A stretch of DNA of 62,402 bases, filler included. It is 14 parts of 14 records of this genome, joined end to end, with 100 filler letters (N's around TTAATTAATTAA, not from the genome) between each part and the next. Parts side by side here need not be neighbours in the genome. Positions count along the whole stretch, not along the records: positions 48,713 to 57,042 come from SRR15195285_6030; 13 more parts are not named here. One strand, 5' to 3'. Within the stretch, counting starts at the first letter, position 1; each line of letters opens with the position of its first letter. Of the stretch, positions 1 through 62,402 are shown piece by piece. Both the position numbers and the translations under genes were made by a program. The notes beneath the pieces are model-generated. The model saw only the letters and a program-made list of their open reading frames with translations, searched no databases and was not told the origin of the DNA.

Positions 1-187
1 TTTACAGTGACCGAACTTGTGACAAATGTAGGAGTCTGAAAGGAGTGCACTCCTACATGAATTCACTGAATTCTGACCCACCGAGGGGGGGCCCGGCGTG
101 AGGAAATGCAAATGGTGGTTTTCGGCGGAAGACCGTTGAGGAACGCGTCCGTACGTGCCGCGTTCGGAGCCCGTGTTGACCTACAAA

Positions 188-2734
188 ATGGTGGCCGTGG
201 CGGACTGCCCTCGCTGCCAGCCTGCGAAGGGTGGCGGGTGGCATCCGACGCGCGAGACGACTGTGCTCGTCCCGGCGGGCGATCGGAAACACCACAGCGT
301 GCGCGTGGCGTCCACAGATACGGAGCTCGACGTGCTGCACACGATGCGCTGCCTGAAGGACGAGGCGGCGCGAGCTGCGCGGAGGCGGCGCGGGGAGACC
401 CACGCGGCTGTTATGGCAGCACGGAAAGCTGTGCCACCGCCGCCGCCGCCACCAGATCCGCTCTTGGACCAGGACGCTCAACGAGCTCTTCGAACAGAGC
501 TGCAGCAGGAAAAGCAGCGACTGCTGGCTGCGCAGCAAGAGTTTGCGGATCACATCGAGCGCGTCCGTCAAAGCAAGCGCGCCGCAGCAGACGCGCACGA
601 AGAGAAGCTGAAGAGGCTTGAGCGAGAGCTGATGGAGGTGAAGGACGAGGCAATCGAGCAGGATCGCACGGACATTACGGCCCAGGAGTCTGAGATGCTT
701 GCTGTCATCGTTGCGCGAAGGCGCATTGCGAAAGAAAAGCTGGATGCACGACGAGAGAAAGATCGGCTGAATATGGGGATCGCGGATCAAAAAGAGCTAC
801 TCAAGCTGGGGTTGATGGTCCCGGCTCATTTAACGCTTGCAGCCTCGGCATCGCTGAAGGAGCTGCCGGAAGGTTTTTCACACAAACGTGGCGGGCAGAA
901 GAAGTCGTTCGTCGAATTCTCCACATCAGCTATTGAGGGTCTCGAGACGAGCATCAAGTCAGCGGAGCAGCACAGCGTCAATGCGATCGAAGAGGGCAAA
1001 CGGAGGCGCCTTCGTGCTCTGGAACAGAAATCTAGTCGGTATGTCATGATTGCCCGGCATCAGCGTTTCCGAACCTACTCGCTTACACCGGCGTATGCCG
1101 CTTCTCTGCCCACAGCGCCTCTGCGTCAGCGTACAAGGCTGCCTCTGGAGCCGTCGATGCAATCCCCGAGGCTACCAGCTCGTTGCTTAAGGCCGAGCTT
1201 AGGCACCAGGGCCGAGACGTTCTTCTTCACGGTCACGGAGTCTCGCGTAAGGTCGAGAATAAGCCTAGGGGTGAGGTCGGGGTTGACGAAAGGAAGCTCG
1301 AGGAAGAGATACAGAAAGCTTTCGAAGCCTTGCAAGCGGCTGAGTCGGCACATGGCACCGGAGGCCCCGTCTCTCCACCGTCTGAGCCATCGGTTTGGTC
1401 AGCAAGGCTGAAGGAGCGGCCTCGCGGCGTGAGCAACATTTCGATTTCTCGGTAATATCGTCCGCCTAATCCGGATTTGACTGATCAAGGCATACAAGAG
1501 CGTTCAGAAGCTTCTCGTTTCTACTCTTGGGATTTGCGCTGTTTCGACGGCTCACACACAACGTTCCGTTTGTCTGGTGCGCAGCGAGGTGCTTCGCCGT
1601 AGCACAGGCGAGAGCACGCGTGGACCGAGTGGCGGTAAAACAACTCTCATACCAACGGACTCATGTTTGGCAGCATTAATATTCATCTGAGTGCTTGTGC
1701 AGAGTTTGCAACGGTGCTAGAGTATGCCATGTACGCCGATCTCACTGAATGTACCCGGGTTTTTTTATGTGGTAAACATTACAGGGCGTGAAGGTGCCGT
1801 TTGCGACAAGCCTCCGTATGTGGAACCAGGGATCTTCACCACAGATTGGGGCATATCGCGCCAACGCTCACAAGGTGAGGAAGACATTGCGGATATGACC
1901 GAAGAAGATTGGGCAGCCCAGATGAACGCTGTGCGGTGCGTACTTCTCGGTGCACAAGTTGGATGTTGTGCCTGTTTCTGCACTGACAGCAGCACTTAGT
2001 GCACACGTTCACTTAGTGCACACGTTCTCAAGTCTGGCGGGGCACCGAACCCTACTTGTGGTCTATGCGATGAGCGCAATGTGCCTGAGACGTCTTATAC
2101 CTTTGTCTCGTAGGGACTGGGAATTGGGTGGGCTGGCAGCACTTGAGGAGGAAGACAGAGTAGAGCACGCGCGTTACATGCAAGGCAAAGCAATACGCGA
2201 GAAAATTGCTGACCCAGACTGGCGGCCTTGGCGGTACGTCCTTATCCACCTGGATTTTATAGATAAACTCAGTCAATTGACATCCACCGGCAACGTGCCT
2301 AGACAGGTTGTTGCATCGGACGAGGAACTTAATGTCTTGTGTGGTTTGCTCTCCTACGCGCCGCGTGCTACCCGCTGCTTTTATGTCGCAGAGAAAAAGT
2401 TTGGAAACCTACAAAGAGCAAGCGTAGCACTCGGCAAAAGGTCCAACTCGATCTGGATGCTCAGATATCGACTTTGGGTGCAAGCAGGATTGACCAATCA
2501 TCACCGGCCCATACATTCGATAAGGCTCCGAGGTTCGGTTCTGGCGCGGCTCCGGTCGGCCTACCAAGGGAAGAGGAAGCTGACGCATCTTCGCCTCCAG
2601 AAAGTGAACTTGCGCACGTAAGTGTTGTGGAGCGAGTGGCAGAGGTGGAGGCCAGAGAAGCAGTGGCAGCCGAGAATACGGCAAGCATCTCACAATCTGG
2701 TGGTGGACGCCAGATCCGCAGAGAAATCCCGTGA
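188..2734 (+). CDS. multi-exon coiled-coil protein of unknown function
   Basis: ATG at 188 in a good context; E/K/R/Q-rich helical ORF to ~1038; GT-AG introns join it to in-frame pieces 1183..1455, ~1786-1930, ~2113-2233 and 2391..2734 (TGG CG|gtacgt...gtcgcag|A GAA AAA GTT restores frame). Middle exon boundaries uncertain. Confidence 0.55.
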
Positions 2735-2998
2735 CGATTTCGACAAGGTTCATCAATTGACCAGACTGTCTTGGCTAGCTCTATCTACATACCATAGTTT
2801 CCTCGACTGTCACAGCATCGTGCCTTGTGTCACTCACCGTGGTTCTCATGGCCTAGCCCACCTCCTGACTGATACCGTGCTCCAGCACCGCTCCCTGGCC
2901 CCCTTTTCACATCAGCTTTGGGGCAATGTATATCCAACAATTCGCCTGAAGCACAATCACCATCAGTAGCTGCAAGGATCGGTTATTCAATGGTTGCC

Positions 2999-4239
2999 TC
3001 AATTCAATTTCTCACCACCAAACACGCAAAGATTGCGGTTTGTAATGCGCCGATCCATTCCGTGAATGAAGCGACCTCCATATGTCCCTGCAAAGCGCCA
3101 ACCGGTCGAGATGCCAGCACAACATTATTAAGACCGACCGCACTCAAATCTTAGTAGGAAGTGACGACCACATTTAGCATGTGTAAAAGCAAAGTCAAAA
3201 CTTAGTAGCAAGCGCAATAGACCGCATTTCTCTGTTGTCAGATGTTTCGTACCGGCGAGCACCCCAACCATTGCTGCGTATCGTTGCTCATCCGCTGTTG
3301 TCAACCACACATCCAGAGCAGCTGGTGGTATCAGCGACTGAAGTTGCATTCAGAGCAATACGCGACGTTAGCGCACCAACTCGCGTAGTTCGTTGCACTG
3401 TATAAATTCCATCGCGGATGCAACATGGGATGGTAGCCCAGCACCCTCTAGTCAGCGCACAACCAACGACATAGCAGAACATCGAAATGCTCTCAGACTG
3501 AGAACCTCCGCATTGTAACTGTTCGTGAGATCTTCACCATGTTTTTCGAATTCAACACAGGTTTGCATCGTTGCTGGAGGTAATGCGCTGTAGTGGCGAA
3601 GTCCTTACTTTGCTGCGATTGCCCGCTCCACGCCAACCTTGCTCACTTCATTGCAGCCTGGTATACACATGCAACCAAGACGTTGACCAATACATTCGAA
3701 ACGATGGGAACCATCAAACGGACGACGCATACAACCATTTCATCATCCCATGCGAGATTCTGACCCACCGTGTACGCTCACAACGAATGCCCCTTGCTCA
3801 ATCGTCACCTCGGACATATCTCCTTCTACGAACTGCAAGTTCGGCAGTACTCTACCTGCCCTGTTCTGCCTCCCCGCTGCAGGTGGACTTTCTGCACCTA
3901 TATCAACCACAAGCGCGACACAATATTCTCTTGTATAATCTTCAGTTGCCTACAGTACACATACCTTTGGGCGCACCTGGCTCTGCCGTTTTCACATCTA
4001 GTTGATTCTCGGCGGATCCACTTGACGCCTCACCGAGTTCCTGGACATTTCAGTTCCATCAGTCACCACGCAACATCGCCAATGCAGTATGATATGACTG
4101 TCTCCATCGCACAGGCTAGCCTCCATTACACGCAACTTGCACGATCCTGTGGGTTGTCACAAAGAGGTGTATTCTTACCTCAAACGCTGATAGGAAAGCA
4201 TCGAATCCTGGTCGACGTTCAAGGTCAACGCATACTACT
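2999..4239 (-). CDS. spliced class I SAM-dependent methyltransferase (Methyltransf_32/METTL25-like), 5' part beyond contig end
   Basis: Exons joined at GT-AG sites read VVCVDLERRPGFDAFLSAFE / ELGEAS...GAPK / ...LQFVEGDMSEVTIEQGAFVVSVH / GCNEVSKVGVERAIAA / GCWATIPCCIRDG... / DEQRYAAMVGVLA / GTYGGRFIHGMDRRITNRNLCVFGGEKLN*. Matches the motif-II acidic strand, H-x-C, PCC and terminal RN pattern of this family. Not in the ORF track as one protein. Confidence 0.7.
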
Positions 4240-4350
4240 CTGTGAACGCGTTTACACATGCACAGTTCAATGCTGACAGCACCAGAGAATATCCAGAACA
4301 GTGGGAGCAGCTAGAGCAAGTGAGATTGACTACGCACCGTAACTGTGGTA

Positions 4351-4450
4351 NNNNNNNNNNNNNNNNNNNNNNNNNNNNNNNNNNNNNNNNNNNNTTAATT
4401 AATTAANNNNNNNNNNNNNNNNNNNNNNNNNNNNNNNNNNNNNNNNNNNN
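4351..4450. other. artificial contig spacer
   Basis: 44 N + TTAATTAATTAA + 44 N. Confidence 0.99.
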
Positions 4451-4456
4451 ATGAAA

Positions 4457-4476
4457 TTGTCATTGTCATTGTCATT
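4457..4476 (+). repeat. (TTGTCA)3 short tandem repeat at contig start
   Basis: atgaaa-ttgtcattgtcattgtcatt. Confidence 0.8.
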
Positions 4477-4669
4477 TGTATCCGGACATCGTCGTAATCC
4501 GCGCCGCGCGCCGCACTGTGGGAATCGAAAAAAATGCCGCGCCGCCGGTGCGCGTATGAAATAAAGTGCCCCGGCGCGTGCGTGGGACTGGTTTAAAACC
4601 TCGCGCTGCTGGCCAGTTGTACTGAGACTATCAGCAGCGCGCACGGCGATCGGCACTTGCGCCTTGCGA

Positions 4670-6310
4670 ATGACGCTGCTGGCGTTGGCTGGACTTGTCG
4701 TTGGGCTCGTGGCGTCGGTGTCGGCTTCTAAAAGCCTCTGTGGACCTTATCATACGACTCCCGACGGCCTGGATTATGGCCCACAGTTCCACATCATGGG
4801 CGCGATCAATTCGCTGGCACATCAGTGGCCCGATCAGAGTTGCTGCGTCAACGATGTCAATGGCATCTTCACGCGCAACGGCGTTCACCATGTGATGCAC
4901 CAGCATGGGTTCTTGTCAATCGCACATGTTGTCAGCACGGACCTCGTGCACTGGCACAGGGTTCCCGATGCTGTCGGCGCGAACCCGTGGCACGACGGGT
5001 CTGCTTGGGACGGTTCTGTATCCCTGCTGCCGGAGCCAATCGGTCCGATCATCATGTACGACTCGCCACCTGAGCCGTCTAACATTTCTCTCGCACGAGC
5101 GGCTGACACCACCGACCCTTTCCTTCTGAAATGGACCAAAGCTGGGCCGATGGTGCACGATGATCCGTGGCATCTGGATATGGACGGCGCGAAGGTTGAT
5201 TTTCCGAGCAATGTCTGGAAGAACGGCGACCACTGGAATATGCTCATCAACGTCAGGGAACCCAACGTCAGCAGCCACGATCCACATGCAATGAGTACCG
5301 CTCGGTTTCAGACAACCAACGCTTCTTTGGAGTCATGGCAGCTAGTCGATTGGCATTTCCACGAGTCAGTTGGGGACGGCAGCGACTCCTTCTTTCCGCT
5401 GGTCAAGAACGCGCCAGGACGTTCCGTTGCTGAACAAGGGTCCTCGACATCCCCACCCCCGCTGCCACAGTGGATGCTGAACGTCCATCTCGGTGAGCAG
5501 TTTGCGATTGGGATTTACGACCCTGTGCGTGAGAGGTTCACACCAAACAACGTGACCTACACCGCCGAATACGGAGCAAACCCCAAGCACTCAGCAGCTG
5601 CGACGTGGTTCGCTACAGGGCCTTCGTCGAACAATCGGACGATCACGATAGGATGGTTGAGTGGTTTGGGAGGGGGCAATCAATCGCAGTTGTCGTGTGT
5701 CCGTGAGCTGACCTGGAATCCAGACGAAGAGGCGCTGCTGTCCAATCCAGTTGAGGAGTACGCACTCTTGCGAAACAGCACTTTGGCGTCAGTCGAGAAC
5801 CTCTCGCTCGCAGGGAGCCACAGTCTTGTGAGGAGCGGCGCAGGCAGCAGTGATCTAGAGGCCGAGTTCACCGTGCCGTCGACGTTGGCAGTGGAGTTTG
5901 GCGTGCACGCATTCGTCGATGAAGGGTCAGGTCGTGCTGTTGTGACCGTAAACGTCACTCTCGAGGCGGAGACCGACAATGGAAGAGCTGGCTGGGTCAA
6001 CGCTTCGATACAATCTAACCTGACGACACTCAAAGATTCAAATCGTGGAAATGTCTGGGGCGGACCATTCCACTTGCCAAAAGGGGAGCGACAGGTGCAG
6101 CTTCGATCCCTTCTGGACCGTACCTCCGTGGAGAGTTTCGTTGGGGGAGGGCGCGCCGTTGTGACTGCTGTCTCCAGAGAGCCCATGGCGCTTAAAGCGT
6201 TTGGTGTGGGCTTGTTCGGTACGCCCGGCGTTCAAGTGACGGCGATGCTGCATGGAATGGGTTGTGGGTGGCTAGATCACATGCCAACTCCCCCGGCCGG
6301 CCCGTTCTGA
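4670..6310 (+). CDS. secreted glycoside hydrolase family 32 (invertase/fructanase-like), divergent active site
   Basis: Signal peptide MTLLALAGLVVGLVASVSA; QFHI...VNDVNG (NDPNG nucleophile motif), AHVVSTDLVHW, WDGS, IGW, RELT, C-terminal beta-sandwich LLDRTSVESFVGGGR. ATG at 4670 preferred over TTG 4664. Confidence 0.88.
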   Translation: MTLLALAGLVVGLVASVSASKSLCGPYHTTPDGLDYGPQFHIMGAINSLAHQWPDQSCCVNDVNGIFTRNGVHHVMHQHGFLSIAHVVSTDLVHWHRVPDAVGANPWHDGSAWDGSVSLLPEPIGPIIMYDSPPEPSNISLARAADTTDPFLLKWTKAGPMVHDDPWHLDMDGAKVDFPSNVWKNGDHWNMLINVREPNVSSHDPHAMSTARFQTTNASLESWQLVDWHFHESVGDGSDSFFPLVKNAPGRSVAEQGSSTSPPPLPQWMLNVHLGEQFAIGIYDPVRERFTPNNVTYTAEYGANPKHSAAATWFATGPSSNNRTITIGWLSGLGGGNQSQLSCVRELTWNPDEEALLSNPVEEYALLRNSTLASVENLSLAGSHSLVRSGAGSSDLEAEFTVPSTLAVEFGVHAFVDEGSGRAVVTVNVTLEAETDNGRAGWVNASIQSNLTTLKDSNRGNVWGGPFHLPKGERQVQLRSLLDRTSVESFVGGGRAVVTAVSREPMALKAFGVGLFGTPGVQVTAMLHGMGCGWLDHMPTPPAGPF

Positions 6311-6711
6311 ATTTCGACATTCTAAAAGGTACTCTGTTCCACTTCTGACCTGCCCTGCTACTAGTCTACTGCATGGACTTTGGGAACGAGTGAGCAACGC
6401 ACGGCTTGCCAAAGATGGAATAGCTTAAATGGATAAAAGAGCGAAAGGCTAAGGCAGTACCCTAGTACAATAATGGAGGAACCAGTTGGATCACCAAGTG
6501 TATAATTTTGATAACTCTTCTGGATCTTTGCAGTGGCAGCAATTTCTGTTCGCATGGAACAGACACCTATAATAATCTTGCGAAGTGCCTGAAACTCAAG
6601 CCTTGCATCCCAATTTGACTGGCTCGTCCACTTCAAAATAATATCTGCGCGTCTTTTACTCAGCATCCACCCGACCCACACTATTGGATCACGTCGGGTC
6701 CATGGTGGCAA

Positions 6712-7833
6712 TCATCTTTGTTTGACAGTAGAGCCATGCAAGACATCCACGCCAGCTGGGGAGTGCTGCTGCACCTCATCGACAATGTGTTTGCTCCATC
6801 CAATCAACCGAACGGACCGCAGCTGTGCCGCTCGTCCAATAAGCCGACAGAGTGGTTCCGCCTGCTGATCGCTCAGCGCGCCATCATGCAGCGTTAGCAC
6901 ATGCATTTCGTCCACACGTAGCCGGCAAATCAGCTGGCGCTTCTTATCCTCGCTAAGGGATATTTGCAGAGTTTGTAGTGCCGTGCAATGCTTGGCTAGC
7001 CACCTGTACCCACACCCTTGCATGTGTGGTGGTCGGGCTGCTGCATCACTGCACCCAGGACAACGGTAGCAAGCTCAGAATCTATGCAATCGCAATCTGG
7101 GACCCGTGCACGGTAGATGAGACTCACGGCGAGGGGTTAAGGCTGAGTTCGCGCAGGCTCGAACCACGTGTTTTGAAGAGCAGCTTGAGGTCTGGATTGC
7201 TGATATTGTGTGCCCTCACTTTGCCGTACTGGCATACAAAACGTTCCACATTCGGTACGACCGAGAGCAACAGCTCCATTGAACCTCTCGGGAAGAAGCT
7301 GCAGTACACTGCGTTGACCTTCTGCGGGTCCTCGGCAGCATGGATGGCAGTCGAGAGTCCCGCCCTTGATGAACACCGAGTAAGGTCCAGCACACCGCTG
7401 CTGTCAGTGCCATTCCCGCCAGCTGGTGTGGCCCCAGCGCTACCTGCTCCGGTAGAATGCGACTAACCGAGGTGAGCCATGGTTGCCACAACAGTAGTAG
7501 AGTACATGTACCGATGATCCCTGCTCGGTCGGCATCCGCCCACTGACCACTCAGCAAAACCGGCTGGGACGACGTGCGGATCACTAGCGACTACCAATCG
7601 CCGTACGGTAATATCTTCTAATCTGGCTGGTGAGTGAGTGAATGAGTGAGTGAGGAGGGAGTGTGCACACACGCACATGTCGCAGACTCGCTTGAATTCG
7701 TCGGCGGAGGTAGGCTTGCTGTACTAGTACTCGTAGCATCAGCCTCTTGCCACCGGGTTATCAACCTCTTGGCGGGCCTGCTGCTGCTCAGCTCAGCAGC
7801 CTCCCTGCTAGATGCACGTCTCCTCCCGGCCAT
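6712..7833 (-). CDS. multi-exon LRR/RNI-like protein
   Basis: ATG 7833 (MAGRRRASS); exons include LxxLxL units SLRELSLN, ALQTLQIS, QLRSVRLI; GT-AG introns between ORF pieces 7618..7953, 7463..7678, 7124..7393 and 6712..7023. Confidence 0.55.
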
Positions 7834-7955
7834 CCCCGTCCGTCGCCGGCGCCGGCGGCGCCGCCGCGCCGGGCGCGCGCGCGGGTGCGTGCGATGCCGC
7901 GGCCAGCGCAGCGACGACCTAGCCAGGGTTCCGTTCCGTTGCACAGGTGGCACCT

Positions 7956-8055
7956 NNNNNNNNNNNNNNNNNNNNNNNNNNNNNNNNNNNNNNNNNNNNT
8001 TAATTAATTAANNNNNNNNNNNNNNNNNNNNNNNNNNNNNNNNNNNNNNNNNNNN
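7956..8055. other. artificial contig spacer
   Basis: 44 N + TTAATTAATTAA + 44 N. Confidence 0.99.
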
Positions 8056-9810
8056 CCGCAGTTTATTCGCCACCCAGACTCGTGGTTTTCAATGATGTGG
8101 GACCTACTGCAATTGGTGATGCTGCTCATGGTTTGCTATTATGTACCACTTCGGACTGGCTTCGACTTGTCGGTAGTCCTCTGGTCGTACGAGTTCTGGC
8201 AGGATGCATTCATTGACGTGTACTTCATCCTCGACATCATCATCCAGTTTCGATCGGCGTACTGGGACAGCTCGGGCGTACTCGTCGTCGACACTCGTCC
8301 TATCAGGAACAAATATCTCTCTGGATGGTTTGCGATAGACTTCGTCTGTGTTTTGCCGCTCGGGTACATCGGGTACTTCATCGGAGATGGCGGCGAGGGT
8401 AGTGCCTCCTTCCGCGCAGTCAAGTCGCTACGCCTCTTGCGGATGGGAAAGATGATGCGGCTGGCGAAGGTCTACAAGATGGTTCAGAAATACGACAGCA
8501 TCGCTGAACTGAAGCCTCTCATTGCGATCTTTGGACTTATTTTCCTGGTAATGTTGGCGAGCCACTTGCTTGCGTGTTTTTGGTTCCTTATCGGTGTTGA
8601 AGATCAGATCATGGAGAGACAGGCTGGTGCGGGAGTGACCGTTCTCAAGGGATGGGTCAATCAAAAGGCGGAAGAAGATGACTGGTGGGGTGAACTCGGC
8701 CGGAACGCGACACTGTCGACACGTTACGTAACATCGATGTATGGCATTTTCAACGCGCTTGAAAACGGATTCACGGACAGCGAAAAGGGGTTCGCGATCT
8801 TTGCGGAGCTCATCGTTGGTTCTGTTATCTACGGTGGTTTGGCCGCGGTGCTCTCGGCAGCTATGATGGAGGCACAACAGTCATCTGAAGAGTTCAATAA
8901 GAATTACAAGGCCATGAAGTCATGGATGACTGCTCGGAAGGTGGCAAGCAACTACCAGAAGCAAGTTCTAGCCTGCTACTCTCACAAGTTCAAGGATTCC
9001 ACGACTTTCAACGAAGAACAGCTGCTGGCGGAACTACCCCCTGCGATGGCGTCGAATCTGATGGAGAAGCTTTACGGCAAATTCGTCGCAGATGTGCCTT
9101 ACTTTCGCGGTCTCGACCAGACAATCATCATTCGCCTTTCGCAGGAAATCAAGACGCTGACTGCTGAAAGAGGTAGCGCAATCATGGAAGAGGGGAGAGT
9201 AGGCAAAGAGATGTTCATTCTTGTCGACGGCGAGGTGATGGTAGAGCAGCAGGGGATCGAACTGGGCTTCTTCAATCGACCAGGCTCTTTTTTCGGAGAG
9301 AATCCGGTCATATACTGGGACGAGAGCTCTGAGCGGCGCGAGAGGACTGTCCGTGCAGTCACCGACTGCTTCCTCGTCTTCCTTGACCAGGAGGCGGTGA
9401 TGCAGGTGGCGCAACGGTACCCTGAGCTTGAGCAAAAAATCAGTGAATTTCAGCGCCTGGGTCACAAGCATGGAAAACGCAAACCAGTACGCAAACCAGT
9501 ACGACGAACTGGTGCCAAAAATGACCACGCAACCGACGGAGGCGGCAACGGACGAGAAGGAGCAGACGGAGCAAGAAACGATGAAAACTCGGGCAGAGAG
9601 CCATCAACGGCCGCTGTGTCAACCGAGTTGTCAGCACACATTGACCGGAAGTTCGCGGCACTGCGGACTGTGATGGTGCAAGAGATGCAAGATGAAATCC
9701 AAGTGTGCTTTTCAAGAATGGAGTCAAAACTCCTCTCGGCGATGCAGGACTCAGGGCGGAAAGAAGGGAATAGTGACCCGCATGGGCGTGGAACAGCCAC
9801 GCGACCATGA
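8056..9810 (+). CDS. cyclic-nucleotide-binding-domain (KCNH/HCN/CNG-like) 6TM channel, 5' partial, pore signature absent
   Basis: FIRHPDS..WD S1, S2 DVYFILDIIIQFRSAY, S3 YLSGWFAIDF, S4 RAVKSLRLLRMGKMMRLAK, S5 SHLLACFWF, C-linker LAELPPAM, CNBD GKEMFIL...GSFFGE...RERTVRAVTDC. Frame open to contig start. Confidence 0.9.
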   Translation, partial: PQFIRHPDSWFSMMWDLLQLVMLLMVCYYVPLRTGFDLSVVLWSYEFWQDAFIDVYFILDIIIQFRSAYWDSSGVLVVDTRPIRNKYLSGWFAIDFVCVLPLGYIGYFIGDGGEGSASFRAVKSLRLLRMGKMMRLAKVYKMVQKYDSIAELKPLIAIFGLIFLVMLASHLLACFWFLIGVEDQIMERQAGAGVTVLKGWVNQKAEEDDWWGELGRNATLSTRYVTSMYGIFNALENGFTDSEKGFAIFAELIVGSVIYGGLAAVLSAAMMEAQQSSEEFNKNYKAMKSWMTARKVASNYQKQVLACYSHKFKDSTTFNEEQLLAELPPAMASNLMEKLYGKFVADVPYFRGLDQTIIIRLSQEIKTLTAERGSAIMEEGRVGKEMFILVDGEVMVEQQGIELGFFNRPGSFFGENPVIYWDESSERRERTVRAVTDCFLVFLDQEAVMQVAQRYPELEQKISEFQRLGHKHGKRKPVRKPVRRTGAKNDHATDGGGNGREGADGARNDENSGREPSTAAVSTELSAHIDRKFAALRTVMVQEMQDEIQVCFSRMESKLLSAMQDSGRKEGNSDPHGRGTATRP

Positions 9811-9970
9811 CCTCTGCCAACGCATGGTAGACGGACGTACGAATTATAATTGAGTGAGTTGTTTTCCTGGATAGATCATCTCAGCTTTCATTCCTAGCAT
9901 GATGCTTGCGCCAACACAGCACAGCACTTTTTCCGAGCGCTTCTACACAACAGTCTCGCTTCTCATCCGC

Positions 9971-11160
9971 CTACAATTTCGAGCCGCCGAGGATCGTTGC
10001 TAGACGGGAGTCAAAGGTATCGTACGCATCGTGGATGAAGTTCTGCACAAGCTCAGCCACAGTCGGAATGTCGTTGATCAAGCCTACCGACTGACCCGCC
10101 GACCACTGACCGCCGTCCGGATCGCCGTTCCTCTCGGCTTCACGGCCACGTGTCCCCGCGATCAGCGGGAAGACATCATCGATCTTAAACTCACCCTCGA
10201 GCTTGCTGTCCTCAATTGCAGCAGCCTCGATCAGGGGTGAGTTGCGGTAGAATCGCGTCGGGTCGCCAAGTTTTCGGTTAATGACAACGGTGTCCAGTTC
10301 GGTGGACTCAACTGCACGTTGCTTGTACTCAGTCGGCCACATGCACTCCTGTGTGATGCAGACCCGTGTCCCGAGGTTGACACCATCTGCCCCGAGGGCA
10401 AGGCATGCAGCCAGCTGAGCCCCTGTGGCCACGCCGCCCGACGCGATGAACGGAACGGACAGCTGCTTGGATGCGGACGCCAGCAAGACCAGATTGCCGA
10501 CGTCGTCGCGGCCAGGGTGGCCGGCACACTCGAATCCGTCGACGGACAGGATGTCGACACCGTACCTCTCCGCCGAGAGAGCATGGCGCACCGACGTGCA
10601 CTTGTGGATGCAGATGATGCCAGCATTCTTCGCCTTCTGCACGATGGCGGCGAGCTGGCCTCCGCCGCTACCGGCGGTCTCCAGCACCGGCACGCCCTCC
10701 TCGACAATGCAGTCGACAAAGCCTTCGTACGGGGGAGGACGCGCCGCTGGCAAGATGGTCAGATTCACACCGAACGGCTTGTCGCCACACAGCTCCTTGG
10801 CCTTGCGGATCCAGGCGCGCCCATTCTCGATCATCTCTTCATCGGTCGAGCCGCCTGCATTATGGATGGCAAAGACGCCGAGGCCGCCGGCGGCCGACAT
10901 GCAGGCCGCAAGCTCGGGCGTGCCGACGCCGGTCATGCCTCCCATTACGATCGGGTACCTGCACCGCAGCGACGGCGAGCCAGCTCGTGAGACCCAGTGC
11001 GGCATGGGGCAGGAGGGTCAGAGAAAGCAGGCACGCACTCGATCTCCAGGATCTCTGTCACGCGCGTCTTCATCGGCTTCGCCCGCGCAGCATGCTCCTT
11101 GCGCGGCTCGACCGGCGGGTAGGCCACCCCCTTCTTGCCCTCATTCCAGTACTGGCTCAT
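9971..11160 (-). CDS. nitronate monooxygenase / 2-nitropropane dioxygenase-like flavoprotein with C-terminal SKL
   Basis: Removing the 80-bp intron 10959-11038 gives MKTRVTEILEIEYPIVMGGM; also AAGGLG, KPFGVNL, DGFECAGHPG, IASGG, GADGVNLGTR, WSAGQSVGLINDIP; ends GGSKL*. Confidence 0.92.
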
Positions 11161-11489
11161 CTGCCTCGTTCGCAGCCTGCGAAAAGACGTACCACCTTCC
11201 TCCTGTGACTGTGACCGCCGCTTGTGTGGTGAGGTCGGCTGTATAATACACGGTGTATAATGCGGCTTCTCGTTCTCGTACAGTACCCGGTAATAGTAGC
11301 CACGCAGTGCAGCCACGCCCGCCGCCCCTTCCCCCTTCCGGTCGTGTCAACGGCCGTGTCGCGAAAACTTGCCGGCACGCCATGGACCACCGGTATCAAA
11401 ACAGTGCACATACATGTACCTAGGTACAGATCGATCATGTATACCGGTAGAGTATACCGAGTGACCAAGAGTCAGAGTTAGCATGCAAT

Positions 11490-11589
11490 NNNNNNNNNNN
11501 NNNNNNNNNNNNNNNNNNNNNNNNNNNNNNNNNTTAATTAATTAANNNNNNNNNNNNNNNNNNNNNNNNNNNNNNNNNNNNNNNNNNNN
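11490..11589. other. artificial contig spacer
   Basis: 44 N + TTAATTAATTAA + 44 N. Confidence 0.99.
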
Positions 11590-12234
11590 TTGGCGAATGT
11601 GAGTGTTCCAGCGTTCCAATATTTTGCGACCATCGCAAATCACGCTGAAAGTATGCGCGTTGTGACTTTCAGGGCGCTGCGTGCAGATTTGGTCTGGAAC
11701 ACTCGGGTTGGCACAGGTGTTCCACTGGAACAGTCGAGTGTTCCAGCGTGCCGAAATTTCGTCGGCAGCTGTCAACATGGCTGCGAGCGATCTCGACATG
11801 GTCAATCGACATGCAGTGCTAGTACGTAGCGATTGCGTTGCTACATACCTGCTGTCCCAGCGCACACTCGGCCGTGGCCAACATGCGCGTTGACACACAA
11901 TTTAGCACGCCGGTACACCGCAGGTGAAGCTGATCCACAGCGTGTGTGCCAGGTGTAGCTGACCTAGAGTTTTTGGCAGCATCGATCGTGCAGGTCTGCG
12001 GTTAGGGGAGAGTGTCAATGTGCAAGGCGCATTGGAAACCGGGACTACGCATATCTGCCAGCATGAATGGATGTGCAGCGACAGGCATGTAAAGTTTGGA
12101 TACAAGAGCAGTATGATCGATTAGCGACTGCAGTGGGAGGGAACAGTGTGTATGCGTGCGCGCAGAAAAGGATTCACCGCCCGCAAAAATGTTTTCACAC
12201 ACACACAGAGAACAACGAAGATAGTATCAGCCAC

Positions 12235-14994
12235 CTACTGCGACGCTACCCACGCGTAGAGTCGATCCAGTGGCGACCGCGCAACAGGCTGCAAGCGCTC
12301 CTCGCCACCTTCGCGCACTTCAGTCAGTGGCTCCTCCAGCGTAAATGTCGACTCAGCGGCGGGCACATTCGCTGGTCGGGGCGAAACCTCGTCAGTCTCC
12401 GTCTCCTGATGCTGTGGCATGCTTGTCATCATCGCCAGTTCCTGCACACCACTGTCACCCTCAAAGCTGCTTTGGGCAAATTCTGCGATGCCCTGCTGAA
12501 AGCGACGCCGACGGTACGTCTGACGGGCAACCAAAGCGACAAACAGCGTTGCAAACACACCATACGAGCTTAGCAGCAAGTAGCCGTACGTCTCGGCTCT
12601 AACCGGCTCGTACATTTCCACCCGAGGCAGCACACGAAGGATGAAGCTGATCAGAAACGTGAGGAATAGTACAGCCTCAGCACACACTTTTAATACGTTG
12701 GCTTCGGACTCCCGGTAGGGCAGTAGCCGCACATGCACGCCGAACGACGCAAACGAGATACAGCAGCCAACGAGCACCTGGGCGGCTGTGCCTCGCTGCA
12801 CAAACTGCAACAGGCCAGAGAGCGCAAGCTTGCGCAACATGTCTGCTGGCTCGAACCACCAGGCCTCAGGTCGGTAGTCGTTGAGACAGAAGGCGTAGCG
12901 TCGCATGAACTGTTCCTTGCTGTGCTGCACCGCTGCGGAAGCTGCGTTGAAGTCGCTTCTTGGCTGTCCGTCCGTGTTTCCAGCAGCTTCTGCCTCGAAC
13001 GTCTGTACGCTGTGGCGCCAGTTCTTCCATAGTAGACCGAGTAATCCGACCGGTATACCTATTGGCCACGCTGCCAACATTACCAACGCGAATGTTCGAT
13101 ATCGTTGGTACCGCGACCCGAGACAGTCGACAGAGTAATCCACCTCCAGCCGCTGCATGTACTCACCGAGCCTGCGACAGCGGAGCGCTGACAGAATCAA
13201 CGACGAGACACGCGGATACAGTAGCAGCACTACGAAGAAGAGCGCTGCAGTTGCATTCGACAGCGCCTTGGCATCTCGCCCATACCATCGCTGCCACGTG
13301 TATCGGCAGCCTACCGCAAGAACTGCAGTCGCCGGTAGGCCTAGGACTGTCAGGAGCCACGTGCTGTACCAGTCCCATCCATTGCAGTCGAAAGCGTACA
13401 GCATATGGAAATCTGCAGTAAACAGCCCCACATAGCTCATTGCCTGGCGTGGACCATCTGGAAACATCAGATTGAGCACATCTTTCAGCAAAGCCAATAC
13501 TTGGGCGAGGCCAAGAGCAATCTTGAGCATGACGAATACTTGCTCCTTCGCCCGCTTGAGACGCTGCCGCTGCCAGTAAATTGATCCACCAAATATCAGA
13601 ACTGCGGCAAGAATCAACAACACGAACAGGTTCCGTGATAGGCCGAAGTGCTCTTGAAAGAGGCTTTCATCACTGCACTGCTTGCACGAACCATCGCTAT
13701 TTCGACGTGAGTAGCCTTGCTCGCACATGGCGCACAGGGGACCCGTGTGGTGTGACCGACAATGAGCGTCGCCTGTGAACTTGAACGTCGTGTTAAGCAA
13801 CATCGGAGGGCACGTCACATCCTCGTATGCAGCACTCGGGCATTGGAAGGCAAATTGTGGACGAAAAGCAGCGTCCCGTAGCAAGTTGCCGATTTGGGAG
13901 AGGTCCGTGCTGTTCAATCGCCACCCTTCACTCAAATTTGCAACTCCGCCAGCACACGAAGCGCATTCATCCGGGCACTTCAAGCACACACTGTGGTGGT
14001 CTCGTTTAAGTGTGGCAATGTAGTCGCCGTAGCGTTTGTCTTCCGCTGTCCAGTCTTGGGTTGTGCACATAATTACGCCTGCGTGGCGCACATCGTAGGT
14101 GTTGCGCGGGCACTGACATGTGCTGCCGTCCACCACACTCGTGCCGTTTTCGCAAGACGGATAGCAGTCTCCGTCAGAGTTCTGGGTGTAATTGGGTTTG
14201 CAAATGCACGTAGAGCCAGTCGAGTCATGCTCGCTGTGTGGCTTACTGGTGCAGTTGATCGGCCTAAAGTTGACAGTTCGCAGTATATCGTACGCCTTGT
14301 ATGAGTCGAATCTGTCGTAGTTGGGTTGAAATTCCTCGTCGCCGTGATAGAATCGAAACATGTGACTGCCCTGCGTGGAAACCCAACCAGATGAGGGAAC
14401 GGTTGCAGTGAATGTACCATCACGATTGTCGACCATGGTGCGGGTGTGTTCGCAGCTGTAACTGCGGCACGGACCGTGAGAATCACAGCTGCAGTTGTAC
14501 CCAATGCGTAAGTCAGTGATGAGCAACCCTGTGAGCGCTGGCTGGTCATCGGCGTCGTACAGCTGCAGTGTCCAACTACACTCGTGCCCAACTGTGCAGC
14601 CTGTTGGCACTGTCACGCGGGTCCCACAACACTTAGATTGTCCGTCCGGAAAGGTGACTAGACACAGTGAGGTACTAGACGGTGATGTGTCCAAAATAAT
14701 CGGAATCGACACAACGCCGATCGACAGCGCGTGCAATGCAGGCAGCCGCGCCACAAGCGCGCTCAAGTCACCAGCAGATGCGTTGATCGGATTCTGATCA
14801 AGAAATAGGTGCGTCAGACTTGACGGGAGATCCTGCGGGAGACTCGTTATCGAAACATTGCTGAGCCGCAACGAAACCAGAGAATCGGAACGAGAAATGT
14901 CGCCGACGCCGGACACACGCGTGCCGTGTAGGTCGACAGTAGAGAGCCGAGTCATCTCGCCGACACTCTCCGGCAAGGTGCCGCTCAGGCTCGT
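12235..14994 (-). CDS. LRR + Ig/filamin-like + Cys-rich ectodomain, multi-pass membrane protein, 5' partial
   Basis: LSGTLPESVGEMTRLSTVDLHGT LRRs; DNRDGTFTAT Ig-like strand; Cys-rich CRSHHTGPLCAMCEQGY; about 9 hydrophobic helices with DYSVDC, YRPEAWWFEPADMLRKL and PY..AN motifs of a widespread protist multi-TM family. Confidence 0.8.
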   Translation of the reverse strand, partial: TSLSGTLPESVGEMTRLSTVDLHGTRVSGVGDISRSDSLVSLRLSNVSITSLPQDLPSSLTHLFLDQNPINASAGDLSALVARLPALHALSIGVVSIPIILDTSPSSTSLCLVTFPDGQSKCCGTRVTVPTGCTVGHECSWTLQLYDADDQPALTGLLITDLRIGYNCSCDSHGPCRSYSCEHTRTMVDNRDGTFTATVPSSGWVSTQGSHMFRFYHGDEEFQPNYDRFDSYKAYDILRTVNFRPINCTSKPHSEHDSTGSTCICKPNYTQNSDGDCYPSCENGTSVVDGSTCQCPRNTYDVRHAGVIMCTTQDWTAEDKRYGDYIATLKRDHHSVCLKCPDECASCAGGVANLSEGWRLNSTDLSQIGNLLRDAAFRPQFAFQCPSAAYEDVTCPPMLLNTTFKFTGDAHCRSHHTGPLCAMCEQGYSRRNSDGSCKQCSDESLFQEHFGLSRNLFVLLILAAVLIFGGSIYWQRQRLKRAKEQVFVMLKIALGLAQVLALLKDVLNLMFPDGPRQAMSYVGLFTADFHMLYAFDCNGWDWYSTWLLTVLGLPATAVLAVGCRYTWQRWYGRDAKALSNATAALFFVVLLLYPRVSSLILSALRCRRLGEYMQRLEVDYSVDCLGSRYQRYRTFALVMLAAWPIGIPVGLLGLLWKNWRHSVQTFEAEAAGNTDGQPRSDFNAASAAVQHSKEQFMRRYAFCLNDYRPEAWWFEPADMLRKLALSGLLQFVQRGTAAQVLVGCCISFASFGVHVRLLPYRESEANVLKVCAEAVLFLTFLISFILRVLPRVEMYEPVRAETYGYLLLSSYGVFATLFVALVARQTYRRRRFQQGIAEFAQSSFEGDSGVQELAMMTSMPQHQETETDEVSPRPANVPAAESTFTLEEPLTEVREGGEERLQPVARSPLDRLYAWVASQ

Positions 14995-15094
14995 NNNNNN
15001 NNNNNNNNNNNNNNNNNNNNNNNNNNNNNNNNNNNNNNTTAATTAATTAANNNNNNNNNNNNNNNNNNNNNNNNNNNNNNNNNNNNNNNNNNNN
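14995..15094. other. artificial contig spacer
   Basis: 44 N + TTAATTAATTAA + 44 N. Confidence 0.99.
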
Positions 15095-18000
15095 CTAACA
15101 CTGGCAGTCTACACGTACGAGGCTCTGGTGCGTATTGGAGCATATGGCTGGCGAGACTATTGGAAGACAGACAAAACCCCTTTCGCAATCGTGCTCATCA
15201 TGTGGCTGATGACAATTCACTACAACCTATCTCAGTATGAATGGTTTGACCCTACTGGGCACTTTGACTGGATTCAAGGGCTATCGTTCGTCATGATTCT
15301 GCGCATGACACGCCTTTTGTCAGCTTCAGTCCAGGTGCGCAAGCTGTTGAAGTTGATTTACATTTCACTACCACAGGTGGCCAACTTGGTGACGGTAATG
15401 ATCCTACAGTTTTTCATTTTCGGCATTCTAGGAATGAAGTTGTACGGAAAGGTCCCACTCGAAGGCACAGATTTCAAAACAAACGAAATCAACGAGTACA
15501 ACAACTTCCAGTCTGTTCCGTCTGCAATGATGCTACTGTTTCAAATTGCAACTGGCCAGCCTATTGTGAAAATAGTTGAGGAAATCAAGGAAAGCGAAGG
15601 CGGCCACCCGTTTATTTTCTTTGCGGTCTTTTTCATCTTCGCCAACATGGTTTTGCTAAACTTGTTCACTGCGCTACTACTGGACAACCTTGATCTGATG
15701 GGCGCGAGTGACTTCGGTATTACGGACGCTGACGTCAGATGGTTTCACAAGCGTTGGCATGCATTCGGGTTGTTCGCGAATGACGAAATTCACATCAGGG
15801 ACCTGCGAGGCTTTGTTGACAATATTGGTGGCTCTTTCGCTGTAGTGACTGCTGCCGACAAACACTGGTACAAGCGGCTGCTGCTGGACTTAGACGTCCC
15901 CCCAGAGGAAATGAACGATACGAGCACCAGAATGTTCGGCTTTCATCGAGTCCTACTGTGCCTGTGCCATCTGCGCTTCAACTCGTCATGCCTACCATAT
16001 GAACTGGAAGTAGCGGCCTCGGCAAGAGCAGAGCGTATGCACAAAAACCACGCAGCGCGGATGATCATTCTGTTCTGGCGCGCACACAAAATGATCAGGA
16101 ACGTGCCATCAGAATATTCAGCGTCGGAACAGCTTACAAAGAGGTGGAAGATTGCAGTTGGAGTGGCACGTTTGTGGACGCTGGATGCTGTTAACGGAGT
16201 CTACAAGTTGAACAACCTGGATGACGTAGAGGCAAAGACGAAAAATCTTTCGACTGCCATGCAGCTCATGTCTGGCTGGAAAGGTCCAGAGGTGGAGGGG
16301 GATGAAGACGCCGTCGTCGACATGAAGGAGCTGGGCGATGAGCATCTAGAAAAGCTGGCGGAAGGCGATGCTGAGGCACACGAAATGCTCCTTGCACGCA
16401 TGGAGGAAATCCATCAACAGCGGGTCAAGGTGAAGGGAGGGATTGGTACGTGGTGTGTTGGTGGAAAGCTAGTCGGCCAACCATTTGCAGTGGCGCAAAC
16501 TTTTGTGCTGACGCTTGTTCTACCGGTCATGCTCATCGGCGTCTTCCATGTGCTTGTCAAGATCATCGGGGAGCACCACATGAGCGTCTTCAGCCCAGAG
16601 TTTGTGATTCTAGTCGTTTTTCCAGCGGCCAGTTATGTTGGATGCTGTTACATCGTCGCCCAATACTTTCTGGTGCCATCGCTTTTCTCCGCGCGACGAC
16701 AGATGCTAATGTTCAGTAGCTGGGCTGGTATTGCAAACTACGGCGCAATTTTGTACGGCCTGACGAATGAAGGGCGACAGCATTGTCAGGTCCTTGCAAT
16801 TGTCAACAATGCTGCCTATTTGACGCAAATGGCATGGCAGGTCACTGCAACCTACACAGCGTTTCGCTTCGTCAAGTTGGGTAAGCTCCGGGTCAAAGGA
16901 TGGTGGCGTCTTGCGCTACAGCTTGTCAACTGGGTCGGTCCGTTGTTGCTTACGCTTGCGCTGTTCTTTCTTAAGCCTGAAGCATTTCATGAGACCTTGG
17001 ACGAGCTCAATGGATTGGGCTGGTGTGGTGTGCGAAGTGACCCGGAGTTCCTGTACTGGAAGCTGTGTTTCATCTTGATTCCACAGCTCGCAGGAGTATC
17101 GATGTACGCGTATTGCTTTTCGTACATCATTGACGTCGTCGACCCGCCAGAGACCACTGTGATGCGACGATCTGCTGATGACTCGCGAGTCAGCACGAGC
17201 CACCATGAGGATCTGCTCTTTGCCAGCGATGCGAAGCAAGCAGTTGCCATGGCGCGAGCTGCGGATCGCATCAAGCTCTACTTGACGGGTTTCATGTTGA
17301 GCTATTTGACAAACACATTGCTGACAATTGTCTTGGAGAGAGAGAAGACAGCTAGCGAGTGGACGACGTTTGATTATTTGATTTGTGCGGCAGTCGTTAC
17401 ACCCCAGCAGGCCCTGTATGCACGGGTATTCAATAGCGGCGGAGGTAGTGGAATTGTATCTGGACTTGCAACCTTCCACAAATCCACAGTAGTCTCAGCA
17501 TCTGGTGCAGTGGTGTCCAACATAAACAGCATGGCAGCTTCGTACAAGTGGGTTCGGATGATGCAAGCAAGCTCCATCGGACAGACAGTGACAGTGCAAG
17601 TTAAATCGACAACCAGTCAAGCAACTTCCGCTTTTGCAAATACTCTGAACGAAGCCAACCGACAAACTAAGCAGGCAGCGAAAGCCAAGCCCAAGGCCAC
17701 ATGGACAGACAGCACGGCAGCAGCATTTATAATGCGCTGGGTGAGCGTGTTTGCACAATGGGGTTTCAATACATGGCAAGCGACGGTCATGGTTCCAGTT
17801 GCACTGTGGGTATGGACACCGATTGAATTCATCAAAGATAACTTCACGGAGCGTCTGAGTGCGGTGATGATGGCACTGCTGGGTTATGGTTTGTTTTTGC
17901 TCGTCCCTGTGTTCTATTTTCGCGTCGACGCGACTGGCTCTCCGGATGGCAGTGACACTGGGATGGACTACAGCAAACTCTTTGGAGTTGATAATCCCGA

Positions 18001-18496
18001 GGACTTGTGGGACCGGCAGGCTGCTGGTCCGGTTGGAGTCTTCGTGTACATGTCCCTGATTGCTCTGGTTGGCATGACCGGGGCATTTGTGAATCGGTTC
18101 AACACACATCTTCTTGTCATCGACGGCCCACGCTCAACGATTCGCAAGACGAAGAAAAACTATCTTGGCATATACACGCTGTGTATTGAGTGGTTTCAGA
18201 TTGGCATGCTTGTGTTCACAGGTGCACGTCTTTTGCAGAAGTATCGTGACCCTCGCGTGATCGATGGCGAAGAAATGAGTTTAAGGAAGCTCATCATCGG
18301 CTTGATCTTGGACAACGTGTTCTACGTCCAGTACTATGGATCATTGATCGGTGTGGTCGTCTGGGCATCTTGTTATGCTGGGCCTGCGATAGTGGAGAAG
18401 CTGTACTCTAGAAAGCGGGCTCTCGCTATGCAGCGTAATCTGGGCGTGCTCTTCTTTGTGCTGTCTGGTCCTGGATTTTTGACGATCATGAAGTCT
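15095..18496 (+). CDS. fusion: Cav/Nav-type channel last repeat + EF/IQ tail + cAR/GCR1-like 7TM GPCR module + further multi-TM module; partial at both ends
   Basis: One stop-free frame across the contig. Channel: YTYEALVRIGAYG, ISLPQVAN, FFIFGILGMKLYG, NNFQS...LLFQIATGQ, VLLNLFTALLLDN; IQ-like AARMIILFWRAHK. 7TM: SYVGCCYIVAQY, CQVLAIV...W, NWVGP, GWCGV, FILIP, IKLYLTGFMLSY, TPQQALYARVF. Confidence 0.8.
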
Positions 18497-18596
18497 NNNN
18501 NNNNNNNNNNNNNNNNNNNNNNNNNNNNNNNNNNNNNNNNTTAATTAATTAANNNNNNNNNNNNNNNNNNNNNNNNNNNNNNNNNNNNNNNNNNNN
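18497..18596. other. artificial contig spacer
   Basis: 44 N + TTAATTAATTAA + 44 N. Confidence 0.99.
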
Positions 18597-18669
18597 CATA
18601 CAGTTGACTGGGGAGAGTGGTCGCCCTGTTTCTACGCCATACTATTAACTGGGGAGAGTGGTCGCCCTG
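18597..18669 (+). repeat. 41-bp-period minisatellite remnant at contig start
   Basis: ACTGGGGAGAGTGGTCGCCCTG at 18607-18628 and 18648-18669, each preceded by a similar catac... segment. Confidence 0.8.
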
Positions 18670-18766
18670 CGCCAGCCGGACTCTGTGGCCTCCGAGAGCG
18701 ACCTGCTGAATACGGCTGATATGAAGAGACTGCTTTCCTTGCCAGCGCAGTGAAGTTGGGTGGGCT

Positions 18767-21700
18767 ATGCGGGCCGCGCTGAGCGGCGTGACGAAGTATG
18801 AGAGCACGGGCGGCGGCTCGGACAGTGTGCTGAGCAGGCGCTTCAGGCGGCAGTCGCTCTCTCGCGTGGTCGTCAATACCGAGGACGGTGTGTCGAACGA
18901 TGAGCCGATCGTGTTCATCCCGCGGCAGGTGCCGCTGACTCCTGGCACGCGCGGAGGGTTCGCTGTGTTTATCGTTTTCATCGTGACGTTCTCGCTCATC
19001 GTGGCACAGGAGCGCAACGACGCGGTGTTCTGGTTCGCTGAGCATGCGAGGCAGCTGGTTGCCGTGGACGACTTCCGGCGCCTGGCTCAGGAGCGACACA
19101 GCTACCGCGAGTACCAGCAGTGGTTCGCCTACCACTTCCTGGACGGCATGGCGAATGCGACGACGCGGCTGGCACCGGGCCAATCCGTGGCAATGGTCGG
19201 TCCACCGCGAATGAGGCAGGTCCGGTATGCGGACACCTGCGCCACCCCTGACTACGTTAACGGCCTGGTTCCAGCGTGCCTCGACAACTACGAGGAGTCA
19301 AGGGAGCCTTTCGGCGTCAACGTACCAGAAGGCCTATTCAACAGTGGCGGCCAGTGGAATTACGTGAGTGCGGACGTGACTGGTGACACCGGGCACGTTG
19401 GGCGTTTGCACTACTCGTACAGTGGAGCTGGCTACCTTCTGGAGATGAAACCGCTGCTTGAGCGGCCAGCAGGGATCTCGGATCCAGGCTCAGAGTTCTA
19501 TCCGTTTGCGCATTGGAAAGTCAACGTGACGGACCTGTGGGAATCGGGTTGGATCGACAAGTACACCAAGGCGATATTCCACGATTTCACATTGTACTCC
19601 AGCTCTGAAGACCTATATGCAAATGTACGAGTGACCGCAGAGTTCGAAAGCAACGCGGCAGTCTTCCATATGGGGATCAATCTTCGTGTGTTCTGGCTCG
19701 AGCGCAGCGCCTCGTGGATGTCTGTGCAATATATTTTCGCGGTCTTTCTTGCCATCCTGATCCTGGGTGAGTTGGACGAGCTACGGTGGGGCATGCAGTG
19801 CGCGGACAAAGTGCTGGTGGAACGGGTTGTGGAGCTGAAGTACCTATTGCGTCTCAAGGAGCTGCAGTTTGGCGCAGAGCACGGTGTTCCTGAGCTCTAT
19901 AAACCCCGGCGGGTGCTCAAGAAGCTAGCCTACCGGCTATTTCAGGTGGACAGCTCCTGTGTCCATCATATCAAGGAATTGAATGCCATCGGCATGAAGA
20001 TTCCACAGCTCGACAACCACTTCCAGGATGCCATGCGAATGCTGCATGCCTCCGGGCTAAAATCATCCAAGGCAAGCTTCAGACCGAATCCGATCGTCAC
20101 AGACAATCTAAATCTCACCAGAGCACAGCTGAACGAGCTGCGAAGCGCAGACGAGTCCGACAGCCTGCTCAGGAAACTACAGAGGCTGCGTATCCGATGG
20201 AGCGCAAGCGTGAGGTTCTACTACCAGACAGAATGGAACAACTTGGATAGCCTCAACTACTTTCTGCTCCTCTGCTCGTTCTTCTGTCGCGTGTACTCGT
20301 GGACCCTGATGGGCGATCAGACAAAATTGGTGGAGGAGCTGGATCGCGAGGACCCATTCGCGGACAAAAATTACGTGAACTTCTACACTGTCGCTCTGTT
20401 CTTTGGTGTATCCTTCTACATCAACTCACTATCTGCAATTCTGACGTGGATCAAGCTCTTTAAGTTCCTGAGCTTCTTTCCGCAGATGTCAATCTTCACG
20501 AAGACCCTGTCGCTTTCCGCGTCCCATCTAGGTGTATTCTTCATCGTCGTCATCGTTGTACTGATTGGCTCTGCGCAAGGATTTTGTCTTGCGTTCGGTG
20601 CAGACGTAGACGGCTTCCGCGATCCATTCATCTCTGTGATCACAATATCGCTCTTCACGGTCGGCAAGTTCGATTACGAGAAGCTAATCTGGTCACAGCG
20701 ATGGCTTGGACCTGTTCTCTTTTGGGTCTACATATTTTTGGTGTTTTTCGTAATGATGAGCGTCTTTATCGCCATTCTGTCGGAGGGGTACGAAGCAGCC
20801 AAATCAGCCATTCCCGCCACCTCGTCAGGAGATATCTGGGAGGCTGTGCAGACAGTCGCGGTCGAAAACTACGTGGAGGTGAGGGAAAGCACGCGAATGT
20901 CCTTGCGGCGGGTTACGGGGCAGAATAGGGCGCAAGAGAAGTTAGTCGAAGGTATATACAAGGTGCGAGCGGGTGTGCAGATCGCCGGAGCGATCTCAGC
21001 ATTTCAAAACCCGGAACCAGAGGATCATATCGGCGCCAACTCTGGTGGGAGGGGTCGAATGGAATCAAGCAAGGCGGCGAATATTGCGACCGACTCTGAG
21101 TCCGATGAGGAACCCGACGGCAGCAATCGCAACTATCATGGCGACCAAATGATGAGAGACTTGGCGAAGATGACACGGCACGAGATTCATGAAGAAGGGG
21201 AGGAGCCGGTGTCAGTAGAGACCGTGACGACACAGGGTTCGTTGCCAGGCACCCCAGCAGAGGAGCCAGGAGGAGACGATGGCAAGGAGAAGATAGACGC
21301 AGAGGACCTGAAGATCATTCCGTCTCGGCAGAGGGCGAGACGAGCTATGACAATGCAGATGCCGGAACTAGATGAGGGCGGAGCTTCATCAGAGGAAGAA
21401 GGGGACGGCAATGCAGCGGGCGGTCAGGTGCTGGACCGCTTGAGCAAGTTGGAGACGGCAGTGGAGACACTGGTTGCAGAGGGGCAGGGCAGTGCTGCAC
21501 AGCTAGAAGGCTTGCAGGAGAAACTTGCCGCAATGTCTGCTGTGAATGGAGACACGCTGCAGCAGATCGTTGAGCACCTCTCGACACTGTCACACGTCGA
21601 GCGGAGTGCTCCCGAAAAGCACAGCCGAAGTTTCAGCAGGCACAGGCGCCATCGTTCCCCTGCCGCGAGCGCTGCAAATGGTGATCCTCAGGACAGCGAT

Positions 21701-22162
21701 CATGATAGCCACCATGGAAGTCACCGGCACATACACAACACTGACTCAGGGGGGCACCCGCATGACCGTCACCAGGGCCACCGACACAACCATGACACAC
21801 GCCCAGGGGGTCATCGGGACCAGCGCCAAGAGGGTGGCGCTGTCCACCAGCATGGGCACGCGTCATATGTGCGTGCGAAGTCGCCTAGCCCAACACATGG
21901 CGCAGCTGTAATGCGGGAACGCCCATCTCTGCATTCAGGCTCTCAGTCGCCTCAAGGGGATGGGTTCAGCACCGAGCGGGCTTCCTCAAATGGTCGCAGC
22001 TCTGTACCTAATATGCGACAGCAGCTCGCGGCGATGACACGCCTGAAGGGCGGAGCTGCTACGGCGGCGGAGAAACGTAAGAAGGTGCTGTCGATGAGAG
22101 AGCAGATGGCTCAGATGAGTGCCAACAACAACATGGAATCGACGTTGATTGAGAGGCGTTGA
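18767..22162 (+). CDS. polycystin-2 / TRPP-like cation channel (upstream exon likely missing)
   Basis: TOP domain VGPPRMRQVR, YSGAGY, LWESGWIDKYTKAIFHDFTLY; WNNLD S3; S4 WIKLFKFLSFFPQM; S5; pore FGADVDGFRD; S6 FFVMMSVFIAILSEGY; C-terminal coiled coil and His-rich tract. Possible splice acceptor at 18745. Confidence 0.9.
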   Translation: MRAALSGVTKYESTGGGSDSVLSRRFRRQSLSRVVVNTEDGVSNDEPIVFIPRQVPLTPGTRGGFAVFIVFIVTFSLIVAQERNDAVFWFAEHARQLVAVDDFRRLAQERHSYREYQQWFAYHFLDGMANATTRLAPGQSVAMVGPPRMRQVRYADTCATPDYVNGLVPACLDNYEESREPFGVNVPEGLFNSGGQWNYVSADVTGDTGHVGRLHYSYSGAGYLLEMKPLLERPAGISDPGSEFYPFAHWKVNVTDLWESGWIDKYTKAIFHDFTLYSSSEDLYANVRVTAEFESNAAVFHMGINLRVFWLERSASWMSVQYIFAVFLAILILGELDELRWGMQCADKVLVERVVELKYLLRLKELQFGAEHGVPELYKPRRVLKKLAYRLFQVDSSCVHHIKELNAIGMKIPQLDNHFQDAMRMLHASGLKSSKASFRPNPIVTDNLNLTRAQLNELRSADESDSLLRKLQRLRIRWSASVRFYYQTEWNNLDSLNYFLLLCSFFCRVYSWTLMGDQTKLVEELDREDPFADKNYVNFYTVALFFGVSFYINSLSAILTWIKLFKFLSFFPQMSIFTKTLSLSASHLGVFFIVVIVVLIGSAQGFCLAFGADVDGFRDPFISVITISLFTVGKFDYEKLIWSQRWLGPVLFWVYIFLVFFVMMSVFIAILSEGYEAAKSAIPATSSGDIWEAVQTVAVENYVEVRESTRMSLRRVTGQNRAQEKLVEGIYKVRAGVQIAGAISAFQNPEPEDHIGANSGGRGRMESSKAANIATDSESDEEPDGSNRNYHGDQMMRDLAKMTRHEIHEEGEEPVSVETVTTQGSLPGTPAEEPGGDDGKEKIDAEDLKIIPSRQRARRAMTMQMPELDEGGASSEEEGDGNAAGGQVLDRLSKLETAVETLVAEGQGSAAQLEGLQEKLAAMSAVNGDTLQQIVEHLSTLSHVERSAPEKHSRSFSRHRRHRSPAASAANGDPQDSDHDSHHGSHRHIHNTDSGGHPHDRHQGHRHNHDTRPGGHRDQRQEGGAVHQHGHASYVRAKSPSPTHGAAVMRERPSLHSGSQSPQGDGFSTERASSNGRSSVPNMRQQLAAMTRLKGGAATAAEKRKKVLSMREQMAQMSANNNMESTLIERR

Positions 22163-22394
22163 TTGAGCAGGTTTGTGAAGTACATGTTGCAAATTCGATC
22201 GGAATGTGCTGGCTCGTGCTCGAGCTTGTGCTATTAAAATGCGTTTATCGGTCCTGGTACGAGTGCAGAGGCAAAATATACTGTTGCTGTCCTACCTGAA
22301 TTTAACCAGTACACACATGGGCGTTTCAATGCCTCTGTCGGACAATGCCTCTTTCAGACGCTATCAGGTTTACCGCCGGTAGCTCTGCGCTGCT

Positions 22395-24156
22395 TCACAT
22401 AATTGTGACCGAGAGGGTGCGGGCGTGTGCAGCGGACGGCAACTTGAGCTCAGCGACGTGGCCAGCGTTGACCGGCGGGTGCGATCCAGCACCGCCGAAG
22501 GGGAAATAGTGGTGCGTCGTATCTGCCTGCGACAGCGGCGCGAGATGCACGATTGCATCGTCGACCAGAGCAGCACCGTCCATGACTGCCTCGATCACGC
22601 GCTGGTTCGAGCGCAGGTGGACGCGGACCACCCATGCGCGCTTCGAGCCATCAGTTGCCGCGCTGATCTCGAAGTGCGTCTTGCCCAATCCGTCGGTGCG
22701 CATCACAAGGTCAGTGCGTGCGTCCTCTTGGTGTCGGACGTGTGTGTCCTGGGCGTAGACAGAGCGGCGAGTTTCCATTTCAGTCTGTGCTGGGAAGGCC
22801 TCGAGTGTCAGCTCTGACCAGTCCCCGTCCTCGATCCTGAGACCAGGCGAGTCGGTCATGACGGTTAGGCCTCCGTCTTTCTTGTGCCACATGGGCTGCT
22901 TCTCGTACGGCTGAGTCGTCTCCATAGTTTTCGGGCCGGTAACGCTGGATCCATCCCATGCATCTTCCCAATCACCTGATCAGGTGCAACAACATGGAAT
23001 TATCGTAAGGTTTGTGGAGTTCATGTCGCAAATTCGATAGGAATGTGCTGTTGAGACCACCCAATGGCTGGCGCTAGAGCTTGTGCTGTATGATAATGCG
23101 TACCAGGTGGGATCCACACGGTTCGCGAAGTCGAATTGGTGCCCATTTCCCAGATTGGGGCCACGAGAGTATCTTTGAGGAAGACGTACTGGGTGGAGTT
23201 CCTTGCACCGTCAGCGGCGTGTTCGGGCCACATAAGATCACAGCGTGCAACGAACGGTGTGCCCGTCTTGGCTGCCTCCTGGCCAGCGGCGATCAGGGAC
23301 GGGGCGAGCTTGTAGCGGGAGGTGAGGTAAGATCGGATGGTGTCGGTGACGGCGTCACCATACTGCCATGGGCGCTGGTCTGAGCCGTGGTAGCGGAAGA
23401 TGGTGCTGAACGCGCAGTGTGCAGTCCAGCGGAGAAGGTCGCCACCCTCAGTCGGGTGGTAGTCACCTCCGCAGTCGCTGTGTACGTACGTCTTGAAATC
23501 ATGGACACCGGAGTCGACGGTGGACTCAACTGCACCCTGCAGCGGAACGCCGTCGCCAGTCCACCAGACTGGATAGCGATGGTGTGCCGGGCTCTCTTGG
23601 TGCATCACTGGGTCCATGCCAGGGCGCCAGTCTGGAAGACCGAACTTGGTAAGCGCCATGGGCTTCTCGTAGAATTTGTCGCCCTTTGCCTCGCGGACCT
23701 TGTCGTACTGAGCGGCGGTGCTGTAGTACAAGAAGGACCCCCACGCAGCGTTGTCCAAGCCATCCCAGTCGCCAGAGGTGTGAGAGATGTTGACGAAAGG
23801 AGGTGGGATGGAGAAGCCCCAGTTGTGGTCGAACCACCAGTAAGTGAGGCCTCGCTCCATCCAAGAGGTGAGGCCTTCCCATCGGAAAGCAACCTCCTCT
23901 GGCGAAGTCTGCAACCCACCTTCGCCCCTCCCGGCAACCGGAAAAGGATGATCATTGAAGTACGTCCTCAGTTTTTGGCCCTTGAGCCAGTCGAACCAGT
24001 CCGTGAACGAGGAGCCGTACGGACCATCGCCTGGGTAGAGGTTAGAGTTCGGGTGATCGTAGTAGTGGTCCTGCGAGCCAACCTCCGGAAACGGGTGGCC
24101 GGGGCCGGTTCCCGGGTACAGGTTGTCCTTGCTGGTGTTGCGCCAGTTCATGTCCA
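22395..24156 (-). CDS. glycoside hydrolase family 31, 5' partial
   Basis: NDHP, WWFDHNW nucleophile, HRYPVWWTGD acid/base, HSDCGG, LLRW...FSTIFRYHG, RYKLAPSL; 128-bp intron 22976-23103 joins WIPPG to DWEDAWDG and the 22395..22925 ORF. Confidence 0.88.
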
Positions 24157-24256
24157 NNNNNNNNNNNNNNNNNNNNNNNNNNNNNNNNNNNNNNNNNNNN
24201 TTAATTAATTAANNNNNNNNNNNNNNNNNNNNNNNNNNNNNNNNNNNNNNNNNNNN
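24157..24256. other. artificial contig spacer
   Basis: 44 N + TTAATTAATTAA + 44 N. Confidence 0.99.
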
Positions 24257-25320
24257 GAGCCCAGTGGTGGGGGCTTAGCTACCACCACCTGCCTCGAGCA
24301 GGTTGCGAAGGGTTGCTCGTAATTTAAATGTTTATTCACGCGCACACAGAACTTTGTTATTGGGGGGCAACTATCCCCATCTAGACACCGAGCGCAAACT
24401 GCAGCTCCGGAGCGCGTCTCGCAGCTCCACCTGTGCCCCCGTACCCAACCTGCTCAGCCCCAGCCCGAGCAGGTAGCCTAGGGATTGAAGTCCGATGTGG
24501 GGCCGACACAAGGTCAACCCTGATGCACCCACTAGTGGCACCTAGCGCCGGCAGCGTCCCAGCTTACCGAGCAGCCCCAGAACAGGCCTGCAGCACACCA
24601 TTCCATCGCATAGTGGCGCTGAAAGCAGCCTACGACGGCGTCCCTTCTCGCGAAAGACATCGTATCCCTGTTCGACAACCTACAAGACCTATCCGCGCGC
24701 ATCGCAGCGGCGTCAGTCTGCCCTGATCGCGCTGCAAGCAGCGATGTCCGGCGTCTATGTGCTCGTGAGGGCCACGCCGGGTCCCACACGCCAATGGAAT
24801 GAAGAGAGAATGCGGCAGTACCTCCTCCCTGACAAAGGAAGGTTCCTCACCGCGAAGAAGCTGATGACCCGAGCATGTAGTCCCCAAGTCGCACCGGGCT
24901 GGCACCGGTCTGTTGCACAGGGCAACACGGCTCCACTAGGGGAGCTCCGCGGGGGTGAGAACGTCGTCGTTGCCCAGCAGGGACCCATCTCTATCGCCAG
25001 CGCCTTGTCGTCTGCCGCACGCGCTGCTCCACCTGTTGCCGGATGCGCTTACGCTGCCGACGTTTGTACTGTTTTCGTCGCTTCTTCACATTCGTCTGCG
25101 ATGGAGCCGGCAGGCGCCGACCCTGCCCTCCGCCGCTAGCGCGGCGTCCGAGCCCACCATCAGCCACACACGCCGCCAGACGTACCTGCGCAGCGTGAAG
25201 CCGCGGAGCATCCCCGACACGCTGAGCTGTACGAAACTCCCGCCGCGCTTCCTTGATCCGCTCACTCTTGCCCCCACGGCAACCACGATAGGGGCGTGGG
25301 CCCCCAGGTGGCTATGAATA
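24257..25320 (-). mobile_element. possible degenerate retroelement remnant
   Basis: ATG-less basic frame PRPYRGCRGGKSERIK...KKRRKQYKRRQRKRIR; GC-rich hairpins and a minus-strand AATAAA near the contig edge; no RT or endonuclease motifs seen. Confidence 0.25.
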
Positions 25321-26547
25321 GTACTGGTACAGTACGTGTAGAAGTTAAAAGTACAATTTTGAGCAATTGTAGAACTATCCCCCCGAATTCTCTGCTGTTC
25401 GTCACTGCTGTTCGTCGCGTGCCGGCGAGCCTTCGTCGCCGCCTGCCCGCCTCTCGGGGTACGCGCTCAGCGCACGCGTGTACGGCGCACGCGTGTACGC
25501 GCAGCGCTGGTACAGCTGCAGCTGTACCTAGCCGGACTAGTACCGTAAACTATAAGGATAAAGGATATAAGCGCGGCGCCGGCGTGCGTGGCTGCGTGCA
25601 TCGCGCTGCTGCACCAACCAGTGCCGCGAGCGTCTCAGGCGGCACGCACGTGCGTCCAGCGTGCGGCTCGCCCCTCTCCGAGCCGAGGAGCGGGTCAGGC
25701 GAGAGCTTCTCTTTGGCGCTGGGTGCTGGCGGGGCTGAGACGCAGACTGGCTTGTGAGGTGAGTGCATTACTTGAAGAGAGTTGGCCCGCCGCCCCGCTG
25801 GCTGGCTGGCTGGCCGGCTGCCGGCGACGCTGCCGGGCTGCGCGTCCGTCGCGCTGCCTCGTCACGCCCAGATATGTCGTCACGCTGGCATCTCGAATAG
25901 CTCGAGCCTTTTGCTACATATCACACGGCGAAAGGACAGAGGTGTTTACATCTCGTTTCCTTGCCGCTTCGATAACGAAAGGTAGAATGGTCGGTTCACC
26001 GACGCCGGGACTTATGTCCAGCTGGCCCCCCAACAACCCCGGGGATCACAATGCCACCCTGGAGTCGTCTCTCTGTACATCTCCAACCCCACCTGCTGGT
26101 TCAAACACTTTCTGTTTTTTAGCCTACGACTTTCGCTCCACGCTCGCGCTGTGTATTACGCTTTGGCTGTTCGGTCAATCCGAAGCTGCATCAAATCTGC
26201 TCTCTGATGGGCTGCTCAGGCATCAGGTTGCCCGACCTGCATTTACAGAGTCTGATCGCTGCGTGTTCTTTCCGGTGTTCAGCAGTTCGCAGGCTCCATC
26301 TGGCAGTTCGCGTCGACCGGTATAGACGATACGATTACGACACAGATGGTGTGCGTGTCCTGCATGGAGCATGACGGCGCACTCCGCGTGTACTGCGGAC
26401 ATGTGCACTCTATACACCAGCCCAAATTGCGAAACCCCGCACCCTTTGTTCCTTCATCACCTGCATCAACTGTCATTTATCATCATTATTACAAAGTGGT
26501 ATACCACTCTAGCAAATTATTCTATCATTTCTATTCTGAATTAGTTG

Positions 26548-27263
26548 TCACTGTCCGACCTCGTTGACAGACGCTCGCCGGCGTCGCCGCTGCATGATCT
26601 TGCTGTCCTGCTTTCGCCCCCCACCCGCTTTTGCCTCCTCCTCTTTCTTCAGTGCCATCAGATCAACTTGTACCTCGGTTACCGAGCCACGCCGAGCGCG
26701 CCCCTGTTTACTCTTGGCTTGTCGGAGCATGCCGTCGTTGTGCTGCGGTGCGATTCCCTCATCCTTGCTGTGGTGGCTGTGTCGGTCTTCTTCGACGGAG
26801 CCACGGCGTCTTCGGGGCTTTGATTTGCTTTCAGCAGCACGTGTGTCGCCTTCTGCACCACTACCGTCGGCGCCGGCTTCCATCACACTGCCTCTCCGCC
26901 GTTTCTTCGGCTTAGCCTTCTCGGTACTCGCACCCTTCGAGCCTGAAGCTGCTGCGGCTGCGATGATCTCGGCATGGGTCATGCCCTCCGTAACTGTTTT
27001 GCACCACAGTGCACGACGGCAGCACAACTGTTCAAGTCTGACTTGAACAGACATGGCATTTGAAGCCTGGCAGGTGACACGTGCATACGCAGGGAGACAG
27101 CAGTCATAATGCGCGGCTGTGGCTCAGCTGCCTACGCACCAGCGCCTGGAAGAGTCGGCACTTCACCATCCCTCTGCGCCTTCTCTTTTTGTTTACGCAG
27201 CCTTGCCTCCGCCTTCTTGTGCCTGTTCGTTGAATATTTAGCGATTGGACGTTTAAAGAAGAT
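26548..27263 (-). CDS. 3' end of a basic low-complexity protein with four RRxS motifs
   Basis: Frame open from contig edge, GT-AG intron ~26994-27140, then RRGSVME, RRGSVEE, RRGSVTE, RRASVNE. Confidence 0.55.
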
Positions 27264-27363
27264 NNNNNNNNNNNNNNNNNNNNNNNNNNNNNNNNNNNNN
27301 NNNNNNNTTAATTAATTAANNNNNNNNNNNNNNNNNNNNNNNNNNNNNNNNNNNNNNNNNNNN
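27264..27363. other. artificial contig spacer
   Basis: 44 N + TTAATTAATTAA + 44 N. Confidence 0.99.
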
Positions 27364-30300
27364 ACAATTACGACGGATGCGCACCTTGTATCGAGGTGGA
27401 CAACGCTGCGGCCAATGCCACGTATACGTGCACGGACGATGCAGATTCCAGAGTGAGCGAGTGTGCACCGGGGCATTATCGAGAGCCCGGTGCAGTTGGA
27501 GCGATGGACCAGTGCAAACCCTGGAGGATTTGCGGCTACAACACAGACCAGATCAACGGCACAAATTCAAGCGATGCTGAATGTGCGTGTCTGCCAGGGC
27601 ACTACGAACCCATTTCTGGTGGTACGGACGGCCTCCTTGACAATAGCACAGGCATTTTGTACGGTTACGACTGTGTGCCCTGGACTCCCTGTGGCGAAGG
27701 GGTACAGGTTTCGACCAATGGCTCCAGTTATATCGACCAGAAATGTGGAGTAAAGCTCAACGTTGCGACCAAAATTCAAGGGGCGATGGACGCAACCGAC
27801 TTCATATCAGCCATTACAGCAGCTATGTCGACAGGTGACGGCAGCGGGGCAGCAGTCCCGGCAGAGAACATCACAGTCACTATCACCAAGTTTGAACAAG
27901 TCATTGAGTCTGAAGCGACTGTGCCTGGTACGGTTTCGGATTACGCGGTGGGAACACCCGGCGGGGATGCTCGGGCGCTGCAGTTCCGTTCTGGAGTCGC
28001 ATCTACCCTGGACACACCGCTCGATACCATATCAGAGCTGAATGTCAGCAACGGGCGCCGCCTGTTGACGACATCGGCTGCTGAATGGGATGGGGCAGAT
28101 TTTAGTCGGGACACGGGGGCAACAGGTCTGCCGCCCTGGATCCTGGAAAAGGGAGTGCAGAGTGTAGAAACACGAGGTCTACCAGAAAAACGAACGCTGA
28201 CAACGTTGTCGCCAGAATCAACGCCTACAGGTATTGTGACGACGGTCGCCACGCCTTCTCGTCCCGTGGATCAGCGCAACATAAACATTTCAGCCCATCA
28301 CCGGTACCTGCAGGACGGATCCGTCAATATCTTGTATAGCGTAATTGTGGATGAGCCGGAAAAGGCAGTCGCAGTTGCAGCGACAGCCTCAGACACAACA
28401 GCATTCCAAGAACAGTTGGTCGTAAACGTCAATCAGGCCGCTCAGGTCCTGGTGGAGCAGGGTCTGGTCAGCGAGGAAATCATGCAAGCAATTCCCGTGA
28501 TGGACGAGATATCGGTTTCAGAGCCAATCATCGAGACGAAGATTGATTATACGGTCTCCGTCGAGACCGAGGATGCCGATATAGGCTCGCAGATGTCTGA
28601 AAATCTGGGCGACCCACAAGTGCTCGCGACAGCGATCTCGGCACAGACTGGGCAAAACATTACAGTTGAGAACGACGTTCTCTGCGACATCCTCACTCAG
28701 TACGAGAGTGCGCCCAAAACGGCTCTGCGCGCCCGAGTATGCACCTGGCTAACTGTATGCGACACCCCGCATCAGTTCGAGTCGGTCCCCGCTACATACT
28801 CCTCCGACAGAAACTGTACTGACTGCACCCCGGTGCAGAACACCGACGCGAATGTGGTGTACTCCTGCAGCTCTGAGAATGACACACGTGTCTCGGCCTG
28901 CCAAATCAGTTTCTATGTCTTGCGTGGGTACCGGAAGACTTCTTCACAGCGCGATCCTCTGGCCAACGGGATAAACTCCACACATTTCCCGTACGGTAGC
29001 CCGGACCAGTGTTTACCGTGTGATGACATGTCCAACGTACCATCTGTCGACAGCTGCGAACGATGTCGAGGCTCAACCTCGTCGGATTGTCTTGATGGCA
29101 CATGTGCCGCGGGCTATTTTACATATGCTCGGGTTTCCAATGACTGCAGTCCGTGCAGCACAGGTAAATACAACACGATGACAGGAAGTGCAGACAACAG
29201 CGACTGCCTAGACTGCCCGACCGGCACGTACGCAGAGACTCGCGGGAACGCTGTCGAAAGTGATTGTCTGCACTGTCCTTCAGGGAAATACGGAATTGAG
29301 AAGGGTGCCGGGTTTGCCTCCAGCTGCATCGAGTGTGATGCCGGGACTTGGTTGGCTCTGACTGGCCAAGATTCACCTTGGGACTGTGAGAATTGCACCG
29401 CAGGTAGATTCTCTGATCAGATTGGTCAAGTCAGGCTGGAAGACTGTGAGGCATGCCCGGGTGGAAAATGGTCTGCGAAGGTCCGCGCGAGGCTGGAGGC
29501 AGAATGCCGAGACTGTGGATCCGGTAAATTCTCGAACCGTACAGGCGCACCATCTGACGCTGAGTGCGAGCTCTGCCCGCGGGGACGATGGGCGTCCACA
29601 CCAGTCAACGTTCACGCTGACGACTGCGTCTTGTGCGGTGTTGGTCGCTACAACCAGATTCCAGGCAGCATTTCTGGCATGGCTTGTATCGAATGCGGTA
29701 TGGGCCGATATTCGTCCAAGTTGGGGTCGATCTCAAATGATGATTGTACGGGATGCCCGATGGGGAGATACGGAGACAAAACTGGCCAGACCAGCTTGGA
29801 CGCCTGTGACGTCTGCGTGCCGGGCAAGCATCAAGACGAGCAGGCTAAAACAGAATGTGATCTGTGTGAAACTGGGAAGGCTCAGGAGTCGCCCGCGGCT
29901 CAGGACTGTACGGAATGTTTCCCAGGTACTTATACAGATCGCGGCGCAGTAATCTGCGCGCCATGCCCGCGAGGTACGTACGACCATGACGACGATGCTG
30001 CGACTTCGTGTGTTGAGTGCACAGTAGGTTTGTACAACGATGAAACAGGCGCGCGTGGTCAGCCTGGATGCAAAGCCTGTGTTGCTGGAAGGTACGGAAA
30101 CACCAGCGGTGCTATTCAATTCTCAAACTGCACGCGCTGTCCATCCGGTTCGTGGTCGGAATTCCCTGGTTCCAGGACGTGCGCTCTCTGTCCTGACGGC
30201 AAGTTTCGAGTGGATGAGTCTGATGTGATTCGAACTGAGCAGCTCGGGCTGTACGAAGGCCAGGCGGACCTCATTAATGCTTGGGAGACTTACGTACAAA

Positions 30301-33014
30301 ACGTAGGCACAGCGACCTGGGAAGACCAAGGATGCATGGATTGCGTAACAGGTATTGGCGATGGCGTCGGAGTGGAGTGTGCTGGAGAAGGTACCACTTT
30401 CCCTCCTACAGCGGCAGGCTATTTCATCGAGCAATTCGAACCGCCAAGCAGGTCCGCCACGTGCGAGCCGATGGAGGCATGCGACGGTGGATTTGGAGAA
30501 GAAAGTTGCCGTGTAGGTTACGAAAAGTTCCGCTGTTCGAAGTGCATGCACATGTTCTACCGAGAAGCCGGACTGTGCAAAGCTTGTCCTGAAAGTTGGC
30601 CACTAGGTGCTTTGGCTGTCGGATTTCTGGTATTCTTGCTCATAATGGGGCTTGTGGCCGATTATCTGTTTGACAAAGTGTCACGGTTGAGTGAGCGTGT
30701 CGCTCCGATTCTGATCTTGCTCACATTTTTTCAGACTGTGTCGCTGCTGCTTGATGTACCGCTGTCTTGGCCTCCGGCGCTAGTGGAATTTATCACCGCT
30801 CTGTCGTTTGTCAACTTGAATCTGGAACTTGCGAAGCCAGAGTGCAGCATCAAGATCGACTTTTACGTAAAACAACTTGTGACCCTATTCAGTCCACTGG
30901 TTTTCGTGGGGTTTACAGTATTATTTGTATCCGTGCTGGTGCTCAAGATTGCAGTCGTTCACGCGTGCAAGCCCGATGGCCATCCACTGGGTCAGAAAAT
31001 CGCTCAGAAAAGGCGACAGATCGTGTCAAAGATTATGGGTATCCTGACTTCTGCACTCGTGGTAGCATCAATCTTTTTCATGAAGAGCATGGTTGGCGGA
31101 CTAGACTGCAGCAAACAAGAGCGAGATGGACTGTACTACCTCGACAAGGAGCCACAGACGCTGTGTGACACAGAGTACGAGCTCTGCGACAAGAAGACGG
31201 GAGTGTGTGACTTCTATTATGCGAAGATCTACAAAAACTCAATCATCGGACTGGCTATTTTCTCAATATCGTTCGTTGCGCTGTGTCTCGGGATGGCGTT
31301 CGGTGAGCGCTCGACATTCAACTTTTTGGCCGAGAAGATGAGCCCGCAGTGGTTTTGGTGGGAACTGGTACTGCTCGCTCGGAAGCTTTCAGTCATGATT
31401 ATTGCGCTCCGGACCTCGGAACATCCTGAGCAGGGCTGGTTCTTGTGCTCATTTGTCCTAGTTATTGCGCTCTCCGCCCACTCGTTCGCCCGACCGTATC
31501 GTGAAGGTTGGTTAAACGGCTGTGAGTACTCGTCCCTTTTCTCGACGCTTCTGCTGTTCCAGGCAGGGATGGTGTTCAAACAAAACAACGAACTGGGTGG
31601 TGATTCTGGGGACATGGCAGAAGGCGAGTTTGAAGCTGAAGCTCAGACAGAGATGGCTCAAGATCTGCTGTCTGCTGAAGCTGACGCTGACAACAAGCTC
31701 GCCGATTTGGCACGGATGTTAGTGTGGGTCGCGATCGGTCTGATATCGATGACGACAGGGATGTGCATGTTCGTGGCCATGAAGCTCATGTGCGAAAAAC
31801 ACAAGAATTACCTTGAGCGGCGCAAAAGACAGCTTGCAACTGATCGTGCTGCTGCAGGGCTACTTACAATCGAAACTAGTGCGCAAATCACCGACGCTGT
31901 CTCTACAGAGGTTCTGCAGCAGACTCTGCAAGCAAGGGCTGGCGCGTCTAGCGACCCGAAGCAGATGACAACTGACACGATGGTGCACCTGTTGACCTCC
32001 CGTGGCGTCAGCTTGCCTGAGTCCAAGCCCGGCGGCGCTCCGCCACAGTATGTACCGCCAGGCATGAGCGCTGGCGACCAGGCTTTGAAACCTTCGCCTC
32101 AGCTTTTTGGCGGTCCGAACTCCCAATGCAGATTCTGCGGTCGGTCGCAGAGTCTCGCCGATTCAGGAGCCGCTGCTACCGTTCGACCGAAAACACCAGG
32201 CGAGATTGCCAAGCAAGGAGGTGACTGGCGAGCTTCGATGGCGCCCAAACAGCGTGAGGCTCGACAGGCCTACCGCGAGCTGATGAAAGCGAGAAATCGT
32301 GTACCGAACCATCGTCCTGACCCACGCTCGTCCAAGAAACAAAGCGACGATCCGAAGCGAGTCCAGGATGCCCCAGAACCTCCGCCGCAACCAGCTCCGC
32401 CGCCAGGAGAGCCCCCTGCGCCAGCTGCTGCTGAGCAGCAGGGGCATGTGGTACAGCAACCGCCCGCAACACAGAGCACAACCGACCACTCAGAGCAACA
32501 GAGGGCGGCACGCCAGGCTTACAAAGAGCGCATGAAATCCAAAGGCTATGCCCCTTCCAAACACCGTGGCAAGGGAACGAGGCCGAAGGTGCAAGACGAG
32601 CGGGGCGAGGCAGTGCCGATGGTCGAGACGGAGCAGGCGTGGGCCGCCGGCGACAGCAAGGAACAGACGAAAGCGGGTGATGCGACGGCTGGCGTGATGC
32701 GTTACTTTCCGGATTCCCGCAGAAAACGGAGACAGGACCAGGTGGTGCAGTTGGCCGGCGCGGTGGGGGAGGCTGAACCGGCAGGACCGCAAATCGAGGT
32801 TGCCAAGCAGGCAAATACGCAGGTCAAGCAAGACGAAAAGGCGAAGAAGAAGCAGCTTGCGCAGGAGGAGAAGGAGCGAAAGCGGCTCGAAAAGGAGAAG
32901 GCGAAGCGTGCGAAAATTAAGAAGCAAACAGCCAAGGAGGCCCTTTACGCGGACCCAGAGCCAGAAGACTTAAAGCCGAATGGAGACGATAGCCCCGACG
33001 ACGGGGCCCCTTGA
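27364..33014 (+). CDS. giant Cys-rich (TNFR-like and GCC2/GCC3 ephrin-receptor-like repeats) multi-pass membrane protein, 5' partial
   Basis: >1870-codon frame; more than a dozen CxxCxxGxY/W repeats; CRVGYEKFRCSKC; TM module TFFQ, WP, NLNL..PEC, FWWELVLLARKL, RPY..LN (same family as 12235-14994); disordered P/Q/K/E-rich tail. Confidence 0.85.
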
Positions 33015-33025
33015 AACGCAACAGT

Positions 33026-33125
33026 NNNNNNNNNNNNNNNNNNNNNNNNNNNNNNNNNNNNNNNNNNNNTTAATTAATTAANNNNNNNNNNNNNNNNNNN
33101 NNNNNNNNNNNNNNNNNNNNNNNNN
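33026..33125. other. artificial contig spacer
   Basis: 44 N + TTAATTAATTAA + 44 N. Confidence 0.99.
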
Positions 33126-33189
33126 CGTCGTCGTCGTCGTCGTCGTCGTCGTCGTTGTCTCTCCCTCTGTGTGTGTGTGTGTGTGTGTG
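33126..33189. repeat. (CGT)n and (TG)n microsatellites at contig start
   Basis: cgtcgtcgt... followed by tgtgtg... Confidence 0.95.
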
Positions 33190-33238
33190 CTCTTGAAAGG
33201 CGGCCTTGGCTCCTTTGCTGGTAGGGCAGCAGCCCGGG

Positions 33239-34048
33239 ATGGCCACGAAGGTAGCTCCCGCCGCCTTCGCTGAGCTAGCCGGCTGTTTCGACCAGCGGGT
33301 GCGCGAGCTGCAGGGCTGCGCGAGCTTGCTCCACACTGCGACTTATGACGAGCAGCTTCAGAGCATCGGCCGCTCGCTAACGGCGGTGGAGGCAAGCTTT
33401 GACGCGCTGAGGGGCGCGGTGGAGGCGGAGAAGCACTGCCTGCGGCATGCCGACGCGGTCGCGATCAGAGCGAAAGAGCAGGCGTCGCTGCTCGCGAAAA
33501 TCATTTCGGCGCTGCCGAAAGAGCTGCTGCAGGACCAGCCGCTTGCGCCCAGGTCGGACAGCAGCAGCAACACAGCGAAGCGCCCAAAGTCGGCACAGAA
33601 GCAACAGCAGCGTCCGAAGCCGGCGCGGAAGCGCCCTGCTGCACCGGCACCGGTGCCCGATGCGGCACTGGAGCACGTGACACAGTCGGAGCTAGATGGT
33701 CTGCGGCGAGACGTGAAGGGGCGGCTGACCGTGGAGAAGCTGAACACAGGAATCGACGAGCTGCAGCAGCTGATGGCCGTGAAGAAACAGCTGCTACTGC
33801 ACAAAAGACCGTCCACGCTGAAGCATGGTGACGCTCAGCGGGTGAAGGACTGGCGGGCACTGGTCACAGCAGAGACGGAGGGATATGCGTTCTTCACCGA
33901 GAACGACCTGCTCGATCCACCTGGCGGAAGCAAGCCGTCGTCCACGATGGTCGGCGCCACTGGCAAAAGTTTGATCAGCGCGCTGCGGTCTCTCGGCCGG
34001 GTCAAAGAAGTGCGGGTCAAACGGACCAAGTTGTATTTGGTGCTTTGA
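33239..34048 (+). CDS. SKA1: spindle and kinetochore-associated protein 1 homolog
   Basis: N-terminal coiled coil ending LP..L, P/K linker, C-terminal microtubule-binding domain VTQSEL...KGRLTVEKLN, ETEGYAFFTENDL, ALRSLGRVKEVR...LYLV. Confidence 0.85.
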   Translation: MATKVAPAAFAELAGCFDQRVRELQGCASLLHTATYDEQLQSIGRSLTAVEASFDALRGAVEAEKHCLRHADAVAIRAKEQASLLAKIISALPKELLQDQPLAPRSDSSSNTAKRPKSAQKQQQRPKPARKRPAAPAPVPDAALEHVTQSELDGLRRDVKGRLTVEKLNTGIDELQQLMAVKKQLLLHKRPSTLKHGDAQRVKDWRALVTAETEGYAFFTENDLLDPPGGSKPSSTMVGATGKSLISALRSLGRVKEVRVKRTKLYLVL

Positions 34049-34473
34049 GTGTAGGCATCTGCGCAGGCGAGCGTGCCGAGTGCTGTCCTGCGCGCTGTGA
34101 AGATGCAAGTGGCTGGATGGTCGAACCACGATGCCTATGTTTTCGAGAACTCAATGGTCAATACGATACACGGCCTGTTCACTTGCGCAGAGCGCACGCT
34201 CCTACACTCACACCGCGTGCTCTGCTCGCCACCACCCACCCTGTCGAGAGTGCGTGACGATTTCCTTTCCAATCCACAGCAGCACCTTCATTACTCTGGG
34301 CATATCCACAGCTCCAAGTTCCAGATCACAGCCGCTGTAAGCAAGTACTCGAAATGGCGCACCGAATTGAATCTCGCTTCTTGCTAGAGCTCTCCGTCTG
34401 TCATATTTGGGAGGCGTGTGCGTGAGACTAGGGGCACTTGGCCACCGATGTCATGATCAGAAGGTTCAGTAAA

Positions 34474-37420
34474 TTATGAATTTAGTCTCCCCACATGATG
34501 ATCGGTGCCATTACCAAACGGGAAGCGAAGATTCAGGAATGTCGTCGTTGCTTTGTCACCTTGCAGGGCAAAAGTGTTGCAGTCCGGGCCGTTCCCTGCC
34601 ACTTCGCCCGTTGGGCTGGTGCTATTGCACATGCCATTACGAGCTAGGATCTGGCCTGAGTAGACATCGCCCTGCTCGGATTGGTTTCGCATCCAGCAAC
34701 GCTCACCAAGAGGATCGCCAGCCCACGCCCCCAGGCAAGGGGTCCGGAAGGACAGGTCTTCATCACCGGCAAACAAGCGTGTTGCCAGCGTCCATGGAAA
34801 GGTGTAGCCCCCCGGCTCCGCCACCGCGCTTTGATCGAAATGGTCATAGAAGGAGATCGTGTCGAAAATCGTTGACGCCTGCGTGTGAAAGTTGTACAGC
34901 TTGGACTTCGCACTGGGACTCACGTGCACTTGCCAGTTGAGGATTCGGATGTTCGAGAGCAGCGCGGCTTGTCCCTCATGTAAAATCTGGTTGCAGTTGC
35001 CGTCTCCCTGCTCTCAACCACGAAGGAGTCAGGGCTAGACAGCCTGCACCTACTTTGTTGACATTGTGCTGTGCAACTGTCTACTGACCTGGTTTCCGCA
35101 GCCGAGCCACCAATCGTTGGCACAAAATGACCAGCGGTCTAGTGGAGAGTCTGAGGCATATGTCGAATTTTGCTGACCGTAGGTTCCGAGCGCAAACAGC
35201 GAACTGACCTGCAGCACCCAAATCAGCAGATTCTCACGGGTTAATGAAACACCAACAAACTTGCTCACAAGGCTGACCTGGACAACTTTGACAAACGAAG
35301 GGCAGGCGACTGGAACGACCATCAGGACTCTGACCTGATTGACGCCAGAGACAGAAGGAACGACCACGTTGGCCAGCGTTAGATTGCTCAGCACAACTCC
35401 GACTGGACACGTGCGGCTGCCAAGTAAAGAGCCGAGGTGGTCCTCTTGATTATCAAAGTGTGTGATGCGGTGTACAAAGATACCGTCCATCAGTGAGTGC
35501 TCCACGCGGTTGTCTCTAAGCCCAATCCCGTCTGCAGTGGCACCATGCAGGCACAAGCCTGTCAGACAAATGCAGTTATAAAGCGAACGGCAAAATTAGA
35601 GTCGCAACCTGTGGCATTACATACAGGTTCCGAGCTCTATTGCGCTACCGATATTGCCTTGCAGCAGCGTGATGAACCGGTATGTCGCGTAGCTGGAGTC
35701 CATCTTCAGGTTGTCATCAGCGTGCTGAAGGTAGAGATACGCTAGGGAGCTGTTGTCTGCAACAACTCTCGGGCCATCACTCGCTCCCACCCAGGTTCCT
35801 ATATTATCAAACAATGGAACACAACCCGTTCAGTCAAGTGCAGCAGAGCAGCTCATTCATCATTGTCAAGCTTTGGCACGCACCTGGTGTCTTGACATCG
35901 TATAGACTCGCCGGAACGTTGCTGTCTGACACCTTATGTCCTCCGTCGAGTGGGACGCGTGGAAACTGCAACCGGATCGGACCGTCACCACGTTTTGGGC
36001 TCCATCCGACTGCGACTCCACGCACAATCACAGCAAAACTGACATCACTGCTACGTTGTTGCCTGTCTGCCACCACACTGGTACCTGTGCCTGCTGATGA
36101 GAGCTCGAGTAGACCAGAGTGGATCCTCCACCGCGTGTGTGACTGTGCACTTCCAATCGTAGTCATTTTTTTGACCTCATTGCCATAAGCATTTGTGAAG
36201 CCTGCGTTAGCAGTGAGTGTTGGGTTGGACCACATGTCGTGCTGCCCCTGGAAGCTGAAGTTGCGCATCATCTTCTGGCCATTGATTCGACCAAAGCCAT
36301 TGACAGTGATTGCACCGTAGCCGGCTTTCGCCTTTATGCCTGGTGGCTGCGTGAGGTGGCAGCTCTGAGCGTTGTGATCACCCCACAAATCTAGAGTCTG
36401 TGGCGTGGCTTCGATGCTGGAGCACAGTTCTCGACACGCAGCGCTGTCTTGGACGGCATGTTCCGCGTACGAATTCGTAAGTGGTACACTAATATCAGCC
36501 GTGACCTCCAGGTGGACGAGCAGGCTCTTGCCACCAGCCGCCATGCCACTCCGAGCCAGCCCACCATAATAGTTGACAAAACCGACAGCTTCACCTTCCT
36601 TCCACACCTCGCTTTCAGGTGTATAGCAGCCCCAACTAGGCGCAGCTATCTCGCAGGTGTCGGTTTCCAGGCCCTCTGCAATGTCGTCCTTGACAATGCA
36701 GCAGTGGTCATAATTTGCGCAGTCGTACGCAGCCTCGGGCTCTTCAAAGCTGATCCAGAGTGCCATAATCGAAACACCGTTCGCCTTGCAGCGTTTTGGG
36801 AGTGCAGGGTCACCACCGTCTTGGCATTCAGTTGCGTCTGTTTGGAAGATGCTTGCGTGGATTGGGTCGCCCGCTGTCAACCCGGGGGACGCGCCATACG
36901 AGTGCGCTGCGACGCCATGGAGCGAATCACTGCGTTCGGCTTGGTAGTACGACACGAAGCTGCTGCTGGTATTCGCCGTCGCGATAATGCGGACACTAGC
37001 CACGCCAGCGTGCGCGAGAGACACTGGCAAGACGTACTGTACTGTGCGGAGATCCTGGAAGCCCTGCCAAGCCGTGGCGAACTTGCTGCCTAAATTCTCT
37101 TCAGCGAAAGGGTAACCGTAGCAAATCTTCTTGGCACTGCCCGGGGGACGCCCACCGGCTGCGGAAGAGAAGAGCACGGCACCAGTGCCATCGAGCAGCT
37201 CAATATCCAGCGGAAAGAGCTGTGAGGACTCATCGGTGCAGCTCAGCCTGCTGCTGCTCTCTAGATTCACCTCAACGGCAGAGGTGGTGCTCAGCGTCCA
37301 GCTCGGGTCCACGCCAAGCAGTACCAGCTGCAGCTGCAGCAGCAGCTGCAGCAGCTGCTGCTGCCCGAGTAACAAAGGGGACGTCGCCGGCTGCTGCCTC
37401 CGACAGAGCGGCCAGCACAT
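34474..37420 (-). CDS. secreted multi-exon GH49-like (clan GH-N beta-helix) glycoside hydrolase
   Basis: Leu/Gln-rich signal-like start; ITVNGFGRING; after splicing the 85-bp intron 35799-35883: YDVKTPGTWVGASDGPRVVADNS...QHADDNLKM...QGNIGSAIELG, matching the dextranase DG...NDDxxK...N..I.MG pattern. Downstream exon boundaries approximate. Confidence 0.65.
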
Positions 37421-37688
37421 CCGCTGCTCCAGCGCTTCCTCTTGCTGCTTGGGCCCCTGCTCCGCCAGTGTGGCTGCGTGCGAGAATCACCCTGACCCAC
37501 GACGGAGCGCTCGCGCGTCGCTCGCCGGCGCCAGGGCCGGCGCGGAGCGCGTGCCGTGCATGCGGGCCCGCCCAGCGCGGAGCGCGCGCTAGCGTGAGCG
37601 AGGAGTCAGGAGTGTGGCCGCGGCGCGCGGGACGCGCGGGACGGACGGAGCGCGTCGGAGCTATGGTACTCAAACATACGGTACTCAG

Positions 37689-37788
37689 NNNNNNNNNNNN
37701 NNNNNNNNNNNNNNNNNNNNNNNNNNNNNNNNTTAATTAATTAANNNNNNNNNNNNNNNNNNNNNNNNNNNNNNNNNNNNNNNNNNNN
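37689..37788. other. artificial contig spacer
   Basis: 44 N + TTAATTAATTAA + 44 N. Confidence 0.99.
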
Positions 37789-37899
37789 TGCCCACGATCT
37801 GCAACGCAACACATGTACGATACCCTCGGGCCGGCGCGCGGCGGCGGCGCCCGGCCGCCGGGGCTTGCTTGCGCGCGCGAGACGACGGCGCGGCGATCG

Positions 37900-38873
37900 A
37901 TGGTCCGGCGCCGTGGCGCCCCTGCGAGTCGGCTCTGCTGCTGCGTAGCTGCGCTCGGACGCCCAGCAGCAACAAAGGCCACAGCAGCAGTTCTTCCAGG
38001 CCTGCACCAGCCGCTGGCGGTGGCCGCATATGCGAACGAATATTCGACGAACTTCAGCATGATCGACCGTGCAATGTGGACGGTTGAAACCGGCTGCTTC
38101 AGCTGCAAAGCTCCGAAGGATCCCGAGACCACGTTCGAGTGTACCAACAACACCGCTGACGCGCTACGGACTGGATCGTTGCCAGATGGCACTGGGCTCA
38201 CCATCGTCACGTCGCGGCAGTACGGGGCCGGGTACGGTTGCACGCCGGCGCCCGCTGGTGGCACATCCGGGCACATGTCGTCCAAGCAGCCGCTGCTCTT
38301 CGGGACTATCCGCGTCAAGGCTCAGTACTTCCCTGGCAGCTCAGAGAAAGTCAGCACGGCGAAGGGCTTCGTTGGGCTTGAAGATCCGCATAGTGGTGCC
38401 ATCACGATCACGATGCATGGCGCCGGGGGCTCCGCATCTGGCCAGCCGCGAAGTACCAACTGGACACACTACATGCAGAGCAGGTGAGACGCTGTTTTTC
38501 CTGATGTGCCTTGACAAACGATGATTTACCTGGACAGACTCGAAAAATACATGCAGATCACTAACAGTAAGGTGCTATTCCACACAGTTGCTACCGACAT
38601 GGCGATAGCCACGAGAAAAGCTTCGACAACCTGGGCGCCGATATCAACACTGCCGCAGCCTTCAACGACTATGAGATCGAGTGGACGCCAACAGCCGTCA
38701 CGATTAGCGTGAACGGCCGAGTAGCGCGCCGAGAGGCTGACGTGGCTAACGTACCGCAAAAACCACTCTTTGTCCGGCTGCACGCGCGGTCTACCGAGTA
38801 CAACAGCATGTCGCAGGGCGACACGTTCGAGTCGACCATCCAGTTGTTCTCCTACACTCCCCTCAAGCTGTAA
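37900..38873 (+). CDS. GH16 (lichenase/laminarinase fold) protein lacking catalytic glutamates
   Basis: TSGHMSSKQPLLFGTIRVKAQ; intron 38484-38587 (branch CACTAAC); exon 2 AFNDYEIEWTPTAVTISVNG...VPQKPL. The EIDIE position reads AITIT. Confidence 0.8.
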
Positions 38874-39482
38874 TTCATTTGGTTTTGAATGAAGCTATAG
38901 TATTGAAATATAGTAACTGTGCGAGGGACATAGCCATCGCAAGCTCACGAGTTTCATTCAAACAACGTCTCCCTCGCGCACGCTTGCACTTGGTCGAAAA
39001 CGGCCTAGGTAGAAGAGAAGTGCTTCCGGGCCCACAAACCTCAGGATGGAGCCGCGCAACTGTTGCTTACTGCTAGCCCGGACTGGATTGATGTCGAGTC
39101 TGTTACTTACTGCCTTATGCCCGGTGCCAGTCGTTGGTTTTCATGTCATCAGTATTTCTCGTGTCATTCTCCGCCAGCATTCATGCGAGTCTGATAATCC
39201 TCTAGCCACTTTACATGGCTGCGACATGCGATGCTCCGTTGCGGACGAAGCACATGTCGCCGCGGATGTGTACCTTGTTTCCATCGAGCATTCACACACG
39301 GTACACAAGAGGCGGCCCTGAACAAAGCGCGTCATGATTTGAATGGTAACTAGCGGCTGTTTGAAATAGCAGGGGTGCACTTTTCGAGGACCTGAGATGT
39401 TTGGTAACAAATACCACTACCTTAAGGTAAGCATGACAGTAAACGTGCATTCCTTCTCTTTCTTCTCACGCTGCTCCGACGC

Positions 39483-39700
39483 TGGCCCCGGGCCCCGGGC
39501 TCGTGTTCGATGAGCCACCGGGTTCCGATATACCGGGCTACGCGTTGCCCTCCGCGGCTTCGTCCACCCTGAGGCATGCCCTAGGGCAGGCCGCGCCTTC
39601 TACTGCACCCTCTACATGCGCAGGGTCTCTCAATTAGACCCTCCCTCTAGTACTGAGACTGGGCATATGGGGGCCTTGTGCCCGGTGTCACTGTCATTGT
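39483..39700 (+). ncRNA. candidate structured RNA / retroelement 3' end (unclassified)
   Basis: Four consecutive GC-rich stems, three with G-U pairs that only work on the + strand; ends in tgtcac-tgtcat-tgt. Confidence 0.35.
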
Positions 39701-39748
39701 ATTCCTCAGCACAGCAGTTCCTTTTCTGATCGATTGCAGCTGCTCTCG

Positions 39749-41293
39749 CTACATCCATAATGTCAAAATGTGTACAACGGCTGCTGACACACATCTCACA
39801 ATATCCCACTGCGACAAGCCATTGTACGCCCCAGAGTGGTCGCTGTCGGGAGCTGGTGACGATGTAGTCGTAGTAGTCGAAGAATATGACGAAGATGAAA
39901 TGGTAGTATGAGATTCTCGAGAAGATGACCGGCGGCGGCTCGATGATGATGGTCGGTGATCGCAACCAAAACACGCGCAGGACACTTCGTCAGGTCCCGA
40001 TCTGCGGCGACGGGACAAAATCGAGTTCCGGCCGGTGCATGTCGATGGGCACCCGCCGGAGAGGCAGCAACCACCATTGGAACAGGATCCACGTGGGCAT
40101 GATGAAGTCTGAGCGGGAGCATCTTCTTCGTACGTGCATGGAGCGTTCGAGGGCGACGACGATGAGGAGGATGATGGTGCTGGCGGAGGTGCAGGGCAAG
40201 ACTGCGCAACGGAACACGTTCCTGCAGTATTTTCGTTTAGCTGGATCACGCTGGTAAAGTACCCAGTATGGCAGCACAGTGTGGTCGAATGGCAGTCGCC
40301 ATTGTGGCAGAAGGTGCTGCTCGCACGGTTGCCGGCGCCCACACACACGTCTGCACCTACACATGGCAGGTACCCCGGGTTAGAGGGTTCGTTTGCTTGG
40401 TCAACTGACTCCAAGTCAGACGCCATTCGGTCCATTTGCGCGCCGATGCTGTTGCAAATCCGTGATGCAGATTGACTAGCGATCCACTGGCACGGGTTGC
40501 TCCAAGACGTGTCACCGTCAGCAAGGATGCATATCGCTGTGAACAGGGCCCCACAAACAACCGGACGGCCTGAAACTGAAGAGCAGATCGTCTGCAGGTC
40601 ACATCTACCACTTCCCGTGACCATATTGATTGCGCGCTCCACCACGTCCTCACATAAGCTGCGCTTCTCGGCAGCACTCGGCGCATCGTTATCCGTCAAG
40701 CTTCTGAAGAGCGAGTACACGCTCTTGACGACACCCCCTGCACCCTCAGCAACGCACTGGAGGCTCGTGTCCACGATCGCGAGCCCCTGCGTTTGCACAT
40801 CACCAAGGTCAAAGCTGCGAGTCCATCAACGTGGGCGGCACATCCAAGCAAATGGACTCACGGTCTGCAGCCGCCGCCACTCGGCGTCTGTCATGTTGGC
40901 GAGGGGCTTTTGCATCAGTTCCACGAATAGGTCATTGCGCTGCAGCGCGCGGAATTCGTTCGCATCTGCCACTGCCGTTCCCTCTGTCGAGTTGCTGTCG
41001 TGTATGTCAGGACCCAGAGCTTCCCTGCGTGGGCACAAGTGAGGAATCTGGCAACTGGTATAGCTCGGCAGTACCCATGCGGGTGCATCGGGGAAACATG
41101 GGCAGCTGCGACCCTACTACGCGCGCAGACCGCTGCGCGTATGGAGTTGTCTACAGCACGCATGCCGAATTACCGATGCGCACAGGGTCACTCACACATG
41201 CGCAGCTGCGCTGCTCACCAAAAGTACGACGGCCACTAGACGATGTGACACTGATGGGTACATGCGACCGGCGGCGGACCCGAGCCCGGACAT
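39749..41293 (-). CDS. secreted Cys-rich surface protein, possible GPI anchor, 3 exons
   Basis: Signal-like LVAVVLLVSSAAA; GT-AG introns link EALGPD...WRRLQT and ORF 39749..40798; many Cys; S/T-rich stalk; hydrophobic C-terminus VSAAVVHILTLWM*. Confidence 0.6.
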
Positions 41294-41758
41294 GCCTGTG
41301 ATAAGCCCACTGATGCCGTGGTGATCGTCTGCGACACGTGCGTGCCGGTGTGGTCACTGGCAGCGCATCCAACGCGGCTACTCGCCGGCGCGGTGTGCTG
41401 TCGACACGAGAGGTAGGATTCGTTCCTACTATACTATGAATAGTATACTTTTATACTAGCTAATAGTCAAGTACCCCCTGCAGTCCAGTGTCCTGCTATT
41501 CCATGTCGTCTAATCCATGTGAAATCGGGAACTGACGGGAGGGACTTGTTCGCACGGTGTCGGTGACAACCCGCGTCTTCGATGACCTCTACCGATGGCC
41601 CGCGCGGTCAGAAGCAAACCGTCCGTTTGCTTTTTCTATATTCAACATTTGGCCAGCACTCGCCATTGCAACACTTCCAGAGAGTCAGAGTGTTCCCGCA
41701 CTGTGTGTCGGCGGAGTGCGTGAGGGTAGCAGAGTGGAAGAACCAGGGAGTCGGCGAT

Positions 41759-41858
41759 NNNNNNNNNNNNNNNNNNNNNNNNNNNNNNNNNNNNNNNNNN
41801 NNTTAATTAATTAANNNNNNNNNNNNNNNNNNNNNNNNNNNNNNNNNNNNNNNNNNNN
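41759..41858. other. artificial contig spacer
   Basis: 44 N + TTAATTAATTAA + 44 N. Confidence 0.99.
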
Positions 41859-41859
41859 G

Positions 41860-42120
41860 AGCGACAAGAGCTCTACGCACCGCATGGTCGAGCCCGTTCA
41901 GACGAGCATAGCAGGAGAAATACATCGTCAAGGAATCGAGACCATTCTCGACATGATGCCAGAATCTGGTTGCACAGACGCCGATGTGATGTTCGACATC
42001 ATGCGCGAGGTCGATGTCAAGGTGGCCGATGCACTCGGCAACCGATCGGTTACCCAGCAGGTGGAGTTGGAGTGGGGGCCAGTCACAAAGAACGGCTCGC
42101 GGCACAACGAGGCAATGTGA
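41860..42120 (+). CDS. 3' fragment of unknown protein
   Basis: Frame open from contig edge to TGA 42120 with protein-like composition. Confidence 0.4.
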   Translation, partial: SDKSSTHRMVEPVQTSIAGEIHRQGIETILDMMPESGCTDADVMFDIMREVDVKVADALGNRSVTQQVELEWGPVTKNGSRHNEAM

Positions 42121-42650
42121 ACGTCGGTGGAACGGTAGTAGTAGACCTAGTCGAGTACGCCAGCCGCAGTTGATTCATAAACAACTTTTGTATGTCCACT
42201 CGCAGTGCTGCACGTTTCACAAGAAGTGATCCTTCCATCACAACCGGGTATGAGCATCGCCGTGGCCGCCGGCGTGATCGTACACGATCGGTCCTAAGTC
42301 GCTATCAGCCCCGCAATGAAACGCTGCACCCATTAGATACTGCAACCCAACCCAGACCAGCAATGTGTGAATCAAGATGCACGAAGTCCCTGCACAAGCA
42401 AACGCAGGTTCAACGCGAGGCGATCCAACTAGTTCGCGCATGTACGCACTCGGGTCTCCAGCTCCACATCGCGCACGCTGGGCTCCCCTTCAACGCCGTG
42501 AACGCCTCTGATAGAGTAGGGGGCACTGTGTAACTCATGCTGGCGATGACATCCGGCCACTGTAGGGTCATGTCAACGCGCAGATTATGTACTATAGAGG
42601 GCAGAATCAGTGATACACACGCCGACAAGACGCTGCGCAGAAATAACCCA

Positions 42651-42690
42651 GAAAACAGCGACACTATAGCGAAAACAGCGACACTATAGC
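42651..42690. repeat. exact 20-bp tandem duplication
   Basis: GAAAACAGCGACACTATAGC x2. Confidence 0.9.
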
Positions 42691-42817
42691 CGGCAGCGTT
42701 CGTCGCGCATAGACACCATCGATACCGCCCGCAAGACCCGCAAAGTTGAACATAATGTAACAAAAGTTTGTACATTGATCTGCCCAGCTACTGTCCACCG
42801 GCCGTGGGCCACCTGGC

Positions 42818-45140
42818 TTAACCTTTCTGCTCGAAGTACTCAAAATCGATCAGCATTGTGCATCCAAGCAGCGCCATTTTCTGCGCCGCCGACGCGTTTT
42901 GCGGAAAAGTGACTCGAAAATTGTTCACTTTCGCCATCATCTCCGCACAACCATTGAACACCTGCGGGTGCAAGATCAAACGATGACATCATTTAGCACC
43001 AGCCATTGTGATGCTGGATACAGCACCGGTGCAGCGCTGCACTGCAAATATCACATCTTCGCGACGTCAACACGAAGTGGATAGAGGAGAGGAGAGGAGA
43101 AAAGGAAGGGCACCTTTGAAATATGGGCCTGCGTTGGATTGCCAACTGGATCGGTGATGTCGAACTCGACTGCACCAAGGCAGGGGCAGCAAATGCCCAC
43201 CTGGCATACAGAGCCGGCAGCGCCGTAGATCTGGTTGCCGTTAACGTCGTAAACTGCAATAGTGGCACCAGCAGCGGCAGCAGCAGCAGCAGGTGAGCCA
43301 GGTGAATTCAGACGGTGTCACAAAAAGCCCCTGCCTGCTGAAATTTCGGCATACCACGCTGATCCATGACACAGCAGTGCCATGGGTCATCGACCGAGCC
43401 GACCTTGTTGCCTTGGCCATCGAAAATCATCACCTGCAGCGAGTGTCAATTTGAACAAAATGCAGACAGATAGCAGACAAGAAATTGTAGAGAACAACTC
43501 GCATGCAGGCATATGCCGGGACTTATGACCGTAGCAGAACGTACCGATGGCCTACAGCATGGGAGCATGGCCAGTCCGAACGATTTGTGGATCTGCATGA
43601 TGACAGCGGCATCTTCGCCCTGACCCTCGTGCACGTACAATGCGAGGTGGCGATTCTGCTTGCAACAGATGCGCTCGAACCCGGCCGATTCCTCCCTGGC
43701 GAGCATGCAGAACGGTCCAGGCACGTGTGGATTGTTCGGGTCCCAGTTGTGAATGTGGTACCGGTTCTTGGCCTCACAGCCTGTGACGAGCTCTGCGACA
43801 TTCACCTGCTGCTTGATCTCCATCCCTGCCATCTGCGCCAGCAGCGTGTTCTCGCCCACGGTAGTACTGCCTCCTGCCGCCGCTGGGTCACCCCCGAAAC
43901 CAGCCAGCATGGGACCCGTCGTGGGCTGTGGCACGCTTGGATTCACTAGCGTCGCTTGGACTGGCTGAGCTGGTGTCACAGGCACCGCCACTTGAAACAT
44001 TTGCCCTTCGGCGACGCCATCAGGAACGACCACGTTGAACGCGAGGCCGTTGGCACTCGCCTGAAGCTGCGTACCAGGGCCCGAGCCTTTGGGTACCTGC
44101 ACCTGGATGGTCTGCGCCGGCGGCTGAAGGAACGCCTGCGTCGCAGCTCGAGGGAAGGACTTGACTGCGCCACCATTGAACGGTGCTGTTGCCAGGCTCT
44201 TGTTGCGGAAGTGGTGGCAGCAGCAGCACGATATGAATAGCGGCCCTATGGTAAAGATGAGTGAAGGCAAGATACTGAGGAGCACGACAGCACCTCTGTG
44301 GTCCTCGTCGTATTCGGGGCACATCCAGCCCTCGAAACTATCGATGGTCACGACTTCGCCTGAACTGGTGGAGGTACACGCTGTAACACAATCTGCTCGT
44401 CCAGTGTAATCATACCCGGCCACACAGTCGCCGTGCCCATCGGCTGTACACCCGTCGTCATCGGCCGCCCACGTTGGCCGTTCCCTCGTCCCGTGGTTTT
44501 CGCGGAACGGTTTTTCTTTGCAGCATACAACCGGTTGTTCTGCAGCGCCCGCTGCGCACATGTACGACGACGCGGTCGCTGGGTCGCAGCACATGTACTG
44601 ACCCTCTGGGTCATTGGAGCACCAACCTATTGGGACAGCACTTGCGCCGCCAGCACACGTCGCCAGCTCACCATCTGGGGCGCAGCAATCGTCGCCAAGG
44701 CTTGTGCAGCTGTCCCTACACGGCGGCTCGCCGGGGGTGGGCACTCGGTATGCTTGTTCACCCACGCCGCACGTCAGTCCGGGCGGCGTGTCGGCAGCCC
44801 AGACCGCCCGTTCGGCGAACCGGATGCATCCTCCCGATGCATCCTCCTGCTTTGCACTGGGCGTGAATGTCTGAAGTTCATCGGCCGTGCACAAGTGCCC
44901 GTCTAGAGAAGCGCAATGGCTGACCGCGTCCGCGTAGCTCATGGAGTCACAGTTGTCACCCTTGAAGCACGTCGGTCCCTTGCCATCCCGCACCTGCATC
45001 TGCCGCCGTGCTACTGCTGCGTCGCCGCTCCCAACGACATCCCAGCTGTGACGAGGCTCGCTCGTGTGAGCAACCAACAGCAGCGCCGTGGCCACGCCCG
45101 CCCACGCCACGAGGCCGACGTAGCGGCACGTCATCGACAT
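42818..45140 (-). CDS. phospholipid scramblase (PLSCR) domain protein with Cys-rich ectodomain and TM helix, 4 exons
   Basis: IKQQVNVAELVTGCEAKNRY, AREES..ERICC..NR, then spliced exons VMIFDGQGNKVGSVDDPW / YGAAGSVCQVG...VEFDI...ISK / VFNGCAE...NNFRVTFP...KMALLGCTMLIDFEYFEQKG*. Confidence 0.9.
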
Positions 45141-45471
45141 CGCTGAGTCCCCCGTTGATCCGTCCCGTACGTACTATAACCCTCTTCGGCGTCAAACCAC
45201 AGTGTTTTGAGACAGGCAGTGTATTAGCACACACGGCGTGGGCGAATGGCAGACAAAGCAACTCCCCCACCCCTGTCCCCCTGTCGTTGTGCCGTCCTCA
45301 GCGGCGCCGGCCGTACCGACTACATGTACCGTTCATATAGATTATAGTACTATAGTCTATACAGTAGCACTACCGGTACTAGTACCGCGTACCCGACTAC
45401 CGGCGTTGTCGAATTTGCATTGCATTTCAGCAATCTGAGGCTGGTTTGTATGATGAAATTGTGCCGATTGA

Positions 45472-45571
45472 NNNNNNNNNNNNNNNNNNNNNNNNNNNNN
45501 NNNNNNNNNNNNNNNTTAATTAATTAANNNNNNNNNNNNNNNNNNNNNNNNNNNNNNNNNNNNNNNNNNNN
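45472..45571. other. artificial contig spacer
   Basis: 44 N + TTAATTAATTAA + 44 N. Confidence 0.99.
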
Positions 45572-46040
45572 TGCTTCGGGCAAGCAGCAGCTTCACCGCT
45601 ACATCGCGGAGTTCTTCGATATTGCGCAGGCAGTGTTGGCGTTGTTTTGGCTCAATTTCGCTCCAACGCCCTCGCTCCGCCCCTACTACCCCGAGACCCA
45701 TAATTCAAAAACTTCCTCGTGTCCGCGGACGGAACTCGGTAGGCAAGCCCCCCACATCCCTAGCTCACGCCCCACAAAGTTTCAGGCCTAGGCACAGAGA
45801 AGTTTTGAAGTGGGGTCAAGTTAGGTACCATTTGATACCCCGGCCAACCACACTAGCTGTTAAATCCCTGTGCGTGGGCGGCGGCGCGCGCGCGCGCGCG
45901 CGCTCGGACTGACAGAGGGACCATATATGTGGCCACACACCTGACCCTCCCGAGATACCGACGCAGGCGATCCCACAGCTAGAGCACATCGCCACCTAGC
46001 TCCGCTTCCACGACCAGTACCGCAAGGGGCCGCAGCAATA

Positions 46041-47885
46041 ATGATCATGCTGGCCCTCGCCCTGCCGACAACGCTGTCGACTGCGGCCCTCCCAGCAGCG
46101 CCGACGACTGCTCACACCTACACGTGGATCTCCGGCTCCCTGACAGGCCACGACGTGATCCCGCCGCTGAACCTGACGTTTGCCGCCGCCAAGGCACAGT
46201 GCAGCTCGCTGCCAGCGTGCGTGGGAATCACCTTCAAGGCACCGACGCAGGCACCAGCTGGTGGCACTGTGGTGCATGCCTACTTCAAGAGCATCCCTAC
46301 GGGTGGTCCGTGGCAGGTCGCCGGGCCATGGCAGACCTACCTCCGCGATGACTTCCCGTCGTATCCTGGGCCGGCTTGGGTGCATCCGAAGATCCACCAC
46401 AGTCCGCTCTGCCTACACTTTCCGGGCTGGCACGACATGGCGGGCGCGCTGACATTCAAGGGTGTTCACCACGCATTCCAGGGCTGCCCACGCTCCGGCG
46501 GCTGGACCCACTCGCGGAGCAGCGATCTGGTGCACTGGGAGGATCTAGGGCGCGGAATTCACACCCGTAACGAGACCTACGAAGGGATGGAGTCAGACAT
46601 TACGCCCTGCTCCGGCTTCGTCACGGTCGACGACAAGGGTGTTCCTTGCGCGGGGTTTCGGCAGTGCGGCAGCACCAAGGGCACGACGGGCCTTAACCCT
46701 GCTGCGCACACCTGGGATGTCCCGATGGAAATCCGCTGCGCCACCAACGAAAACCTGACGATGTGGGGCGAGCCTGAGTACATCTATCCCGCGTATTATT
46801 ACCGTGGGTTGCCATACGATCCTGTGCGACCGTGGAAGGAGACTGGCCCTGGTGGCGATGGCAAGTGGTACAGCGCGTGGTCAACGGACGGCTGCAACAA
46901 GACCGGGGGCGACGGCACGCAGAAGCTCCCCTGCAAGCCAGGTGGGCAGCTCGAGCTGCTCTCTGCACCAACACTACGTGGTCCATGGGCCCAGCTACCG
47001 CCTATGTTCACGACGAATGTAACCTGCTCCGCCGGTGCTTGCAAGCATGGCGCGATCTCAGGCGAGTTTGTGACGAGCGGGTACGTAGGAGGTTTGAAGA
47101 ACGACCCTGACGGCGGATCTACCCGAGTGGTGATGCAGAACAATGCCGGCCCTACATATTGGGTGGGAAAGCAGCAGAATGGTGGTAAGTTTGTGCCGTA
47201 TTGGGATAAGGTGGGCGCTGTCGGCCATTACGACTACGGCTCGCTGACAATGGCACGCACCCTCGGCTCCGATTCGAATCAGGTCGCCAGCAACGGACGG
47301 CGCGTGCTGCTCGGCTGGATCGGCGGCAGCCCGGCGTCGCAGTCGTTAGCCCGTGACCTTACACTCTCAGCCGACTATGAGCTGCTGCAGGCGTTCGTCC
47401 CGGAGCTGAAGGCGCTCCGTATCCTTGCCACGCACACTCAGCATGCCTTTGACGGAGGCGCGAGTGCAGGGGATCAGGGACTGACGGCAGCAGCTAATAG
47501 TAGTAGTACCGTGCAGATCACTGGTTCACAGCAGCTAGAAGTCCTGGCCACTTTCACATGGACCGCTAGACCCACGTCCAATTTTGGCGTGACTATCCTC
47601 GGTGGCGCAGCTAATCTCACGATTAACTGCACGGCGGGTGCAGCAGCACCGTGCCAAGGGCAAGTCAACGACAAGGGAGGCCCGATCATGCCTCTCAAAA
47701 CGCAGTCGGTGACCCTGCATGCGATCATTGACCATTCCATCGTCGAAGTAATCTACAACAATCGGACGGCGATGGTTGTCTACGTCGACCCAGCGTCCGC
47801 TTCAGCGAAGGCGTGCAGCTTGTTCGGAGTCAGCGGTGGTGCCGGAGTGAAGGGGACAGTTGAGACGTGGGAGCTCAAGCACTAG
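46041..47885 (+). CDS. secreted glycoside hydrolase family 32 with small N-terminal Cys (PAN/apple-like) module
   Basis: Signal peptide; AKAQCSSLPACVGITF module; PKIHH...WHDMAG, WTHSRSSDLVHWE, CSG, YDP, DYG, GRRVLLGWI, SLARDLTL, IIDHSIVEV. Confidence 0.88.
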   Translation: MIMLALALPTTLSTAALPAAPTTAHTYTWISGSLTGHDVIPPLNLTFAAAKAQCSSLPACVGITFKAPTQAPAGGTVVHAYFKSIPTGGPWQVAGPWQTYLRDDFPSYPGPAWVHPKIHHSPLCLHFPGWHDMAGALTFKGVHHAFQGCPRSGGWTHSRSSDLVHWEDLGRGIHTRNETYEGMESDITPCSGFVTVDDKGVPCAGFRQCGSTKGTTGLNPAAHTWDVPMEIRCATNENLTMWGEPEYIYPAYYYRGLPYDPVRPWKETGPGGDGKWYSAWSTDGCNKTGGDGTQKLPCKPGGQLELLSAPTLRGPWAQLPPMFTTNVTCSAGACKHGAISGEFVTSGYVGGLKNDPDGGSTRVVMQNNAGPTYWVGKQQNGGKFVPYWDKVGAVGHYDYGSLTMARTLGSDSNQVASNGRRVLLGWIGGSPASQSLARDLTLSADYELLQAFVPELKALRILATHTQHAFDGGASAGDQGLTAAANSSSTVQITGSQQLEVLATFTWTARPTSNFGVTILGGAANLTINCTAGAAAPCQGQVNDKGGPIMPLKTQSVTLHAIIDHSIVEVIYNNRTAMVVYVDPASASAKACSLFGVSGGAGVKGTVETWELKH

Positions 47886-47904
47886 CACCCGCCGCCGCCG
47901 TTTC

Positions 47905-48184
47905 TGGGAGAGGATGCAGAGCGCGCGAGCGAAAGGAGGGCGACCACATCGGCATGCTCCTCGACCTCGACCAGGGTAGCATGACCGTCTACAAAAGTGA
48001 CCAGCGGCTCGGGGTGATGGCGACGGGCCTGAGTGGTGAGTACTGCTGGGCGGTGTCGCTGAAATTGCAGACGAGCAACAGCGTGCGCACTGAGGCTGCT
48101 GCAGCGCTAGCCTCGCCCACAGCGGCAGAGCTGGCGCAGGCGATAGCGTACGAAGCAGAACAGCCAGCGCGCGACGACTACTAG
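47905..48184 (+). pseudogene. 5'-truncated, frameshifted SPRY/B30.2 fragment
   Basis: KEGDHIGMLLDLDQGSMTVYKSDQRLGVMATGLSGEYCWAVSL is a SPRY C-terminal half; the preceding WERMQSA lies in another frame; begins about 20 bp after the GH32 stop. Confidence 0.7.
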
Positions 48185-48612
48185 TAGTACTACAGCGGGT
48201 GGGCCTGGACATGTTTCGAACGCAATTGCTGTGATTGATGCACCAAACGATTTACTTATCTACCATACGTAGTATACTGCTAAAAGACGAATAACACTAC
48301 CACAACTAGTCACAGTTTACCGGCAGGATCCTCCTCCTCCTCCTTCTTCTTATGTGCCGCTGCCGCGAGCTGCGCAGAGACATCGTACAAGACATCTGTA
48401 CGCAGCACATACTTTGTCCCCGCCCGCAGACCCATCTACAGCCTCTTAGGCGCCCCAATCCACGCGCCTGACGCATGCGTGGCTGAGCGCAGCGAGACCA
48501 CCGATCGTCCTCCCGGTGTCTCCTGGCGTCCGGGCTGCGGCCGCGGCGCTGCGCCGGTCGGGACTCGTCGGCGTAGCCACGCTAGCCCGAAGTCATCGAT
48601 ATTCCGATCGAC

Positions 48613-48712
48613 NNNNNNNNNNNNNNNNNNNNNNNNNNNNNNNNNNNNNNNNNNNNTTAATTAATTAANNNNNNNNNNNNNNNNNNNNNNNNNNNNNNNN
48701 NNNNNNNNNNNN
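48613..48712. other. artificial contig spacer
   Basis: 44 N + TTAATTAATTAA + 44 N. Confidence 0.99.
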
Positions 48713-48713
48713 G

Positions 48714-51436
48714 GAGCCGGAGCCGGAGCCAGAGCCGGAGCCCGCGTCACAAACTGGCGAAACTGCGGTGGTCACAACGCAGCGGAAGCCACCACGGACG
48801 TCGACCGCCGTAGAAGATCTTCCGACAGACCTGGGTGGCGTCATTATTCGAGGGACTGGTCGAAACGAGCATGACAGCGGTGCCGACGCCGTGGGAGACT
48901 TCCTGAGCGCGCTCGGCATGCCGCCAGACGCTGGTGGTGGCGCTGAATCCAGCAACAGTGAGCGTGGGGGCCCAGCAGCACCCGTTCAAGTCTTCGGCGG
49001 TGCGGTAGACTTGCGCGCTTCGCCAGCTGTTGTGGACAAGTCCAAGAATACGAGTAGTCGCAGTCGGAGAGCACGCGAGCGATCCCGACGATCCAGAGCA
49101 GGGCGGCACGAGTTTGAAGAGAACGGCTGCGATGGTGCCAATGGCAACTCTGGACACGCAAGAAGTGATGATGAGATCGTAGTGACTGAGGTCCAGCTGT
49201 ACTCCGACGCTCCGGGCATTGATACTGACGATGGCAGTAATGACGAGTCGGACATGGCCCCAAGTGACAGCGCGGAAAGTGAAGCTGACCATGCTCCGGG
49301 TCGGTCACGGGGATTTCATAAGGATGATTCTAGTCGCAGGAACAGAGGAAGACAGCAGCAGAGGAAGCGCTGGGGCACGGCTCGTACAGCCTCCAACTAC
49401 TACGGCGAGCGGGACAAGGATCAGAAGAAAGACGGCTATTTAGACTACCGAGAGAAGGAAGAGGCGGCGCAGGCAACCCTTGCCAAAGCTCGTGAGCGGG
49501 GTGCTGGGACTGGTCCACTCGATGATCGTGGTTTGCGAGCTGCAACAGAGGCGGCGCATCGTCACCAGGTAGATATGCCAGCAGCGGCTGGGACAGTGCT
49601 AGGGCAAGGCATAGGTGGAGGCAGCCGAGCGTACAGCTCATCCTGGGACCGCGAGCACAGCCTGCAGATAAAGCTGCGAGAGTGCATGGCTGATCGGGAG
49701 GAAATGCGCCAGGCACTAGAGGAAAGTCAGCGTGAGGTCAGCGCATTGAGCACGAAACTAAAGAAAGCCGCTACCTCCTCCAAGAGGCAGAACTCGAGTA
49801 CGTGGAAGCTGCGGCAAGAAGTCGACCAGCTGAAGGTGGATGTGGCCAAGAAAGCTGAAGCGCTAGAAGCGGAGTTCAAAGCTCACGCACAGTACCGTGA
49901 GCTGGTGGAAGACACGATGCAGCAGCAAGCAGTGGCAGAAACCAAGTACAAGGCGGTGCTCGTCTCGGCACAGGGTGAAGCCATGGCGGCGGCGGCAGTC
50001 GTGCAGAACGAGAAGGCTGCAGCACGCCGGTTCGTTGAACAAGTTGCCTCGGAGATGGAACGTGCGGTCATGAAAGATCTCGGTGATCTACGAGACGTGG
50101 TGAGCGATGAGATGCGGTCAGCCTCGCTGAGGATCGAGCGTGTCAGTGCAGCATCAGGCAGGCTCAAGACGGAGCTCATCAACGCGCAGCGTGCAGCCAT
50201 GGTGGCAGGGATGGAGGCGTCTCAGGCGACAGTAGATGCAGAAAGGGCAGAAGAACAGCGGATGGAAGCTGTGCAGCGTGCCAAGATTGCTACTGATCGG
50301 CTGGCGCATAGTGGTGCCGGAGCTGGAGTGGACGCGACTGGGTCTTCAACCACAGCAGGAGGATCACGGTCGCCGCCATCTTCGGCGACGCAACAGCCGC
50401 AACAGGAGCTGGAAGAAAGGATACGTGAGCTGGAGGGATCGTTGCAAGCTGCAATCACTGGGCGTCGGGCAGCAGAGGAAGCAGCGGTCGAGGCGACCTC
50501 TAGGACTGCTAAGGCCGAAGCTAGGTAAGCAATTGCATTTACACCAGACCTGGTGCTTTAGATACCGCTATGATGTGTTCTCTTTCGGTGGCTGAAGGTT
50601 TGGCTGACTGTGAATGGTCCATCTATCTGTGTGCTTGACTGCTGGTGCTGCTCTGTTCCGGTACCACGTGCTACTGACTGTTGCCACAGGGCATCCGATC
50701 TGAAACGCGAAGTAGATGCTGCGATCAGGTCCTCCGCCAAAGCCGCAGAGGCACTGCGCGTTGCGCAGGAGGGCAGTTGTGCGGCTCAGAGCACAATCGA
50801 GCAGCTGCGAGCCGACCTGAAACTGATCAGGGATGATTTCGTGGCATGCCAAGAGAGCTTAGAAATGGCAAGGTCTGAGTCTAGAACCCAATTCGAAGAG
50901 ATCAGAAAGTCCCGAGAGGAGCAGCGGTCAGCCATTGTCACAGCAGAGGCAGCCCAGAGAGAAGCAGCAGAGAAGGTAGCGCAGATACGGAATCTCGAGC
51001 TTGAACTAGTGGCAGAGCGAGCAAGATCGGCGCAACCTGCCACACAGACGCAAGGAGAGCACTCACGACACTCGTCGGTAGACATGGAGGCCAACGGCGC
51101 AAGGAAGGCGACAAGGCGGCGTCAAGATCAGCAGGCTAGTGTGTCCTATTCGGTGCCATCGCAGTCGGCATCGCGTCATCAGCAGCCAGGCCTGGTCATT
51201 ACGCCGGAAGCCCTGAATTGGTGCGCCAGACTTGCCTGCATTACAACACGCAATCTGACGGTCCCTGTGCCATCGATTGGCTCACTGCTGACTTGCATTG
51301 CGTGTTCGTGCACGGATGATTTCGTCGAATGGTTGTTGGATGGTCCGCTACGCTTTGCTATGTGCATCGCAGGATAAGCAAGCTTGTGGCTTGCCTCTTG
51401 ATCGGTTGGGCAGCAGGTGAGGTACTGGTGCGCTAG
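48714..51436 (+). CDS. long coiled-coil protein with C-terminal TM tail (golgin-like architecture), 5' partial, 3 exons
   Basis: Starts in an (EP)n tract; disordered acidic region; long heptad-rich helix; introns ~50525-50690 and ~51221-51372; last exon ISKLVACLLIGWAAGEVLVR*. Confidence 0.65.
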
Positions 51437-52060
51437 TCCATCCGTACGGCGCGCTAATGTCTAGGATAATCATTTTGAATGTACATGCATCGACTACCTT
51501 ATGATGAGTTCCTTGTTGGCCCACGCGCGTACTGTTTACTACATTTCTGTGCGCTGGGGCAACCACCACTACACCGCGGTGGGCCTCGCAATCGAGCCAC
51601 AGTTGGTAGTTGCATGCCACATTCACGCCATTTTTTCGGTTCATCTTTAAACACAGGTAACTCACTCTCTTCCACTTCGGGTAGCCGGCATGAGCGCTGA
51701 AACTCCCGAAACGCGGAAGTGCTCCTCGCGTTCCAAAATCAGCTCGTCCCATAGTATCTGCCGCAAAGCTCATTCGCTTCGTCTTCTCTTCCTCTTCGAT
51801 GACTCTGACTCCTGACAACGGGCATACTACTAGTAGTATGGGCCCTTATGCCCAGCGTCACTCCGACACCTTGTCCATTAAAGAAATCAAATGCGCTTCC
51901 CCGTTTCCATGTTACAAGGTTCGTTACGCACACTATGCCGCTCCAAGCTTCAACCTCAGTTGCCGCGCCGGAGACCGGCTGATTTCTACTATAAATAATT
52001 GCTTCAACGATCTTCATGATCTGTGGGATGAACCAGACGTGGACTGGATCTCTGACTGAA

Positions 52061-52183
52061 TATTCGAATAGTAAGTCCATGTGCATATTCGAATAGTAGA
52101 GCCGTACTGTCCTACTTGTTTATTATAGTAGCTCTAGAGATACTACTACTACTACTATTCGAATAGTAGCTATATTCAGAATA
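52061..52183. repeat. TATTCGAATA palindrome x3 (+1 variant) with (TAC)n in an AT-rich tract
   Basis: Copies at 52061, 52086, 52156; variant tattcagaata at 52173. Confidence 0.8.
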
Positions 52184-52567
52184 CTGTAGTACCGGACAGT
52201 GTACTCTAGCTAGAGATCTAGTTCCTACGGTATTGTAAATTCATGTGTATTACTCTAAGAATATGATACTTTGATACTAGTAGTCATAGTAGAGCCCACG
52301 CACAGCTCAGCGGAGTACTACAGCTGTAGTACGTGCGGCGTACGCGTGTTAACACGCGTACATGTACCGGTAGTCACGAGGCGCGGTGCCATCAATTCAC
52401 GGTGCCATCAATGCACGGCGTGAGTGACATGATTCGACCGTACTGTGCCTGTATTATAGCACAATTCATAAAAAGTGCCTTCATCGTGATGCTGGCCGTA
52501 AAACCATTATCCTTAAGTACCCCTTGACGGCGGGTGATCCGGCATCTGCTCTACTGGCGCACAGAAA

Positions 52568-53776
52568 ATGGTACTCTTGCTACGTAGCCTGTGTCGCGTC
52601 CACTCGACAGTGCAGCCGCGCGTCGTCGCTGGCCTTGCTTTCGGCGGCGGAGTGGCACTCACGCTCACAACACCGGAGGGTCGTGCCACTGCGTGCGAGG
52701 CCAATGTGCCGGCGCTGCTGGGCACTGCCGCTGCCGGGTTTGGTCTCGCCTGGATGGTGAAGCCGAGCGACAGCCTCCAGGGCTATGCCGAGGCGCGGAT
52801 GACGGAGGCAAATAAGCGTGCAATTGTCATAAAGCAGCAACTGGCAGCAGGCGACCCAGCGGCGGTGAAGAAGATCACCTACAATCTCGATCGAAGCACG
52901 TTCCTGTTTAAGCAGGGCAGCGCGCCTGCCAACGACCTGCAACTCAAGGAGAAGATCTTTTACTTTATCCTAGGAGCCCTGTCCGATCCGATGACAACGA
53001 TGGACTTCAGTACTGGTACCAAGGGCAAAGGTGCGCCCGTCGGTGTAGGGTGCCTCGACGTGAACATGATTAAAGCCACGAAGAAGTTGCTGCTGGCTCC
53101 CATGAGCGAGGATGACAAAGCGTGGTCACTGGAGTACATGTCCGTCGCTAACCCAGACAGCGGCGTATACAAGTTGGCATACACTTTTGCCCGTCAAATC
53201 GTCCACAACATCGACATTTTTGACGCCGATTTGAACGGTGAGATTCAACCCGCCCGTGCCCACATCCAAGTCTTTGTGACGAGTGCGTGCGTGCACATGT
53301 AGTATGAATGACCGCGCAGCCTGTGCGGCCCACACCACAATCTCTAATCCAACCGCTGCAATCTGTACATGCTCTCAGGTGAGCTCACAGCCCCCGAGCT
53401 CTGCTCCGCATGCATGATCATCTCCCGGATCTGCCTAAACAAAAACACATCCCCACAGCAAAGTATGCAAGAGTTGTTCGTGGCGATCGATGAGGATGGG
53501 GACGGTGCGATCAGCAGCGAGGAGCTCTGGGGCTTCATACTCATGTGCCTCCGCTTGGGCCGTGTCACTCCAGAGCTCGCGGAGCTGGTCAAGCAGAAGT
53601 TTGACCAAGCACCAGTGGATGGGAAGGGCAACGTGAGCAAGGCTGATGGGGACGCAGCGCTCGCTGCTGTTGTGACCGCACTTCTACAAAAGTACGACGT
53701 CGATGGCAACCAGCAGATAGACTTGCAGGAGTTCAGCAAGCTCTACCCAATGCTTCGCCTCTCGCAGGGCCAGTGA
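52568..53776 (+). CDS. EF-hand calcium-binding protein with organelle-targeting-like N-terminus, 2 exons
   Basis: Intron 53283-53378 joins the ORFs in frame; EF loops DEDGDGAISSEE and DVDGNQQIDLQE; acid-free R/L/S start followed by hydrophobic segments. Confidence 0.8.
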
Positions 53777-54152
53777 ACTAGATCTAGCTTAGCCAAAGCG
53801 AGAGGGTGGCTACGCGCCTTGCTTTGCCGGTGGACTCGAATAAATGAACCTAATGAGGCGAAATGCACATTGATTTTCACTAGAAGAGCAGGGTTGCCTC
53901 CTCCGCTCATGAGATCTAGTCCGCGGGAGAAAATTTGGTTCCGCTACTAGTATGGGTACGTAGATTAGTCACGCATGTTAGCCACAACGCTCCCGATTGT
54001 ACGGCCGGTGGCGGTGGTGTCCGCGGCGGCATTTGGCGCCGGGATGATGGCGAGGCGTGCCGAAAGTGGCTGCGTGACGCCGCCATGGCACGATTAAATC
54101 CATGCTGAACCACCAAGTTAGAATTTGCTGCTGAAGTAAATTACTATTAGAC

Positions 54153-56585
54153 TCAACGAAACAGGATCAACCCATGCTTTGCCAAGCACTCGTCGAACGT
54201 CTTTCGATGACGGGAGCAGTGACTCGCTGCTTCTTTCAAGCCGGTGTCATCCGTGACTCCGTGAGATTTTTCAAGTGTGTCCTGCAAGCCTCCACCTGTC
54301 GCATTTGACATCATTTCTAGACAATCCGCATACTTTTTCATCGCGGAGCCACATAAAACTTGAGCTTGGTTGAGTGGCGACTGCATGCATCGAACATGCT
54401 CATGTATAGCCTTGGAGCAGGCTTGCGTGTGGGTGCCCGATTTGCACTTCGTGTATGCCTTTACCGCAGCTTCTCCACATTGTTCCGCAATCGCTTGCGC
54501 GCAAGCCAACCGATTCTTCTTCGACTGCAGCACCCCTAATCCAAGGCTGCTAGTATGATGCGAGAGCATGCGACTCTCATGCTTATGTACCTGCATCTCG
54601 CACCGCCCAGCGGTTGCCACTGACACCCAGACCGGCTCGCTTTTAATGCGGCCGGTCGGCAAGCGTTTGAACGCTGACCAGAGCGTGAATTTAGTTTCGC
54701 CAGCAGGCAGAGTCACTGTTCCGTGTCCAAAGCGCTCAAAAACAGGAATTGGAATCTCTGGCCCGCGGCACCACCTACCGTCTACAGGTTCCCATATTGA
54801 AATCTTACGAACACGCCGCGTAGTCACAGAACCGAAGAATTCTGTGGTCTTCACAAACGCTTCGCATTCGACCTTGTTTAGGTCTTCTCGAATTTCAATC
54901 GCTCGACGCTCGGCATCAGATTCATCAGATAGATCCCAGTCTTGATCTTCGCAGTGCGCAAGGCCGCGCACGTCTCTGTGGTACACGGTGATGAAGAGCT
55001 CTTGTTCCTGCTCCCTTGGAGGTACGGTACATTCTGCCGCAGTCCAGCAATTGTCGAGCCTCACGCTGGTTACGTTTACAGTGTCGGCCACACCGTCGCC
55101 AGTGTTGTCTTGCTTCACCAGTTCCCAAGGGTCGCACACAGTGATTTCGCCAAAATACTTGGCAAAATCTTCCATGGCCATGAAGAACGACCCGTCATCC
55201 GAGTCCGTCTGGTCTGGCCGCCTTGTTAGTGCCCGTAGCGCTGATGTCCAGCGTGGATCGTCGTCATTCCAAGGCCCTGTGTATTCAATCTTGCCCAAGG
55301 GATTGCGAAGCTGAACCAACCGCACGTCATCAGGGAACTCGATTGCATCAAGAACAGAATACGCATGCTGAGGTACAAGCCCACAACTCCTTAGCATTTT
55401 GTTCGTATCGAAAAGGTCAAACTTTTTGCTGGCTAGAATTGGGTCCACTGAACAGCACATAATTTTTTGTCGTAGTGGCGAGCGCTTTCCCTCCTGCACG
55501 AGCGTTTTCAGCTTGAGCCACGAACTTTCCGTGTCGTGATGAAAACCAAGCGCATCCACCCGGCCTCCACACAGGTAATGCAAAGCATCTCCACTCCTTC
55601 CTCCAATCGTGTTCATATATCCCCCATGTAGCTTAGCCCACGCCTTCTCAGCGATCATCACCCACAGCTCCATTTCCTGGCGTGGTGATCCGTCGTGCGG
55701 ATCAGAGTGAGCAAAGAGTGGAGTCCACTCACCGGTCTCAGTGAGTCGAACTTCGTTCTCAGTGCGTCGAACTTGGAGCTTCGGAACGACAGGGAAAAGA
55801 TCGTCAACCACCACGGTCACCCAACTACCATTCACAAAAAACTTAACGCCGTAAAGTCCCACATCGCTGCCATCCTCGATGATCAAGTCTTCGATTAATT
55901 TCCCACCCTCTGCTGCAGCGCAGGACGAAAGTGCCGCCAAAAAGTAGCAGTTGCCGAGTGCTCCTTGTGTGATGTCCTCCGGAGAGGCACCGTCTGAAAA
56001 GACGACCGGCTTACGCCCGGACGCCGCGAATTCCTCAGGTCGCTTCCACTCAACACCAACACCTTGGTTGGACCATGCGTCGTGCGCTGGGAAGACTGTG
56101 TCGGTAAATTTTTTGCCAGATGCCCGGAGCGCAGCCGCAAGCTCGCGCACTGCGGCCTCGCCATCCGCGTCTCTCTGCTGTGTAGACGACCATATTTCAA
56201 TCAGTGGCTCCGTAGTCCCTTCCTTGGCTTCTCCTCGGAATCGAAGGTTCTGGGCGCGCATGACCAGGCTGTCGAGCGAACGGGCACTGGGCTGCGGGTG
56301 CAAGCTGTCCGATTTGACTGCTACTGGCAGCCTATCCTCGCTGCGGACCGGCATCGTCCAGCGAGTCTGCTGGGTCTCCGTGTTGTAGTAGTACGTACGA
56401 CCACTTGCGGGATCTGTCGCTGCTGTCCACACTTGTGGCAGAGACGATGCATTCTGCTCCGCGATAGTCAGATCCTTTCCCACTATGGCCCACATCGTTC
56501 CCGCCATCACTGCAGAGCTCGCGGCGACAAGATGCCGCCCACCACGGAGTCTCGACGCGTAGTGGATGATGCTAGACCGTTGCAT
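54153..56585 (-). CDS. calpain (CysPc) protease with N-terminal WW domain and C-terminal CX9C-type motifs
   Basis: WW: LPQVWTAATDPASGRTYYYNTETQQTRWTMP; catalytic QGALGNCYFLAAL, HAYSV, LRNPLG; EKAWAKLHG; DDGSFFM. ATG 56585 preferred over GTG 56933. Confidence 0.9.
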   Translation of the reverse strand: MQRSSIIHYASRLRGGRHLVAASSAVMAGTMWAIVGKDLTIAEQNASSLPQVWTAATDPASGRTYYYNTETQQTRWTMPVRSEDRLPVAVKSDSLHPQPSARSLDSLVMRAQNLRFRGEAKEGTTEPLIEIWSSTQQRDADGEAAVRELAAALRASGKKFTDTVFPAHDAWSNQGVGVEWKRPEEFAASGRKPVVFSDGASPEDITQGALGNCYFLAALSSCAAAEGGKLIEDLIIEDGSDVGLYGVKFFVNGSWVTVVVDDLFPVVPKLQVRRTENEVRLTETGEWTPLFAHSDPHDGSPRQEMELWVMIAEKAWAKLHGGYMNTIGGRSGDALHYLCGGRVDALGFHHDTESSWLKLKTLVQEGKRSPLRQKIMCCSVDPILASKKFDLFDTNKMLRSCGLVPQHAYSVLDAIEFPDDVRLVQLRNPLGKIEYTGPWNDDDPRWTSALRALTRRPDQTDSDDGSFFMAMEDFAKYFGEITVCDPWELVKQDNTGDGVADTVNVTSVRLDNCWTAAECTVPPREQEQELFITVYHRDVRGLAHCEDQDWDLSDESDAERRAIEIREDLNKVECEAFVKTTEFFGSVTTRRVRKISIWEPVDGRWCRGPEIPIPVFERFGHGTVTLPAGETKFTLWSAFKRLPTGRIKSEPVWVSVATAGRCEMQVHKHESRMLSHHTSSLGLGVLQSKKNRLACAQAIAEQCGEAAVKAYTKCKSGTHTQACSKAIHEHVRCMQSPLNQAQVLCGSAMKKYADCLEMMSNATGGGLQDTLEKSHGVTDDTGLKEAASHCSRHRKTFDECLAKHGLILFR

Positions 56586-57042
56586 CTCCACAATGCAGCA
56601 GCGGGCCAAGCGGCCGGTCAACGACACCATCTGCAGCAGCACAATGCACAGCCCACGCAGGTGTGCCGAAAGCGAAAGGTCGCTGGCAACGAAGGCCTTC
56701 CTTCCGAGTCTCATGCAATACACGGAACTATCACTCACGCATGCACCAGGCAGCGCGTGCACTCGGCGAGTCCCACTGCATGATTGATGGCATGATGGTG
56801 CACGCGCGTAACCTCGCATCATCGCCCGGGCATACTGTACAGGCATACAAGGCTTTTTCAGGGTCATGCACGAGGGCGTCGTGGTGTGCGGCGCGGTTAA
56901 CGTTGATTTCCGCCTGTCCCCTCCCCGGGACACTGTCCGCGTGTCCGCTTTTGTCAGATTACCGGTACAGATTACAGATTACAGTTTGTTACACGTACAA
57001 ACGGCATTACCGTTTTTAAAAGCAGCATGTATTAGAAACGGC

Positions 57043-57142
57043 NNNNNNNNNNNNNNNNNNNNNNNNNNNNNNNNNNNNNNNNNNNNTTAATTAATTAANN
57101 NNNNNNNNNNNNNNNNNNNNNNNNNNNNNNNNNNNNNNNNNN
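57043..57142. other. artificial contig spacer
   Basis: 44 N + TTAATTAATTAA + 44 N. Confidence 0.99.
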
Positions 57143-57510
57143 CGTCCGTCCGTCGCTCGCCTCTCTCGTACGGCCAGCAGCACGTTCACCACCAGCAGCA
57201 GCGCCTCGCTGCGTGTAGCTATTACGTATACACTATCAATATCGATATCTCCGAGCCGCGTGTCCGTCAGTGCCACGATATGATACCGTAGTATCGGGAT
57301 ATCACAGGCTCAATTACGAATTAGCGGCAACCCCCAGGCAGCGGGTACGTACACACAGCGTCAGACCCGTCAGTCATCATAGACGTCTGCTGGTCACGTC
57401 AGCAGAGACCAATCCCGCCGTGACGGACTCTCTGCGCTCTGTACATACTAGTATACCGCCGGCTCTGTAGCGCTAGCGGCGAACGCCGGGCAGCGCGCAC
57501 GCGTCGGGGG

Positions 57511-58347
57511 ATGGTCGCCCAAGTTGAGTTTGCGGCTTACGGTGCCGAAGGGGGGCGAACGCTGAAGAACGCCTCGCGTGGCAAGCTGGCTGCTTTCGTC
57601 ACCGTCAGCGCCGTGTTCGGCTTTGTCCTGCCCGGCCTCATATTCTCAGGGCAGAAATCGTCGGACTTCACCTGCACTCCGGGATCGGAGAACAGCGCCT
57701 GGTGCGAAACCGACCGCCTGGATGTCGCAGTGAGCGAGGCGGTGGTGGTGGCGCCCAGGGCCGTTGGGCTGCTGTCCCACGCATTCACGCTCGGGGCCAG
57801 CCCCATTGTGGGCATCGGCAGCATGGTCAGCCTCCGCGGCCCGGGCACTCTAGCAGAGGACATGGCGGTGTACACAGGCACACAATTTGTGTCCGTGGGA
57901 CTCAACAGCATCGCGAAGAGGTTCTTCCGACGGCAGCGCCCGTGCTACCACTTCGGGCGGGAAAACGAGACCGAGGCGATCATTTTCGCAGGTCAAGAGT
58001 GGGTCAGTTTTTACAGTGGAGATTCGGCGATGGCATTCTCTCTGTACTCTGCTGCGCTGGCGTTGATCGTCGCCCGTGGCTGGCGCGCGCCCGCGGTGAA
58101 ACTGTCGAAGATAGGCGCCGTGGTGGCGTCTATCGGGTCGTTCCTTAGGATTGTCGGCTTCATGCACTGGTTCACAGACGTGGTTGTCGGTGTGGTTGTC
58201 GGTCTAGTAATTGGGTTCGGGCTACCGACGGTGCTCTTCGCAGAGGCGCCAAAAGACGCGTTGGCGCGTGCAGCCGGTTTCTACCCGGCTCATTCTGATA
58301 GTCAAGCATCGGCTGCTCTGTTATCAGTTACGGGAATCGACCCATGA
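57511..58347 (+). CDS. PAP2-superfamily membrane phosphatase
   Basis: C1 KRFFRRQRP, C2-like SFYSGDS, C3 RIVGFMHWFTDVVVG; about six hydrophobic helices. Confidence 0.85.
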   Translation: MVAQVEFAAYGAEGGRTLKNASRGKLAAFVTVSAVFGFVLPGLIFSGQKSSDFTCTPGSENSAWCETDRLDVAVSEAVVVAPRAVGLLSHAFTLGASPIVGIGSMVSLRGPGTLAEDMAVYTGTQFVSVGLNSIAKRFFRRQRPCYHFGRENETEAIIFAGQEWVSFYSGDSAMAFSLYSAALALIVARGWRAPAVKLSKIGAVVASIGSFLRIVGFMHWFTDVVVGVVVGLVIGFGLPTVLFAEAPKDALARAAGFYPAHSDSQASAALLSVTGIDP

Positions 58348-58759
58348 TCACGAGGTGGCCGCCACGCACTCGTCACCACTGGAGGACGGTCAATGACCTT
58401 CCCGCAATTTGTGGCTGGCTCCCGTTGGTGCACCAGGATGCACATCTACCGGCGATCTGACTGATCGTTTTGTATCAACCCATCGGCAAAACCGACGGAA
58501 ATCGCATTAGAGTGCTGGAATCAGAAATTGCGATTGGTGCTAGAGTGAGCTGGGTGCCATTTCCCAGTCTACCGTACCAGGTAGAGCTACATCTTGTGCC
58601 TTTTGGTAAAGCCTGCATCTAGTGTGGCTGTAAATGCTTGCAGTCGGGCAGGCGTGTGCATGTTTGTGTCATGTTGAAAATACAAGGGGTCTAATCGTGC
58701 GCAACAAGTTGACAATCATGTGCCACACACGCTGCATCTCCAGGTCGTGATTGCGCTAC

Positions 58760-61700
58760 CTACGGTCGCGTCGGCGCTCGCTTTGGCAACTGCGGCGGTG
58801 GTGCACGTCGCGATGGCGAAGAAGAACGTTGAGCAGTCGGTAAATCCCCCACTCGAGGCGCGTGCCTCCTGCCTGGGCGCGGTGGCAACACTTGCGAAGG
58901 TGCACCCTCCGCTGTTGCTGCTGCCCTTCCTTCTGAGCCTCCAACGAGCTCAGACGCCCGAGGTGGAAGACGGCGCGGCACTGCTAGCGTCTGTGCCGCA
59001 CTGACAGCGTTGCGCAAGCGGGCCGTGCGTTGTGCTACAGCGGACGCCCGTGGCGGAGTGACGGCCCTGGACAGGTGCGAGGCGGTAAGGTCGGAGAGCG
59101 CCGGTGGTTGGCGCAAGGCGCTGCTACTACCGCTGTCCACTCGCGTTTTGACCACGTCATGCGGCCTGGGCATGACCGGATTGTGGACCTCGTCCATGTC
59201 AAAGTCAAAGACTCCTCCTTGGTGCTGATCCTCACCGCGGTGACGTTGGGCTGAAGCAACAACCGTCTCGCTGCTACTAACGGAGCCAGTCTGTCCCCGC
59301 AGTACAGGCAGCTGTGGTGGCGTTTGCCGATCGATGGTCTGCTGGATTCCAGTCGTTGAACGCGAAGCCATTCGCGCCACCCCAGGCAAAGCAAAAGCAC
59401 TGCTAGCTTGCTGCGTTCTCACGGCAGATTTGAACTTGCTCAATGGCGTCGCATCATCGCGCGCACTGCGTCTCTCCGCCAAGTCGTTCTCGCGTTGCTC
59501 GAGCTCCACCTGCCGCTCCAGCTTGTTGAGGAAGTGATTGCCACCAGCTGCCGCCCCAATGGCGACGCACGCCAAGAAAAAGAACCACAAACCCACTTTC
59601 GCGGCGTAGTTGGCCGACCCCCCATCGATACAGCCACCAACAGACGAGCTGATGGTCGCCATACCAGTGCCACCTGGTCCAGTAGCTGCTTCGACCGTGT
59701 CAACACTAGTGGTGGTGGCGACAATACCAGACCAAAGCAAATTGAAGATCGAGACTGCAGCAACGAGCCCCCAGATGCCGATATCACGCGCGTGCTTGTA
59801 CGATAGCAGCGCAGCGACTTCGTCTTGAGCCGCTTCCGGGAGCGCTTTGCTGCCTTGATGCACCTCATACCGTCCACCAAACATGGCCAGCGGATCCGTG
59901 TAACCAACAATTGCGTGTGCCAAGTTCACAAGCGTGACCTTGAGCACGAGCTCTGCGACTACTCCCGACTCAAACCAAACAGTCCACCAGTTAACGTCTG
60001 CATGTGGAGGATTGAGCACCTCCCTCTGGGCGGTTGCGTTCGAGCAGAACGCCAGATCTCCGACGAATGGACGCAGCCCAGTTTGGTTGTCCCCCACAAA
60101 CGCATCCATGGCCGTACGATTGCCAGGATAGTCACATCCACAGCCGTACGGCAAGGGTGCAGGACCGTAGGCTTCGATGTCAACATACATGCTTGCAACG
60201 CTACTGTTTGACATTTCGACTTGATTGCTGTAGTTTCTCAGCTGCGTGCAGACCTGGCTTATTGCGGCAGCTCGTGCGGCCAGAAAGTCCCCGTCCAGAA
60301 AGCATGGGTTGGATGCAATGTTGTAAAAGTACAGCGTCAGATTGACTCCATCCTGCAACTCTCGGATAATGTCAAGGAAGAACGTGACAAAGATAACTGC
60401 CAAGACAAAAGTACGCTTGTCCAGCCCAAAGATGTTGCGCTTCACACCGGTTTTCAAGGGTGAGCGGTTGACAATAAACGGCGTTGGAAACCAAAGCCCC
60501 AGGATGCAGTAGTAAATGAACAAGTCCGAGGCAAGGTCGACGCGGAACTTCAGATCCTGAGCAAATCGCGTGGCCATCTCTGTCACACTGTCTTTGACCT
60601 GCTCACCAAAAGCTGCGTACTCAGACTTCGTGAACGGACTGTATCGCCTTGCTTTGCCCTCCAGATAGTCTGTCAGATCAGCTTGCTGCTGGTCGAGTGC
60701 ATCGTGGAAGGTTCCATCACAGCTGCCCTCGTACTGGATGCAGACAGTATGAGTGATAGGCCAGTGTGGATCTGCAATCTCTTGAAAGCAGTATCGAGTC
60801 GCTCCGATATTCAGGCCGGAGGGATCAAAGTACTTGCACTGATTTTCCACGGTCACCGTCTGGCAACGTTCATCCGGGCACGACTGTCGCCGCTGTGCAC
60901 GAAGCCACTCTTGTCGCAGACTCCCGCACCAGTCCGGGAACGGAACCGGGTGGGTCCAATTGTATGTGAGCCCTGCGGCGCGAATTGCCACGACATCAGT
61001 GAATCCGGCAATATCCGAGAGCTCCAGGGCAGTCTCGTTGACTACCTCCTCTGCGCACGTGTAGTTGTTGACATGCATCGCCATCTCAGCAGCGTAGGCT
61101 GCAGTGGTCTCAGCCTGTGCCTTCGCTTCCTCATAGCGGACGACTTCCTTGGTCATGATTTGGATTGTCTGAACGTCTGCCATCATGCGCTGTGCGGTGC
61201 AGAACCCGCTAGAAGTTGACATGGTACAGTCTGCCGCTGTCCGATCGAACACCAATCCTGGATAAAACGCAGCCCAAGTCAGAAAAAGCAGAAACGATCC
61301 TGCTAGAGTGGTGAGGTGCGTGACCTCTTTCGGCAACGCCAGGCCGAAATTCTGGATCACAGCACCTTTGGTGTATGACTTCGACGTGAACATTTTGTTG
61401 TCGTTGCTTGACGCCACTGTATTGCAGCACAAGAGCTTGCACATCCTGGAGGAGCTCATCGCGAACACGTCACGGTGCAGTTGCTCGCCGGGCTCGAGGT
61501 CTACGACCACGATCGACAGCGACAGTATCTGTTGCCGCGCCTCGCTCAGGAAACGGTGCTCGACGAGGATCAGCTGGAGAATGCGCTCGATCTGATGCCG
61601 CAGCGGCTCCGTTTCGATCTCCAGCTCAGCAGGCTCACCAGGTAATTTGCTTAATTTCAGTGGCGCCAGTGTCCACGTGGGGCTGCCTGCAGATGGCTCG

Positions 61701-62071
61701 AGCACAATGCGTGTCCCAGCTCTCCTAACCTCAAAGTTTCCTACGGGCTGCGCAAGCGTCGGAACAAGCAGCCGAGCATCTCTGTACTTCAGGTACACGC
61801 CCGAGTGCACCAGATGCTCGATTGCGGACCGCAGCGAAGGCACGCGCCCCTTGTGCTTCACGTCCACTGAGCGGGTGTCGATATCCATCTTGAATAACTT
61901 GCCACCGGTCTCGTCCGCGACGGCGAGTGTCCACCTGGGCTCCGCAGGTTTCTGCACTGAGTTCTTCTGCCGCAGGTACCGGAAGTAGCGTAGGCCGAGC
62001 ACCGACAGTGCCGCGTACACGACCACCAGCAGCAGACACAGCGTCGCCAGCGGGAGGTTGGACGAGCTCAT
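58760..62071 (-). CDS. 1103-aa multi-pass membrane protein with Cys-rich lumenal loops, unknown family
   Basis: Uninterrupted ORF; about 7 hydrophobic helices; two large loops with Cys and NxS/T sequons; P/R/S-rich tail. Confidence 0.75.
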   Translation of the reverse strand: MSSSNLPLATLCLLLVVVYAALSVLGLRYFRYLRQKNSVQKPAEPRWTLAVADETGGKLFKMDIDTRSVDVKHKGRVPSLRSAIEHLVHSGVYLKYRDARLLVPTLAQPVGNFEVRRAGTRIVLEPSAGSPTWTLAPLKLSKLPGEPAELEIETEPLRHQIERILQLILVEHRFLSEARQQILSLSIVVVDLEPGEQLHRDVFAMSSSRMCKLLCCNTVASSNDNKMFTSKSYTKGAVIQNFGLALPKEVTHLTTLAGSFLLFLTWAAFYPGLVFDRTAADCTMSTSSGFCTAQRMMADVQTIQIMTKEVVRYEEAKAQAETTAAYAAEMAMHVNNYTCAEEVVNETALELSDIAGFTDVVAIRAAGLTYNWTHPVPFPDWCGSLRQEWLRAQRRQSCPDERCQTVTVENQCKYFDPSGLNIGATRYCFQEIADPHWPITHTVCIQYEGSCDGTFHDALDQQQADLTDYLEGKARRYSPFTKSEYAAFGEQVKDSVTEMATRFAQDLKFRVDLASDLFIYYCILGLWFPTPFIVNRSPLKTGVKRNIFGLDKRTFVLAVIFVTFFLDIIRELQDGVNLTLYFYNIASNPCFLDGDFLAARAAAISQVCTQLRNYSNQVEMSNSSVASMYVDIEAYGPAPLPYGCGCDYPGNRTAMDAFVGDNQTGLRPFVGDLAFCSNATAQREVLNPPHADVNWWTVWFESGVVAELVLKVTLVNLAHAIVGYTDPLAMFGGRYEVHQGSKALPEAAQDEVAALLSYKHARDIGIWGLVAAVSIFNLLWSGIVATTTSVDTVEAATGPGGTGMATISSSVGGCIDGGSANYAAKVGLWFFFLACVAIGAAAGGNHFLNKLERQVELEQRENDLAERRSARDDATPLSKFKSAVRTQQASSAFALPGVARMASRSTTGIQQTIDRQTPPQLPVLRGQTGSVSSSETVVASAQRHRGEDQHQGGVFDFDMDEVHNPVMPRPHDVVKTRVDSGSSSALRQPPALSDLTASHLSRAVTPPRASAVAQRTARLRNAVSAAQTLAVPRRLPPRASELVGGSEGRAAATAEGAPSQVLPPRPGRRHAPRVGDLPTAQRSSSPSRRAPPPQLPKRAPTRP

Positions 62072-62402
62072 TGCCTCGCCCGCCGTGCCGGCCCTGCCAA
62101 TTGCGAGTGGACGTTTCAGCTCTCCGTGTATAGCGTCAACTCGCCGCAGCCAATCCCCCTGTCACTGCCCACAGAGCAGGCGTTCCTGCCGGCCAGTCGT
62201 TTATACTGTCTCATACGTCTCCGGCGTGTCCACACGCACTGTGGTTTGACGCCACCAGAGCCGCGAGATCGGCGAGCAGCACCGCCCCAGCCAATCGAGC
62301 CAGCAAGTTCCACGAGTATCTGCCCAAAATCCCACCGGCGGGCAGGGAAGGGGCGATGATTCACCAGAAATGAGAAAATGAGAGCTTTTCAGGATTTCAC
62401 CA

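Follow-up and report, generated by a model that had tools for sequence, protein, structure and literature searches.

A seven-helix module of probable GPCR ancestry fused in frame to a four-domain cation channel in a marine protist

A single open reading frame from a tiny marine protist joins the last repeat of a four-domain voltage-gated cation channel to a seven-helix module that is very probably homologous to GPCRs, and continues into a further membrane module. The same domain order recurs in five distinct public protein clusters (P0004, P0005, P0006, P0007 and P0009), where jackhmmer domain maps place it within uninterrupted ORFs of up to 3825 aa that are 48-85% identical to the protein described here. 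A preliminary description of this DNA had read one natural frame that carries a Cav/Nav-type repeat, a cAR-like 7TM and, after these, another TM module, and that core reading is supported.

The frame and the full-length protein

The window, the whole 62,402-nt stretch of DNA that was analysed, consists of 14 short contigs strung together by 13 artificial spacers, each N44-TTAATTAATTAA-N44. The source assembly is highly fragmented, with spacer-joined contigs of 3-9 kb. As a consequence, the ORF fills its contig entirely and is truncated at both ends, and the flanking contigs in the window do not represent its genomic context. Translation of the 3402-bp contig (15095-18496) gives 1134 codons without a stop, as the preliminary description had counted, a length that speaks for a real gene and against a chance frame. 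Along it lie repeat IV from S2 to S6, a cytosolic tail, an extra helix and the seven-helix module; a linker then leads into another membrane module, of which the first half is present (Table 1). The contig showed no tandem repeats.

The 1134 residues align end to end with residues 1597-2733 of the 3814-aa orthologue P0004 at 85% identity; the contig is an internal fragment, the middle, of a giant single-ORF membrane protein gene. The nearest named relatives of the protein come from Picozoa single-cell assemblies. When the window was searched by tblastn with P0004, P0006 and P0010, matches were confined to this one contig and no other piece of the gene was found. From the N-terminus of the full protein, EF-hands are followed by the four-domain channel with a D/D/E/Q pore ring, the cytosolic tail, a short acidic helix and helix 0. 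After the 7TM and the linker come an orphan module with ~8-10 helices and, behind it, ARM-like repeats, EF-hands and an R3H domain. The extension past the channel amounts to ~1800 residues and ~16-18 further helices.

Table 1. Features of the contig and its artificial joints, in window coordinates
Feature	Position	Strand	Basis or remark
Artificial contig joint, N44 + TTAATTAATTAA + N44	14995-15094	.	Outside the gene; ORF truncated there
Repeat IV, S2 to S6, four-domain voltage-gated cation channel	15095-15691	+	Pfam Ion_trans; PDB Cav3.2 repeat IV; P0004 residues 1597-1795
S4 of repeat IV	15281-15355	+	Repeat alignment
Pore loop of repeat IV	15506-15577	+	Filter position Q155 at 15557-15559
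S6 of repeat IV	15605-15691	+	Repeat alignment
Cytosolic tail, residues 200-454	15692-16456	+	Proximal part prolongs alignments to Cav2/Nav C-terminal domains
IQ-like stretch, residues 319-336	16049-16102	+	Read by eye
Acidic, helical tail end	16373-16432	+	N-terminal motif of the appended family
Helix 0, residues 464-491	16484-16567	+	Strongly hydrophobic, ahead of the 7TM bundle; hydropathy, alignment
Seven-helix GPR157/cAR-like module (module 2), residues 501-779	16595-17431	+	hhalign, BLASTP, phmmer, language-model features
TM1	16595-16672	+	Module 2
TM2	16703-16762	+	Module 2
TM3	16790-16870	+	Module 2
TM4	16910-16972	+	Module 2
ECL2	Between TM4 and TM5	+	Contains W643-C644
TM5	17060-17131	+	Module 2
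ICL3, long	Between TM5 and TM6	+	Conserved S-T-S at residues 700-702
TM6	17270-17335	+	Module 2
TM7	17372-17431	+	Module 2
Ser/Thr/Ala/Gln-rich linker, residues 780-894	17432-17776	+	Presumably cytosolic; least conserved part
Module 3, orphan multi-helix membrane module, first ~240 residues	17777-18496	+	Cut by the contig end
Artificial contig joint, N44 + TTAATTAATTAA + N44	18497-18596	.	Spacer

Channel repeat and cytosolic tail

The first module had been described as S2-S6 of a four-repeat-type cation channel, and this is borne out. Pfam Ion_trans matches residues 3-202 (E 1.7e-27; 96.7 bits against a cut-off of 25), and the top match among solved structures is repeat IV of Cav3.2 (E 1.4e-32), with 112 PDB sequences at E<=1e-3. 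The contig itself holds repeat IV only; the orthologues P0004 and P0006 have four Ion_trans stretches, and jackhmmer maps repeats I-IV. In the repeat alignment S4 is basic in repeats I-III, and both orthologues conserve a D/D/E/Q pore ring, whose repeat IV position is Q155 in the contig protein. Judged by these features, the channel part of the orthologues looks intact, and its full-length forms also carry N-terminal EF-hand pairs. The ring fits none of the canonical EEEE, EEDD, DEKA and EEKE patterns. At the repeat IV pore locus a Q is present and the usual Trp is lost, so ion selectivity, and even conduction, is uncertain.

The tail that follows had been called EF-like and IQ-like. Whole-fragment alignments to Cav2.3 and Nav1.5/1.8 do extend into it, reaching query residues 246-270, but profile models lend no support: the contig protein has no Pfam IQ, GPHH or Ca_chan_IQ match at E<=1, and the tail alone finds nothing in the PDB better than E 1. 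According to the jackhmmer domain maps, the tail is conserved in channel-fused proteins only. Its acidic, helical end is the motif with which the appended family begins, which places the fusion boundary at about residues 400-430.

The appended family

From this acidic helix onward, the predicted chain corresponds in full to the members of a rare protein family also found free of the channel. The appended region was found by phmmer in 47 proteins at E<=1e-3 among 1.84 billion representatives. Stand-alone members start with Met and have neither channel nor tail, and alignment shows that they share the acidic motif ahead of helix 0 as well as helix 0 itself. The preliminary description had noticed this helix (at ~16480-16560) and taken it for an adaptor required by the fusion. 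Its position holds, but the adaptor role does not, as the helix is part of the appended family and also occurs in its channel-less, Met-start members. After the membrane part come ARM-like repeats (importin-alpha-like, E 1.4e-5 to 9e-5), an R3H domain (SMUBP-2, E 8e-4) and EF-hands; stand-alone members carry EF-hands and R3H, and R3H is present in P0004 too. Channel-fused rows lie on one side of a branch both in the 7TM tree (93/90, 24 rows) and in the module-3 tree (88/91, 21 rows), and both trees are consistent with one fusion event at the C-terminal end of the channel. The analysis defines a rare protist family composed of helix 0, a 7TM, an orphan multi-helix module and an ARM/EF/R3H end.

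Beyond the linker, whose identity to orthologues is 37-82%, hydrophobic helices restart at about residue 895 (17777) and continue to the contig end, confirming a third TM module in one frame with the channel and the 7TM. In full-length relatives this module spans ~450 residues with 8 clear hydrophobic peaks. Seven module-3 proteins gave no Pfam match at E<=1, and the module-3 part of profile A4 gave no PDB sequence match. A module-3 profile search (A7) returned 16 proteins, all of the same family and none with Pfam domains. By hhalign, no similarity was seen to module 2, to GPR157 or between the module's own halves. A resemblance claimed to the proteins at 12235 (minus strand) and 27364 (plus strand) did not hold up either (BLASTP best E 0.67; hhalign probability 0.1-0.2%). 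The TRP-like membrane domain PF06011 was considered for module 3 and rejected, with no Pfam match and an hhalign probability of 0.1% against a PF06011 protein elsewhere in the window. Language-model features give a lead (0.88) to a cluster in which 25% of members carry PF06011. Separately, the relative P0013 shows a weak WLS-like_TM match (E 0.0045), under the cut-off.

A possible sensor-channel unit

What might such a protein do? Helix 0 would lead the polypeptide out of the cytosol, where the channel tail lies, to the extracellular side. Since this helix would cross the membrane, the 7TM would sit N-out and C-in, in the same membrane as the channel. Mean K+R counts of the loops (inside 1.8, 3.4 and 5.8; outside 0.6, 0.7, 3.1 and 0.9) fit that topology. 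The tethered 7TM could then act as a sensor unit that controls the gating, clustering or location of the cation channel, probably Ca2+-permeable, in cis, through either direct conformational coupling or local signalling, while EF-hands at both ends would give Ca2+ feedback. Taken as a whole, architecture and mechanism together, this is the best explanation available, and we lean towards it slightly.

The architecture in this account is well shown, the mechanism less secure. Coupling from receptor to channel as the function of the protein is a tentative proposal, with a chance well short of even, and the term "receptor-operated channel" would be purely inferential. The boldest version seems unlikely: one polypeptide would combine a GPCR-family chemosensor with a four-domain voltage-gated Ca2+-permeable channel, and a ligand at the 7TM would gate or bias the channel with no diffusible G-protein step. 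If it were true, a single molecule would link a chemical cue to the Ca2+ transient that sets off the jump and "skedaddle" swimming of a 3-micrometre flagellate, and module 3, together with the ARM, EF-hand and R3H end, would form an additional membrane machine on the same chain.

Could the information flow the other way, or the added helices be structural? The 7TM and module 3 may anchor the protein in the membrane or serve its assembly, and the ARM, EF-hand and R3H end may act as a Ca2+-responsive effector or scaffold at the channel mouth; in that case the 7TM would neither bind an extracellular ligand nor engage a G protein. We doubt this reading of the same fusion more than we believe it. 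It is favoured by the EF-hands, ARM-like repeats and R3H that follow the membrane part in the appended family, and by the N-terminal EF-hand pairs of the full-length channel forms. TM6 and TM7 are the helices that open for G proteins, and these are the parts of the module unaligned to GPR157. The GPCR domain that lies inside the larger human membrane protein LYCHOS/GPR155 appears not to engage G proteins, according to the portion of PMC11525196 available, which makes a non-receptor role plausible. What tells against an anchor is that residues on the extracellular side are highly conserved (W643 in 23 of 26 family rows, C644 in 25 and G645 in 24), a pattern that suits a pocket for a ligand or for sensing better than a plain anchor, and that conservation within the C-terminal extension is highest in the 7TM.

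Relation of the seven helices to GPCRs

The preliminary description had placed a cAR-like 7TM at ~16600-17435, close to the boundaries found here. Compared by hhalign with an 18-sequence GPR157 alignment, the module scores 98.5% (E 2e-15, 184 columns) and 98.7% (E 2e-16, 165 columns), the similarity spanning TM1-TM5. Reversed profiles score 0.1%, 20 column shuffles at most 0.6%, and module 3 against GPR157 0.1%. A block-of-25 shuffle reached 96% and was left out as a null, since it preserves the real motif blocks. BLASTP aligns the module to a Sycon GPR157-like protein, which itself passes Pfam Dicty_CAR and 7tm_2, at 29% identity over 164 residues (E 2e-13, composition-adjusted), and phmmer gives a GPR157-type match at a library-wide E of 1.2e-5. 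Language-model features of the module indicate Dicty_CAR, 7tm_2 and GPR157 clusters (0.93-0.95). In a PDB profile search with alignment A1, all 20 chains at E<=10 were GPCR constructs, ADGRV1 being the best; the E-values vary with the alignment (2.9e-4 for A1, 3.3e-3 for A4, 0.18-0.22 for A3 and 0.36 for A6).

The residues behind the described helix signatures are conserved in the family alignment of 26 rows: C564 (16/25) and W581 (25/25) in TM3, W613 (26/26) and P616 (25/26) in TM4, the ECL2 residues given above, P663 (25/26) in TM5, and P770 (18/22) and Q771 (21/22) in TM7. Both cysteines, C564 and C644, are present in the contig protein; the limited retention of C564 across the family counts against the assignment. 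Averaged hydropathy resolves helix 0 and six clear peaks, with TM3 under the threshold.

The alternative that the likeness is convergent or compositional, with module 2 as an unrelated polytopic domain whose hydrophobic periodicity happens to match that of GPCRs, draws on the places where detection fails. No Pfam GPCR model is reached, the contig protein having no Dicty_CAR or 7tm_2 match at E<=1 and only one of the 25 members of A1, the Sycon GPR157 protein itself, matching either; three of the four alignments yield marginal PDB profile E-values; and no GPR157 similarity is detected in TM6-TM7 (hhalign 0.09%). The wide gap between the hhalign scores and those of the reversed, column-shuffled and TM-rich module 3 controls nevertheless makes this alternative very improbable, as do the composition-adjusted pairwise match and the coincidence of hallmark positions with GPR157 invariants, namely the TM3 Cys and Trp, the TM4 Trp..Pro and the ECL2 Trp-Cys. 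The label of a cAR-like 7TM is thus sustained for TM1-TM5, which appear homologous to GPR157-type proteins, but not for TM6-TM7 or at Pfam thresholds.

How close is the relation? Motifs of GPR157 are given in part of PMC12716839 as LLxxLS[LVI]xD in TM2, WCW[IVL] in ECL2 and QGxxNxIxF in TM7. These are partly present: the ECL2 Trp-Cys is kept, with Gly as the third residue in 24 of 26 rows; the TM2 Ser is kept, and the Asp position has no acidic residue; the TM7 motif is not alignable. With motifs this incomplete, module 2 is best regarded as a relative of GPR157 and not a member of GPR157 proper.

Continuity of the fusion

The fusion itself is almost certainly a real one within a single ORF. 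Four of the five clusters (P0004-P0007) came out of a survey of longer proteins, as 4 of 4684 candidates; all four carry Ion_trans, and their C-terminal region matches with 48-84% identity over 100% coverage. The 7TM equals the channel repeat in conservation, identity to the orthologues being 91/88/68/55/54% in the 7TM against 91/92/63/56/52% in the channel repeat, and the junction region is conserved at 43-85%.

The preliminary description had proposed checking read-pair and transcript coverage across the linkers, and independent contigs that cross the junctions exist. A metagenome DNA contig (run X1, 3979 nt) runs over 15095-18289 without a gap and shows 11 differences. The stretch from the tail through helix 0 to TM1-2 is covered by RNA-library contigs of two studies (X14, 15936-16531; X15, 16010-16776), and one from X14 also crosses the linker into module 3 (17451-17963). 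The RNA-library contigs may derive from DNA in the library and are no proof of a single transcript or of translation; stretches outside their cover carry no evidential weight. No assembly joints were found at the junctions in the bridging DNA and RNA-library contigs, and no GC break is seen along the contig. Of 17 sites that vary between runs, nine are synonymous, a number too small for any case about selection. Two scans of metagenome contigs found no full-length orthologue locus, and continuity in the orthologues rests on single-protein calls together with the bridging independent contigs. Nothing that the preliminary description had named as contrary to its reading turned up.

An artefact of assembly, scaffolding or gene calling, in which two adjacent genes or fragments of two organisms fell into one frame, is suggested by the fragmented, spacer-joined assembly and by a contig open throughout with neither start nor stop visible, but this most improbable of explanations is already contradicted by the uninterrupted order in the other clusters, the gap-free DNA contig across both junctions, the RNA-library contigs, the conserved junction region and the even composition.

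Comparison with known systems

GPCRs and voltage-gated channels are the two great membrane signalling systems of eukaryotes, normally linked through G proteins or second messengers. Polycystin-1 is likewise large and receptor-like, has a cleavage domain of the adhesion-GPCR type and ends in six channel-like helices; it differs in having neither a 7TM GPCR fold nor a four-domain voltage-gated channel. In the literature searched, many subscription journals and the supplementary tables lying outside its scope, no description of a channel-GPCR fusion such as the present one was found; the GPR157 homologue lists of PMC12716839, which are among those tables, could already contain these proteins.

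Like the four-domain Cav, Nav and NALCN channels, the orthologues have four Ion_trans repeats per chain, a repeat IV nearest that of Cav3.2, basic S4 segments and a mostly acidic ring. Unlike them, they have a D/D/E/Q ring with the repeat IV Trp lost, N-terminal EF-hand pairs and a C-terminal extension of ~1800 residues. Unusual pore rings are common in protist FVCCs according to part of a survey (PMC5824947), in the available text of which the words "GPCR" and "fused" do not occur. With GPR157 and the cAR-like GPCRs (Pfam Dicty_CAR, of one clan with 7tm_2 and Frizzled), the module has in common its apparently homologous TM1-TM5, the TM3 Cys/Trp, the TM4 Trp..Pro and the ECL2 Trp-Cys; it departs from GPR157 in falling under Pfam thresholds, in its unaligned TM6-TM7, in the absent TM2 Asp and in the extra helix 0. 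Mouse GPR157 is described, in the part of PMC4855140 available, as a ciliary, Gq-coupled receptor acting via Ca2+.

Covalent ties between seven-helix proteins and effectors have precedents. The GPCR-bigrams of oomycetes and amoebozoans (GPCR-PIPK, -INPP, -AC, -PDE and -TKL) likewise attach a 7TM to a signalling effector (PMC6033456). There, however, the GPCR is N-terminal and its partner a soluble catalytic domain, whereas here a 24-helix channel lies on the N-terminal side and no catalytic Pfam domain occurs in P0004, P0006 or P0010; the word "channel" does not occur in the available text of that source.

A conserved natural covalent fusion of this kind would offer a direct test case for control of a four-domain channel in cis by a 7TM receptor, and possibly a template for engineered ligand-gated excitability tools. 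It joins the few GPCR domains known to work within larger membrane assemblies, for instance that of LYCHOS/GPR155 (PIN-like transporter, class-B2-like GPCR and DEP; PMC11525196), where the 7TM is also one domain of a far larger polytopic protein but the partner is a transporter N-terminal to the GPCR, with no voltage-gated channel, and where the comparison is one of architecture, not homology. It adds equally to the natural fusions of seven-helix sensors with ion channels, exemplified by the bestrhodopsins of marine algae (rhodopsin-bestrophin; PMC10962995), which are also giant proteins of marine protists but in which the sensor is an N-terminal microbial rhodopsin, not GPCR-family, and the channel a pentameric bestrophin anion channel.

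The fusion gene and its relatives

The fusion of a channel repeat to a seven-helix (7TM) part is real, and it is conserved. The segment at 15095-18496 is exactly one 3402-bp contig, and the uninterrupted frame of 1134 codons noticed on first inspection spans all of it, open from the first base to the last; as the frame fills the contig end to end and the contig is bounded by spacers, the gene is truncated at either end. When the region following the channel tail was searched for among longer proteins, four of 4684 candidates were returned, all of them with Ion_trans and with 100% query coverage: P0004 (3814 aa, 84% identity to the query), P0005 (3707 aa, 83%), P0006 (3467 aa, 56%) and P0007 (2099 aa, 48%). 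Residues 1597-2733 of P0004 align unbroken with the window protein at 85% identity. A jackhmmer domain map, which took in all proteins collected for analysis, gives the colinear order repeats I-IV, tail, an extra hydrophobic helix (helix 0) and 7TM, linker, a C-terminal multi-helix membrane part (module 3) and two C-terminal regions. This order, which the preliminary description had proposed looking for in other protists, is kept in P0004, P0005 and P0006, and in P0007 and a fifth cluster, P0009, as far as the fragments extend. The 7TM part matches the channel repeat in conservation across the five clusters (91, 88, 68, 55 and 54% identity versus 91, 92, 63, 56 and 52%), and conservation is lowest in the linker. 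The named cluster members derive from EukProt Picozoa single-cell assemblies and the remainder are unnamed marine metagenome proteins; in public databases, fused proteins are listed under unspecific names, for instance "Ca2+-binding EF-hand superfamily protein".

Could the junctions be artefacts? The contig is contained wholly or partly in 19 public runs from 15 studies, 12 of the runs containing at least half of its sampled words, and four public runs were aligned to it. In the DNA run X1, a single 3979-nt contig extends over 15095-18289, crossing both linkers, and shows 11 differences and 0 gaps. RNA-library contigs from two studies run from the tail across helix 0 into TM1-2 (X14, 15936-16531; X15, 16010-16776), and one X14 contig (17451-17963) joins the linker to module 3; such contigs are proof of neither transcription nor a single transcript. 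None of the four aligned runs showed a joint, insertion or deletion. Nothing that the preliminary description had named as counting against the fusion was found: X1 and the RNA-library contigs bridge the linkers without joints. No break in GC content is seen along the contig.

The channel repeat

The identification of the N-terminal part as a Cav/Nav-type repeat stands. Pfam Ion_trans covers residues 3-202 (E 1.7e-27), and solved structures match at E≤1e-3 with 112 sequences, headed by repeat IV of the T-type channel Cav3.2 (1.4e-32) and continuing with other Cav, Nav, CatSper, TPC and NALCN chains. In the full-length orthologues the pore locus of repeats I-IV reads D, D, E, Q, and the usual Trp at this locus is lost from repeat IV; odd pore rings are numerous among protist four-domain channels (PMC5824947). 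The EF-like and IQ-like tail proposed to follow the repeat fared less well: whole-fragment alignments to Cav2.3 and Nav1.5/1.8 extend into it, to residues 246-270, but the Pfam IQ, GPHH and Ca_chan_IQ models find no match in the window protein and the tail alone retrieves nothing from the PDB (best E 1).

Is the seven-helix part a GPCR?

Only 47 proteins among 1.84 billion representatives match residues 451-1134 at E≤1e-3 in an exhaustive HMMER search. Among them is a Sycon ciliatum protein (P0049, E 1.2e-5) with the source name "probable GPR157", which passes the Pfam models Dicty_CAR (30.9 bits versus a cut-off of 21) and 7tm_2, and which BLASTP aligns with the 7TM part of the window protein over 164 residues (E 2e-13, 29% identity). 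Compared with a profile of 18 aligned GPR157-type proteins, the 7TM profile scores 98.5% probability (E 2e-15, 184 columns) with 11 rows and 98.7% (E 2e-16, 165 columns) with 27, TM1 to TM5 being covered; reversed profiles reach 0.1%, 20 column shuffles at most 0.6%, and module 3, which is as hydrophobic, 0.1%. The GPR157 invariants coincide with hallmarks conserved in the family (TM3 Cys and Trp, TM4 Trp..Pro, ECL2 Trp-Cys), the language-model features of residues 451-790 lie close to Dicty_CAR/7tm_2/GPR157 clusters (0.93-0.95), and the loop charges are consistent with an N-out, C-in topology.

The cAR-like 7TM first described is upheld from TM1 to TM5, but TM6-TM7 give no alignment with GPR157 (0.09%), and no Pfam GPCR model matches at E≤1 either the window protein or the 24 members besides the Sycon protein in the 25-member 7TM alignment. 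Profile-to-PDB matches are always to class B2 and F GPCRs, at E from 2.9e-4 to 0.36 by the alignment used. The GPR157 motifs, as published (PMC12716839), occur only in part. We read the 7TM part as a divergent relative of GPR157/cAR-type receptors, and not as GPR157 proper.

A Ser-Thr-Ser triplet in the third intracellular loop (residues 700-702, 17192-17200) is near-invariant in stand-alone and fused forms, its positions being kept in 23, 21 and 26 of 26 rows, and may be a candidate phosphorylation switch.

Origin of the appended part

Channel-less relatives have a Met start and 50-130 cytosolic residues, the last of which form a conserved acidic helix; helix 0, 7TM, linker and module 3 come next, and long ones go on to ARM-like repeats, EF-hands and R3H, a domain that also lies near the end of the channel form P0004. 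In the junction alignment, likeness to the stand-alone N-terminus starts at about residues 410-430, and the part upstream is specific to the channel form. This likeness, together with the layout of the channel-less members, argues that a whole family gene was appended to the channel tail, its own helix 0 included. The extra helix (16484-16567), first described as serving GPCR topology, is required for that topology but did not originate in the fusion, being present in channel-less relatives.

Maximum-likelihood trees place the channel-fused rows on one side of a branch both for the 7TM part (24 of 50 proteins, with 16 removed for insufficient length and 10 as near-identical cluster mates; support 93/90) and for module 3 (21 rows, with 15 removed for insufficient length and 11 as cluster mates; support 88/91), and the same three subfamilies appear in each. 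Both trees lack a root, the GPR157 rows being too short for inclusion, and a single fusion event is therefore compatible with them, not proven.

R3H is a nucleic-acid-binding domain. In the family (P0010, P0033, P0015, P0020, P0022 and P0004) ARM-like repeats, EF-hands and R3H follow some 16-18 membrane helices, and R3H is an odd find on a polytopic membrane protein.

Module 3 and the other contigs

Module 3 remains an orphan. It comprises about 450 residues with 8 clear hydrophobic peaks, the first 240 or so lying in the window, and has no Pfam match, no PDB match, no internal repeat and no likeness to the 7TM part or to GPR157. Its supposed resemblance to the ORFs at 12235(-) and 27364(+) has to be given up, neither BLASTP nor hhalign finding any likeness. 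The sole traces are an Atlas lead (0.88) to a cluster partly carrying PF06011 and a WLS-like_TM match, below threshold, in one relative.

The window consists of 14 short contigs and 13 spacers and is not one chromosome stretch, so ORFs across spacers, those at 12235 and 27364 included, are without genomic adjacency to the fusion gene. The other contigs carry ordinary eukaryotic proteins, among them a PKD channel, calpain, SKA1, glycoside hydrolases and PAP2.

Spacers flanking the fusion contig and open reading frames on the other contigs
Feature	Position	Strand	Pfam match (E) or sequence
Spacer (example)	14995-15094		N44-TTAATTAATTAA-N44
Spacer (example)	18497-18596		N44-TTAATTAATTAA-N44
Polycystin-2-like cation channel, 1145-aa frame	18725-22159	+	PKD_channel 3.4e-29, Polycystin_dom 3.3e-14
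Single-repeat cyclic-nucleotide-binding channel (CNG/HCN/KAT type), ORF fragment	8056-9807	+	Ion_trans 4.5e-15, cNMP_binding 5.4e-12
919-aa ORF	12238-14994	-	PF06011 TRP-like membrane domain 3.2e-10, DUF7630
1882-aa frame, cut at contig start	27366-33011	+	Ephrin_rec_like cysteine-rich repeats 9.9e-25, 3 stretches
Glycoside hydrolase family 32	4565-6307	+	
Glycoside hydrolase family 32, different contig	45945-47882	+	
1133-aa frame	58763-62161	-	no family at E≤1e-3
550-aa frame	35837-37486	-	no family at E≤1e-3
Other frames	140-1408, 25549-26322, 39752-40825, 48714-50525, 50574-51374		no family at E≤1e-3

Possible working and precedents

From the cytosolic channel tail, helix 0 would take the chain outside and the 7TM part would return it inside, leaving the linker and everything C-terminal of module 3 probably cytosolic. 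A conserved sensor-type 7TM would then share chain and membrane with a channel that is voltage-sensing in appearance and probably Ca2+-passing, with EF-hands at both chain ends. The best-supported idea is that the channel may be under cis control of the 7TM unit. That control runs from receptor to channel is a tentative proposal; that it runs in reverse, or that the arrangement serves as a scaffold, is a possibility to be held just as tentatively. The only described picozoan shows a striking stop-jump-dash motility, in a description without mention of calcium (PMC3608682), and linking the fusion protein to this behaviour would be speculation.

No paper describing a Cav/Nav-GPCR fusion was found in the texts searched; supplementary tables might list such proteins. 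Word searches of a GPCR-bigram review, a survey of four-domain channels and one on GPCR evolution return no such fusion, and the words "channel", "GPCR" and "receptor" have 0 occurrences in the Picozoa genome paper. The example of LYCHOS indicates that a GPCR domain embedded in a larger membrane protein can do without G proteins (PMC11525196). We rate the fusion protein as a putative four-domain channel whose receptor-like extension is without precedent.

Follow-up and report, generated by a model that had tools for sequence, protein, structure and literature searches.

A non-classical calpain gene of a marine protist combining a presequence-like leader, a WW domain, and a cysteine-bearing helical tail

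We analysed a window of 62,402 nucleotides, in which 14 parts from 14 records of one genome are joined end to end, and found on its minus strand an open reading frame of 810 codons, which runs without interruption from the ATG at 56585 to the stop codon at 54153-54155. The gene, the source of which is a marine protist, is real and intron-less and encodes a non-classical calpain, in which a basic leader and a weak hydrophobic segment are followed by a WW domain, the calpain protease core (CysPc), a calpain beta-sandwich, and, at the C-terminus, a helical tail with Cys residues (Table 1).

Table 1. Features of the calpain gene, in positions of the window
Feature	Residues	Position	Strand	Basis
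Coding sequence, calpain of 810 residues	1-810	54153..56585	(-)	Stop codon at 54153-54155; no intron detected
Basic leader (4 Arg, 2 His, 3 Ser/Thr), acid-free	1-18	56532..56585	(-)	Composition; recurs in five other lineages
Weakly hydrophobic Ala/Ser/Gly-rich segment	19-36	56478..56531	(-)	Candidate stop-transfer/sorting segment
WW domain	49-79	56349..56441	(-)	Pfam PF00397, E 1.3e-11; strands 53-57, 64-68, and 73-76 in the model
Calpain protease core (CysPc)	160-484	55134..56108	(-)	Pfam PF00648, E 6e-60
Catalytic Cys	C213	55947-55949	(-)	Motif alignment
Catalytic His	H407	55365-55367	(-)	Motif alignment
Catalytic Asn	N428	55302-55304	(-)	Motif alignment
Calpain-type beta-sandwich (CBSW/C2L, 'domain III')	485-668	54582..55133	(-)	Structural alignment of the model
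Cys-bearing helical tail, 9 Cys	669-810	54156..54581	(-)	Sequence and low-confidence models
CX10C	C703-C714	54444..54479	(-)	In predicted helix 689-715
CX9C	C723-C733	54387..54419	(-)	In predicted helix 720-734
CX9C	C745-C755	54321..54353	(-)	In predicted helix 741-762
CX9C	C790-C800	54186..54218	(-)	In predicted helix 780-809

Judged from the sequence, the start codon is uncertain; the ATG at 56585 is a candidate, and other in-frame ATGs precede it. The reading frame is open further 5', up to an ATG at 56867 (from stop to stop, it reaches 56978), and the in-frame ATGs in this part are at 56630, 56714, 56819-56822, 56846, and 56867. The protein also has two public gene models, P0002 (825 aa) and P0026 (869 aa), which start 15 and 59 codons earlier, respectively.

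Contigs from four RNA-library runs in three studies were colinear with the reading frame and had no joints (n = 4; 54300-54502, 54849-55093, 55380-55683, and 55875-56141; 203-304 nt with 0-2 mismatches); RNA libraries may contain DNA. A contig from an oligo-dT library spans residues 695-762 of the tail, i.e., three of the four Cys motifs. The start-codon region, 54153-54299, and 54503-54848, which includes the junction between the sandwich and the tail, had no contig coverage. Two short RNA pieces (54040-54075 and 56966-57000), both of which continue into unlike sequence, were left out. The initial annotation of this locus had asked for a single transcript to be confirmed and had named splicing or termination before 54550 as a refutation of its reading. 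Neither was found in the frame; the colinear contigs do not extend over the junction between the sandwich and the tail. An intron inside the acidic insert of the sandwich was considered and rejected, as one RNA contig is colinear over residues 498-579. A separate small CHCH gene starting from Met673 was likewise rejected because no stop codon parts the tail from the calpain frame.

The WW domain matched the whole Pfam model (PF00397, positions 1-31 of 31) with 44.8 bits against a cut-off of 26.9 and has both Trp residues and the final Pro. The protease core matched positions 1-296 of the 297 of Peptidase_C2 (PF00648) with 203.2 bits (cut-off 23.8). C213, H407, and N428 align to the catalytic-residue motifs of the human calpain-3 and calpain-5 cores; Leu stands in place of the Trp that follows Arg-Asn-Pro. 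The predicted structure of the core has the two-lobed papain-like fold, and its VIA-align comparison with the calpain-3 core (6bjd_A) gave a Z of 32.6 and an rmsd of 2.2 over 297 aligned residues; the fold search of the model returned 24 calpain entries with a Z of at least 18.5. With Pfam scores far above the cut-offs, a Z of about 32 to solved cores, and aligned motifs, the protein is, as described earlier, a calpain whose WW domain is canonical and whose Cys/His/Asn triad is intact.

In the model, a beta-sandwich of the calpain type lies directly 3' of CysPc. The model follows full m-calpain (3bow_A) up to residue 661 (Z 32.4, 416 aligned), and residues 484-668 align with the distal C2-like domain of calpain-7 (2qfe; Z 9.2, rmsd 2.7, 107 aligned). 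This region of the full-length model is of moderate confidence, and the acidic insert inside it (residues about 543-601) is of low confidence. A Pfam scan of the sandwich region gave no match, Calpain_III included, and the Pfam scan of the 810-residue protein gave no EF-hand (PEF) domain.

The nine Cys residues of the tail are at positions 695, 703, 714, 723, 733, 745, 755, 790, and 800. One CX10C motif (from 703) and three CX9C motifs (from 723, 745, and 790) are present exactly as the initial annotation had claimed, and eight of the nine Cys fall in these four disjoint, consecutive motifs. When the last 145 residues were shuffled 100,000 times with their composition preserved, 0.65% of the shuffles had at least four CX9-10C motifs and 0.68% had at least three CX9C motifs. 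As a background, we examined 184 six-frame ORFs of at least 100 aa in the window; five others had at least four CX9-10C motifs inside 110 residues. Four of these ORFs are rich in Cys (14-19 per 130 aa), and the fifth is sparse like the calpain tail. The motif pattern is real and modestly, not overwhelmingly, unlikely by chance (p about 0.007).

In Pfam searches, the best scores of the full tail were 16.0 bits for Pet191_N (cut-off 24.4) and 15.5 bits for COX17 (24.9), and those of the half-tail scans were 14.7 bits for Cmc1 (22), 14.1 bits for CX9C (26.4), and 13.7 bits for COX6B (26). The weak hits of the whole and half tails were mostly to twin-CX9C families, as were all five hits of residues 738-810 (Cmc1, CX9C, UPF0203, COX17, and COX6B; E 0.03-0.07). 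No match of the tail to a twin-CX9C/CHCH family reached its curated cut-off (about 8-16 bits against 22-27), and such sub-threshold scores largely restate the Cys spacing. In the ESM Atlas, the ten best named hits of the tail were all CHCH, CX9C, NDUFA8, or Cmc1 clusters (162-181 of 256 features in common), with scores of 0.82-0.84 against a line of 0.9; one in three shuffled proteins scores as high as 0.8, and one in three likewise gives ten hits of one clan. The profile search thus did not bear out membership in the CHCH family, the initial expectation for the tail: every Pfam match was far under its cut-off, and the best language-model score was 0.84. Among the matches listed in precomputed Pfam data, drawn from the 8000 candidates with most words in common, the pairing of Peptidase_C2 with a CHCH-type domain occurred in none of 24 and none of 31 proteins, which is weak evidence of absence; the partners in these proteins were WW, PH, C1_2 (PF03107), and LIM.

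In the full-length model, every Cys motif is in a separate helix, with a pLDDT of 29-47 in the tail. The tail folded alone had a pLDDT of 57.8 and three helices, the breaks of which differ from those of the full-length model. With 34 residues between the third and fourth motifs, the second of two hairpins would require a loop of that length. When the tail model, which is of low confidence, was compared with the PDB by Foldseek, no entry had E <= 0.001. The best Z that VIA-align found among 48,161 chains was 9.4, for PsbQ-like and designed helix bundles, where a helical model should reach about 13; fold searches with such a model are uninformative on the CHCH fold either way. A sequence comparison of the tail with PDB entries gave one meaningless hit (E 0.85). 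The tail seems to resemble twin-CX9C families alone, and every match is below threshold.

Among 1.84 billion representatives searched by phmmer, the only relative of the last 145 residues was the same protein (P0002), from a strain that is 99% identical. A match to P0035 (E 8.7e-07) was discarded as spurious, this being a tandem-repeat protein matched over a 29-residue stretch. The second strain keeps all nine tail Cys, and three of the nine differences between the strains are in the tail, i.e., in 142 of 810 residues. In the two orthologous lineages whose C-termini were read (L001 and P0047/L002), a strongly hydrophobic, membrane-type end stands in place of the Cys tail. In L001, this is a hydrophobic 17-mer with four residues after it; in P0047/L002, a Pro/Ala-rich stretch and a small-residue patch are followed by a hydrophobic terminus of 17-19 residues with nothing after it. 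The mean Kyte-Doolittle hydropathy (KD) of these segments is 2.3-2.4, and their summed insertion energy is negative. L001 and L002 come from the scan of one metagenome, which gave three loci, the third of which (L003) has 35% identity over 141 residues; a profile of the C-terminal halves found only P0047, which belongs to the same lineage as L002. The tail is, as far as these searches indicate, restricted to one lineage, and the conservation of the Cys spacing in orthologues that the initial annotation called for does not extend beyond the 99%-identical strain.

These data bear on whether the tail is of the CHCH type. It may instead be a young, fast-evolving helical extension, produced, for example, by read-through into what was once 3' sequence or from a captured fragment, in which the Cys spacing is fortuitous; the location of the protein would then be set by the leader alone, or the true start would be elsewhere and the protein cytosolic. 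The want of relatives outside the species, the different C-termini of the orthologues, the share of strain differences in the tail, the low-confidence models, and the occurrence of similar motif counts in background ORFs are all as expected from such an extension. We nevertheless consider it improbable, since the shuffles rarely reproduce the pattern, eight of the nine Cys are in four consecutive motifs with one predicted helix each, the weak family matches converge on one clan, the second strain retains every Cys, and the oligo-dT contig passes over three of the four motifs.

At the N-terminus, the composition agrees with the initial description of a basic, acid-free stretch followed by hydrophobic residues; the first acidic residue of the calpain is at position 38. 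The segment of residues 19-36 has a mean KD of 1.65 over 18 residues and a summed biological-scale insertion energy of +2.25. The leader design is common to six calpain lineages (P0001, P0004, P0005, P0036, P0037, and P0038), all of which are inside one 11-row clade (SH-aLRT 99). Their leaders are 18-26 residues long, contain 4-10 Arg/Lys and no acid (in the five further lineages, 5-10 Arg/Lys and no acid ahead of the hydrophobic segment), and begin with Met-Leu-Arg in three of the lineages. The Ala/Gly-rich segments that follow have a KD of 1.25-2.2 in the best window of 15-18 residues and a positive summed insertion energy; in the case of P0036, the computed best window fell further downstream, and the first hydrophobic stretch was taken by eye. 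Positive charge is N-terminal to the segment, and Lys-Asp or acidic residues are C-terminal of it. P0003 and P0041, which are related lineages, do not have the leader. Its presence in several calpain lineages of a single clade argues that the leader is functional. With a basic, acid-free part and a hydrophobic segment directly downstream, residues 1-36 match the bipartite stop-transfer presequence as defined in PMC8061763. On composition and comparison, they resemble a bipartite mitochondrial presequence.

The reading that we favour, and which we hold to be plausible and short of probable, is that of a calpain imported by stop transfer and facing the intermembrane space (IMS), with a lineage-specific double CHCH-like tail. 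The basic part of the presequence would contact TOM/TIM23, and the weak hydrophobic segment would halt in the inner membrane, leaving the entire enzyme on the IMS side, where it would remain tethered or be freed through a second cleavage. The four CX9/10C motifs would be oxidised in the IMS to give two disulfide-stapled helical hairpins, i.e., a CHCH-like double module as in CHCHD5 or NDUFA8, and this module would dock or fix the protease in the IMS, taking the role of the C-terminal membrane segment in the orthologues, the layout of which would be like that of cytochrome c1. We infer the import route, the topology, the disulfides, and any redox or Ca2+ control of the calpain. The initial interpretation of the protein as an IMS calpain is, as a whole, partly supported, and the observation from which it started is confirmed.

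The main rival to an IMS location is a secretory or surface location. The N-terminus would then serve as a signal peptide or anchor whose basic n-region is unusually long, and most of the protein would be in the ER lumen or at the surface; a C-terminal segment of the transmembrane or GPI type would hold the orthologues, and the tail Cys would form ordinary secretory-pathway disulfides. The positive N-flank would indeed place the C-terminal bulk across the membrane, small residues end the hydrophobic segment in several lineages, and the hydrophobic ends of P0047/L002, preceded by a Pro/Ala-rich stretch, and of L001, with its four further residues, fit a surface anchor. However, n-regions of 18-26 residues with up to 10 Arg, a Met-Leu-Arg start in three lineages, and Gly/Ala-rich h-segments with positive summed insertion energy speak against this explanation, as does the resemblance of the tail to IMS families alone. 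The apparent signal peptides in other ORFs of the window become hydrophobic within a few residues and have 0-2 basic residues in the first 30, and the leader of the calpain clade, compared by sequence, is unlike them. We know of no secreted calpain and of no luminal WW domain, and we regard the explanation as unlikely; if it were true, an extracellular calpain with a WW domain would be unusual too.

Against an IMS location, the cytosol is the typical compartment of WW domains and calpains, and to our knowledge no WW domain is present in the IMS. Another rival is a protein that is mitochondrial and does not face the IMS: it could be imported into the matrix without arrest, or anchored in the outer membrane with the WW domain and protease in the cytosol, their usual compartment, and the tail Cys would be reduced or metal-binding. 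The weak, Gly-rich hydrophobic segments (KD 1.25-2.2) would suit this arrangement. On the other hand, the charge N-terminal of the segment and the Lys-Asp or acid behind it favour translocation of the C-terminal side, the C-terminal membrane segment of the orthologues fits a layout such as cytochrome c1 has, facing the IMS, and CX9C-type tails are characteristic of the IMS (PMC8061763). We judge this arrangement to be quite unlikely.

In cytochrome c1, a bipartite presequence occurs together with a membrane anchor at the C-terminus, and L001 and P0047 would share this combination. Mia40, cytochrome b2/c1, AIF, and Smac have a basic presequence and then a hydrophobic arrest segment, as is proposed for the calpain N-terminus; AIF and Smac are stop-transfer IMS proteins, and the protease Atp23 is a Mia40 substrate (PMC8061763). 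Yeast Mia40 itself is imported by stop transfer via TIM23, and its C-terminal CX9C domain is oxidised in the IMS by existing Mia40 after this insertion (PMC8061763). The calpain is unrelated in sequence to these proteins, and the passenger, of which import is proposed, would be a WW-calpain of about 85 kDa. The tail may be compared with the double twin-CX9C proteins CHCHD5/Mic14 and NDUFA8 and with the single CHCH families Cox17, Cmc1, Pet191, and COX6B: it has four Cys-X9/10-Cys motifs in consecutive predicted helices, with weak Pfam and language-model resemblance. It differs from them in scoring below the thresholds and in having one CX10C, a ninth Cys, and 34 residues between motifs three and four; moreover, it is fused to a large enzyme, whereas the twin-CX9C proteins are small and stand-alone.

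Among calpains, those described as having both a membrane tether and a WW domain likewise have CysPc, with or without CBSW; their WW domain is C-terminal, and their tether is a large multi-pass MEM domain, which C2 precedes (PMC10762896 and PMC3563603). In contrast, the 810-residue calpain has an N-terminal WW domain, a single weak hydrophobic segment as its putative tether behind the presequence-like leader, and a C-terminal CX9C tail. In mammals, calpain activity in mitochondria, the IMS included, is reported for calpain-1, -2, and -10; a review assigns calpain-1 to the outer membrane, the IMS, and the matrix and calpain-10 to all mitochondrial compartments, describes the N-termini of both as amphipathic sequences for targeting, and names AIF as a substrate (PMC8392834). 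The mammalian enzymes are mainly cytosolic with a minor mitochondrial pool, and they have neither a hydrophobic sorting segment nor a CHCH module, whereas in the protist calpains the bipartite-type leader is found in the whole clade. A calpain that carries a CHCH or twin-CX9C module is not described in any title or abstract that our literature search gave, and the main text of a survey of 41 calpain architectures contains neither 'CHCH' nor 'mitochondri' (PMC3563603), which is in line with the initial remark that the architecture is unlike those of described calpain types. It is a known enzyme family in a new domain combination, absent from the published surveys searched.

A wider reading, which we hold to be less likely than not, is that of a marine-protist clade of dedicated IMS calpains, which would carry bipartite presequences together with a C-terminal anchor in some lineages or, in the present one, a captured double CHCH module. 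The action of calpains inside mitochondria is still debated and has been argued from fractionated mammalian tissue; a clade with a hard-wired bipartite-type leader would offer a cleaner test system for mitochondrial calpains. A member that has a CHCH-like tail would far exceed in size any passenger of such a module known so far. If the reading of an IMS clade is true, a protease of about 85 kDa would be a client of the disulfide relay, its retention or activity coupled to the redox state of the IMS, and the clade would be the equivalent, in protists, of the AIF-releasing IMS calpain of mammals, which is itself debated.

An open reading frame of 810 codons runs without interruption on the minus strand (window 54153-56585) from the ATG proposed in the initial annotation. 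As was claimed there, its product (P0001) is a calpain with a WW domain and a catalytic triad: both Pfam domains are full-length, and the motifs of Cys213, His407, and Asn428 can be aligned with those of calpain-3 and calpain-5. The AlphaFold2 model, for which 26 aligned rows were used, has high confidence in the calpain core (block means mostly 80-95). Solved calpain cores superpose on the model at Z of about 32 (6bjd_A: rmsd 2.2, 297 aligned), the whole of m-calpain can be aligned through residue 661, and the C2-like domain of calpain-7 (2qfe) aligns with residues 484-668 (Z 9.2). As modelled, the enzyme part is the protease core (CysPc) plus the calpain beta-sandwich; no EF-hand domain was found in the protein. 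At residues 427-436 (in the region of window 55302-55304), Arg-Asn-Pro-Leu-Gly...Glu-Tyr replaces the near-universal calpain motif Arg-Asn-Pro-Trp-Gly...Glu-Trp, both Trp residues of which are kept in the related protein P0003 and in L001, a metagenome locus of an orthologue. The first Trp helps to keep classical calpains inactive without Ca2+; thus, the Leu in its place suggests that the regulation of this calpain may differ from that of classical calpains.

Domains of the calpain and RNA-library contigs on its gene
Feature	Position	Extent or match	Basis
WW domain	residues 49-79	full-length	Pfam, E 1.3e-11
Peptidase_C2 core	residues 160-484	full-length	Pfam, E 6e-60
RNA-library contig	window 54300-54502	colinear with calpain ORF	oligo-dT library, no mismatch
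RNA-library contig	window 54849-55093	colinear with calpain ORF	
RNA-library contig	window 55380-55683	colinear with calpain ORF	
RNA-library contig	window 55875-56141	colinear with calpain ORF	

The window is not one molecule, as 13 spacers of N44-TTAATTAATTAA-N44 (4351-57142) connect separate contigs; gene neighbourhood across the spacers is therefore meaningless, and the true neighbours of the calpain gene lie only within its own contig (48713-57042). The start codon is not fixed: in-frame ATGs are present upstream, and public models of the protein start 15 or 59 codons earlier. We preferred ATG 56585 because, in the alignment, it coincides with the initial Met of P0004 and its relatives. 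Sampled words of the calpain stretch were found at 29-70% in 15 marine or seawater DNA runs and at 5-7% in four RNA-library runs. No joints were seen in the four short RNA-library contigs, which is consistent with an unspliced transcript. The sandwich-tail junction and the start lie outside their coverage, and DNA may be present in contigs from RNA libraries.

The leader has four Arg, two His, and no acidic residue in positions 1-18. After it comes an Ala/Ser/Gly-rich segment (19-36) with a Kyte-Doolittle hydropathy of 1.65, whose insertion energy, summed on the biological hydrophobicity scale, is positive; acidic residues first occur at position 38. Five other calpain lineages (P0004, P0005, P0036, P0037, and P0038) have the same design, with 18-26 acid-free residues containing 5-10 Arg/Lys and then an Ala/Gly-rich, weakly hydrophobic segment, and three of the five leaders begin with Met-Leu-Arg. 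A rapid maximum-likelihood phylogeny was built from 27 rows, leaving out P0002 (almost the same as P0001), P0023-P0025, and P0040, P0042-P0044, P0046, and P0047, which are fragments. All six leader-bearing lineages fell in one 11-row clade (SH-aLRT 99), together with three N-terminally cut rows and with P0003 and P0041, which have a long charged N-terminal region instead of the leader. The WW-bearing P0004, P0001, and P0045 form a subclade (support 98). P0045, the closest non-identical relative (66% identity over the shared part), has about 60 additional residues inserted after the conserved N-terminal helix region, ahead of the protease core; its record runs from inside the WW domain to inside the core, with leader and tail outside it.

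At the level of sequence, the leader design matches the bipartite stop-transfer presequence described in passages of PMC8061763. For four other window ORFs that seem to carry a signal peptide (putative starts), hydrophobicity sets in within the first few residues, and the first 30 residues include 0-2 basic ones. On the same contig, a convergent neighbour (52568-53776, plus strand) encodes an EF-hand protein, whose second ORF (53369-53776) matches EF-hand_1 (E 2e-12) and EF-hand_7 (E 7.5e-12). Inspection by eye places a GT...AG intron at about 53238-53378, where it interrupts another EF-hand loop between the two ORFs. The N-terminus of this neighbour resembles that of the calpain, with a basic leader, hydrophobic stretches rich in Gly/Ala, and acidic residues that first occur at 37; the neighbour may be another protein that takes the calpain's route.

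The tail (residues 669-810) contains nine cysteines (695, 703, 714, 723, 733, 745, 755, 790, and 800), eight of which form four consecutive, non-overlapping motifs exactly as first annotated: CX10C at 703 and CX9C at 723, 745, and 790. At least four CX9-10C motifs occurred in 0.65% of 100,000 shuffles of the last 145 residues and, within 110 residues, in 5 of 183 other six-frame ORFs of at least 100 aa in the window; of these five, four are dense in Cys (14-19 per 130 residues), and the fifth is comparable to the calpain tail in its low Cys density. The pattern is thus improbable by chance, but not decisive alone. Two minus-strand ORFs with Cys-dense stretches that served as background (43446-45140, with a signal-peptide-like N-terminus, and 39749-40624; 15-16 Cys in 130 residues) resemble secreted proteins rich in Cys.

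Pfam searches with the whole tail and its parts gave only sub-threshold matches (scores of about 8-16 bits, where the cut-offs are 22-27), which converged on one kind of family. The tail fails formal CHCH-family membership, although it may still work like a CHCH module. Pet191_N, COX17, UPF0203, COX6B, and CHCH made up five of the seven whole-tail matches at E 10 or better; all five matches of residues 738-810 were Cmc1, CX9C, UPF0203, COX17, and COX6B (E 0.03-0.07), and residues 695-740 matched COX17 and PTH2. Such scores come mostly from the aligned cysteines, and these matches therefore largely repeat the Cys spacing. In an ESM Atlas feature search, the best ten named matches were all CHCH, CX9C, NDUFA8, or Cmc1 clusters, at scores of 0.82-0.84 against a line of 0.9, and a third of shuffled proteins also gave ten concordant matches. 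Folded alone, the tail formed three long helices (pLDDT 57.8); the full-length model has five helices here (689-715, 720-734, 741-762, 767-775, and 780-809), with each motif in a helix of its own, at a pLDDT of only 29-47. Fold searches with the tail model returned only generic helix bundles.

Among 1.84 billion representative proteins, phmmer found as tail relatives only P0002, the same protein from a 99%-identical strain, and one spurious repeat protein. P0001 and P0002 differ at 9 of 810 residues, three in the tail, and no cysteine is affected; the strains are too close to demonstrate selection. A young and fortuitous tail, an explanation that overlaps with the other alternatives, seems unlikely to us.

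Orthologue C-termini were readable for two lineages: L001 (the P0004 lineage; introns present, last exon aligned with the sandwich end) and L002/P0047 (a cluster of 22 member sequences). After the sandwich, both have a strongly hydrophobic segment of 17-19 residues (hydropathy 2.3-2.4) at the C-terminus or four residues from it. Judging from these ends, the CX9C tail is specific to one lineage, so a conserved Cys spacing in orthologues, the test set in the initial annotation, cannot be demonstrated. The more distant relatives P0007-P0012 have CxxC-rich, zinc-finger-like C-termini; P0012 also has a PH domain at its N-terminus. In P0047, a Pro/Ala-rich stretch precedes the hydrophobic end, and such a stalk would suit a secretory or surface protein, which we consider improbable for this calpain. 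Cytochrome c1 has a layout that is a precedent for a C-terminal membrane segment, and by this analogy the orthologue ends fit a calpain facing the intermembrane space (IMS).

We tentatively favour this IMS-facing location, as a possible reading. The leader would carry the calpain through TOM and TIM23, the weak hydrophobic segment would stop in the inner membrane, and the WW-protease-sandwich body would be exposed to the IMS, where the tail, once oxidised, would fold into two helical hairpins and thereby retain or dock the protein. A mitochondrial calpain that does not face the IMS is the least probable alternative. According to passages of PMC8061763, a stop-transfer signal directs the insertion of yeast Mia40, whose Cys domain is oxidised afterwards, Mia40 substrates include the protease Atp23, and the stop-transfer proteins of the IMS include AIF and Smac; PMC8392834 reports mammalian calpain-1 in the IMS, as the site of AIF cleavage.

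WW plus CysPc is known, from parts of PMC10762896 and PMC3563603, in membrane-anchored calpains of oomycete and brown-alga; there, however, the WW domain is C-terminal, behind a multi-pass membrane domain. No description of a calpain with a CHCH or twin-CX9C module was found in the literature at the level of titles or abstracts, and 'CHCH' and 'mitochondri' are absent from the main text of a survey of 41 calpain architectures (PMC3563603), in agreement with the earlier impression that the architecture is not among described types. Co-occurrence of Peptidase_C2 and CHCH, a check suggested in the initial annotation, was not seen: none of the 24 and 31 relatives among the matches listed carries a CHCH-type Pfam family. 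In this calpain family, the part of the protein beyond the beta-sandwich seems to be a hot spot of domain exchange. The protein is a new domain combination within a known enzyme family.
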